DNA of 60,000 nucleotides from Vicugna vicugna (lineage: Eukaryota), in the NCBI GenBank assembly GCA_013265495.1, contig MU057724.1:684001-744000 (forward strand), read 5' to 3'. The position numbers and the translations under genes were made by a program. This document shows positions 1 through 60,000 of the stretch, piece by piece. How positions within the stretch are numbered: position 1 is the stretch's first letter; each line of letters begins with the position of its first letter. The notes below the pieces were generated by a model. That model had not been told where the DNA came from. It was given only the letters and a program-made list of their open reading frames with translations, and searched no databases.

Positions 1-769
1 TCCCGGTCTAAGCCACATCCACAGCCCACGCACAGTTCTGCCTCTCAGTTGCACACAATTCTAAAGTTACCTCTGAAATTTTAGGGCCACCTTTCAGAGT
101 GCTTGTGAGATGAGAGCAGACGTCTTCCATAGGGGCCTCTTGCCACCTGCCAAGTTTCCTTCGCTTTGGAAACTGTGGAAAGTGGGCTCTAGAGCTGGGA
201 GCAGATCAGTCTGGTTTCCCAGCAAACCTCCTCGCTCCGAGGTCCAGGTCTCCGTGCCCCCGCAGCTCATCCCTCCTGAGGCTGTGGGCACTGACACCCA
301 CTTTCCCCCGTGGGCCTCCTGCTAAGTTCCCAGCACTTGCCCTGTGCGGGCTGATTTGCTCTAAGAAGAGCCAGAAAGCAGGTGCCTGCTGGTTGTGCCA
401 CTTTCCGTGAGTCCGGCGGTTTTGCGTCCTTGTCTTCCGTCTGCGTCTGAGGCTAAAGCCGCGCGTGTCCCCTGGGCATACACACCACACCTCTGTGCCG
501 CAGAGGCACGTTAAATGAGGGTCTGCAAAGCGAGTGCGTGCGTGTGGGGAACTGGGCGCCTGGATGCCTGGAAGCGCTCGTCGGGACCCCGGGCGGGCGT
601 GGGTGCCGCCCAAGGAGCTGCGGTCGGGCTCCCCCCCAGATTTCTCGTTGGGGCTGGGCGTGCACGGGCTCGGCCCGCACTCGGGCTCCGCAGGCGGGAC
701 CCTCGCCCCGGGAGGGACAGGAGACCTGGCCAGGGAGCCTCTGCCGCCCGGCGCTTGATTCTTACTTAC
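1..769 (-). other. CLXN: CLXN intron 1 (partial)
   Basis: Follows the GTAAGT donor at 769 on the minus strand; no exon-2-like peptide (FNKFEV...) seen before the window edge. Confidence 0.85.
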
Positions 770-827
770 AGTGCTTGCTAGTTTTAGTTAAGGAGTCCGT
801 CAGCTTCTGCAGCTTCTTGCGGTTCAT
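770..827 (-). CDS. CLXN: Calaxin (EF-hand calcium-binding domain protein 1, EFCAB1), first coding exon; the rest of the gene lies left of the window
   Basis: Reverse complement of 827-770 reads ATG AAC CGC AAG AAG CTG CAG AAG CTG ACG GAC TCC TTA ACT AAA ACT AGC AAG CAC T = MNRKKLQKLTDSLTKTSKH + 1 nt, followed by a consensus donor GTAAGT (769-764). This matches the human EFCAB1 N-terminus as I recall it (MNRKKLQKLTDTLTKNCKHF). It lies in a CpG island with RFX motifs, as expected for a motile-cilia gene. Confidence 0.95.
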
Positions 828-924
828 GTCGGGCGCTCAGGGCACCGGCTGGCGGCGGGTGTCCGGGGGTGGCTGCGGGGGCCCTTGCGAGCCCTGCGCG
901 CGGAGCGGCTGCGGTTCTCCACCA

Positions 925-936
925 CGCGCGTGCGCG
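925..936 (-). promoter_or_regulatory. NRF1-type motif
   Basis: Minus strand CGCGCACGCGCG fits YGCGCAYGCGCR; located between the X-boxes and the ATG. Confidence 0.55.
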
Positions 937-951
937 TCCCTCACACTCGGC

Positions 952-1127
952 GTGGCCATGGCAACACCGGGCGGTCGCTGATTGGCTCCCGGGCTGGGGC
1001 GAGCTTGGCTCTCACAGGCCGCGTGGCCATGGCAACGTCTCGGCGGCCGCCGATTGGCTGCCGGGCCGAGCCCTGCGCCGCCGAAGACGCGGTGTGGCCA
1101 TGGCAACGCTCGGCGGCCGCCGATTGG
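952..1127. promoter_or_regulatory. Three tandem RFX X-box + CCAAT (NF-Y) modules
   Basis: GTGGCCATGGCAAC at 952-965, 1023-1036 and 1094-1107 (fits RFX consensus GTNRCCATGGYAAC); ATTGG at 981-985, 1053-1057 and 1123-1127 (CCAAT on the CLXN sense strand). Confidence 0.85.
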
Positions 1128-2212
1128 CTGCCGGGCCGGGCGCGGTCTGGCCGGCAGAGCCCTGCAGGCGCGCCGGACCGTGCTCTGACTGTGACGTCCG
1201 GGTTTGACCCTCCAGGTGCTGCTGGCTTGGGCTCACAGCCCCTTGGCTGGACTGCACCGTGAGTCCTCAAGGTCTGAAATCTGTGTGCGTGCCGTGTGGG
1301 GATGTCGGTGGGGGGCGTCACACCAGGGAGGCTTCGGGGCCTCAGGGAGGTCTGGGAACCCGAGGGGCTGCAGGGATGAGCAGGTGTGTTGCCCGGACGA
1401 CTGTTCCGCGGGTGCAGGAGGGCGAGGAGCTGGCTCTCAAGTTGTCAGTCCTTCTGCTCAGATGCCAGGAGGGAGTCTGCAGCAGGATAGCTTCAAGTTT
1501 TTGGTGATGTTACTGAGAGCAAGAGGAACTTGGAATAGCTATCTTTTTTTGCCCCCATTCGCTCTCGGGAGCTGTCAGGGGAAGCTGAGAAAAGCCCCTG
1601 GCAATTTTCAGGTTGGTTAAGAGGCAGCCTCCCAAATAAAGACGAGCTAACAGCTGCCCCTGGCTCCGGGCGCAGCCCGACCTTGCTGCTCTGGAAAATA
1701 CCCCAGTAAAGGGACCCTTTGCCTATTTGAAAGGCAGGCTCTGTGACTGCAAACCAAGGACTTGCTGCTCTTCTTAACCCAGCTGGGACACCTTCTTTGA
1801 GTTAAGCAATACATGGGTTAGCTGAGCACAGAGCACAAAACCTGTAATATTCTCCAACGTGTCACTGGCTTAGCTTCAGAAGGGAAAATGCCTTTGAATA
1901 CAAATTATTTTATAGTATATGTACTGTCCTTGCTACACTGAAAGCAGAAAAATTCTGCCAACCAGGAGTAACAGTTCAAAATGAGGTCTCCGATTTTCTT
2001 TCCTTGTTTTATTTGTTTGTTGGATGGAGGACTGGGATGCTGTTTAAGAGTGGAGTGGAGGATACCTGGTGAAGGCAGGCACTGCGTTATCCTCATGCAA
2101 ATTCCCTGAGAACTGTTAACTAACATGAAAGGATAGTGACTATGAGTTTGCGACAGTTAATGGTTACAGGGTATCCCTGTATGTACTCATATCCAGCAGG
2201 TGCTTTGTTTCT

Positions 2213-2877
2213 TTTTCAAAAAGATTAAAAAATTAAATCATAGTTGATTTGCAATGTTGTATTGGTTTCTGGTATATAGCATAGTGATTCAGTTTATATA
2301 TATATAAAAAGGAATATATATATATTCCTTTTCATATTCTTTTTCATTTAGGTTATTACAAGATATTGAATATAGTTTCCTGTGCTGTATAGAAGAATCT
2401 CGTTGTTCATCTATTTTATACGTAGTAGTTTATCTGCCAATCCCAAACTCCCAATTTATCCCTCCCTCTCAGTAACCATAGTTTGTTTTCTATGTTGGTG
2501 AGCCTCTTTCTGCTTTGTAAATAAATTCATTTGTATCATATTTTAAATCCCACACATAAGTGATATATGATATTTGTCTTTGTGTGACTTACTTCACTTA
2601 GTATGGTAATCTCTAGGTCCATCCATGCTGCTGCAAATGGCATTATTTTATTCTTTATGGCCAAGTAGTATTCCATTGTATAAATATACCACAGCTTTCT
2701 TATCCAGTCATCTGTCGATGGACACTTAGGCTGTCTTCATGTCTTGGCTGTTGTAAATAGTGCTGCTGTGGACATTGGGGTGCATATGTCTTTTCAAATT
2801 AAGAGTTTCCTCTGGATATATGTCCAGGAGTGGGATTGCTCGGTCATAGGGTAAGTCTATCTTTAGGTTTTAAGGAA
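2213..2877 (-). mobile_element. 5'-truncated L1 3' end (relatively young, artiodactyl/camelid type) with target-site duplication
   Basis: Antisense L1 3'UTR/ORF2-end text (ttcacttagtatggtaatctctaggtccatccatgctgctgcaaatggc); 16-bp TSD caggtgctttgtttct (2197-2212) / caggtgctgtgtttct (2878-2893), 1 mismatch. Confidence 0.9.
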
Positions 2878-4229
2878 CAGGTGCTGTGTTTCTAACAGGA
2901 TCGTAGGGAACAAATGGGGGGGACGTATTCAGATTACACTCACCTGTGAAACCTAGTGACTCTGGTCAGATGACCGAGTTGTGACAAATACTTAGTTCAC
3001 AGAGATTGTTGCAGTGCTGTTATAAAGACAAGGTTCAGAAGAGAAGCCGTGAGCCCTTCCTCTCCCTAGCAGACTACGTGGACGCCCTGCTGGCATGTCT
3101 GGTCTCGGGAGCCTGCCCTGTGGGTGGGAGCACTTCACTAGCATGTCCAGGCAAATCGGAGCCACTTGTCACCCACTGGAAACTTGTCGGGGAGCCCTGT
3201 GGGTTCCTCCTCCACAAGCCTGGGCCCCACCAGCCGTGTTCCCTTAAAGTGGAAAAGCTTATAGAAGGGCAGTGCCCCAGGAGGTGGATGAGTCAAATGT
3301 GCTCTACCTGCAGAAGTTCCTGGACCTGTGGGGAACCTCAGTGAGGCGTCCCCCCGCCCCCTCTTCCCCGGGACAGTGGCCTGTGAAACTGACCTCGCTC
3401 TACCATCTTGCTGATCTTTCTCGGGGAAAGCAGGTACTTATTAGCCTGATGACGAGTTTCCTGGCCTTTCATTAAGATGAACGTTGCCGCCAAGGCGCCC
3501 CGGGCACACGAGAAGCGTGACGCTGTGTGCAGACGTCCTTTCTGCCCTGACCTCATCCCTAGTGTGGCGCTCACTTGGAGTGCCCGGGGGAGCATGTCCT
3601 GGTGGGACTGGACACAGGCAAACCAGGAAAGGCAATTCACAGTTAGAACTGTGGCAAGGATCTGGCCAGCAGTGTTCTCATCCACGTGGCTCTGCCTTCA
3701 TTCTGGTTCCGGAGGAAGACTGTCTTCATGGCACAAATGCCAGGAAACCAGGAATTAGCCTGCGCGTGGCAGTCATTCACTTGTCGCATTGGTCCCCGCG
3801 TTCAGCCAGTGTTCTGAGTGCTGGCCACATGCTGAGGGTTACAGTGGGTCCCTTGAGTTATGCCTGGGTCCTGCTGCTGGGCTCCGGCCACCCCCAATCA
3901 TGTGATAAAGAGGGCGTGCCCCGGTGGGGGACCATCCTCCGCGCGGCGCAGTTCCGTGAAGGACGTGCTGGTGCAGGCGACGCTTGGACGTGCACACTGG
4001 GTCTCGACTTTGGCTCCTGCTCGTGGTGCTCTGCGCTCGTTCAGGTGACGCCCGTGAGGGCACGAGTCTCCTGCTCCTGCGTGACCGCCTGGGAGAGGGC
4101 CTGCTGGGTGAGTACAGGTTTTCCTGCATGAGGAAGGGCTGACCTGTTTCCCAGGGTGGCCGGCCCCCGCGTTGAAACCAGCAGTGGAGGGTAAGGGAGC
4201 CGTTTGCCCCGGGCCCCACAGCACTCGGT

Positions 4230-5640
4230 GCAGCCAGCCTTGTCGATTTCAGTCATTAGTGGGTGTGAGTGGGGACTCACTGTGGTCTTAATTTGCATGT
4301 TCCTATTACTAGCGAACTGAATGTCTTTTTAAAGGGTCTTTAAATGTTACTTTGTTTATTTGTTTTCTGGGGGGAGGTCAATGGGTCTACTTATTTATTT
4401 ACTTGTTTTTGATGGAGGTGCTGGGGATTGAACCTAGGACCTCGTGCATGCCAGGCATGCACTCTACCTCTGAGCTATACCTTCCCCCGAATGTCTTCTT
4501 AATATTAGGTTGTAAGTATTCTTTATGTGTTACGGATGGAATGCTGTTACCAGATACCAGTGGGTGACTTTATGCTTTTACTAGTGGCTTTTGGAAAGCA
4601 AAAGTTTTGAGTTTTGAGAAAGCTCAGTTCACCAAAATTTAATTTTATAGTTCATAGTTTGCATGTGCTGCTTAAAAATGTGTTGCCTGATCCAGAGCCA
4701 TAGAGATTTCTTTCATGTGTGTTTTACATGGTTTACGGTTCTCTCTCTTACATTTGGACCTCTGCTTCCCTGCAGTTAATTCTCGTGTACACGTGAGGAA
4801 AGGGTCGGTGCTCATTGTTTCTCACGTGGGCCTCTGGTTTGCAGGAGAGACGGTTCCTCTTCCGCGGACTTGCCCTGGCGTTTCTGTCAAGTGGCCACGT
4901 AGCGTGAGCTGCGTCTTGGGCTCCAATCTGCCCGTTGATCGCTGTGTCCATTCTCACGGAACATCACACTGCGCTCATTCCCGCAGCTTTACAGTGGCTC
5001 TTCAAATCAGGTAGCATGAATTCTTTAATGTCGTTCTTTTCCAAAGTTGTTTTGACTAATTGACATCATTTTCATTTCATGTGAATTTTAGAATCAACCT
5101 GTCAGTTTCAAAAATCCTGCCAAGGTTTGATTGGGGCTGCATCGCTCCTGTGTAGCCATCGGGGTAGAACTGAACGGGGTTGCTTTTCTGACCCGTGGAC
5201 ATGGTGTGTCTCTCCGTTTGTTAGGTCCTCATTGTGTCTCTCAGCATTGTGTTCAGGTTTTAAGTTACACGTCTGAGCATCTTTTGTTACACGTGTTCAT
5301 AAGTATTTTTGACGCTAACGTAACTGTGATGTTCGAGGTCGCAGTTGCTCTTTGATGGCACTTAAAGTGTAACTGGTATTTGCGTACTGATGCTTGACTG
5401 TCTCACCGGCTGTGCTGTCACTGGATTTAAATCACGGTGCACACTTCGCTCGTTTTCTCTTCAGTGATTCATTTGTTATCTCATGAATCGGCTCGTCTCT
5501 CTAGTTAATAAATGTGTATTTCTTTATCGCCAGCTTCTTGTGGGTCTGCCTAGGTGGTCACACGGTGGACGGGGGGTTGGGTGGGAGGAGGTGGGGCTGC
5601 TCTGTCATCCTTTCCTCATGGGCTTGTGCCTTCGTGTGAG
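4230..5640 (-). mobile_element. Old L1 (L1M-type) ORF2 fragment, interrupted by a SINE
   Basis: Antisense L1 motifs such as tgtggtcttaatttgcatgttcc and catgtgaattttagaatcaacctgtc; boundaries approximate. Confidence 0.7.
4333..4488 (-). mobile_element. tRNA-derived SINE (camelid Vic-1-like) with TSD
   Basis: ggggattgaacctaggacctcgtgcatgccaggcatgcactctacctctgagctatac is the reverse complement of a tRNA-like A/B-box head. TSD gaatgtctttttaa (4319) / gaatgtcttcttaa (4489). Confidence 0.85.
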
Positions 5641-7339
5641 GGTCACCCTCAAGTCGGGGCGTCTGTGAAGAAATGACCTGAACCTACTTGTGCTCTATTT
5701 AAGGACTAGTTCAGTTAAAACTAGACAATGTATCCCCCAAATCCACTTGACCAGGGCACTCTGAAAGCAGATAAGCGAAGGGGCCCGTGCCCTCCGCTGC
5801 GTCCCTGCCTCCCAGCATCCCTGCCCTGGGACACGCATGTGACAGTGGTTGTGCGAGCCAGCTGTAGGCTCCCCTTCGTCACTTCAGCAGCAGCGACAGC
5901 TCGTCTTGGTCACGGCCCACGCGGGAGGGCTCCTCTCCAGTCTGTGGGCTCTGCAGCTGCCTCTCCTCGCGCCCCTCGGTGCCCTGTAGGTGTTACTTCA
6001 AACAGAAGATGGACGCTCCATGCCATCCTGCGTGAAGCCTCTGGACAGTCACCGCGCCCCCTCCCACGGGGGCGTCCCCCTGCCCTGCCTTCCCGCCAGA
6101 GTGGAGGAAGCGTTTTCTCCCTGGCGAGAGGAGTCGCCTCAGCCCTGTTTCCAAAAGGCCCATCGAACTTCCTTCAGCTTGTTTACCTTAAATCCACGTG
6201 TCCTTTTCAATGACATCCTTGAAACTTTGGAAGCGGGTTTTCTATTTTTTCCATTTCCATTGTGTTTGAGCATCTGCCTCCCTGAACCACATTGTGTTCT
6301 GTGAGGTGACGTCACGTCCCGTGTGAGAGGCACATCCAGTGGAACAATGAAGAGCTCCAGCGAGTGCTTCGGTGCGGTGACATCACTTGGCGAGTCAGAG
6401 TTTGCTTGCAGTCTGTAGATAATGAGTGTCCTACAGCTTTGAGCCCTCCGCGGTGAGTCACGGAGCCCTCCCTTTCTCTCTCACGTGTCACGCTGGGTTT
6501 ACACTGACGACGGAGAGCACAGCTCGCTCCCCTTGGGGGGTCAGAGCCAACGGAGGCTCCACTTTAATCAGACGCCGGTTTCACGCGTTTGAACCTGCTC
6601 TGTCGAGGGAGCACTTCGGAGGCATCAGATACACCCGCTTCCTCCTCATCCACGGACCCTGGTGAAGCCAGTCCCCGGCTGGGGTGAGCGGCTCCCCGGC
6701 CAGCCCGAGCGTCTCGGGTTGAAGCTGTCCCTTGGCCCTCTCCACCGCAGGCGAGGGGGCGCGGGGCAAAGCCGGTCCGGTTTCTGCTGCTTCCCCCCGA
6801 GTGGCCAGCCGGTGGGAAGCCCTCCCGACTGACTCCCTGTCGGTGGAACTGCTGATGGCTGCGCCTTCCCCTGAAGCAGAGCCGTTCGGTTCGGCCCTGC
6901 GAATCCATGAAACTCAGTGTGACAGATCGTGGTTTCAGAGGAGGCAGAGGCCAACACCACTGCTGTGGGTGAGAGAGAGGCCAGCACCGCGCTCGCTCCC
7001 CGAGGCACCAGGCTTGTCTGCAGGAGGCGGTGCTCCGCGGCTGAGCCAGGGCCCTGCTGGGCTGGGGGGCTCTCCAGGGGAGAGGAGGCCGGAAGTCTCA
7101 GCCCAAAGAGGGATTCAGGTTAAATCTGCTTGGGGCTGATCAAGGCTGGGCAGGAAGCGGCTCTTGGGGCCCGGCCAGGGCTCCTGGAATCCCAGTTAAG
7201 TCTGAGAGCGAAGCTCGTGTCTTCTTTCAGTGGGCAGAGGACCCTGCCTTCAAACAAAAGTTGGTCCAGGTTGCAGGGCCTTTGATGTTAATTCGATCCT
7301 GAAGTGTTTCTCTCTCTCTCTCTCTTTTTTGTTTTTTAA

Positions 7340-7460
7340 CTTTATAGTTGTATTGTTTTTCCTTTTTTATTAAAGTCCAGTCAGTTTACAACGTGGTGTC
7401 CATTCCTGCTGCGCAGCACCGTGTTTCAGGCGTACATGTACACACACTTCATTTTCAGTG
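7340..7460 (-). mobile_element. Short L1 3'-terminal remnant next to a (CT)n/T-rich tract
   Basis: tttttattaaagtccagtcagtttacaacgtggtg resembles the antisense L1 3' terminus at 2235. Confidence 0.55.
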
Positions 7461-10400
7461 TCTTGTGGTGACCTCTAACGAAAGGAATATGAACGTGAAG
7501 TCGGCGTCAAGTTCTTAAGTGAGGTCTTTGTTTCAAGTCTCTCGTTTGTGTCGCTGATGTTTCTCACACACGTGTCACGACGACTTTATCTTCTGTGTGT
7601 CCACATGACCGTGTAGTCGGCAGTCAAGTCCTTCCTTACTTAGGCTGAGAAATGGCTCGTTTCCCTGCGTCCTTTTTGAGAGCAAAGACCCAGGTGATGT
7701 AGAAACTCAGTGCAAGGGGAATGGACCCCTGAAAGCCCCCGGGACGCCGGGAGCGCCAGTCCCGCCCTGACCGTGGCTTGGCACGAGTCTGGTGGGAGGC
7801 TTTGCCCTGAAAGCCACGCCGCTCCGGAGTAGGACTTACCGTAAACAAACGTATTTCGAAGCACCTTTGGGGTTGTTCTCCTAACCGTTGCTGAAAAATT
7901 GCTCTTTAACGAGAACCTCAAAGTGTGATCTCAGCTCCAGCGAAGGAGGGTCCTGTCCAGCCGGCTCTGGGAGCAATCCCCGCCCCCTCTCAGGGCAGGG
8001 CCCGGCTTTCCTGCAGTGTGGACGACGGGTTGAGCCTGGCTGGCCCCCTTCCCGGGCCGCCTCTGATTTCGTGGGGCATCTTTGGGACAGACCTGCGTGG
8101 GTGCATGCCCTGTTCCTTTCCCCCTGAGGCTCAGACGTCGGCCTGGGTGACGTCTGCGTTCACATTTATAGCAGCGGTAAGAAACAAAAACAACTGAAAG
8201 ACTCCAAATATTGCCTCTAGGATGGTCACAGAGTGCCCGCCACGTGGTCAGGGGTGTGCCTGCCGTCCGGGAAGGGCACGGGCTCGTTCAGAGATGCGCA
8301 GGTTCCCCTGACCCCACATGCCCGGAGCTGGGCCGGTGCCTCTTCCGTCTGGCCAGGTCAAGCCCGCGCTCCTGCAGCCTCTGGCCCCGGGTCGGCTGCA
8401 CGTTCACTATCTTATTTCATCTTCAACAATAGCGTCTGAAAGTATTTCCTGATCTTCTGGGGGAAGAAGCGGGTGGTCAGAGTGATTAACTGATTGGTGC
8501 ACAGACCAGCCAGTTAGAGGCAGGGCTAGTGGACCCAGGACTTGCTCTCATCTGCTGCCCTCTCCCCGGCGTCACAGCTGGGTCATCCCAACTTCCTGCC
8601 GGACGTGAGTGTCAGTTGCTGGCCCTGCCTGGCCAAGAGTCCCACCAGCCAATCCATCACGCCCCCTCCAGAGCCCGGGGCCTCCCAGAGCGCGGTGCGT
8701 GCTCATCACTCATCTCCTTTTTACTGTTGGCTCCAGCCTTAGCCATCTGAATACAAGTTCCTTAAGAACAGTTCCTGGGAAATCTGTCCATTTCAATGGA
8801 ATGGTGGCCAAGACTCGTTTTTGGCCTCCCTGTGGTGACAGGTGTGCAGCTGGACAGACCCTGGCCTCAGCCTCCCCTGGTGGTAGGAGTGGCCATGTTT
8901 GTGCTACCTTGGGGTCTGTGACTTAAGGTCCCTGAGGGGGTTCGTGTCTCCCCTCGCATGAGACGGGATAGAGAGGCTTCCTGCCCCTGGACTCGACTCT
9001 GCAGGGGATGGCGGAGAATTCAGATGGAGGAACCCAAGGCTCGGAAGGGTGTCCTGGAGCAGAGCTACCTGCAGCCTGGAAAGCTCACCTGGGAGATGAG
9101 AGAAACAGCCTCACCTGTTTTAATCCACCAGCTTGTCATCAGGTCTCTGCCAGCTCGGGGTGCTCATGGGGCTTGGGACCTGACCCACGACACCTGCAGG
9201 AGACACTGCAAATGGCTCACACGTCAAGTGCACCGTGTGGGATCCTGATACTGACGCAGGCGGGGGGTCAGGGAGGAGGCTCCATGTGGAAGACACGGGG
9301 GCACTGCCGGGCTAAGGAGCAGGCGGTCAGAGGCACAGGTTTGGGGGGACGCGGGCCGGGGCCGTGGAGCTGCAGCAGGGTGGTGCTGCCCTGTCCGTGG
9401 ACAAGTCACCCGTCCCCGTGGCCCGGAACCACAGCCAGCCTCAGCTCTCAGGTCTGTGGCTGGTGATCTCCGCCTGGCTCTGCATCCCCTGGGGGTCTTC
9501 TGGGATGCAGTGGGCCTGGCGCTTCCGGCACAGGGTGACCTCTCCCCCAGAGGGAGGGAGCTCAGACCCCACCCCCAGGCCGTGTCCCCCTCTTACTGGG
9601 GGAGGGGCGTGGAGGGGTGCTGGGCGCCTTCCTGACGCCCCACTGCAGGGGAGAGGCCTCGAGGGCAGAGGCCTGGGTGGGGGGCCTGGTGAGCGAGTCC
9701 TGTGGCCCCAGTGGCGCTGCCAGGACGCGCTCCGGTGGGTCTTGGCCAAGTATGTTAGGAAATCTCCAGGAATGATGGGAAATAGGTCCCGGAGCGAGTG
9801 TTACACAACAGGGTCGTGCGGCTGGGAGCCGGGCGGGAGCGCACTGCTCGCTCCGCCACCGGCCCCCGGGTTTTAGGGCTCACAGGCCCTGGGCTGGCCC
9901 TGAGACTGGGGTCTGCCTGCCACGTGACTCAGGGCCCACGCAGGCCTCGGGCAGGTCCTGAGCCTCCCGGGGGCCCTGTGGCCTCGGATCCCGGCTGGAG
10001 CCGCAGGGACCAGAAGTCCCAGAGTCTCCCTGGGAACGCGCCCCGCTTCCTCACTTTCGTGGGCGGGTTGGGGAAAGGAACTACTAAAAATAACCAGGAA
10101 AGAGATCGCAGAGGAAGAGCAAGGACGCTGGCCCGTGCTTTGACTAATATGGACTTTCTCGGTCCTGAGGAAGTACTTTGTTTCAAAAATAGCTGGTGCT
10201 TTTCCAAGAGGAGCCTTGGGGCTGTGAGTGGTCCCCTGCATCGTCGCATCACTCCTGCAGGCCGGGGGCAGGGACGGGGGCAGAGACCTGCAGGAAGGGA
10301 GGGCCCCCCCCTCTTACGGTGGAATTGCTGGTGTTGAACGAGCTGCTGAAAACACAGCTGGGGGCACTGGACAGGTCGGTTAGGGACAAAGATTTGTCCC

Positions 10401-10624
10401 AAGAACGAATTTTGAGCTTGATGAACTGGAGTTTGCCAGCATTTGTAATCAGGGAAGCTTGTTTTAACAGGTAAAAGTTGGAGTTGGAGGGCGGACACCA
10501 GAAAGGTGGCAGTGAAGAATCTACACCTTGCTTTTAAGAATAAGCCAAGCCACCGAGGACTTGCTCCGAGCCGGGTGCGGCTCTGAGCATTTTCTCTGTG
10601 TCAGCCCGTCCGACCTTGCTCAAG

Positions 10625-10730
10625 CCCTGGGCAGTGGCTGTCACCGTCTCTGTTCATTTGGGGAAACTGAGGCTCAGAGAGGTTAAGTTGCTCAACATTG
10701 GGAGCAGGGGTGGAGTTTGACTTCAGAGCA
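10625..10730 (-). mobile_element. MIR SINE fragment
   Basis: MIR core ggaaactgaggctcagagaggttaag. Confidence 0.75.
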
Positions 10731-11953
10731 TCTTTGTTTCCTTTCCAAACGGCCTGGTGGCTGTGTGTGCCACATGGGTGTGCCTGTGTGCACATGCTTG
10801 CACACGCGTGGGCTGTTTTTGGCAGGCGTGCATTTGCTGGCAGAACTCCAGTCCCAATTTCACTGGCTCTCCCGTCCCCAGGGACCATTTGTCCTCTGAC
10901 ACCGGCGCTTCATTTTTCACTCGCCATTTCTTATCGGCCCGCAGTCCTTGGAAAGCTATTTCCTCTGGAAGATGGATGTGAACAGTGCTTTTTGGTAAAG
11001 AGAATGTGGTTTCCACAGGCCTGAAGGCTGAGTGTTTCCAGCAGACGTGGAGACGCTGTGATTGGAGCCCCGGTCCTGCTCCGTGTCTGCTCTGCAGAGG
11101 CCTCGACTTCCTGGCCGAGGGCAGGTTCAGTTTGTGTTACCATGTGCGTGGTCAAGCAGACGTCTTCCTGCCGGAGACGTTCAAGGTGGGGACTAGGTCT
11201 GAGACGTGAACACCTGTTTGTACACTAGTGTACTTGTGAACCCTTGATGACTTTGCTTTGTCACACTTTCTATTCTGTTTTAGGCTTGACCTCGCTTCAC
11301 TGCAAGGAATCATCTTTTTTTTCAAATCATCGGAAGTTCATCCGTGTTTATAGCAAAACCTCATCAAGTCCGACTGCTCCACGTCACACATCCTAGTGCA
11401 GCTGTAATTACGTTTGAAAAGCACGTGAAGAATCATTTGCTTAAAATGGATAACACACCCAGGGCTTGGGGCGACACAGCACATTAAAGACATGTTTCTG
11501 TGTTCAGTTATTCTTACATGCAAATCAGCACGTTCACTGCAGAACAGACTCGGTTGTTCACGAACATCTTCCAGCGTCTTAACAGTTCGGATCCCTGGAT
11601 GTGCAATTCCTCGGAGGGTCTGGCAGTAAAGCACGTTAAAGTTTATTGTGACCCAGAGTTGTCCTTCACATCGTACCCCTGCCGGTCCTGGGTCCCCCCC
11701 AGTGTCCTTCCCATGCGCACGTTGGTGTGCTTGTCAGAATCTATATTAATTATTTCCTCCTTTCTCTGCTTTCTGCGACTGTGTCACTCATTCGAGAGGC
11801 CCAGCACGGCCTTCCAGACGCTGGGAGACTCCGGGTCTTCTTGGCCCCTGGCAGTGGCTCACACTTGGTGGGAGTGACTTGGTGCTTCTGTTTTTCTAGA
11901 ATAGACAATGCTAGAATTTTCTAGAATTATACAATTAATGTTAATTCCTCTAT

Positions 11954-12098
11954 GATGGTTTGGTGGCGTTCTTCCGGGAAACTAACTGGGCTGGAGATTG
12001 CCTTCTGGGGCTGCTTTTAGCTGCAAGTTGGATTTCCTCAATAGCTCAGAGGCTGTTCAGATTCCACGTGTCACAGTGGGTAAGTCGTGGAGTTTGTG
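11954..12098 (+). repeat. Direct repeat copy 1 (~145 bp), partner at 22713-22858
   Basis: gatggtttgg...gtcgtggagtttgtg; 5 substitutions + 1 indel versus the partner by manual alignment. Confidence 0.9.
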
Positions 12099-12111
12099 CT
12101 TTTCAAGGAAC

Positions 12112-12891
12112 TGGTCCACTCATCCAGGCTGCCAAGCGGGTGTGTGCAGACTGGGCCATTTCGGTCCCGGCTGCCACGCTGACACCTGCCGGATCTGTGG
12201 CAGCACCCCTCACTCCTGGCACCGGTTCGCGGACAGTTCGTGTCCTCTCTTCTCCTCTCTTTGTAGGTCTTGCTGGAGGTTTGCCAGTTTCGCTGCTCTT
12301 CCCAAAGAAAAGGCTTCTTGCCTCACGGGTTTTCTCTGTTGTTTCTGTGCTTCCGGCTCCACTGACTTCTGTCTCTTCTGCCCGTTTCCTTCCTTCTGTG
12401 CGCTTTGCGTTCACTCTTCCGGGTCCTCGAGCGGAAGCTTAGGCCGTTGACTTGGACGTTCCCCTCTCCTGACACGAGCGTTTAGCGCTACACACGCCCC
12501 ACACATCGTAGTATGCGGCGTTTTCATTTTCGTTCAGCTCGGTGGACGCTTCGTTTCTCCTGAGACTTCCTCTCTGACCCACGGGACGTTTCAAGGTGCG
12601 CTGGCTAGTTTCCAAGGCTTTGCGGAGACCTTCCCATTCCTGATTCCAGTCTGGTCCCACTGTGGGCAGCAGACGTTCTGTATGATTTTACTTCCGCTCC
12701 ACTCACCGCTTTTGTCTTCCGGCCCAGGATACGGTCTCCCTCGCTGTGCTGACTAGATCCTGCGGGTCGGTGGTGTGCTGCGTTCAGGGTCTGCTCCCCC
12801 GCTGATGCAGCCCTGTTGTTTGGTGCACACACGTGCGGGATTGCTACGTCCTCCCGGTGGCCTGACCCTCGTATCATAATGTCACAGGTCA
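12112..12891 (+). repeat. Inverted repeat, left arm (780 bp)
   Basis: Reverse complement of 19834-20613. Paired coordinates always sum to 32725 (no indels), and ORF translations across the two arms are identical. Confidence 0.95.
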
Positions 12892-15439
12892 TTTTTTTTT
12901 TTTTTAGCTGGAAGTCTGCTTTATCTGATGTTAATATAACTCTCTTATCTCTTTTAGTTAACGTTTGCATGGTATGTCTTTTTCTGTATGGTTTCTTGTT
13001 GGCAATATGTAGTTGTGTCATGATTTTCAACCCACTGGGCCAATCTTTGTCTTTTAAATGATGTATTTAGACCACTGCATTTCATGAAATTATTCATTGT
13101 TATGCCTTAAAGCTACCATTTTATTTTCCTTTTCTGTTTGTTTATTTTCTTTTCTCTGTGTCTTTTTTCATGGCTTTCTCTGGGTTAGTTGAACACTTTT
13201 TTTTGACTTCCATTTGGATTTATCTCTGTGTTTTTAAATGTATCTCTTTCTTTATAGAAGTTGTTGTTGTTTTAACCACAGGCTCCTGGTGCCAATATTT
13301 TCCACTCTGAGTAACATTTGGAGACTCCTCCTCCCTCTCTGCCCCATTTATAACCTCGCTTAAAATACAACTGTCTTAAATCTTCCCTCCACCTACTTTC
13401 AGAGCCACATCGGAAAGTGTTGCAGCTTTTGTTTCAACCACTAAGAGCAATTTAGAGAACTCAGCGGGCGAGGCGCAGCGCATCGCCTGGACCCGTGGTT
13501 TTATTCTTTCCATCGTTCTCACTTCCTGCTGCCCAAGGCTCTTCTTCTAGAGCCTTCTTTCTGCCCGGAGAACTTCGTCCAGCTCCTCGGTCAGGCGAGG
13601 TCTGTGAGCAGTAACTTCCTCTTTTCCTTCGCCTGAGGAAGTCTTGAATTCCCGTCTTCCTGGAAGGTGTCTTACGCATACAGGGGGCTGGGTTAACAGC
13701 GCGTTTCTTCCTCTGCGCAAAGAGCGCTGTGGATTCTAATTCCTGGAGGGAACTCACTCTCCGTCAGACGGTGTTTCCCGCAGAGAAAAGGTGTTCTTTC
13801 CTGCAGCTATTTTCAAGATTTTTCTCTTTGTTCTCATACTTTCGTCACGTGGCCATGATGTTTTTTGGAATGGATGTCTTTGAGTTTATCCTGTTTGGCA
13901 TTTTCTCAGCTTCTTGAATCTTTAGGATTATGTCTTTTGCCAAATTTGGAGATTTTTTAGTCATCATTTCATTGAATAGTTTTTCAGACTCGCTCTCGCC
14001 CCCCGTCCTTCCAGGGACTCTTGCCATGAATGCGAGGTTTTTCCACCTGCAGGGCCTGTGACGTCCGTTTTCTCCCCCCTCCCTGTTTTTTCTTCTCGCT
14101 GTCTTGACTGGGTGATTTCTGTCGTCCTGTTCATGGATTTTTCCTCTGTTTTCATGTTGTTGAGTCTGTGTACTGAGTTTAAAAAAATTTCAGTTATTTT
14201 ACTTTTCTGTTCTAAATTTCCTTTTGTTTCCCTTTGTATCTTCTGTTTGCTAAGACTTTTTGTTCTTTTATTTGTTTCAGGTGTGTTTATAATTACTCAC
14301 TGAAGCATGTTTCTGATGGTTGCTGTAAAATCCTTGTCATATAATTCCAGCGTGCTGGCATGGTGGTGCTGGTGTCTGTAGACTGTCTTATTTTGTATTC
14401 AGGTTGAGATGTTCCTGATTGTCAGTAGAATGAGTGATTTTCAGATGAAATTTGGACATGTTAGGTATTACATAATGAGAATCTGCAAGTTCATGAAACC
14501 TATTTTTATCTGACTTCCTCTCACATCACTCCAGCAGGGGAAAGGGGCCTCGGCCTGGTCCCTGCCAGGTGAGCTAGAAATCCAGGGCCGCCCTCTGGCC
14601 TTGGTTGGCACCTGCAGGAGGAAGGGCTTCTCATGCTGCTGGGTGGGAGTGGGGCTTCTGGCCTCCACCCTGGCTGGACGGAGAGGGGTGCCGTGTCACT
14701 GCTCCCTGCTCGGACTATGCTGTCACTGCCCGGGGTGATGAAAGTTTGACATCACTCCATGGGGAGTGGGAGGGACTCCTCATTACCCCAGGGAGGAGGG
14801 GTCTCCATGCCCCCATTGGGGATGAGTTCTCGGCCCACCCACTCCCTGGCCTTTTGCGACACACCCTGGCCGGGCGTCCGCGGCAACTCTTTGCACTTGG
14901 ATGGCCTGGGGAGCAGGTCCCCCCTTGCTCGGCCCTTGCTGGTGGGGCCGGGGCCGGGGCCGTGGTTTTCCTTGGGGGTTTGGAAGGAGCGCAGCGGGCG
15001 TTGTCTAGATGTTCCCGTGCCGTCCGGCTGCCCCTCTCCTGGTCCTGTGCCGAGACAGCAGGCTTCTCTGGGGGCTTTTCTGGCTCACGCCTGCTCGCAC
15101 TCCTGGGTGGCCGGGATCTGCAGCTCTGGGGCTGGGATGTAAGGCAAAAAGAAACCCAAGGACTTCACCCCCGTTTCCCCTTGGGTCCTGAGTTCTCCGC
15201 TGTCCGCCTTCTCCTCTCTGCCTTTCTGTTCGTGTGTAGAGACTCTTCGCTGCCTTTGTTCGTACTTAGCAGGAAGAAAACATGTCCCTTACATCTTCCC
15301 AGAAGCGCAAGTCCAGTGGAGGCAGCTTGATTTTTACAGTTTTTATTTGAAGTATTTTATAAGCATCTTACTTTTGGAAAGTTTTTAGAACTGAGTACAT
15401 TTTCATGGTTTGCATAAAATAGGAACTGTTTCACGCTCA

Positions 15440-15680
15440 TACTTCGTTTTTGTATACATTTAATATTATGGTATGTAATGCATATTGTATTACACAACGT
15501 ACAAGTCTATCTGTATCACATAGAATGCATTGTTACACTGCAGCATAGAATATGTTATATAATACATTATACATTAATTATACAGTGTATTAAAGTATTA
15601 ATTCATAGCATCTAAACGTATTGTACACAGTGTCATTGCACACACGCCACTGCACAGTTTACATTATTACGCATTATATA
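15440..15680. repeat. AT-rich low-complexity tract (degenerate TACAT/TATTG units)
   Basis: Repetitive tattgtattacac / tacattatac text. Confidence 0.5.
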
Positions 15681-15764
15681 CAGCAAACTGACTCACCAAT
15701 GAACGAGTTTTGACGCCTCTTTTTGGTGGCCTGGAGCCATGTGTCATGGAGCAGGAGAGGCTGT

Positions 15765-16095
15765 GATCGTTTGCCAGGGTGACAGTGACAATGCAGCACA
15801 GATGTCTGTCCCTGCAGCTCTGGAGGGGGCGTCCCAGAAGAAGGTGCCAACAGGGCTGGTCTCTCCTGGGCTGGGACGGCTGTCTTCTCAGTGTGTCCTC
15901 CCACGGTGTGGGTGTCTGGGTCCAAATCTCTTTTTCCTACACGGACACCGCTCATTTTGTTAGGACCCACCCAGTGACCTCATTTTACCATAATTGCCTC
16001 TTTAAGGACCCCATCTGCAGATACAGTCCCCTTCTGAGGTCCTGGGTGGGAGGACTAGGACACGACTGTTTAGGGAACACCACTCAGCTCCTAAA
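15765..16095 (-). mobile_element. MaLR LTR (MLT1-like)
   Basis: ggtccaaatctctttttcctacacggacacc...gtgacctcattttacc...aaggaccccatctgcagatacagtcc...ttctgaggt resembles the reverse complement of an MLT1 LTR. Confidence 0.8.
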
Positions 16096-16859
16096 GGGAG
16101 CGGGGCACAGACAGTGGAGGGGAGAGCCCCGGTCCTGGTCTTGACTCAGAGGCAGTGGCGGGGCCTGGGCTGCAAACAGAGGTGGTGGTGCAGGTGGGCG
16201 ATACCCCGGGGCCCCAGGAAGCTGGGCCAGCTTCACAGAGGGATGGAGGGACGGAGGGACAGAGGGACGGCTGCCAGGCTAGAGGGGCCTCTGCTCTCTC
16301 TGTTCACCTCCTGCTCCAAACAAACTGGGAATGCTTGCTTCTGGAGAAGGGCACCGCGACCTGGGGTGTCTCCTGTGTCCTCGGACAGCTCCAGGCTTCT
16401 GTGTCCATGGTGGTCAACAGTGCTCGCAAGCGAGTTTCATAATTTCCTAAAAGAAAGATGGCTTTTTTCATAGATTTTTTAAGGAAATTGATTCTGATAC
16501 TTTAATGAAAGAGAAAACAAATGATGGGGTACCTGTCAGTAGCCGTTTTTGTTAAGAACGTCCTGGAGAAGTATTCTTGGTTTTTTTATTGCTGTTTCTT
16601 ACACTTAATACAACATACACACTTAGATTTACCAACTGAATTTTCTTTGACCTCGAAACCCCATGTAAACCGAGACTCCAAGCACAAACTGCTTTTTTCC
16701 GTCTCCCACCTCAAACAAACACATTTTCTGTTGGATTCAAAGAGCCCCGTGGACTCTCCCAGCAGCAGTTGGTAGGAAAAAAATAGCCGCCCGAGAGCCT
16801 CCTTCCAGACGTGTTTAGCAAACGCGGCCTTATTTTAATCTTTCACTATGATTTATTGA

Positions 16860-17800
16860 GGCATTCAGGGTTCGTCCGGAGCCCCGGCCCAGCCGCCCCA
16901 GCGCGGGAGATGAATGTTCTCTCTGACTCCGGCTGCGCTTGGCAGTCCGCGCAGGGCCCGTTGTCCCCGCACCCCCGAGGAAATAAGAGCGCTGTGTATT
17001 CTAGGGAAGAAAAACACGGCTTTCAGGCCCTCCTCCCAGCGCGCCCTGACGGCGAGCGCGCCTCGGCGGCGGAACAGAGCGGCCCTCTGTGGGGCCGCGG
17101 CCGCAGACTGGCTGTCTGCGCGGGGGTTCCTGCCGCGGCGGGAGGGGCTGTGCGGCGCCCCGCGGGGCCCAGGGGAGGAAGGAGGCGCTTCCACCCCGCC
17201 CGGCCTGGGACGCCCGGCGTGGCCTTCGGAGGCGCGCGCTCCCCGGACGGCTCTCCGCGTCCGGGCCGAGCTCGGGCAGGGCCGGCGCCCCGGGAGGGCG
17301 GCCCCCACGGCGTCCTGCCCGCCGCCCTGCACTGGCCCCGGCTCCGCGGGCGGGGCCTCGTCACGGCCGTCCGCCCGCACCGCCCTCCCGGGCCCTCAGC
17401 CTGGTCCAGGCTGGACCCCGCGCAGGGGAGGATGCGCGCCCCGAGCACGGCGCGTGCGCCACGGCCTCCACTCGGGCCGGGCGGGGGGCGCCGCAGGGCC
17501 TCTGCAGGTGCGCCCGCGTGGGGACGGAACCTGGGCCGACGGCTGGGGGTGCCCGGAGGAGAGGCTGCAGTGTGTGCCGCCGCGGCTGCTCGGCTGGGCC
17601 CCCTGCATGGTGAGGCGTTGGGGACCTGCGCTCATAGCCCCCGGCTCCTCGGCATCGTCGGGCCCCTCCGCTGACCCGGGAGAGTCCGCTTGATGCGCGG
17701 GGAAGCCTCCCGGGATGGGCATTTCTCAGAAGCTCCAGCTGCGGTTCCCGGAAGCACTGATTCTGGTGGATCCCGACGTTCCGAGTGGCCCTGAGGAACA
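16860..17800. promoter_or_regulatory. Orphan CpG island
   Basis: About 0.9 kb of extremely GC/CpG-dense, non-repeat-like sequence; no recognisable coding exon. Confidence 0.8.
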
Positions 17801-18599
17801 GGCACTGGGACGGAAAGAGGCACAGGAGTCGTCGTCCAGCCCGAGTGTCCTCCCTTTGTGATGAGGCACCGAGCCCCGTGGAGTGTGAACCCCGGTCCCG
17901 GGACAGCCCTGTCTGGACCTGCACGAGGGGCCAGGCACTTTCATGGCTCAGTCAGCAAGGCCCCCGGGAATCTTTATCCTGCTTCCCCGAGGGGCCTCAA
18001 TTAAAAAATTCTCTGTGGAGTCTAGCACCTTGAGTACCACAGACATCTCTGTTAAGCTGAGTTCTCCTAATCTGGTGAGGTGAGGAGGCACCTGTCACCT
18101 GTGCTGGATGTTTCTCTCACCTGTGCAGTGGGAGGAGTCTGTGTCTCTGGTGGGAGCCTCTTGTTACGAGGTGTGAATAATACAAGATGTTCACTAGTCA
18201 CATTTTAGTGAAAAAACAAGTAATTTATCTTGCCCTCGGACACCCAGGCGGCAGTGAAGGAGGCAGCAAAGGCAGCCCCAACCAGGTGCATGGCCTGTGG
18301 TGCTGGCTGGTAGCGGGGGACCCCAGGCCCAGGGCATCTCAGCTCAAGTATTCCACTTATTTATTCACATTCTCCTTGTTTATTTGCATATTGTTTATGT
18401 GACTTGTTTGGGGGAGCTGTACTGAACTATTAATGAATTAGAATTATTTATTTAGGATAGTTTGGTTGAATTATTGACCTATTTCTGTGATGCCTCTCAG
18501 CTTCACTCAGAAAAATTGGGAATTCACTCTACAACTGGGAAAATATTGAGTCTTTACTGCTCAGAAATGCTGTGACCCTTGTTGGAAAAACAGCAAACT

Positions 18600-20613
18600 A
18601 AACCAAACAATCAAAAAGCGAAACCAAAACCCTGTCCCCATCTTAACAAAAGGACAGTGGACGGGAGGGAGGGTGAGTGGCGGCTGTGAGCTGGGGACAG
18701 TGTCAGGCCCCCCCCCCACCCTGAGTCGCATGCAAGGAGGGAAGTGTCTCTGTTGTCCCTGGTGTTGGCCGCAGAGGCCGGGCAGTCACAGCCGCACTTC
18801 TGCTCTTGGGAGGATGAGTTAGACTCCTTTTCCTCCCATGGGGTGCATGAGGCTGAAATCGGTGGGCATCGAACAGCTAACACACGGAAGGAGACTCTGA
18901 AGTGTGGGGACTGCAGGTCGGGCGGGGACCCGGCACCTGTGAGCAGAGCGGAGTAGGTGCCCTGGTTTCTCTCCTTCTCGTGCCACAGACTGGGGGCAGA
19001 ATAATCCGGAATCTGGAGGTGCAGACGAGGACCAGCGAGGGGAGCTTGGCAGGACAGAGAGCTTTTCGACAGTAACCACTGATTCTGCCCAAACCCACCC
19101 ACGCCAGCAGACACCGAGAGGGGAGCCCGGCTAGCGGGGCCAGAGTGACTACCTAAAGCTCCAGCACTGAGTCCTCGGAGCCCCTGGCGGACCAGGGACA
19201 GGCCAGGAAGGAGGAGGAAGAGTGAAAGTGTGGAAAATCCAGTGTTTTCCTTCTCTTATTGACTTGTGTAAGTTATGCTGGCAGTTTAAGCAAAAGTTGT
19301 AAAACTTCTCGATACGGCTTTAAGTGAGAAGCAGAAATACTTAAGACAACAATACTCTTAGTGACGGAGGGTAAAGGTATAGAAAAGGGACCCAGCCTTT
19401 CTACACTTCGCTCGAATGTGAACTGGCTGCCCCAGGAGACTGTGGGATTCCTGTGCACCCGTCACTGGGAGGGCGTTCAAAAGGGAGCGCTGCGTTGGAG
19501 TGCTAAAGATGGGTTTAAGTGAGCACCGGAGGGAAGGACAGGGAAGCAAGAGAAGGGAAACCAGAATAAACAGAAACGAATAAAGTGGCCATCTTGAGCT
19601 TTAACAACTCAGTGATTACTTAAACTTACATGATCTCAGTGCATGAGCTAAAAGAGATTGGCAGTGATTTTTTTAAACGACCTAATCATATACTGCCTGT
19701 AAGAAACTCATTTCAAATCAGTGATATAGGTAGACAGAAGGAAAAGAGATGTGTCATGCGAACATTAATCAAAAGAAAGGAGCTGTCAAACCTATATTCA
19801 TAGCAGCTAATGTAGACTTCAAAGCAAAAAAAGTGACCTGTGACATTATGATACGAGGGTCAGGCCACCGGGAGGACGTAGCAATCCCGCACGTGTGTGC
19901 ACCAAACAACAGGGCTGCATCAGCGGGGGAGCAGACCCTGAACGCAGCACACCACCGACCCGCAGGATCTAGTCAGCACAGCGAGGGAGACCGTATCCTG
20001 GGCCGGAAGACAAAAGCGGTGAGTGGAGCGGAAGTAAAATCATACAGAACGTCTGCTGCCCACAGTGGGACCAGACTGGAATCAGGAATGGGAAGGTCTC
20101 CGCAAAGCCTTGGAAACTAGCCAGCGCACCTTGAAACGTCCCGTGGGTCAGAGAGGAAGTCTCAGGAGAAACGAAGCGTCCACCGAGCTGAACGAAAATG
20201 AAAACGCCGCATACTACGATGTGTGGGGCGTGTGTAGCGCTAAACGCTCGTGTCAGGAGAGGGGAACGTCCAAGTCAACGGCCTAAGCTTCCGCTCGAGG
20301 ACCCGGAAGAGTGAACGCAAAGCGCACAGAAGGAAGGAAACGGGCAGAAGAGACAGAAGTCAGTGGAGCCGGAAGCACAGAAACAACAGAGAAAACCCGT
20401 GAGGCAAGAAGCCTTTTCTTTGGGAAGAGCAGCGAAACTGGCAAACCTCCAGCAAGACCTACAAAGAGAGGAGAAGAGAGGACACGAACTGTCCGCGAAC
20501 CGGTGCCAGGAGTGAGGGGTGCTGCCACAGATCCGGCAGGTGTCAGCGTGGCAGCCGGGACCGAAATGGCCCAGTCTGCACACACCCGCTTGGCAGCCTG
20601 GATGAGTGGACCA
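18600..20613 (+). mobile_element. Old L1 (element B, 5' part through the ORF2 endonuclease region), sense
   Basis: ORF 19749..20120 gives HANINQKKGAV...IAANVDFK...CAPNNRA, a decayed L1 endonuclease; left boundary approximate. Confidence 0.8.
19834..20613 (-). repeat. Inverted repeat, right arm (780 bp)
   Basis: Partner of 12112-12891; e.g. ORFs 12439..12660(-) and 20065..20286(+) give the same 73-aa translation. Confidence 0.95.
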
Positions 20614-21051
20614 CCAGCCTTGTGGGGAGAGGGCTCGCCACCCACGTTGGCCAGTGAGATAAGGAGGGAGCTTGCTGGTGGGGTGGGGGAATCGCGTCTG
20701 GAGGCAGGAGTTTTCCTCCAAGAGAAGGACCAGGTTGGGGGTGGGGGTGGGGTGGGACAGGACGCACCAGCCCTCGTGTCCCTCTGGATCTGACGGCTGA
20801 GGCTGAATGTGGTCACAGACATACTGAGGAACATCAAGAGGAAGGGACCCAGATCTCAGTATATCCCTGCAGTGTCTGTGCACCTCGCCTCCGAGGTCCT
20901 CCTCATCTGGGGACTGACTCAGGGGTTCTGTGAACTTGCAGACAAAAGCGTCCTTAACGACCCAGAGAACGCCACTGACGCTTGTTGCCAAGGTCCTGGC
21001 CAAGTTTACTCCATGAAGCTGAGTCTGAAGGATTTGCTCCAGGGCAGAATA

Positions 21052-22858
21052 CCATTTTTTAATTAAATGAAAATCTTTGCTTTGAAATAAGTGGAGATTC
21101 ACAGGCAGTGATGAGAAACAGCGTGGAGGATGGGGGCCCTGTCGTCAGTTCCTCCAGTGCTACATCTCGCAACACTGTAGCACAACATCGCCACCAGGAC
21201 GCAGAGACCGTCCAGGCACGGAGCGTCTCTGTCACCACAGACGTCCCTCCTGTTGCCTTTCTCTGCTCGGCCCACGTTCCTGGCCCTGCTTCCGTCCTCA
21301 AGTCCTGGCAAGCGTGAATCTGTTTTCCATCAGTGCAGTTTTGTCATCTCAAGAAGCTGCCCACCGTGTGCGAGGGTAGATGCTCCCTGCGCGTCCCTGT
21401 CTGCTGTCAGCATGGGAGCAGTTTCTCTGCGTCCTTGCCAGCGTTCGGCACTGTCACTGGCCTTCATTTTAACCATCTGACAGGTGCAGAGGGGCGCGTC
21501 TCCTTGCGGTTTTAATCTGCGTTCCCCTGATGAGGGTAACGTTAGCACATCTTTTCGTGCCCTTGTGTTCCGCCTGCGCTCCCTCCTCGGTGAGACTTCT
21601 GCTCCTGTCCTTCCCCTGTCCTCTAATAAAAGCGTTTTTGTTTTTTCACTGTGGAGTTTTGAGAGTTACAAAATTGTTTTAGCAAGTGTATTTTTTTTTT
21701 TTGCTAGTGTCTTTGTTTTGCCTTTCTATGTACGTTTAAAAATAACCTGGTCTGTATCTACAGAAAAATGTTCCTGGAACTTTGATCGGAAGCATGAGAA
21801 ACACGTACACCGATCTGGGGCAATTCGGGACCTTTGAAGCTTGAGCCCCTGATGTGTGAACCAGGCGCGTCTCTGCTTTTTAGATCTTAGGTTTCTCTTG
21901 TAAGAGCCTTCTCGGTTTGGCACAAAGGGCGTGCTTTGAAAGTCGTTCTCTCTTTGTAATTGTGCTGTCCGTGTGGTCATTGTCAGTATGAGGAAATGCA
22001 GCTGACTTTGCATGTCCATCTTGTGTCCTGCAAACTGGTTGGATTCGTGTATGCCCAAGGGTTTTTTGGTAGATTGTTTGAGATTTTACGAGCAGACAAC
22101 CCTGTCATCTGTACGTAGGGACATCTTTAATTTTTTCCTTTCCAACCTGGGGCTTTTTCTTCTCCATCCTGGCCTTATTTCAGGGAGGAGAGCTCCCCGA
22201 GCCCTCAGGTGGCGAGAGTGGCCCCTGCCCTGGCCTCTGACTTACGGGGACTCTGCCTTTTCCCATCAGGACCCTGATGGCTCTAGGATCTTTGCAGATG
22301 CGCCTGATGAAATTGAAGGAGCTTCCCTGTGCCCCTAGAGTTCAGAGTTTTTATCACGGTTGGATGTCAAATTTTATCAGATCCTTCTTTTTGCATCAGT
22401 TAATACGGCCACGTGTTAGATTCCTTCGTTAGATTGTTTATATGGTGTATAATCTAGATCTGTTTTCAAGTATTGAACCAGCCTTGCCTCCACAGTGGAT
22501 TGTGGTGTATAATTCATTTTATGTAATTTTGATTTTATTTATGACAATTTTGTTAAGGATTTTGAGTCTGTATCCTTGAAGGATGTCAGTCTGTTCTGTT
22601 CTTTTGTTGCACGATTTTGTCTGGTTTTGATTCCAGTGAATGAGTTGGAAAGGACATTTTCCTCTTCTCTTTTCTCTGGTAGACTTTGTACAATTAGTGT
22701 TAATTCTTCTGCGATGGTTTGGTAGCGTTCTTCCGGGAAACTGACTGGGCCTGGAGATTGCCTTCTGGGGCTGCTTTTAGTTGCAAGTTGGATTTCCTTA
22801 ATAGCTCAGAGGCTATTCAGATTCCACGTGTCACAGTGGGTAAGTCGTGGAGTTTGTG
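21052..22858 (-). mobile_element. L1MC-like 3' part (element B continuation, now inverted)
   Basis: tttgaaataagtggagattcacaggcagtgatgagaaac...catctcgcaacactgtagcacaacatcgccaccagg resembles the antisense L1MC 3' end; antisense ORF2 continues to 22858. Confidence 0.8.
22713..22858 (+). repeat. Direct repeat copy 2 (~146 bp)
   Basis: Aligns to 11954-12098; homology ends abruptly at 22858. Confidence 0.9.
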
Positions 22859-24834
22859 ACAGGAGGGTGGCTTTCCAAAATGCCACCTGTGAGGGGGGCG
22901 AGGAGGGTTTGGTGCTGAGAAGGGCCGCCCCTGCTGCGGCTTCGTGGGCTGAGTGGGTTGATGGGGGGTGTCGCCGTGGTCAGTCCAACAGCCTTGCTGG
23001 ACTGGTGAGGGCACGGCTGGCGCTGAAGAGAGTTTAAACACAGAACCATCTTTGTGCCCTGAAGCCTCACTTTGACAGGGGCGACTTTGTGGATCTGCAC
23101 TGTCCAAATAACTTTCATTACATTAATTCACTTACTATCATTTAAGGGAAGGGGAGGCTTTGGGCCAGTGTGACCCCTGCTCTGGGTGCCGGCGGGTGGC
23201 CGTCAGATGCCCGCTGGGCCCAGCGATGCTCCGCCGTCCCAGAGCCGGGTTGGTCCTTGGGGCTGCGAGTGCCCCAACCTTACGGACACGGTGTGGAGGC
23301 GCCTGGGAGTGACCGTCACACTCTGCCAGCGCTGTGCTGAGCCTCCGTTTCCCTGATGGAGGCCCCGTCCCTCTGCTGACCCCTCAGTGCTTCTGGGGGT
23401 GGTGGATGGGGCCCTGGCCAGCCATGGATTCCCACAAGACGTTCGTCGTGGCAAAGAGCTCATTGCTGGTAACTGTGGGCACAGACTTCTCAGAGAAGAG
23501 GCCTTTTCTGTAAGAGAGGAAACAGGAAAGCACGGGGAGCGTGGGAAGCCCTCCCCCCTGCCGGCGTCGTAGGTGGAACGCCGCGCCCTGTCCCGCCGGG
23601 GCTGGGCCGTCCCGCGGCAGGCACCCCCGAGGCGCTGCGTGTGGGCGGCCTGTCCGCGGTGTGCAGCGGGCCCTCGCGAGCGTTCCCGGGCAGCTCTGGG
23701 TGGCCTGGGCCTCTTGCAGCGCCTCGCTATGACGGGGACTCAGAAGGGCAGACGTGCAGGCTAACCATCGTTTAAAGCAGCAAAACCCACAGTTCGCCCG
23801 GTTTCTGCTTGCTATGCCCTTCAAAGCAGTTTTGGTTTGGCTTCGGCGTCTGCTATGGGCAAGGGTTTGGATCAAGTCGTATTTTATCTGTAATTCTTCC
23901 CCATCCCCGGTTTGCAGGCAGGGGCCCCATCCCTGCGGGTCTGCCAGCCTGGGTAAATAGCGCCTGTTGTGTGTCTAAACACGCATCAGGGCTTAAAAAC
24001 CAAGAGGGGCGGGAGAGATGCTTCTGAATTCTCATCAGTGTTTCAGTACACTTAAGTTTTCAAGTATATATAGTGCGTGCATGCGTGTCTGTGTGCACCT
24101 GTGTGTGTGCACCTGAGGATGGCGTGGGAGCGCACGGCCCTGGGGACTTTCTGTAACTGGACGCAGTCCCCATTCCATGTAACTGTCGGTTAAAATGTTA
24201 CAGAACCACCCGGCGGGCGAGCACTCATGTAAACTTCACAGCAGATCCCTTCTGAAAGTTTTCACACAAGGAAAACTTGTTTAAGGCGAAGCCAGGTTGC
24301 TCGACATTTATGTGTTTATTCAATTCCATCTATTTATTTTTTATTTCACAGCCCCTGGGACCGCAGGCACTGGGCTCATTCATAAGAAGGCTCGTGGTGT
24401 TTTTCTGCGGGTCGTTTTACGGTGGGAGAATATTCCCCATCAGTGGAGGTCTCTGTGAAGTGTGCATGTGGCTCATGGACGTTGAGGAGTGTCTGCACCC
24501 TCCTTGGAGGCTCCGGCTCCAAAACCCCGGGTTCAGCGACATTACTCACTCGCGTGGCTGGTTCCTCCTCCCGCTCTCTTCCTCAAGCAACAAACGGTGG
24601 CCTTTTATCTTTGCTCTGTTAATTCTTATCAGCACCTTAATTATTTAGATGCGAGCCAGCAGTGTGTCTGGGAGGGACTTGTGGGACAATTCTTAAGGCA
24701 CCAAAGGACAGACAAACAAACAGCTCCAGATGGGAGCATAAAGCTGACTTGGCACAAAGCACCGTCCTGTCCAAACAGTGGAAAAGGCGTGTATGTACGT
24801 TTTCAAAGACACTTGAATGTTTTTAAGATTTAAA

Positions 24835-24975
24835 TTTTCTTCCTATTCTTTTTCATTATAGGCCACTGTTGTTTATCTCTTTTATATGTGGTATGTGTGT
24901 GTGTGTGTATAACTGAACCACTGTGCTGGACACCAGAAATAACACGTCGTAAACCAGCTATACTTCAATAGAAAG
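24835..24975. mobile_element. Tiny L1 3'-end insertion with internal inversion
   Basis: Antisense piece (tattctttttcattatagg...tgttgtttatct) joined to a sense terminus (tataactgaaccactgtgctggacaccagaaataacac...ctatacttcaata). Confidence 0.5.
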
Positions 24976-27318
24976 AACTCTAAAAAATTTCTTTTAAATT
25001 AACCTAGAGGATGCCAATAGTTCCATCTCATGAACAGAGAAGGTGACCAGTGTGATATTGTGCAGCTTGTGTGAGGTCCGATGTGAACAGTGTTTAGGCC
25101 CGTGTGGCCCTTGTGTTAACCTGCGCACCCGCGCGGGCCTCGTTTGGAGGGTCCTCTCCCAGGACCCCGGCTTCCTTGGGTTGGCTACCTGCTGTGACGA
25201 ATACTGGTCCCTCATTCTGTCCCAAGAACTGTCGTTGCCGCCATAGGGGCTTTCGTTGAAAAGGCCCACCCTGGACCCGTAGCTCCGACGCGATGCCCCA
25301 GTGGCCTGTGCCCAGATGCCACCCCAGCCCGGGGCCAGGCCTCTGTCCCGGCGGCCGCCCCTCCCCTGCCCCACCGAGGGGTCTGGACGGCCGGCGGCTC
25401 TCACCTGCCTTTGTTCTGCCTGTTTCTCTGCTGCAACACAGAGGGACGTGTGAGTGGTTCTCACCAGCACGGAGGCCACGCCGTGCCATCCAGCCAGCTG
25501 GATCTCTTCCCTTTCTCCTCAAGAATGTGCTGAAACTCACGGGGGTCGGACTGGAGAGGAGTGGCTACTTGCCCTTTTCCAGACCTTGGGGACTGACTAC
25601 CAGCTGACAGCGTCCAGCCCTCCTCACACTGCGGAGGTCACCCTGCGGAGGTCACCCTGCAGAGGAGGGAGGCCGAGGGCGTGGGGTGGGCGGGGGCCCG
25701 GCTGGTGCCTGCGCCACATTCACCCGGCCACCCTGGCGGGGACAGGGGACCTACACCAGCGTCCTTGGCTGCAAAGGGCTGGGGTCTGTAACCCCTGCTC
25801 TCAGACCCATGATCGCCAGGGGTACCCAGAACACGCATCCCACATGGGGCCGGGAGCAGAGTCAGTAACCGACCATGTTGCCCTGTCTTACCCGGATGCC
25901 ACCCGCTCACCTGCACAGGCAGCGCCTCAGGAAGCGACATTTCATTCCAGAGATAATACAACCTCAAGTTCTGAGTGTTTCAAACTTTCCAGCTGCCGGA
26001 CCCTCTTTACTGCCAAACGAAATCATTACCCAAGGAAAAGTATGAAATTTAAAGACGATGGCCAGTAAAAATGACCATTGGTGTGTCACTGTTCAGTGGT
26101 TTTGAAAGATGCTATCGTGTTAACAGTGTTTGAACACGTCTTTGTACATACAGCCAAGTCCGTCTTCCTGGAGGGTCTAAAAGGCCCCTGAGCGTTTCTC
26201 CCTGGTGTGCTTCGTGATGCGACACGGTGGCTGCATTCGGCACTTCTGTCAGCTTACAGGTGATGCTTTTAAAGTTATCATAAATTCTTAGAATTATTTC
26301 TTCTCTTATACAGATGTCCAAAGCTTAGCAAAATAATGCGTATTTGTTGTCTGCGTGTGATTTCATATGAAAGTACCAGAAAGGAGACACCTGTGTGTGG
26401 TTGTAAAGCTGTCACGTAGCCCAAACGTCAAACTGACTTGGCAGGTGTCATAACTTTCTGGATTGCTCAGCTCTGGCTGTGTCTGTATGGCTGTCTGACC
26501 CTCTGTCACTCTCATTACAACGTCCGGAAGCTTTAGTAAGCTCTTTATGAACCGACAATTTCTTTCTTAAGGTCTGTGCGGCAAATTTGAACAGTCCTAC
26601 AAACTCATTTTAACAAGGTTTGGACTTTGTATACATTCTCAATAATATTAAGCCATGAAATCTTTGCACGTAAAAAATTTTGCACATTAAAAAATTTTTT
26701 TTAATACTTCCCAGTGTGCTCTGCTGTAGGTGGACCCCAGGCAGGGACCCTCAGCTATTTTGTAAACTTTCATTGTACAAATGCCTTAAGGACTAGGTCT
26801 TTTTCCTCCCATCTTTGGATATATTTTGCCATCTTTTCTTGCCATCGACTTGGCTGGAAGGTCAGTGTCCACTGTGTCATTTCACATCTTGTCTCTGTGG
26901 TTCTCTGCAGGTAGCAAACCAGCTCATTTAACACAGCTGATTTCATAGCCAGCCAACCAGTAGCATCACGTCTGTATTCACAGTTTCTCCTAAACATCTT
27001 GTTTTCAAACAGCAATTTATTACTCACTTTAAAAGAAATTATTTTGTACCCCAAATTTATAATAAATTTCGGAAATACAATATAGGCAAAATGCAAAGCT
27101 GACAGTAAGCACTGAAAGGGCCTTTCATTCGACCTGGACTGACTTAAGAAGGTTGTGTGCTGGCTGGTTCTAACACAGACCACCGGTGTGTGAGAACATG
27201 CCTGCGGAAGGTGTCACACCCAGGAGCAGCAGTGTGAGGGCGCAGGCGCTCAGTGCCTGGGCGTCTTCCTGGTGGGCAAGTGGTCGGTGGGGCTGAGCTG
27301 GGCAGGGGGTGAGGGCAC

Positions 27319-27671
27319 ACCAGGGTCCCCAGGTCAGTCCACCGAGGTCCCCAGGTCAGTTCACCAAGGTCCCCAGGTCAGTCCACTGAGGTCCCCAGGT
27401 CAGTCCACCAGGTTCCCCAGGTTAGTCCAGCAGGGTCCTAGGTCAGTCCGCCAGGGTCCCAGGTCAGTCCACCCAGCTCCCCAGGTCAGTCCACCAAGTT
27501 CCTAGGTCAGCCCAGCAGGGTCCCAGGCCAGTCCACTGAGGTCCCCAGGTCAGTCCACCAGGGTCCCCAGGTCAGTCTAGCAGGGTCCCCAGGTCAGTCC
27601 AGCAGGGTCCCAGGTCAGTCCACCAAGGTCCCCAAGTTAATCCACCAAGGTCCCAGGTCAGTCCACCAGGG
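27319..27671. repeat. Minisatellite, ~16 units of 21-22 bp (consensus ACCAGGGTCCCCAGGTCAGTCC)
   Basis: Units counted directly from the sequence. Confidence 0.95.
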
Positions 27672-28089
27672 CAATGCACAGTTTGGGAATTGTAACTCGA
27701 GTAGATCAATTTGTTACAACCTGTCACCTAAGAAACACAGCTGACTCTATTGGAATCAGCAAGGGCTGGTGAATCAGATCCAGGTTCAAATCCTGCCTCT
27801 GTTACTTGTAAATACAATGTAATGTTTCTCGTATTATAATGCACTTTTAGTTGGTGGGTTGCATTTACCAGCCCATCCCAAATTTACACGGTTTAGAATA
27901 TCAAATAATGGCTGACTCTTCAAAAAAGTACATAAAGTTGGAGTGGTTTCTTATTAGTAAATAGAACTTTCTATTTTATTAATAACAGAGTTTCTAAACA
28001 TAACTGCTTCTTGTAGATACTTTGTCTTATGACCAGCATTTAAGTCGTTTACATTTGGTGGGTTATTTTCTTTCCATTTTAGACTTGAG

Positions 28090-28440
28090 TTTATCATGGA
28101 AACAGAGTAGAATGGTGGTTGCCAGGGACTGGGGAAGTGGGGAAGCGGAGGGGCTGGTGAGGGGTGGAAACCTGCAGTTACAAGCCGAGTAAGTCCTGAG
28201 GAGCGTGTGTAAGTGGTGACTGTGGTTGAAACCTGCATTGTATCTCTCACTTTGCCAGAAGAGCAGAACTCGAGTGTTTCCACACACACAGATAAATGTG
28301 AGGTGATGGGTGTTAATTGATCAGGTAAGTGAAGTCCTTTCTTAGGGTGTGTGTGCATCCAACCACCGCAGTGTACGCTTTAAATCCCTTACAATTTTAT
28401 TTGTCAGTTGTACCTCAATAAGCTGAATTAAAAAAAAAAG
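28090..28440 (+). mobile_element. L1MA/MB-like 3' UTR with poly(A)
   Basis: gaaacagagtagaatggtggttgccagggactgggg...tacaattttatttgtcagttgtacctcaataagctgaattaaaaaaaaaa. Confidence 0.85.
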
Positions 28441-28879
28441 ACTCGAGTTTAAACACCAAAAGAGAGATGAGTGTTACTGGGACTCCTTCAAAGAGCTGAT
28501 TTTCACACGAAGGCCTCACTTTCCGGAGTGGCTGATAAACACCAGCTGAAACCTGAGGCATCTCTTAATTCTTCTAAAAGCTCTGTCCTCTGGACAGAGC
28601 CAAGTGAGGAGCGCCAGGGAGCTGACCCGCGCTGGGAACGCTGGCCGGAAGGCTCTCCCGGAGGCGCTGGGTCCGGCCCCCCGATGCACAGGAACCTTCT
28701 ACGCCTTTCGCCTCCGTCCCCTCCCTCTTTCTTCGAGCGCCACGTTAAACACGCGGAATCCTGGACTTTCTCCTCCAAGTCAGCAAGTCCCCACAGCCGA
28801 CTACCTCCGGCTCTTCTCTCTCTGTTGACCTTTGTCTCTCGGACTCTTGGAACAAGAGCGTAGAAAACAGCAGAAAGAT

Positions 28880-29020
28880 GGGGAAGGTCGAGCTCGGTGG
28901 TAGAGCACATGCTTAACACGCACGAGGTCCTGGGTTCAATCCCCAGCACTGCCTCTAAAATAAATAAGTAAATAACCTTAATTACCACGCCCCCAACCAA
29001 GAAAAACCTTAAAAAAAGAA
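28880..29020 (+). mobile_element. tRNA-derived SINE (Vic-1-like)
   Basis: A-box-like agctcggtggtagagc, B-box ggttcaatccc, A-rich tail. Confidence 0.85.
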
Positions 29021-32000
29021 AAGGAAGGGGATAGAAAGAGCAGCCACTGGATTTTGTGTCTTTCATCCAAACGCCTCTACACGTAACCTGTTCTGTTGTT
29101 ATCTTGAAAGTTTAAGGTGCAGTAAGTGTCAGTGAGTTTATGTAATTTAAATTAATTAATAGATTGGTTTTTGTGCCAGGTGCCATGGGAGGCACTGAAG
29201 GAAGCTCCCACAGCGACCAGAAGTGGACATTGTAACTGACTGTACCTCAGTAATCACAATAGTGAAAACACTGCGTGATGTTCTCCTGTGATGGCCAAGC
29301 AGCGGTCGCCGGGCGTGCGTCCTGCGGCGGTGCTTAAATGCACTTTAAGTGCCTGTGCACTCGGACACACGCTTCCTACTCGGAAATACCGGAAAATTCA
29401 TGTCGTGTTTTGGGGGGCCACAAAACGGGAGCTCTGTCCGACCGTTCCTCGCAACCAGCCACGAGGGTGTGGATTGCGGGTTCCTGATGGCCCATTTGTG
29501 GGGGCAGAATCCTGTCTCCCTGACGGAGCACAGCCATGGGGTCGGTGTGTTTATTTCGTGTGACACAATCAGCTCAGCATGAGTTCTGAGCCATTTTGTA
29601 AAATGTGGCCGCTGTTTGCGTCTCCTCCAAGGCTGCTCGTCAGGGGCTCTGTCTCCCCTCCCGCTGGGGGTCTCTGCCGGACGAGTCCCTCAGCCCCTCC
29701 TGAGTCTCCGTGTGTCCAAGCGCCCTCTGTACCTGCCCTGCCCGTTGGAGGTGGGACACCGCCCCCCCGCCCCCCCCCATCAGCATCACCTGCCCAGGAG
29801 GACGCTTTCCCTGCACTTCCTCAGCCCTGGAGTGAACCCAGGGGACCTGCGACCGCTGTCCCCACGGTGCTGCTGTCTCCAAATCAGGCACCGTGGGCCA
29901 CCCCCGAAACCTGGTGCTGCCACCTCTGCGTCCAGTAGGAGCCCCTACGCTCCCCTTGGGAAGCTCCCCCGCCCAGCCCACCGGCTCCCAGCAGCTGTGC
30001 TGAGGCTCCCCGGGGTCTCTGGCCCGGCAGACCTGCCTCCCGGAGCCAAAGGCTCCCACGTGAAGGGCGCTGGGAGCGCCCCCCCTGACCAACCAGCAGG
30101 CAGAGTTGCTGGCCATTTGGTGCATTCATCTCCTTCCTTAAAATGAGCACATCTGTTTGGAACGCTCAGACAGCGTGCTTTGCTGCTGGGATTAGACCCG
30201 GTAAGGTGGTGCATGGCTCTCACCGGGGGTGGCCGAGGGGGGAGGTGGGAGTCCGAGCGTTAGGGAGGCTGCCCCAGGTCTGGAGGCCCTCGGGGCCTGC
30301 ACCCCTGAGGGGCGGGGAAGGAGAGCAGTGACCCTGGGACGCGGCTCTGAAGACAGATGCGCCAACCGGTGTCTCCAGGGTCTTGTGCTTTGCCTCCACG
30401 TCGCCCGCCTCCCGGCTCCCCGCCCGGCTCCCAGCAAGAGTCGGGGGTACGGTGGGAGCTCAAGAAACATGTGCCGCCGTGGACTGAATTCACCCTCGCC
30501 CTCTCCTGAGCCCCGACGTTTGTCCAGCCGAGGGAGTGGTGGCGTGCAGGGAGCGCAGGACGGCCCCTCGGAGGGCGGGCTGGACGGGGCTTGCCGGCAT
30601 CTCAGCCGCAGGGGAAGGGGACTGGGCAGCTCGGCCCGGCGCGCCCTCGTCCAGCGGGAACCGCCCATCTTCGCACTCCAGGTTCTCATTTCACCGTCTG
30701 TGGAGTTTTCTCGCCGTGACCTGACGTAATCGTGGTCGTACATCCCGAGCGTGTCAGCACCTGGAGGGGAACTGGACACAGAATCACATCTTGACTTGGG
30801 CGTTCGATCCAGATTTCCCCTTTGACAAACTCCCATTTACAAAAAGGCTATTCTTTTGCCAAAAGGGCCAAATAATCTTTGAAATATCACGTTTTCTGCC
30901 CTAGTCAGAGCCAACTGGTCTTTAGCAACGTGCAAGAGAAATTGATGAAGGCTTTCCTTACGTACCAGAATCAGACAAATATTTAGGGCCGAGCAGCACT
31001 CAAGGACGTGACGCCTGGCAGCTGTGCGCGGACCGTTGGCGTAAACCTGCGTTGCTCTCAGGCCACGGCTCTCGTCCAAGTCACTCTGTGTCGAGCATCC
31101 ATCCTGCGTCATAATTGCTCTGCTGGTTTAAAAGTAACATCCCCCTTGGAATATGCACTTGCAAATGTAGAAGTCAAAGAAAGTGTGCAGAGGGGCCGGC
31201 AGCGGGTTTAGATTGTCCCAAGGGAAAGAGCATGCGTGTCACAACCACGGCGCAGACGAGGCTGCGCCTGGGATGGGAAACATGAACTGTGCGTTCTGAG
31301 TCTGGGTTCGGGTCCTTGGCCGGTGGGGAGGTGGCGCTGCGCATCAGCCTGGAGTCCAGGGACCAGTGTGCATGAGTCTTCTCCCCTGAGGATGCTGCCA
31401 GGTGCTGTTTCCTCTTACTGGGGCAACCTGGGCAAAGACGTCTCCTACGTCCTGGGCAGTCTGGTCTCGGTTCCTGAGTCCTGGGGGCGCGTTGTAACCC
31501 GCTTTCAGATGCAGGACAGTGTCATCCCCTCCTCTCCCCGACTCACATTTTGTGACTTTTTGGTCTTACTCGTGCTTCTCTGACGTTTCTAGCATTTCTC
31601 ACATGAACAGTCTTAGGAAAAAAGCACATGCTCATCACCTGAGCTCATCTCTGATCACTGTCACGTCCCTGCTGCAGAAGGCGCTGGCGTCCCCTGAACC
31701 GTCGTCTTCTCGTCTGCGGAGAAAGCCCGAAAATCTGCTGGTCAGAGTAAAATGGCTGGAAGCTTCAGGCTTGGCCCTGAAGGAAGCGTCTCCAGTACAG
31801 ACACGTCCCTGAAGAGCCTCTCAAACTGCTTCATGCCTTTTTGAGAGAATCATTTCTTACTCGAATCTCCTTGAAACTATTCTAGACAGGAAAGTCGCGT
31901 TACTAGTCACGGAGGGAGCGCACGTGCAGGGCTCCGCCCTGAGACCATCACGAGGGTTCAGCTGGCCTGCACTCAGGCCGGGAGAAGAGTGTGATCAGAT

Positions 32001-32999
32001 GTTCATTTTGCCTTTCCCCCCAGCACTTTTCCTGCTTTTTTACACAGTGGATTTATTCCAGGGGAGACACGTGTGAAGATTTCGCGATGTAATTTATTGT
32101 GCAAGATGCCAAGTAGATAACGTGCTTTTCTTAAGGCATTTACATCTCTTATCTAGACTCCTTGAAAACCCTGTGCAGAATAATAGTTAACGGCTTTCTG
32201 ATAATCTGCAGGTAACGGTCTGCAGCCAGAGAGCGTTAGTTGCACGTGTGTCCGTGTGCGCGTATGGCGTGAACACACGCGTGCGCGTAGTTTCAAGGAA
32301 GAGAAGCCCAATTGCGTTTCTAAACTGAAGGCAGTAAAAGACAGCCGTTCAGCTGAGTTGCCCACGTGTCTGGCTCACAATACAGGGCCCGCTTCTGCAA
32401 TGTCTATGGCGTGAATAAATGCGGTCACTGGTGGGAGGAGCGTCTGTTCTCAGCCGAACTCTTCCTGCATGTTTGTCTGATAGCAGGCGAAGGCTTTCAT
32501 GCTAGAGTAAATGCTGAGCGGGTGGATTTGCGGGAAGGAAGAGCGTTCTACTTACTAAATGATTTTCGAGGGCCTGGAATCTCACAGCGCAGAAAATGCG
32601 GAGACCGTTACTCAAGAAAGATGCCGACACTCCACGTCATGTGTTTGCCAAACAGCTGCTTTTTGCCGTTAAAATAAAGCAAAAATAAAAAACCCTCGTG
32701 GCAAAAGAAAGCCGAAAAGCAGGCAGACGGAGCCCAAGACGCCGCCTGTTTCTGTGCGTCCACTCCGGAACACGTCCCCGGGCTTGCGTCCGGGGGACAA
32801 AAACTGGGAGGGGGCAGTTTAACTGCTTTCCTGATGGGCCTTTGGTAAGTGTGTCACTTGTGTTGGAATCCAGAGATTCCGCAGGAAAGAGAAATCGAGA
32901 CTGTGAATGAGAAGGCCTGGCGCTGGGGCACGGCTGCATCCGGGTTTCACGGCCTGAGCATCTCAGACTTGTCCGAAAGATGAAGTGTCTACGACGTCT

Positions 33000-33640
33000 A
33001 GAAGATGGCGAGGGAGAATGGCTTTGCATTTTTGAAGTCGGCAAGTATTTCTTCAGGAGAACAGAGAAAGTTCTAAACACAAAGGGAAAAAATGAAAGGG
33101 CAAAGCGCAGACAGGAAGGAAACTGTTTACAATGTATGCTTTTGACAAAGAACTTCTATCGAAACATAAATTACATGTGCGTATACATAAAATAAAATGA
33201 CCATCGGTTAAAAATGAACATCGGGCGAAAAGACACGTCAACAAGGAGGACAAGGAGGTAGGAATGGCCAACAAAGGGAAGGTCTGCCGAAACCTTGCGT
33301 TAGTTACTCAGAAATGAAAGGAAGCGCTGATGGGTGAAGCCCGTGCCGAAGCTCTTCGCTCCTGGGGCGGGGGTCGGGCCCAGAGCGTGTGTGCTTCGTG
33401 GCCCCACTGTGTGGAGTCAAGTCGGTGAAATGGTATTTGGCGCTGAAAATCGGAGACGTGGTTCCCTCCGCACGGGAGGCGTTGTCCGAGAGGGGCCGAG
33501 AGCTCTCGACGGGGTGGCTTTCTCGGTCTTGTGTGGAGTGGTGGCTTCTCGGAGTGAAGACTGATCGAAACATCAGATTGTATTCCCTGCGTTCAGAGCA
33601 TTTCACGGTGTGTCCATTTGGCTGCAGTAAACTAAAAACG
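33000..33640 (+). mobile_element. Old L1 (L1M) 3' fragments
   Basis: aactgtttacaatgtatg...ttgacaaagaacttctatc, aaaatgaacatcgggcgaaaagac and a 3'UTR-like tail; boundaries approximate. Confidence 0.5.
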
Positions 33641-35544
33641 AGGTATGAGAAGTCTGGCTTTGTTGGACTGACCTGCCGTGTCCACGTCGTGCGGAGTCAG
33701 GGCGGAGAGTCCTCAGGAGGCCGTCTGGGGACCGTGGCAGCCTCTGCAGTGACCCCATGAAGCCGGTGTGGCGTGAGTTTGCCCAGAGGGCGACCTGTCA
33801 TGCCGAGCGTGGGGTGAGGATGGGGACGCCCGCCAGCGCCTCCCAGGCCGCCTGGGAGCAGCAGGAAGAGGTCACGGCCCCGGTCGGCAAGCTAACCCCC
33901 CGGGCTGCCAGTGAGGCCTTCTGAGGAGGAACAGCAGTTTTTGAGAAGCTGTGGCTTCTCTTCCTCATAGTCTGTTGGACTGAACTGTATAAAATGGGGA
34001 TATTTGCCCATTTGTGACTTACCGACATGTAAGTTCATGTACTTGACCTTAATCTTTGCTTTTTATTCTAAAACTTTTTATAAGTTATTGATCGTAACTC
34101 ATGGATTTACAATATTATGTCAGTTTACACTTGTCCTTCTTTTTCGGACTGAAAGCAGCTCATGGAGTATCTGAGCTGTTTTAAGGTTTAAGGAGTGAAA
34201 GTCCTCTTGCCTTGGAGAGAAAGGGAAGGGAGGAGAAGAGAAGGCGTCGGCTGTTGGAGCAAAGTGAGCTCCTGCCCTTGTTTGCCTGTGAACCGGGAGG
34301 GGGGGTTGCGTGTGAATCGCGTGTGACTTGGGAGCTGCGGCCGCAGGTGGGAACACAGGCTCTGTGCGCTCCTGGCACACGGGCTCCTTCTGTGCCTCGT
34401 TCCTGAGCCCCTCCCCTGACACCGCAGCCGCCCTGCCGTGCTGCCCTGTGTCTGATGGTTTCCTGGAGTCCCTGCGATCTGTGCTGGGTGGTGGTCAACC
34501 TGGCCTCCGGGCACACCTCTGAGTCACCAGGCAGCGGGCGCGGCCTGAGGGAGCCCCGTGTGCACGGGAGGCTCCTGACAGACAGGCCTGGTCATGGCGG
34601 GCATGGTGAACCATGTCATCCCCGCGCACCAGGCAATTTCCTTTTTGAGTCACTTTTCAGCTCAGGATGAATCACACTCCACCCTCCTTTTCCAGCCGAC
34701 ACTGCCTGCAGCCTCTGCGGCCCGGGGGAGGGACACGGTTTTCTCCATGGCCGTGGCCAGAGAGCCGCTCAGCAGGAGCCTCCTTCCACGCAGTGCCTGG
34801 TCGTCCCGGCAGCACCACCCATCGGTCCGGGCTCGGGCTCTGTCCGGGGGACAGTGCGGGGACAGTGCGGCGACAGTGCGGGGGCAAGGCCCCATCTGCC
34901 GGCCCAGGGCCACTCCCCTTTCCGTCTGGGTTTCCCTCCGGACTGCAAAGACCAGGACTTGTCCCCTGGGCTTTGTGAGAGGAGAGCTGTCCGTGTCACT
35001 GTGCCCCTGGGTCCCGACTCTGCTCTGTCATCAGAAAAACAAGATGTACAAAAACCAGTGGTCGCTGGACGTGACCACAGGAATCTCTGGGAGCCTCCTC
35101 CGTTTTCTCACAGTCTTAAAAAGGGTCCACTGACCAAGAATTTGGCTTTGAGTGTCTGTTGTTTCGGCTCCGTTTCTTTTCTTCCGTTTCTTTCCGTTTC
35201 TAACCGATTGACACTGTTCAAAACTTAAATTTCTGTTTGGACAGCACAACCGAAGACCAGCATGTGAGCAGCGGGCGGGAGCACAGAGGCTCTTTGTGCG
35301 ATCCCGGCCTCGGGTGGGTGTGGCGAGGGGCGGGCCGCCCTCCAGCCCCGGGCAGCCCTTGCGAGCTGACTCCTCGGAGAGCAGGGCTGAGCCTCCGAGA
35401 GAGGATGTGACTCATCGCTGGGTCTGAGAGCTGGTGCCTGTGCCTCGTTCTTGGCGGCTTCCAGGGCTTCAGGGCTTCCCTGGGGAGCCGTCAGCGCAGA
35501 AGAGGAAGCCTTTCCTGCTCTCCTGCCCCCCCCCCCCCCCCCCC

Positions 35545-35572
35545 NNNNNNNNNNNNNNNNNNNNNNNNNNNN
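35545..35572. other. Assembly gap (28 N) after a poly-C run
   Basis: N run immediately preceded by C19 (35526-35544). Confidence 0.99.
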
Positions 35573-37149
35573 TCTCCGCCAAGTCACTCAGACTCTAGAA
35601 TCCGCCCGCAGGGAGGCGGCCTGGGCGGCACCTTCCGGGGGCAGGGCTGGCCACCGAGAAGCTTGCAGACCGGCCCCCACCCTGACCCCCGGCTGGCAAT
35701 CTCTGGGTCCTGGGGAATCGACTGGTTCGCAGAGTCTTCCGGGGCTGGTGTGCGGAGAGCGGGGAGGCTGAGCCTGTGGAGGAGCCCAGGGGCCATGCCG
35801 AGGTGGGAGGGCCCAGCGGCCAGTTCCTCTGGGCTCTGGACACTCCGAATGTCCCTTCCCCACGGCGTCCAGGACCCCCTCCAGTGCCCGAGGCCCTGCC
35901 TCAGACTCCTCCTGACCCCATCGCTGGGGGACAACGTGGACTTACACTCACTGGACCGGGAAAGGGGGGTGGTGTCCACCCTCTGCCGCCCCCTGCTCGG
36001 GGAGCCACGTCCCCAGGACCCCGGGCTCAGCCGCACTCCCTCACCCCCTTCCCGGCCTGCCTTGTTCTTTGAGCCTTCCGTTCAGGCTGTTTCCGCCCCA
36101 TCTCTTCTTCCAGTTGTTGAAGTTCTAACCAGTTATCAAAGACCAGCCAGGTCGCACAACTGCCCCCGTCGCTCAAGTCCCTGTGGTCTCGTATGTTTAT
36201 CCTCCATGGTGCCTGGTGTTCCGCAACTGCACTGGGGTAGGTGCCCCACGGCCTCGGCTTTGTGAGGCCGCGCGACGCACTCACCTGGGTGGGGCGCAGC
36301 GCCTGCAACCTTGGAGGACGTCAGTGCGGGTGCTGGCTCAGCCGGAGGCGTCCCGAAGGGCCTGCCCCAGGGAGACCAGACTGTAGTTGGGAATGCGCCG
36401 CTCCGAGGCCAAAGGAACCTCAGGGCCCTGAGACGGGGTCAGAAGTGGCTCCTGGCTAGAGGTGCACTGACACACACACAGGTGCACACGTGCCTGCCAG
36501 GCTCCCTCCGAGTCCTGGAATGTGCAGGCAGGGGATCCCCGTGTGGGAGGCACACATGTTGAGCTGAGCATCACCTGCTGGGCTCTGGGATCTGCCACGT
36601 GTCTCAAAAGGCTAATGAGACGGAGGCCTGGACCCCTGCGCTTGGGGGCACCGGGTGGAACAAAGGGCTGAGGCTGTGTTTGTCAGCCGGGTGTCATGTT
36701 CCCGCCACAGCCGGACAGACAGGTGCCCGGCCAGACGTGGAGCTGCATTCTGCCCTACGTGGTGCGCCTGGGCCTGGGCCGCGTGGCGGGAGCAGTGCCG
36801 AGGCAGTGCAGTTGCAGGTGCAGGGAGAGGGGGAGCGTCAGACACTGAAGCAAAGTGCCTGTGAAGTCAGGGTGGCTCACTTTTCGGAATGATGGATCCG
36901 GACGTTTCGGGGCGTGAATTCTCGCCTGAGCCCCACCATGTGGAAGAGGAAGCAGCAGGGTGCCTTGGTGTCTGGAGACCGAGGCCCTGTTGGACCGCGA
37001 GTCTCCCACCCTCCTCGCGATGTGGGCCTGCGGGGTCCCCTTCACGACGCTGCCCTGCGCACCTCAGGGGGGCGCCTGGAGGGAGCCTGGGGGCGGGCGG
37101 CCTTAGCACAGAGCCCTCAAGGCCAATCCCGCTGTCACAAGTGGCAGGG

Positions 37150-37670
37150 CTTCCTCTTTATGGCTGAATAATACTCTGGTGTGTGTATCTCCCGTTGTCT
37201 GTATCCATTCACACGTGATGGGCACTTAGGGTGTTCCCGTGTCTCGGTTGCTGTGATGCATTTTGAGTTAATTTTTGTGATGGGTGTACCGTCTGTGTCT
37301 AGAGTCTTTTTATTTTTTTGCACTTGGATGTTCCGTTGTTCCAGGACCATTTGTTGCAAAGACTGTCCTTTCTCACTGAACTGTCTTTGCTCCTTCTTCA
37401 GGGACCGGTTGACATTATTCATGTGGGTCCACTTCTGGGCTCTGTATCCGTGTCATCGATCTATCTGTCTGCTCCTTCACCAAGACCACACCGTCTTGAT
37501 TACAGCAGCGTTACAGGAAACCTTGAGGTCGGGAGTGTCAGTCCCCAGACCTGGCCCGCTTTCAGTACTGAGTTGGTGATTTCGGGTCTTCCGTCTTTCC
37601 ATAGATGCTTCAGAATCGGTCTGTGACCACCCACAGATGACGTGCTGGGGTTTTTATGGGATTGTTTTTG
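37150..37670 (-). mobile_element. L1 ORF2 3' fragment, antisense
   Basis: tttatggctgaataatactc; cattttgagttaatttttgtg; ccaggaccatttgttgcaaagactgtcc. Confidence 0.8.
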
Positions 37671-37819
37671 TCTCGGCTTTTCACATGCTGAAAGAAAAGC
37701 ACCGCCATCCACGAGTTCTGTGTCTACCGAAGCCACTCTTCACGAATGAAAGCACATATCCAGGCAGAGCGCATCAAGACACATTTGGAAGAAGTAAAAA
37801 CGGGAAGAATGTGTTTCCA

Positions 37820-38550
37820 AAACAGTGGTGCAGCCACATGGAAAACAGTCTGGTGGTTCCGTGGAAACCTAGAACTAGAACTACCTCAAGCCCCAGCAAC
37901 CCCACTTGCTGGCACAGACCCGAAGGAAATGAAAACGGGCTTCAGAGAGACAGCTGCACCCTCACGTTCATCGCAGCATTACTCAGATACGTGGCAAAAT
38001 GTGGAAACAACCTAAGTGCAGGCAGTCGATGGATGGATACAGATGCAGCGTCTTATAACAGAACATCGGCCATGAGAAAGAAGGAAGCTCTGCCGTTTGC
38101 ACCAACATGGCAGGACCTGGAGACATTATGCTCAGTGAAATGAGACCGACAGAGAAAGAAAAATGCTCGATGCTGTCATTTAAACGTGGAATCGGAAAAA
38201 GCCAAACGCACAGAAAGAGAGTCTAGAATATTGTTACCAGGGGCTGGGGGTGGGGTGGTGGGGGGACACTGGTCAGAGCGCAGACTTCTTGTCGCAAGGT
38301 GACCAGGCTCCGGGGAGCTAATGTATAATAGCACAGTGATTGTAGTTAATGGTGCTGTGGTTCATACTCGAAAGTTGCTGAGAGTGGAGATCTTGAATGT
38401 TCTCACCCCCAGAAAGCGATGGCAGGCGCGCAGCGTAGGGGGCACTGTGGAGGGCGTCAGTTTGCAGTACTTAAGTGTGTCACACCAGCAGGTCCGCACC
38501 CTGACCTCACACAGCGTCACACGTCAGCTACGTCGCTATGAAGCTGTGGG
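37820..38550 (+). mobile_element. L1MA/MB-like ORF2 end and 3' UTR, sense
   Basis: ggtgcagccacatggaaaacag...ttcatcgcagcattactc...gacattatgctcagtgaaat. Confidence 0.85.
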
Positions 38551-39044
38551 GGAAGACGTATCTTGAAGATGCAGAGGACTGCGTTTTCAAAAGATGCGTC
38601 CTAAAGAATGAGCATTAGGAAATTCTCTAAACAGAAAGGAAACGAAAAGGAAGGAACCTTGGGACGCTGGGAAGGAAGCTGGAACACAGAGCAAAAATAT
38701 GGGTAAGTACAGTTGGCTCTCCTTCCCCTCTTGAGTTTTGTGAATTATGTTTGATGATTGAAACAGGAGCATTGCCATTGTCTCACGTGGTTCTACCTTT
38801 ACGCAGAGTCTGTGCGGAAGGTGGTTAAACTGTGACTGTGAGAAGACGCTCAGGGAACGTGAAGTAAGCTTTCTCCACATCCCTGAGCAGGTGAGGTGGC
38901 CACACCAGCAAACTGACGTCGTGCAGCGGGGCACCTCTGACAGCCACCAGCGAGCTGTGTGAATGAGCACCAGACATAATAGACGTGGGCTCCTGAAGGA
39001 TGTCTCAGTCACCCGTGGAGCTCAGGGAAAAGAAGACAGATGGC

Positions 39045-39398
39045 CGGTGGCGGGCTGAGTGTCTGCGTCCCCGCCGCTCCCACACTGCACGTCGACTGGG
39101 GTCTAGTCCCTGATGGGGTGGTGCTTGGAGGCGGGGTCTGTGGGAGGGACGAGGCCCGGGGGTGGAGACTCGCTGGGATGGGCGCCCTGCTGCGGGCCGG
39201 GGGCCGGGGGCCGCCCCTCCCCTGCGGGTGGGACCCAGAGGGACGCGGGCGTCTGGGCGAGGCCTCCCTGGGAGAGGTCATGCCGGCACCTGGTTTTGGC
39301 CCCGGCCTCCAGAGCTGTGAGACATAAGCACGCACACACCCGCGGACATTAACCGCCCAGCTGGGCGCTTCGTCTCCCCGGCCGATCTCACTAAGACG
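39045..39398 (+). mobile_element. MaLR LTR (MLT1A-like), GC-shifted
   Basis: gtggtgcttggaggcggggtctgtgggagg...gccggcacctggttttggccccggcctccagagctgtgagac...ctaagac. Confidence 0.7.
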
Positions 39399-39399
39399 C

Positions 39400-41000
39400 A
39401 GACGGTATAACCAGTGACAAACCAGAGACAGAACCACAGTGTCAGGCCTGAGCCTGAGAACAGGGCTCAGGTAATGGGTCTAAATGTGCAAAAGGCAGGA
39501 ACTGCAGAGGAGATCACAGAGCACGACCAGACCCTGCGCTGCAGACAGGACACCTACGTCAGCGTGACGACGCAGGCAGGCCGGAGGCAGAGTGACTGTG
39601 AAGACACATCGCGCAAACACTGTCAGAAAGAAACGAGGCTGCGTTAGCATCCGACGTCGTGTGAGCGTCAGATTCCAGGGTGCCGGTACAGGTGAGTCAG
39701 ACTTCAGAACAAAGCAGGTCCCCGAGGGGGAGACGGGCGTTGCGTGGTGGCGGCGAGCCGGCCGCTCAGGACGCCCTGTCGGCTCTGCGTGTGTGCGGTG
39801 GGCAGCAGGGGCCAGGATGGGCCGGCCCCCTGTGGGAGCTGAGGGCAGCAGGCGGACCCACAGGTGTGACTGCAAATGGCCCATTCTCAGCATCCGACAG
39901 ACCGACTAGACAGACAGCAGAAGAGTTTAAAGTCGGCCTCAGGCCTCAGCCGTGGTGAACGTTGATGGAACCCTCATCCAGCAGCAGCAGGACGCCCACA
40001 CCTTGTCAAGCTCAAGGGACGTTTTCCCACACAGACCACAGTCTGGTGGGGGCGAGGCCTGGGGGGCGAAGAACAGGCACGGCCCGAGCGTGGCTGAAAC
40101 GGACCGGAGGGGGTCAGTGACAGAAGGGCAACAGGGAAACGGCCGAATAGCACGCTCCCCTGTGACCCACAGGTCTCAGGAGAAGTCCCGAAGGAAATGA
40201 AAACACACGTCAAGCTGAGGGGAACTGAAGTGCGACGTGGCAGAACGCGTGGGATCCAGCCAGGGCAGCGGCGAGCAGGGAATTCACAGCACTAGTACTT
40301 ACACTAGAAAGTGCCCAGGTTAACGGTCCGAGACCCGTCCCAGTCCGCCCGGAGAAGAAGGGCCGAAGTCAGAGCCAGGAGAAGGAGGGCCGTCGTGGGG
40401 GCCTGAGCAGGAACCCAGGCGTCTGAGACAGAAAAACAGTGAAGTGAGTTCAGCGGGAATCTGGCTTCTTGAAAATATCCACAAATTCAGGACATCTCTA
40501 GCAAGACTGACAAAGGGCAAAACCGAGACAGAAACTGCGGATGCTGCTGTGCCTTCCTCGGGCTGAAACGGGGTGTTGCCGCAGATCCGTGGTCCTCACA
40601 GGGGAACCGGTGCCGACACACACACACACAGAGAGACACACAGACACACAGACACACAGAGACACACACACAGAGACACACACAGAGACACACAGACACA
40701 CAGACACGCACAGAGACACACACACAGACACACACACAGACACACACACACCTTCCGGGAAACGGACCAACTCCTTCAAAAGCGCAGACTCCGCGGACTG
40801 GGAGGGGACACTCAGAATGGCCCCGTGACTGTCAGTGAGGTTCAGTTGGTAATTAAATGTCTACCCCCCAGAATGAATCTCCAGGCCCACATGGTTTCAC
40901 CTGAGAATTCTACCAAAAAGTTTTACCAAGAGTACAATTAACACCAGTTCTTCACATTCTCTCCCTAAAAAGCATAGAAGGAACACTCCCCAGTTCATTT
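39400..41000 (+). mobile_element. Heavily diverged, GC-shifted L1 ORF2 (sense)
   Basis: ctggcttcttgaaaatatccacaaattc...ctctagcaagactgac; ccaggcccacatggtttcacctgagaattctaccaa; gaaggaacactccccagttcatt. Confidence 0.7.
40616..40751. repeat. Compound (CA)n/(CAGA) microsatellite
   Basis: acacacacagagagacacacagacacac... for ~135 bp. Confidence 0.95.
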
Positions 41001-41004
41001 TCTT

Positions 41005-41081
41005 ATGGAGGTGCTGGGTGCCGAGCCCAGGACCTCGTGCGTGCTGAGCACACACACCCCCGCTGGGCTGCGGCCGCCCCC
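41005..41081 (-). mobile_element. Diverged, GC-shifted Vic-1-like SINE
   Basis: atggaggtgctgggtgccgagcccaggacctcgtgcgtgct aligns to the SINE at 4392-4450. Confidence 0.7.
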
Positions 41082-41109
41082 ACTGTCCGCTTTTGAAGGT
41101 GCGGCCACC

Positions 41110-41700
41110 GCAGGCTGCTCGTGTGTCTTAGCTGCTGTAAACGGCGCTGCCGTGAACGTCAGGGGTGCGTATCTTTTCTAACTAGTGTTTCATTTTCTTC
41201 AGAAAAATGCCCAGACCTGGGATGGCTGAGCTGTACAGCAGTTCCATTTTTGACTTTCTGAGGACCCTCCGCGCTGTTTTCCACGGGGCTGCGTCGATGC
41301 GCGTTCACACCAGCAGCGCACAGGGTCCACCTGCCCCGCACCCTCGCCACGCCGGTCGGTTGCTGTCCCTCCGCGACAGCCGTTCTGACCGGTGTGAGGT
41401 GGAACCTCGTGGCTTTGGCTTCCTTCTCGCTTTTCCCGCACCCGGTGGCCGCCCGGATGTCTTCTGTGGAAACACGTCTCTGCAGGTTTTCTGCCCATGT
41501 TTAATGTGTTCCATACACTATGCACTGTCGACAAGCTGTCAGAGGGAGAAATGAATAAAACGTTCCCATTTACAGTGGCATCGACAGGAATCAAATCCCC
41601 AGGAGTAAATCTAAGGGGGCAAAACACCTGCGCTCGGAAAAGCGTGCGGCACTGACGGGAGGAACTGGAGCGGGCGCCAGCGGAAAGACACCCGTGCTCA
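41110..41700. mobile_element. L1 fragments (antisense 41110-41500, sense 41540-41700)
   Basis: Antisense: gctgtaaacggcgctgccgtgaacgtcaggggtgcg. Sense: cccatttacagtggcatc...ccaggagtaaatctaa. Confidence 0.65.
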
Positions 41701-44700
41701 GCGTTGCCCTTTGTTACTCTCCCTGCTGGAGTGAGGGGAGAAGACTGGAAGGGCGTCTCGCCTTCTGTCCTTTGGGGAGCAAGGCGGTGTTCAACTGCAG
41801 GATGGCCCCGGGGTTGGCGTGGACAGCACCCTCTCGGAGAGCCGCCCCGTCCCCCGCACCGTGACCCTGCGCAAGTTACCCGACCCTGCAAGTCAGTGAC
41901 GGTGACAAGGACAAGGGACTCCGCAGCCTTGTCACCAGTATTGCTGCCACTTTGAGACGGGAAACCAGCGATCTGTCTTCCACCTGTTTCTGCCCAAGCA
42001 ACTAATGGCAGCCAACCCTGTATTTTCTGTTTCTCCTTTGATGCTACCGACTTGATTTTTCACCGTATTTACCTGATGCAGGGCGGCTTCACCTGATTTT
42101 ATTCCGGCTTTCTGTAGACTTGTCATTTTCTTTTCAGACAGTGCTTGCTTATCCTTGACCTTCCCAGCTGAACCCTGCATTTAATTGCGGTCTCGTTGCA
42201 AACAGAAGAGTCAGCTGGGGATGGCGAAGTGGACGGTCAGAGCTTAGAGACCGACCTCCCACTGCGTTACCTGCCACGCCATCGTGTTTTCTCAAGACAC
42301 GTAAGACTTACACTTTATGGACCATCAGAGAGGAAACGGTGCCCCCACACAGCCTGTTGCACTCCCCCTCCGCGCAGGCTGGGGGTTTACGGGCCATCAT
42401 CTCTCTGCCGACGTTCGCAGGTGAAGCCGACTCAGCGGCCCTGGGGGAGATTCGTCGGGGCTTCCGGGGGGAGGAGCAGGAGGGCAAGGAGAGGACCTGG
42501 TAGCCTCTGTTCACTGCGGAACACACTTTCTCACAGTGCAGCGGCCACGCTCATCCTGGAATGAGCTTAAATTCTGCTATTTGTGGCAGAGAGGAAAGGG
42601 AGCTGTGCAAGTCCCTCACGCTCCCATGTTCTCCAGGCAACATGAGGTCGGCAGCTTGGCCGACTGTGGTTTCCTGGCCCCTGGCCCTCTGCTCTGAGGG
42701 ACTGACAGAGAATGAGTTGCGTCACTGTCAGCACGCTGCCACTCGGGCTGCCAGGGGCCTCTCCTTCTGGAGGGGCGGTGCCGGCAGAATCTCTGGTGAG
42801 ACTGGCCTGCCCCTGGGATGCGTCTAGATGAGCTGCCAAGAGCCTCCACTCTGGGACCCGACGCGGCGCCTGCTGGCAGATGGTGCGCACCTGCTCCGGG
42901 CACAGATGCGAGATGACTGAGCGCCCAGCATGGTGCGAGGTGCCGGCTGCAAGGATGAAGGGCACGTGGGCCCTTCCCGCAAGTCCTCAAGGAATCTGCA
43001 CAACCAGAGGGAGCTGGATTTGGGGCCAGAGCCGGGCCCATCCTCTCCGGGAAGCCTGCACACTCATCAGAAGTGGGCCACTGATGTGCCTTGTTTGGGA
43101 CCATATTCGATGGACGACAGGTTGAGACCTTCGACTTCTAAGGCCCCAGGTCCCGACTGGGCCAAGTGAGGCTGTGGAGACACGGGATGCCAGCTGCCCC
43201 GGCACGTGCCCTCTCCCTCTGTCCCTCCCCAAGGAGGAAAGGTTTCCGGGGAGGAAAGGGCCGGCCCCCCAGCCCTTCCTGGTCTGGAACGAGGAAGTGC
43301 TACCTGGAGGCGCAGAGCCGTCTCGGGGCAGGAGGAAGAGCTCAGCGCGCCGCCGGTGCATGAGCCAGGGGTGGGGGCAGCCCCTCGAGCCCAACCTGGC
43401 CATCTGCCCGGGAGAAGCAAGTTCAGATGTGTGTGGCCACTTTCCTTGGCTTTCTTGTCCTGTCTTTGCAGCTAAACACATTCCTAAGGGCGAGAGGGCC
43501 CCTCATATTCTGCTCCTTGGCCTCCTGTCCATCCTCTGTCACTGCAGCGCAGACAATGTGAGTTGTGCAGATTCACAGACACTTAACTACCCTCCGTCCT
43601 GCTGCCCGATTCCCAGTGTAGATGACGTGAGTTGTGCACATCCATCCCGCGCTCACGGCAGCCGTTCTGCTGCATGAGGCTGGGCGGGGCCCTGTTCCCG
43701 GTGTGGACGCTGTGGGTGGTGCAGAGCCCTGCCCACCGGCGCCTGGTGGCCCCGCCAGCCACTCTAGCCTTTGTTCTGTGCTTGTTTCCAGGCCCCTCTT
43801 GGGGTCTTCCCGAGCTCCCCTGTCCTCCTGGAGTGCCTGCTTCCTCCCCAGCGCCACTTCCCAGCCTGGCCGCCTCCCCTGCTCCCCCGAGGATGTCCTG
43901 GAAGGCTTTCACAGACCTCCCCACAACCAGCGAGGGCCCCCTGGTTGTACTCTCACAGCGACTTTTACTTTTCTTCAAGACATTCATCACATTTGTAGAG
44001 AATATTCTTTGGGTCATAGAGAGGTGATTTTTCCTGCTGCTTTGGTTGCAAGAGAGCAGACCATGTGTTTCCGTGGGTGTGTCTGTCCAGCACCTGGCCG
44101 GACACCTGGCACGTGACCGGGACTCCACAGGTGCTTGTGGGGCGAAGGCGCGGGAGCAGGGGTGGAGCTTGTCACGTGTTCCTTGGACGTAGGGACCGTC
44201 AGGTGGACCACAGTCAGGAAGTGGGGCTCCTGGCCCCACGTGCCGACACGGCACCCATTCCTCCGGCTTCCCCTCTGAAGCCCCGCGCCGCTGGGACCCT
44301 TCCTCCTCCCGCGGCTCTCAGGGATGAGCGGGCCGCTCATGGCCACAGCCCTGGTTTTCCACCACTGCACAGCCTCTAGGGGAGGATGGGATAGGATGAG
44401 ACAGAAAGAAACATTATTTCCTGAAGGTGGATTCCATTTCTTTAACCATTCAGGAGTCTCAAAGAATAACTGATGACCGTTTGGGGGCTGATACTGTATT
44501 TCAATGACTTCTCCAGCTGTGACTGCCCGTGCATTCTAGAGCATTCTTTCACCCTCCTGGGAGCCTCCAGCTCTCGGCACAGTGGTGAGACAGCCAGGAC
44601 TCAGCTGGGGCTGCGTGTGCCCAGGGCCGGGTGGCAGCCCCGCCGGGCGTGCCGGGCTCTCTGCGTGGGGAGAAGAACCATCATGCTTGTTCTGTCCCTG

Positions 44701-45139
44701 GGACTGGCTGAGCTTGGCGGAAAGCGAGGCAGCGAGGTGACTCTGGGTTCTGCAGACGTGAACAAGACGTTCTGCTGGTTGACGTGCAGGGACAGGTGTC
44801 CTGCGAGGTCACAGCGCTGTACCTGGGCCCCAGTGCCCCTGTCCTGGGTCCCAGCGACTGCGAAGGGGGCCTGGGATTTTCCAAAAACACACGTGGACCT
44901 CGGTGAGCCCTCCTCTTCCCCACATGAGCCATCGGGGGAGCAGGGAAACAAGATACAATTATGTGCTTGCTCTTTAATAAAAGAGACCAAAGAGTGTAGT
45001 GACTGACTCTATGTTCTTGTTATGGCAGGGAAGTATTCACCATTATTCCATCAGCTAATCAGAAGTTTTCTTACATCGTCTGCCCTAAATCGTGTTGGAG
45101 GTGAGAAAGCCTCTGGAATTTATGTATTTTACTTTAAAA

Positions 45140-46630
45140 TAATCCTGGGACAGTATCAAGAGCCCAGAAATAAACCCAAGCCTGTAAAGTCAGCTAGTAT
45201 TTGACAAGCAGCCACGAATATGCACTGGAGGAAAGACAGTCTCTTCAATAAACGGAGCTGGGAAAGCTGGACACTCACATGTGAAAGAATGGAAGTACAC
45301 AAAAATTACCTCACAATGGGTTGAAGACCTCAGTGTAAGATTTGAAACTGTGAAACTAACAGAAAAAAGCACGGGAAAAAATCCCTTCACGTGGGGCTTG
45401 ATAATGATTTCTTGGAAATCCCACCTAAACCACAAGCAAGCAGATGCAAAATAAACAGGTTGGACTACATCAAACTACGAGGCTTCTGCCCACAGAGGGA
45501 GCCGTCAAAGCGAAAACATAACCTATGGAAAGGGAAAAAAATCTGCAAACCACACTTCTGATAAGGGTTAATATCCAGCACACGAAGAATTCATGCAACT
45601 CAATAGCAAAAAACAAACAATCCAATCAAAAAGTGAGTGGAGGAGCTGAACAGGTACTTTTCCCAAAGAAGACGCACAGATGGCCAACAGTTACCTGAAG
45701 CAGCGCTCAGCACCCCTGAGCATCAGGGACACGCAGGTCAGGACCACAGTGAGGCATCGCCTCGCGTCTGTCTGAACGGCTGTCGTCAAAAAGACAGCAA
45801 GCACAGAGAGTCGCTGAGGGTGTGGGGAAAAGGGAACCCTTGTGCACTGTTGGTGGGGATGTAATTTGGTGCAGCCACCAAGGGAAACAGTATGGAGATT
45901 CTTCAGAAAATTAAAAATAGAGCTACCACTTCTGGGTGTTTATCCAAAGGAGATGAAAACACTAGCTGTCTGCACCCCCACACTCCCTGCAGCTCTGTCT
46001 GCCACAGCCGAGACGTGGAAGCAACCTAGGTGCCCGCCGGTGGACGGGCGGGTGAAGGAGATGCGGTGTGTACGTGCAATGGAATGTCACTCAGCCGGGA
46101 GAAAAAGGAAGCATTGCCACCTGCAGCAACATGGATGGCCCTTGAGGGGACCATGTGAAAGTAAGTGAAATGAGTCAGAGAGAAAGGCAAACACTGTATG
46201 ATCTCCTTAGACAGAATCTACAAACATAGCGTGTAAAACCCACAACACTGATAGGAAAAGGGGTTAAATCTGTGGTTACCAGAGGTGGGGGGGAGGGGAG
46301 GGTAACTGAGGGAAGGTGGTCACAGGTCCCCGCCTCCAGCCACAGGATATGGAAGTGCCGGGGCGTGAGGTGCTGATGGGACTGGCGCTGGCGCTGCTGT
46401 CCTGCCTGCGGGAAGGCTGTGGAGAGAGGACGTCCCAGGAGCCCTCGTCACCTGGGAAGATGCGTATTTTTGCTTTCGTATCTACATGAGAGGATGAATG
46501 TTCACTGCGTTTACTGCGATGATCATTTCACGACGTATGTAAGTCACAGCCTCACGCTGGACACCCTAACTTACACAGGGATGCAGGTCAATTATTTCTC
46601 CGTAAAACTGGAAAAAATCAAATAAAAAAT
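45140..46630 (+). mobile_element. L1 ORF2 3' part + 3' UTR, sense, with A-rich end
   Basis: gagcccagaaataaaccc...aaagacagtctcttcaataaa...ttggactacatcaaacta...gtgcagccac...tatttctccgtaaaactggaaaaaatcaaataaaaaa. Confidence 0.9.
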
Positions 46631-47311
46631 AGACCTATCATGTCTCTGGTATCTGATCGTTTGTACGGCGTCCCTCCCCTTGCTGCGCCACCCCTCCCTG
46701 CAGAGCCTGCCCCAGGTCCCTCCTCGGTCCACACAGTCACACCCGGATGGGGGCCCAGGCCCTGCCTCGGGGACTCTGCTGGTCGCGTGCACAGGCTGGT
46801 GTAGGTCCTAAAGCTCCACACTTTGTCTTGGTTCACAGACATTAAAGGCCACGTGGTTGTGAACTTGGGTCTGAGCCACGGCCTTGGGGACCATACGCTG
46901 CGACGGAGGGAGCGATTCCACGGAGAGCACAGTCGGGCTTCAGAGCAGATGGGCGGACAGCTGACCCGGGTACAGCCCGAAGCAGGTGCAGGGTCCCCCG
47001 AAGGGCGTGCAGCCCCACATCAGGGTGGGGCCCCGGGGCGCGTGGGCGGGGCCGGCCCCCAGATCCCTGAGTGGAAGTTGCTTCCCAGTGGAGCTGGGCC
47101 AGGGCGGATGGCTGCCAGACAGCGGGGCAGATGAGTCAGCCCGAAAATAATCCTGCCGTGACCCCGGGGGAGTGGGGAACAGAAGGCACAGTCAGGAACC
47201 AACAGGTGGGCCGCCCACAGGAAGGGTCACAGACTCACAGCAGGTGGCAGAGCAGATGGAGGAGAAATATGGATGTGGGCAGGTGTGGGGGGTGAGGTGG
47301 GGGTGGGCAGG

Positions 47312-48031
47312 NNNNNNNNNNNNNNNNNNNNNNNNNNNNNNNNNNNNNNNNNNNNNNNNNNNNNNNNNNNNNNNNNNNNNNNNNNNNNNNNNNNNNNNNN
47401 NNNNNNNNNNNNNNNNNNNNNNNNNNNNNNNNNNNNNNNNNNNNNNNNNNNNNNNNNNNNNNNNNNNNNNNNNNNNNNNNNNNNNNNNNNNNNNNNNNNN
47501 NNNNNNNNNNNNNNNNNNNNNNNNNNNNNNNNNNNNNNNNNNNNNNNNNNNNNNNNNNNNNNNNNNNNNNNNNNNNNNNNNNNNNNNNNNNNNNNNNNNN
47601 NNNNNNNNNNNNNNNNNNNNNNNNNNNNNNNNNNNNNNNNNNNNNNNNNNNNNNNNNNNNNNNNNNNNNNNNNNNNNNNNNNNNNNNNNNNNNNNNNNNN
47701 NNNNNNNNNNNNNNNNNNNNNNNNNNNNNNNNNNNNNNNNNNNNNNNNNNNNNNNNNNNNNNNNNNNNNNNNNNNNNNNNNNNNNNNNNNNNNNNNNNNN
47801 NNNNNNNNNNNNNNNNNNNNNNNNNNNNNNNNNNNNNNNNNNNNNNNNNNNNNNNNNNNNNNNNNNNNNNNNNNNNNNNNNNNNNNNNNNNNNNNNNNNN
47901 NNNNNNNNNNNNNNNNNNNNNNNNNNNNNNNNNNNNNNNNNNNNNNNNNNNNNNNNNNNNNNNNNNNNNNNNNNNNNNNNNNNNNNNNNNNNNNNNNNNN
48001 NNNNNNNNNNNNNNNNNNNNNNNNNNNNNNN
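47312..48031. other. Assembly gap (720 N)
   Basis: N run with G-rich flanks. Confidence 0.99.
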
Positions 48032-49624
48032 NGGGCTGACGGGGTGAGGTGGGGAGACACGCAGGCCTTCCCCCTGACTCCGTACAGATGCTGCCTTGGC
48101 CGTAAGGCCCAGTGGGGCCAAAGGGCATTCTGTTCTTCCAGGTTATTGATCTATTTTCAAAGCAAAGGGCTTGGGCGACTAGGACAGTACTCACTTTAAA
48201 TGACCCGTTTGGGACTTCTTTGTGTGATTTTCCAAAATACCAGAGGGAAGCACTGAGAACATTCCGGAGAACACGAGCAGAGGAGTGATGTGCGGGCCGG
48301 CCTGGGAAGGGCCGGGATAAACCCCGCACGTCAGGTGCAGTGGGTGCTGGGCTGGGGCCGGGAGTGGGACAGAATCAGCCCGGGTTGGGCTGGAGCGGGT
48401 GAGCAGCCCCAGCCCAGCTCCCACGTCCCACCTGGGCCGGCCGGGCTGCCCCTGGCTGGGGGGTTCACTCTGGGGAGGTGGGCACCCCTGGCCAGAGTGG
48501 GCCCATCCGACTGGCGCTGGTTGGGATGGGCTGGGGCGGGACTTTGGGGCAGCACAGCCCTGAGGGTGCTGCCCGAGTCCCCTTGGAGCCGCTCCAGGGC
48601 CTGGCTCACGCCTGAAAGTCGGGGCTGAGTCGGTCTGAACGCAGACCCCAGCATTTGGACAGGCTTGTAATTTGCAGTGTGCAGGTTCCATCTCTGCACG
48701 GACTTTGGGGCAGAAGAAGGCCGGTGTTTTGGGAGAGAGGCACCTTCCAGAGGCAGAACCGCCCAGAGGCGTCGGGGTCCAGGGCTGGCGCCCTTCCCTC
48801 TGCGCCCTGGGGCTGTACCTGGTTGCTGTAGGGTCACTGAACAGCCTACCAGGAGGGGAGAGGAAGACAGGGGAGGACCCTCGGAAAGCTGTCCTGGGGT
48901 CAGGAGGAGGAGGGGCTGCGGGAAGGGTGGGATGGGGGAGTCGAGCATCTTCCAAAGACCTGTGTTCTGTCCTCCACGCACTGTGTTGGACCCCACAGAG
49001 CCCTTGCGTCTGTGTTCGCCAGCCTGGACGCCGCGGACACAGTGGGGAGAGCGGGGCCCGCCGCCAGGCCTCAGTGAGGAAGGGCTGTCTGACGGGCGCT
49101 GCAGGCAGGAGGTCAGTTTCCAAGGAAGAAAGGGACGTGGGTGGCGGCAGAGTCTGGGGTCTAGGATGCCAGGAATGGCAGTGACACGGGGATGCCAGGG
49201 GGAGTTCAGGACAGCCCGGCGGGCGGAGCCCAGGGGGAGGAGGGCTGCGTGTGGGCAGGCCGGGAGCCTCTCCTGGGACTGTCCTGGGCCCTGCCTTCGA
49301 CTCAAGCTTGCGTGTTAAGGAAAATGCAGGCGGTGTCCTCCACGGCAGCGGCCCCAGGCCACCGTCCTCTCCACCCTTTCCAAGCCTGCCCGCATCTGGT
49401 CTGTATTTGCCCCTTGGACCCACAGTGCTGGTGAGCTAGTTCAGTGTGGCGGAGGCGCTTCCATCCGTTTTCTTTTCTTTCCGTGCGTGAGAAGGAGTCT
49501 ACGTCTGGGAGGGAGGAGTGCTTGATCCCAGGCAGCTTTGCATGGCTTTCTCCAGCTAATTACAGTCGGCTTTGAGGAATATTGAAGAAGGATGGAGAAA
49601 GGCAGAAGAGCAAATGAAGCCTTA

Positions 49625-50273
49625 TTTTTTTAATTGAGCTATGGCTGGTTTACAGCACTGTGCTGCTTTCTGGTGCACACAGCACAGTGGTTCAGTTGTG
49701 CATGTAGTCTTTTCCATCACAGGCTGTTACAAGGTATTGAATACAGTTCCCTGTGCTCTGCAGTAGGACCTTGCTGTTTATCTATTTTCTATACAGTAGT
49801 TTGTATCTAATCCCAAACTCCTAATTTATCCCTCCCCACCTCCTTTCCCCACTGATAACCATCAGTTTGTTTTTTATGTCTGTGAATCTGTTTCTGTTTC
49901 ATAAATAAGTTCATTTGTGTGATTTGTTTAGATTCCACACAGGTGATATCATCATATGAGATGTGTTTTTCTCTGTCTGACTTACTTCACTTAGTATGAC
50001 AATCTCCAGGTCCATCTATGCTGCTGCAAATGGCGGTATGGTTTCATTTTTTATGGCTGAGTAGTATTCCATTGTATAAATATACCACAGCTTTATCCAG
50101 TCATCCTTCAATGAGCATTTAGGTTGTTTCCATGTCTTGGCTGTTGTAAATAGTGCTGCTGTGAACACTGGGGTGCATGTGTCTTTTCAAATTAGAGCTT
50201 CCTCTGGATATGTGCCCAGGAGTGGGATTGCTGGATCACAGGGTAAGTCTATTTTCAGTTTTTTAAGGAATCT
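49625..50273 (-). mobile_element. 5'-truncated L1 3' end, same family as 2213-2877
   Basis: Collinear with the 2213-2877 element (cccaaactcc.aatttatccctccc; cttacttcacttagtatg; gtcttggctgttgtaaatagtgctgctgtg). Confidence 0.9.
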
Positions 50274-51519
50274 CTGTGATGCAGATGCCAAGGTCACTTC
50301 TGTCCCTGAAGCCACAGAAGGTGTCACAAACCAGCTTCTTTCCCCGGTGCTCCTGTGGGTTCATTCAGAGGGTCTAACAGATTCAAGGGTCTGTTGGCAG
50401 TTTCTAGATGGATCAGTTGGATCAGTTTTATGATATCATTCTTTTAAAGGAATCAGGTCAAATTTCTTTCTGTGCCACAGAGTCTAAATAGGAATAACTT
50501 ATTCCCGGATACTTGCAAAGTGCCCCAGGCAGCCTTTATTTTTGCATCTCAGAACTGGCATTTTTATCTTGGAGAGTTCCATGTTGAGAGAGGAAAAAAG
50601 AGGAAAGTCCAGGTGGCTGATCTTTGTGCAAGAGTTTAGAGCCCATGCTGGAAGGAGAGACACGTGTTTTATATATATATTCGGGGGTCCATGCCTTTTT
50701 CCTCCTGGACTTTCCACATAGATGATCACGTCACTGTGAACAAGGCGGGTTTATTTCTTGCTCCCCAGGCTGTATTTATTCCCCCACCCCTTAAGGACAG
50801 GATGGCTGGAGCTGGCTGGTTGTGGGCACTGCCCTCCCCCGGGTCGGTTAGTCTCCGGTAAAACCTTGGCTGGTTAGGCTCTGGTCACCCAGTTTTCCCC
50901 GAGAATGGGTCTTGTGAAGAACAGAGTGTTCTGGTGTTTTTCAACATGTTTTCCCTCTCCTGGCCGAGGGCCGAGGGGATCTTCTCTGACTTGTGCTGTG
51001 GGAACCCGGTCCGGCTGCTGGAGGCAAGTCCCCAGGAGGGCGAACTCCCAGGCCCGCCTGCACGGAGCCCCCAGCTCCCCTCCAGTCACAGCCGTGCCCA
51101 CTCGGGCTCCCACAGCGGTGCCTGCCCCTGGGGCTCTGCTCCGGGGAGGGGCCCCCACGCCCGCCTGGCCCTTGGGCCCTGTGCCCTCTGCTCCCCGAGG
51201 CCCCCGGGCCCTGTGTCCTCCGCTCCCCGAGGCCCCGAGAACAGGGGTTATTTTTCAGTCTGTTCAGGTTTCCTCTTGCGACGATGCAGTGGTGATTCCA
51301 AGGTCCTCCCGTGGGAACCAGCAGCTGGAGGCCCAGGAGGGGTTTCACATGAATCCTGGCAGCTAACTTCCTGACCTTAGGAGGTGATCCCTCCTTTCCC
51401 AGAATTTCCAGATCCATGTCGGTTGTCGGACGGTGCTTTCCCCGCGGAAGTGTGACAACAAGCTCAGTGCACAGAGTGCTGAGCCCGCACAGTCCCTCCT
51501 TCCTTCCTTCGCTCACAGA

Positions 51520-51870
51520 ACGTGGCGTCTAAGAGCAGGTGCTGTTCTCGACCCTGGGAGTCTGTGAGCAAGACGAACAGAACTATCTGCCTCGACGGAG
51601 GAGCCGTCCTGGTAGGTGAGACAGGCAGTAACCGTCACGGGTAAGAACGTGCAAAGCACGTGGCACGTGCCATGAAGAAAACTGAGACAGAGGGGGGAAG
51701 ACGCGGTGGAGGCAGGGTGCTGTTCAGACAGGCTGGCCAGGAAGACTGACTGAGTGAAGACCTAGGGGAAGTTTGACGGTCACACAACCACGTGAGCATT
51801 TGGGGGCGGGTGTCACGTGCAAAGGCCCCGAGGCAGGAGCGTGCCTGGTGGTGGAGGTACAGGAGGCGGC
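51520..51870 (-). mobile_element. L2 LINE fragment
   Basis: gtgcaaaggccccgaggcaggagcgtgcctgg is a typical antisense L2 motif. Confidence 0.65.
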
Positions 51871-51892
51871 TGTGGTATTAAAGTCTGTCATA

Positions 51893-52110
51893 TTTTAGAA
51901 CTTTTATTTTGGATTATTTTAGATTTACAGAGGAGTTCCAAAGGAAAGTACAGGGCGTTCCTATGAACCCTTCACCCCGCTTCCCCTAATGTTAACGTAT
52001 TCCATGAGCATGCTGCATTTCTCAAAATGACAAAATCAGCATTGGTCCCATAGGGTTAAGTAAACCATAGACTTCACCTGGATTTCACTACTTATTCTAT
52101 GAACATCTCA
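51893..52110 (-). mobile_element. L1MC-like 3' terminal fragment
   Basis: ttttattttggattattttagatttacagaggagtt...cccttcaccccgcttcccctaatgttaac. Confidence 0.75.
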
Positions 52111-54249
52111 TTTTGGCTCTGGCCTCAATGGGAAAACCACACAGAGTTTCTCAGGCCCCTCCTGAGAGCACTGAAGGGGTGGGTGTGAACGGAGGGAGGC
52201 AGTTTATGGCTCAAGAACTCGTAGCAAGACAGACGACGTTGGTTGGACCAAAGCGGAGGCTGTAGGAAGTAGACAGACCCCAGATGATGCTGACCATAAA
52301 GGCACGGCTTCCATGCTGTCAGAGGGAGGGGAGTCAGACGGTGCTGCTGGGTCCTGAGTCCGGAGGATGGAGGGGTGGGTCTAAAGGCCCTGCAGGTTGG
52401 GATGGGCCACCACATATGGACCAGAACTTTGGGGGAAATCTGCCCTTAAACAGGCACTCAGTTCACGCAGACCCTTGGATAGCAGGTCCCCTCCTTGGGT
52501 TTGCATATGGCATCATTTTAGATGACTTGACCAGCAGGTGCCAGGGCGCCCACCTCACACTGGCTTCCCGGAAGCCCTCCCTGCCTGGCCCAGCGAAGCC
52601 CAGGACAGAGCCGTCACCGAGCCTCTTCTTGTGTTCCCCTCGCTGCACCTGCCCCGGGACCGAGCTCAGCTGGCTGGTTCTGTCTGCGTCCTGGGACGGC
52701 TCCTGGAGGCAGGGAGGCTGCAGCCTTCTTCTTCCCTTTAGAGCAGGGATGGGGAGGGGCCATCGTGATCACCGGAGCAAGGACATCTCTGAAGAGACTT
52801 TTATTTAATAGCTGTAATTACAATTTAAAATGCAGTAACACTGGGGTAGTTTTCTGAGAGACTCCGTTAAACGTATGCTAACTTAGTTGTGTAATACGTC
52901 AGATTCCGAGTGCAGATCTGTAGTGGAGTCCCAGAGCCCCCGTGCGAGGAACGCTGGGGGGCAGATGCAGGGAAGGATGGCACGACTTCTGCCACTGAAG
53001 GGGGGAGCTGGGCCCCAGCGGGCTCAGGACTGAAGGGGGGCCGCAGCAGGAGCACTGGGCCAGCAGCTGTTGGCCCCCTCCCTCCTCCCCAGCGCGCGGT
53101 CCTCCCTGGGCCCGGGAGACACGGTGTCAGAACTGCTGGAAACGAACGCTTGGCCCTCGGTCTGAAGGGGCAGTCTGCGGGAATGCTGCCGGTTTCAGCG
53201 GCAGAGACCTGAGCCGTCACCATCGCCTTTCCGTGGCGTGCGTCGGCGACAAGCCGGCCACGGGGACGGCGCAGTGAACAAGCGACTGAGGGGGCGGTGA
53301 GCCGTCGTGCCCAGACTGAGGAGCTGCTTCCAGAGCCCACGGTTCCCTTGTGTGCGAGCCCTGCAGACTCGTGCAAATTCTGACTGATCGGATCTGCTGA
53401 ATGAGACACCTTCCAACCGGTGTGAACCAAACACGTTCTAAACAGAAAGTCTGGGGGCGGTTTGAGATTATCTTTGTGAACAATGACTGGTGAGAGGAGG
53501 AGGAAGATGGTGGTGGGAGGGAAATACCCTCATTTGCCTGTGATTTCTTTCTTTCTTGTTTTGATTTGGCTTAAAATACTTCCTCAATATTATCTGGAAG
53601 ATGTTATAAAATATCTACTTTTGGTTAAATTTAGGTTTATTCATGTGTCTTTCCCAGTTTTCATGAGAACCTGAGGGAAACGCTTCTGAGGAAGGAGGCG
53701 CAGGAATCACGTTCGCCTTCCCCACGTGGTCTGTTCCCCACCGACGTTTACTAACCGCTTGACAGAAGGTGGGGGTTTCTGAGCAAGAGCGTCAAAACCC
53801 CCTCCGGTCGAAGGCGGCCTTCGCGGTCTCCCTCCTGACCAGGCTCCTCTTCTGGTCCCGAGAACATCACCGTGTCTGACTCAGGACCCTGGACGATGTT
53901 CTCAAGGCCTGAGGACTCCTGCCCCTGGAGCTTCTCTGGACAGCAGTCCGCAGCCTCTCCCCTAGTAACTCGGGCAAAGTGGAAGTAAATAGAGACCAGA
54001 TGCTGCCGGAGCCCGGAACCCTCGCCAGTTCTGATGCAGTGGAGTGAGGCAGCTGGAGCGGTCCCTCCAGCGGAGCTTTAATCCCTGCTGCCCAGGGTCA
54101 CCCGCCAAGAGGCAGCTGCCTCCTCCAGGACTCCGCCCGCTCCCCCGGCTGCGGTCCCTCCCACTCGGGAACAGCCCCTCACAGGGCTTCACACGTGTTG
54201 TCTATAAATCTCGTTTCCTTGGTTACACGTTAGTTAGCGAAAGCGAACA

Positions 54250-56760
54250 TGTTTTTGCTTTGATTGGAGCTTTATAGAGATAGTCACCGACTCAGATCTG
54301 GCTGCGAGAAACGGTCCAGAGAGATCCTCTCTGCCCTCGTCTGCGCCCCCACCCCCCGATGTGGACATTTTGGAAACCTGCAGTCTCCTCACAACCGGGA
54401 CAGTGACACTGAAACGGTCACCGGTCTGACGCAGACCCCCGGCTTCGCCCGGCGCCCTTGTGTGTGTCCTGGGACCTGGGCAGTCTCGTCTCCGGTCCGG
54501 TTTCCCACCCCCACCCCTACTGAGGTCGCAGAGCCGCACGCCCCGTCTTGCAGAGCCCGTGTGACACCCATCTCCTCTGCACCCCCACCTCTGGGCCCCA
54601 ACCCTGGAGACCGTTCGCAGACTTTCTGAGTGTCATGAAGACGGATGTGTAAACGGGTTGTCAGGGGGGTGAATGCCTGGTTTTGTAAGAAACTGACGGA
54701 CCATTCTCAGGGGGCCGCACCGTCTCACATTCCCCTAACAGTGTGACGGAAGCGCCTTTAAGGAACTTGGTGCAATCATCTTTTTCACCTTGGCCCCTCT
54801 GGCAGGTGCATCTCATCGAGGATGGAATTTGCGTTTCCCTGAAGGCTGGGATGTGCTTACTAACCGTCTGTAGACGTTGTCAGTGAGATGTCTGTTTGTA
54901 TCTTTTACCCACACAGTTTAAATCGTTTGCTTTTATTGTTGCGTTTTGACAGTTTTTTAAAAAAATATATTCTGGGGGTAAGGCATAGCTCAGTGGTAGA
55001 GCACATGCTTAGCATGTGCACGGTCCTGGGCTAAATCCCCAGGACCACTGCTTAAAAAAATATATATATATATACACATTCTGGGTACAGTCCTGTGTCA
55101 GCTGTGTGTAAACATTTCTTCCCAGCCTTTACATTATTATTTTATTCTCTTCATGCGGGTTTTCATAAAAAGCCTGTAATTTCAATGTAGCTGAGTTACC
55201 AGTTTTTTTCCTTGATAGATGGTGCTTTTGTGTCAGTCTAATCCTTTCCTGACTAGCCCAAGTCCCAAAATTTCTCTGTCTTTTCCTAAAGGTTTTATAT
55301 GTTTGCCTTTAACATTTAATCTCATGATCCATTTGGAGCTCATTTTTGTGTGAGGGGTCAGCCTCAGGTCAAGTTTGGTCATTTCTGCACATGGGTGTCC
55401 AGTGGCTCCAGCACCATTTGTTGAAAAAGTTGTCTGCCATTGAGATGTTTTTGTGCTTTTGTCAAAAATAAATCCTGCGCATCTGTGTGGGTGCACGTCT
55501 CGGTTCCCGCTTCAGTTCCCCTGGTCTCTGTGTCCGTCCCACTGGCGCCGTGCGGTCCTGGTTACTGCAGCGGTGGAGGGAGGCTTGACGTGGGTAAAGT
55601 GGCTCCGCCCACTCTGCTCTTCAGGGTCAGGGTGGCGTCTCCTGATCCATAGCCTTATTCGCTTGTCTGTGTCTGCAGAAATCCTTGCTGGGATCTTGGT
55701 AGGAATTACTTGGACCTACATTTAACCCATACATATGAGTGTGTGTTTATATTTATGTAATAGTTACATAATCTATTAACATATAAATAATATGAATTTG
55801 CACATAACACTCCTATCTATTTGTTTTTATGTACGTTTAGGGGCCATTGACACCTTTGCCATGGTGTGTCTTCCTATCCATGAACATGGTATGTCTCACC
55901 GCTTGTTTAGATGTTCCTTCATTTCCTTCATCAGCACTTTGCAATTTTCAGTATATGGGCCCTGCACACATTCTGTCAAGTGTGTGCCTGAGTGGTTTGT
56001 TTTCTTTTGGGCTATTGTAAATACCATTGTGTTCTTAACTTGGGCTTCCACACATTCATCTTTATCACACGTGGAAAGAGAGGTGATCGACTTCTGTGTG
56101 TTGCTCTTATATTCTGTGATCCTCTCGAGCTCGCTTCTTTGTTATGGGTTGCTGTTGTTTTCTTGGTAAACTCTCTGGAATTCCTTGCGTGGACAACCGT
56201 GTCGTCTCCAGATAGGCACGGGGTTGTTCCTTCTTTCTCACTCTGTCTGACTTTCACTTCTTTTACTTCCCTGATGTCCCTTAACATCCCTCTCAGCCTC
56301 TAGTAATTCTCTTTGCTTTGAAGTCAATTTTATCTGTTAATAGTGTAGTAACTCCTGCTTTTTTTTTTAAAAAACAATGTTTCTGTGGCATATCTTTCCC
56401 CATTCTTTTGCTTTTAACCTACGTGTGTTGTTGAATGAGGGAATTTTCTAAGCAGCCTTAGCTGGGACTTGTGTTTTTATCTGCTCTGATAACCTGTCTG
56501 TTCAGTGGGGTAGCAGATCGTTCACACCGAGGTACTTACTGGCGTGACAGCACGTGCATCTGCCATTCTGCTTTTTTCTCGTCGTTTCTCTTGGTCCGTC
56601 TTCCTCTGCTTAGTTTTGCTTGTCTTCCTGTGGAACGCGTGTTGTTTTTTAGGATTCTGCTGATTTGTTTATAGTGTTTTGGATGGTTTCTCTTTGCATT
56701 GCTTTAACATTCCTTGCCCTGGTTGTCACACTCATGTGCCTTGGAACAGTTTCCTGGGAT
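54250..56760 (-). mobile_element. L1MC-like element, antisense, interrupted by a SINE
   Basis: 3' end (gagaaacggtccagagagatcc...) and ORF2 (ccagcaccatttgttgaaaa; cttcctatccatgaacatggtatgtctc); minus-frame peptide GFIFDKSTK...FSTNGAGATG. Confidence 0.8.
54974..55060 (+). mobile_element. tRNA-derived SINE (Vic-1-like)
   Basis: ggggtaaggcatagctcagtggtagagcacatgcttagcatg...ggtcctgggctaaatcccc followed by an A/TA tail. Confidence 0.85.
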
Positions 56761-56849
56761 CAGCATCTTACTACTTTATGTGAAGTGCAGAAAACTCAGC
56801 TCTGCGTCCTCTGCAAGCTCCCCCACGTGTCTCCTTCCTTTCCTGTCTC

Positions 56850-57480
56850 ATCCAGTCCTCACCCAGCTTTAGTCCACTCCGCCCGGGACCACAGCAGCAC
56901 AACTGAGCTTCCTTCCAGCAGATTTTAGCCCCTCCGTCTGTCCTCCTCACCAGTCCTCGCTGATCCTGGACCTCCCCAAGCTTTCTCCCGAGAACACCTC
57001 CAGGCCAACAGCCCTGGGATGGCCTCTGTCCCACTGGCTCGTGCACCTGGCTGCCTGGAGCCCCCCTGCCCCTCTGCCTGTTCATTCTGTTTCCTCTACT
57101 GGTCTGTTCACTCTTCACCTTTTCTCCTTGATCGCAGTCACCCTCACAAACTGAGTTGGGCGTGCCCTCTCCGGAGGAGCCTCTCCTGACCCCTCAGGCT
57201 GTGAGGTGCCCTTTGTCACCTTCCTGTTGCAGTGCCCATCGCTGTTTCTGGGCTCGGTTGATGCGGGCATCCCCCACTGGCCGGCATCACATCTGTCAGC
57301 TCTGTCGTCCGTGCCTCCCCTACACCCGCTTATAATTAACTTCCTGTTTACTCGCTGATTTCCTTAGTTAGATTATAAACTTTCTGAAGGCAGAAATTAT
57401 GATTTATTTGTTCCTGTATCCCGAGAATCCTTTACATAGGAGACATTTAATTTTTGTTGAATGGCTGACTGAATCAATAT
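56850..57480 (+). mobile_element. L2 LINE 3' fragments
   Basis: ttagattataaactttctgaaggcaga...tgttgaatggctgactgaat is a typical L2 3' end. Confidence 0.6.
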
Positions 57481-60000
57481 AACCTCTCATTCAGTTTTTT
57501 TCTTCCTTTTAAAATATTGATTGTCTTCTTCTGATTTTTTCTTTTGTTTTTGAATTCGGAAGTAATCAACTTTTATATCCTTGTTACTGGATAAAGAATT
57601 CGAGGCGAGAAAGAGAGAGACTTTTCTTTGCAAAACATTTTTCCTATAGGAACTTGATTCAGGGAATATATTCCCTGAAAATTTACTTCCATTAACATGC
57701 AGCGGACAGAGGATGTTTCTTGGGGAGAGTGGCCCAGGTGGGGTGGAGTCTGTGAAAAGTCATGCCAGTGCGTCCCCGTCGGCTACTGGGTGTCTGTTTA
57801 CTCAGAAGTACTCACTGAGCACCTTGGCAAAGCGAAGGTTAGAAAGAAAAGGGACACATACATAGTCTACTAATGACATTTTTAATGACTAAGTTGACTT
57901 TGAGTTTTACAGTCGTTTTCTTCAAATATACACAAAGTCAGGTTAGCTTCTCACCACTTCACATAAATTGTGCCCAGAGGTCGAATAGACTTGATCTTAC
58001 TCAGACACAGCTAGGAGAAGCAATAAAGGAAAAAAAGTGTCTTTCACGCAATAGTAAGTTTAAATGACAAACTTGAGCTGCTTTTTCCCCTCGGGTCAGT
58101 CAAGGAACAATGATTTAAATTCCCTCTATCATGTCACTTAGCTGTGGATATTCTGGAAACCACTGCAGCGCATTATTTAGGGCAGGTGGTTTGTGTTAAT
58201 TCGGGGAAGAGCTCAGCTGCAAACTTTGGGGAGCTTGGTGGCCAGGAACTTTGAGGTCCAGCCTGTCTCCTCTAGAAGGTCCCACCACCGCTCGAGGTGT
58301 CTGGGCTCCTCCCACGTCCTGCCACCGCAGGCAGCGGGGCTCCCGGGGAAGCAGGGTGGGGGGGCCCAGGTCGGGCAGACGAGTCTGGGGTCCAGGCCCC
58401 CGACTCGAGCCAGCATTTCTGGGGGTGTTGGTGACCCCGAGCCACCTTCCCACCTGTCAGTCAGTGTCACTGAACTCAGTGACGGGAGAGCCCGTCCCGA
58501 GCCCCTGACTCAGGCGTGTCGCTCCCCCGCCTCCCTGGGCTCCCTCCCAGGACTGGAGGCCCCGAGCGCCGTCTCTCTTTCGGGAGGGCCTCCCTCTGCT
58601 TGGGGCTGAGGGAGGACGGGTCTTTCCCCGTGCTTTCTAGCTACGCTGGCACCTTGGTCTCACCCGGACATGAAGTCTCACCCCGTGGGCATCCCCGCGA
58701 GGGGCCCTGGGTGCGAACGCTCCACCTCGAATGGACGGAGGCCCCCAGCTCAGGGGCAAATGCAGCAGGAACAGGGGGCTGGGGACACGGCTCACCGTCC
58801 AGGCCCAGGCACGCCTGCCAGTTTGGGACTGGAGTCTTGACTATGGGAAGTGGGGTTTAAAGTGTGCAGTGTGACTTGGATGTCAGTCACGTCGCGTTAT
58901 TGCTAGAAGCCGCGCTTTTTCATGCCCTCACCCATGTGCTGGCGGAGAGACGGGGCAGCCACTGACCAGGAGGGGCGGGGTGGAGAGGAGCAGACCCCTG
59001 GCTGGGCCCCAGCAAGCCAGAGGCCCCCATTTAGGAAGAATTCCCACGGCCCCCGGTGCCCCTCCTGCCGTGGGAACGTCCTCCCGGCCAGCTGAGGAGG
59101 TGCGTGCGGGGCACTGGACGTCACACGGCCCAGAAGTACACGTCCCGGGCTGGCTGGTGCTCAGGGCATCAGGGAGGAGGGCTCTGCCGGGCTGGCGGGA
59201 CCCCCGGGTCTGCAGCCTCAGAGCCTGACCTCTGACCTCGCGGAGGCCTGCCCTGGGGGTGGGGGTTGGGGATGAGGCGGGCTGGGGCCCAGCGGCAGAG
59301 GAACTTGGAGGTCACCCCTGCGCAGGGCTCGCACCGCCTCCTTTTCAGGGTGAAGAATGCGCCACATCCAGCAAAGGGGCCCTTAGACAGGCGTCAACGC
59401 CCTCCTGCGCCCTGCGCCTGGTTGCCCGTCTGCGGCCGTGGCGTGACAGCCGTCTGTGTTTTAACCCGGGACCCGCCAGCCACGGCTTCAGTGTGGGGCT
59501 GTCACCTGGGATGCAGGAGCCTTGGGAGGATGGACAGTGGGGTCAGTGTCTCGGTTCCCCAGGACAGCGGGGCTCAGACGGGGCCCAGGGAGGTGGCGGT
59601 GTGACTTCCCCAGGGGAACGCAGGCTTCCCCGAGGAGGTGGGAGGGCAAGGCGGGAGCCGGCGCGTGGACGTTCTTGGGCCTCCGTCTGCTCTTCTGCGC
59701 GCGTGGGCGGGCTGAATGGCAGGTCCCAGTGCCCCCAGGTGTGGACGCCCAGTGTCCCCGGGTGATGCTGGCTCTTGCTCCTGGTCACTCGGGTCAGCAG
59801 GCAGATGGGAAGCCACTGGTACCTAGAAGCTCAGACACCGCAAAGCCGCGGGCGCCGCGGGCGCTGCAGCTGCAGCCGGGCGCCTCCGCTCCTTGGGCGT
59901 GGGCTCAGCAGGGCCCCAGCCCCTCGGGCTCACTCGCTGGGGAAGGGCACGGCTGCGCACAGGCCTGCGTGCAGGCAGGAAGCAGGCGGGCCCTCTCCTG

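Follow-up and report, generated by a model that had tools for sequence, protein, structure and literature searches.

An exact 780-base inverted repeat within two ancient L1 elements of Vicugna vicugna, with signs of GC-biased conversion between its arms

Among the systems most like the locus reported here are the primate X-chromosome palindromes, where, in the parts of the source available to us, inverted arms more than 99% identical exceed their flanks in GC content, the arms have an equilibrium GC of 60.9%, and intermediate values mark stretches that are no longer part of an arm (Jackson et al. 2021, PMC8981503). These palindromes are large and sex-chromosomal, carry genes in 10 of 12 cases, show a GC excess of about 5 points and are backed by multi-species proof. 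Concerning inversion, the accessible portions of the human surveys describe events mediated by short repeats, from 654 bp upwards (PMC6748972), and through non-allelic homologous recombination (NAHR) at HsInv0341 (L1PA3, 6.2 kb), HsInv0347 (THE1C, 1.6 kb repeats, 7.1 kb) and HsInv0209, the last having a 782-bp repeat of 99.9% identity that lies within duplications of 94% (Aguado et al. 2014, PMC3961182; Giner-Delgado et al. 2019, PMC6748972); recurrence is tied to long repeats, with repeats of at least 10 kb found in 72% of recurrent human inversions (bioRxiv 10.1101/2021.12.20.472354). As far as the available text goes, homogenised inverted repeats also surround the spacers of the recurrent FLNA-EMD inversion (arms of 11.3 kb; Caceres et al. 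2007; HsInv0389) and of the Saccharomyces flip/flop (4 kb; PMC9731477), with genes in spacer or arms and toggling across species. Neighbouring transposons less than 10 kb apart are described, in the part of the report at hand, as exchanging sequence and losing divergence through non-allelic conversion, which for Alu copies is elevated below 10 kb and otherwise concerns LTR and Helitron copies, in partial or mosaic tracts (Fawcett and Innan 2019, PMC6598467).

The present locus, situated in a window of 60,000 nucleotides (the whole stretch of DNA analysed), resembles each of these systems in part. Set against the primate palindromes, it has arms of 780 bases of dead L1, a probably autosomal position, a GC excess of more than 20 points and a record from one assembly. 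Like the three human inversions it comprises two short inverted copies, nearly identical and separated by a few kb, in mobile-element DNA or as a homogenised core in older homology, but both orientations of those inversions have been genotyped, whereas this locus is known in one assembled orientation. The L1 and THE1C elements at the named human inversions belong to younger families. Here, unlike in those elements, the L1s that hold the arms share only about 65% identity, and the exact match appears to have arisen secondarily, although the supplementary tables of the human reports may hold closer cases. It differs from the neighbouring-transposon cases in being a sharp, complete 780-base block in old L1, accompanied by an internal, released control. 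The features of the locus are as follows.

771-827, minus strand: first coding exon of EFCAB1/calaxin (E=1.2e-4; 17 of 19 residues match 7rro_I3)
11927-12098, minus strand: left copy of the outer piece, ORF2 residues about 435-491; the left L1 ends at 11927
12099-12111, minus strand: 13 bases of L1 present on the left only, ORF2 residues about 430-434, lost in the right copy at the inversion break
12112-12891, minus strand: left arm, L1 ORF2 residues 93-429, 57.4% GC, 50 CpG (observed/expected 0.79)
12892-13463, minus strand: left L1, inner flank, old and diverged; the first 400 bases have 29-34% GC
16861-17700, no strand: CpG island in the spacer, 77% GC, CpG observed/expected 0.88
19260-19833, plus strand: right L1, inner flank, with 65% identity to its left counterpart; the last 300 bases have 35-38% GC
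19834-20613, plus strand: right arm, matching the left arm at 780/780 bases; the L1 breaks off at 20613, where the junction lacks a shared word
20614-22858, no strand: 2.2-kb inversion (inferred), severing the right L1 where the arm ends on its outer side
21699-22685, minus strand: 3' continuation of the right L1, ORF2 reverse transcriptase (RT) region, single copy; the first three 100-base bins have 38, 31 and 34% GC, later bins 29-64%
22686-22858, minus strand: right copy of the outer piece, in direct orientation to the left copy
39400-41000, plus strand: third, unpartnered old L1 of the same ORF2 region, 47-70% GC, used as control and outgroup

In the assembled sequence, ungapped alignment of the left arm to the reverse complement of the right arm revealed no mismatch in 780 bases, and extension of the alignment showed that the exact match ends precisely at 12112, 12891, 19834 and 20613. 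This bears out the perfect 780-bp repeat proposed in the sequence-only reading, limits included; its claim of two separate old L1s is supported and the CpG island in the spacer is real, while the outer structural break in the right L1 and the 93.6% identical, direct-orientation duplicate had been missed. Since only one exact inverted 25-mer pair occurs outside the arms in the whole window (an AT-rich self-palindrome at 2307), the match is far beyond chance, and a chance origin is ruled out. The ORF2 residues follow the numbering of a whale ORF2p (P0036) used for protein comparison, full-length ORF2p having been reached through 21 short fragments from a representative search. Both arm-bearing L1s are 31% identical to ORF2p with many frameshifts, which excludes two young insertions, and the arms hold no intact frame, which excludes a coding role; one arm frame matched the L1 endonuclease weakly (E=0.023, PDB search), and half of the PDB searches gave no match. 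A pattern scan of metagenomes gave 0 matches. As assembled, the arms exceed the 99% identity of inverted repeats under concerted evolution and, with 780 bp at 100%, the more than 90% over at least about 650 bp of repeats that mediate NAHR inversion; as short stretches of frame-broken ORF2 they fall outside the primate type of sex-chromosome palindrome, with its large and mostly gene-bearing arms.

Just inside the arms, the two L1s are homologous in register yet diverged, with 344 matches in 606 columns (65% of the 531 ungapped), an alignment score of 139 against a maximum of 45 among 100 shuffles, and no exact run longer than 9 bases. Both inner boundaries fall at an A run and are abrupt, without an identity gradient. 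The far 5' ends of the elements are barely apart from shuffled sequence (score 39 against a shuffle maximum of 37), and protein identities of 44% and 50% are near-equal as to which inner flank first belonged to the arm, a point that bears on whether the spacer has ever flipped. L1-like sequence presumably continues from the left inner flank to about 15315, judging by resemblance. The two old L1s are placed back to back, their 5' ends toward the spacer.

Beyond the arms, a further 173 bases are common to both copies (11927-12098 and 22686-22858), 93.6% identical and in direct orientation. In the left copy the ORF2 register is unbroken, and in the right copy it survives the flip, running on the plus strand to 20613 and resuming on the minus strand at 22848 with residue 438; the 3' piece that follows matches ORF2p (E=1.7e-4 to 6.1e-4, PDB search). 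The one inversion evident in the sequence is therefore that of 20614-22858, which lies outside the arms and is not an inversion of the spacer. Its junctions at 20613 and 22858 lack a shared word, and three short repeated words adjoin the end of the left L1 at 11927, where they would be in keeping with a templated repair insertion. As the duplicate adjoins the arms, the copied tract once measured about 965 bases. When the differences in this duplicate were polarised by eye, taking the third L1 for outgroup, the left copy accounted for 7 and the right for 2, with 1 unresolved and 1 deletion; each copy has its own derived changes, indicating two real copies that evolve independently. The outer piece has an intermediate GC content of 46%, and 7 of the 9 polarised changes are from A/T to G/C, which indicates GC bias in the whole region. 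A twin-primed (5'-inverted) L1 is a single insertion whose inverted 5' piece directly adjoins its 3' piece on the upstream side; this origin is excluded by geometry, the 3' piece starting next to unique DNA at 22858, with the 5' piece past its far end, 2.2 kb off.

After one copying event alone, the two parts should differ to the same extent, and the contrast between 0 differences in 780 bases of the inverted arms and 11 in 173 of the flipped-out piece (Fisher p=5.4e-9; upper 95% bound of 0.38% for the arms, 3.2-11.1% for the outer piece) argues for later arm-to-arm correction. Provided that the arms are correctly assembled, the contiguous outer piece also implies a duplication older than the divergence of the arms would suggest. 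Staggered-break inverted duplication is a known model, and it was rejected as sole cause because homologous L1 flanks the inner junction in register on either side and the duplicate next to the arms is older. The reading that we consider probable from these comparisons is one homology-led copy followed by repeated GC-biased conversion between the arms, the exact identity being most likely upheld by copy-to-copy DNA repair, a known process. A break in one L1 would have been repaired by invasion of the other at an A-rich homologous point, now the inner boundary, about 965 bases (ORF2 residues about 93-491) would have been copied, and the far end of the copy would have been sealed without homology at 11927, truncating the left L1. 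The blunt-ended 2.2-kb inversion, which presumably came next, removed the right copy's outer 173 bases from the inverted register. The 780 bases that kept this register, at a distance of 6.9 kb, may then have gone on correcting each other by GC-biased intrachromosomal gene conversion, remaining identical and climbing to 57% GC as the freed piece fell to 93.6% identity. What results is probably a neutral repeat that maintains itself.

The composition of the arms is consistent with this conversion reading, at 57% GC against 29-38% just inside. On either side, the GC change point and the inner boundary are 20 bases apart (58% against 34% and 36%); with 10 steps of at least 0.29 and 20 of at least 0.24 in the window, a chance coincidence has a post hoc probability of about 0.7-1.4%, the two steps sharing the arm side and hence not being independent. 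From whale ORF2p to the arm (261 columns), G/A/R/P residues rise from 32 to 99 and F/Y/M/I/N/K fall from 110 to 38; the corresponding figures are 6 to 4 and 9 to 9 for the inner flanks and 36 to 40 for the single-copy 3' part of the right L1. The homogenisation by gene conversion put forward in the sequence-only reading accordingly gains indirect support from the divergence contrast and from the GC step, but the GC argument meets a counter-example within the window. Over residues 250-430 the third L1 (30% identity, GC3 60%, G/A/R/P 22 to 50) is as shifted as the arm (30% identity, G/A/R/P 19 to 64; whole-arm GC3 54%), its GC3 dropping to 39% beyond residue 430, and as it has no partner, high GC at this locus does not need one.

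This third element counts in favour of the view that two one-off events sufficed, namely an old 965-base copy and one recent tract spanning all of the 780 bases left, perhaps together with one inversion of the spacer, and that the GC stems from a local allelic recombination hot spot. The abrupt inner boundary suits it, as do mammalian conversion tracts, which in the part of the source available are usually a few hundred bases and rarely more than 1 kb, so that one could just span an arm (PMC3961182). Such a tract would have had to hit both limits exactly, however, and a hot spot might be expected to fade gradually, whereas the GC change point is at most 20 bases from the boundary and both elements have 29-38% GC right beside the shared tract; we regard this course of events as quite unlikely.

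The assembly itself has to be weighed as well. The arms may be real but roughly 97-99.9% similar, their exact identity being an assembler consensus placed twice, and conversion would then be less recent or less frequent than 0/780 suggests. The window contains two N gaps of 28 and 721 bases, as in a gapped draft assembly, and the fast-mutating CpGs, 50 in each arm, show no difference; yet the assembly kept the 93.6% duplicate apart, a 43-base identical run included, and a collapse presupposes arms far more alike than the outer piece, so that homogenisation would still be needed. Primate palindrome arms, moreover, differ at about 1 in 2200 bases in the accessible portion of the report, making 0/780 what real converted arms should show (PMC8981503), and a doubled consensus is rather unlikely. 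Wholesale mis-assembly, in which one arm overwrote what is really diverged sequence in the other L1, with no near-identical repeat in the animal, draws on the same gaps, on arms known from assembled sequence and on the A run at both inner boundaries. A graph mis-join would need a k-mer overlap, against which the blunt junctions at 20613 and 22858 speak; with exact runs of at most 9 bases between the inner flanks and an outer junction without a shared word, no overlap is to hand, and the duplicate attests to real copying at the locus, which leaves this explanation very unlikely.

The EFCAB1/calaxin exon shows that the locus lies 11-22 kb upstream of this gene, whose location and synteny make an autosomal position probable. 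EFCAB1/calaxin is a cilia gene. The inverted repeat could seed inversion of the spacer, but that the spacer toggles between two orientations, as the sequence-only reading suggested it may, is rather doubtful. Doubtful, too, is the full scenario in which two L1 fossils of great age, 35% diverged, became through one repair event an inverted repeat that bears no genes and maintains itself, its arms kept alike over millions of years and close to the GC equilibrium of palindrome arms, and still toggling a 6.9-kb CpG-island spacer upstream of EFCAB1 in living animals. A literature search, covering few subscription papers, returned no paper on inversion at EFCAB1/SNAI2, and none of the camelid assembly, inverted-repeat and gene-conversion papers, including the available part of PMC8605555, concerned this locus as listed; by title or opening of the abstract, again with few subscription papers, no matching old-L1 case was found.

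The conversion mechanism itself is well known, and the locus would add another case. It carries its own control, part still inverted and part flipped out, making conversion rate, GC bias and the role of orientation measurable at one site, and it warns that L1 divergence and GC content can be locally reset. If the toggling reading were true, the outer piece freed by the 2.2-kb inversion would serve as an internal clock and would directly test if it is orientation and register that determine which duplicates go on converting. If real, the locus would mean that a sub-kilobase, gene-free repeat of dead L1 can stay identical and GC-rich on a probable autosome without an evident function under selection.

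The sequence-only reading had proposed a perfect inverted repeat of 780 bp, and in the assembly this was borne out: the left arm (12112-12891, minus strand) matches the reverse complement of 19834-20613 (right arm, plus strand) at 780 of 780 bases, and exact extension ends the match at precisely four coordinates, 12112, 12891, 19834 and 20613. Outside the arms the window contains one inverted exact 25-mer pair, an AT-rich self-palindrome. The accompanying proposal, that the two old L1 elements holding the arms are diverged but positionally homologous past the inner (spacer-side) boundary, also holds, as the inner flanks align in register on both sides (344 matches over 606 columns, or 65% of the 531 ungapped columns) with a score of 139 against a maximum of 45 in 100 shuffles and a longest exact run of 9. 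Identity falls from 100% at once at this boundary, where both sides carry an A run.

The ORF2 register, mapped by frameshift-aware alignment to the whale L1 ORF2 protein P0036, gave the following layout:

13032 to 11930, minus strand: left L1, unbroken, ORF2 residues 29 to 491
12891 to 12112, minus strand: arm within the left L1, ORF2 residues 93-429
19681 to 20613, plus strand: 5' part of the right L1, from residue 34 through the arm, at whose end it stops
22848 to at least 21699, minus strand: resumed part of the right L1, from residue 438

The break in the right L1 at the outer arm end stems from a 2.2-kb inversion spanning 20614-22858, in which 13 bases were lost. The first 173 columns of the resumed piece (22858-22686, here termed the released piece) are 93.6% identical to 12098-11927, which indicates that the original shared tract was approximately 965 bases (780 + 13 + 172). 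At 11927 the left L1 terminates next to three short repeated words which may represent a templated repair insertion. Twin-primed insertion was ruled out, as the 5' piece sits past the distal end of the 3' piece. Minus-strand sequence at 21060-21650 resembles an L1 3' end; if it is one, the right L1 would once have been near-complete and now be split by the inversion.

Within this one duplication the arms differ at 0 of 780 positions and the released piece at 11 of 173 (Fisher p=5.4e-9), divergence having an upper 95% bound of 0.38% in the arms and a range of 3.2-11.1% in the released piece. At the camel rate of 2.5e-8 per 5-year generation given in PMC8605555, hand calculation places the arms below ~0.4 million years and the released piece at ~3-11 million, rough ages since local rates may be higher. 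Changes in the released piece were polarised by eye against a distant outgroup (~62% alike), namely 40790-40975 of a third, unpartnered L1: the left copy carries seven derived substitutions and one deletion and the right copy two, one change has no clear polarity, and 7 of 9 polarised changes run from A/T to G/C. The presence of derived changes in each copy establishes that both are real and evolving separately. A single copying event cannot yield 0/780 alongside 11/173; the portion kept in inverted register must have been homogenised at least once afterwards.

The arm has 57.4% GC and 50 CpGs; the 100-base bins just inside the arms have 29, 34, 31 and 32% GC on the left and 35, 35 and 38% on the right, and the best change point lies 20 bases off the inner boundary on both sides. 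With 10 to 20 peaks of comparable step size in the window, the post hoc probability that one would fall within 20 bases by coincidence is ~0.7-1.4%; the two inner steps have their arm side in common. The released piece has 46% GC, followed in the right L1 by bins of 38, 31 and 34% and later bins of 29 to 64%. Identity to ORF2p is 31% (81/261) for the arm, with G/A/R/P residues tripled, and 44% (21/48), 50% (25/50), 40-44% and 45% (83/185) for other L1 pieces. The third L1 has 30% identity (52/173), GC3 of 60% and G/A/R/P of 22 to 50 over residues 250-430, likewise drops past residue 430, and at 39300-40850 shows a strong GC shift in a region without an inverted repeat. High GC alone is thus not diagnostic here, because this unpartnered element shifted too and residues 250-430 are somewhat less conserved than those beyond in intact ORF2 proteins. 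Of the GC evidence, the location of the inner step alone carries information; the matching part of the third L1 (51-63% GC) lacks one. The 39300-40850 stretch is a single-copy old ORF2 fragment (47-70% GC, without a partner in the window) interrupted by a CA-rich microsatellite at ~40615-40750.

The likeliest scenario as a whole, which we consider probable, would have begun with homology-led strand invasion at the A run and one-sided copying of ~965 bases, the far end being closed by end-joining at 11927; a subsequent blunt inversion would have freed the outer piece, and the remaining arms would have undergone repeated GC-biased intrachromosomal conversion. The sequence itself shows the arm identity, the ORF2 register, the break in the right L1, the difference in age and the step in GC, whereas we infer the order of these events and the direction of the first copy; conversion would have been repeated rather than single, and GC bias is the putative cause of the raised GC. 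It is rather unlikely that near-identical arms were collapsed in a gapped draft assembly, and such a collapse would still require earlier homogenisation of the arms. One recent full-length conversion tract combined with a local hot spot appears improbable. Wholesale mis-assembly is more improbable again: neither inversion junction has a word in common with the alternative path, which would fit an end-joined break and not a graph mis-join.

Concerning inversion of the spacer, human studies report that 24 of 45 inversions studied arose between repeats >90% identical (654 bp to 24.2 kb) and that most recur (PMC6748972), but also that recurrence is driven by repeat length, 23 of 32 recurrent inversions having repeats of at least 10 kb (bioRxiv 10.1101/2021.12.20.472354). 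Among the human inversions, HsInv0347 and HsInv0209 (PMC3961182) come close to the vicuña repeat in geometry. At 780 bases, the vicuña arms lie low in this range of repeat lengths. A flip is unreadable from one haplotype, because the spacer has L1 5' sequence at both ends and the architecture would be unchanged; that the orientation is polymorphic at present is doubtful.

GC content is high across the window, at 42-67% in most 1-kb bins. The first 19 residues of EFCAB1/calaxin are encoded at 771-827 on the minus strand (E=1.2e-4), which places the repeat 11-22 kb upstream of this gene. Upstream of EFCAB1, a head-to-head promoter at 940-1260 comprises three near-copies of one unit, each pairing a 12-base palindromic motif (954, 1025, 1096), presumably an RFX X-box, with a CCAAT box after it (980, 1052, 1122). 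This region may also include a candidate plus-strand first exon, bounded near 1258 by a splice donor, and a hypothetical transcript reading on from it through both arms would give a 780-bp RNA duplex. Elsewhere, SINE copies of tRNA origin, probably of a camelid type, occur at 4391-4487, 28880-28975 and 54976-55070 (76-81% alike), and the tRNA-Ala called by ARAGORN at 4413-4484 is probably a false gene call. L1 3'-end-like copies at 2335-2877 and 49705-50270 (79.6% identical, direct orientation) are ordinary younger insertions, AT-rich relative to the old L1s. A minisatellite occupies 27318-27671 (units of ~19-20 bases, ~85% alike), and the assembly gaps at 35545-35572 (28 N) and 47312-48032 (721 N) each adjoin C- or G-rich low-complexity sequence.

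Near-identical arms and raised GC recall the primate X palindromes, for which PMC8981503 gives an equilibrium GC of 60.9% and intermediate GC in sequence gone from an arm; unlike that class as described there, the vicuña repeat is short and gene-free, and is not a member. Conversion among neighbouring transposon copies is established (PMC6598467) and yeast inverted repeats are continually homogenised (PMC9731477). A literature search listed no work on this locus; supplements of inversion papers could contain an old-L1 case. Arm-to-arm conversion of inverted repeats is known, and the vicuña repeat, as assembled, is probably another instance of it, with an unusually tidy built-in control.
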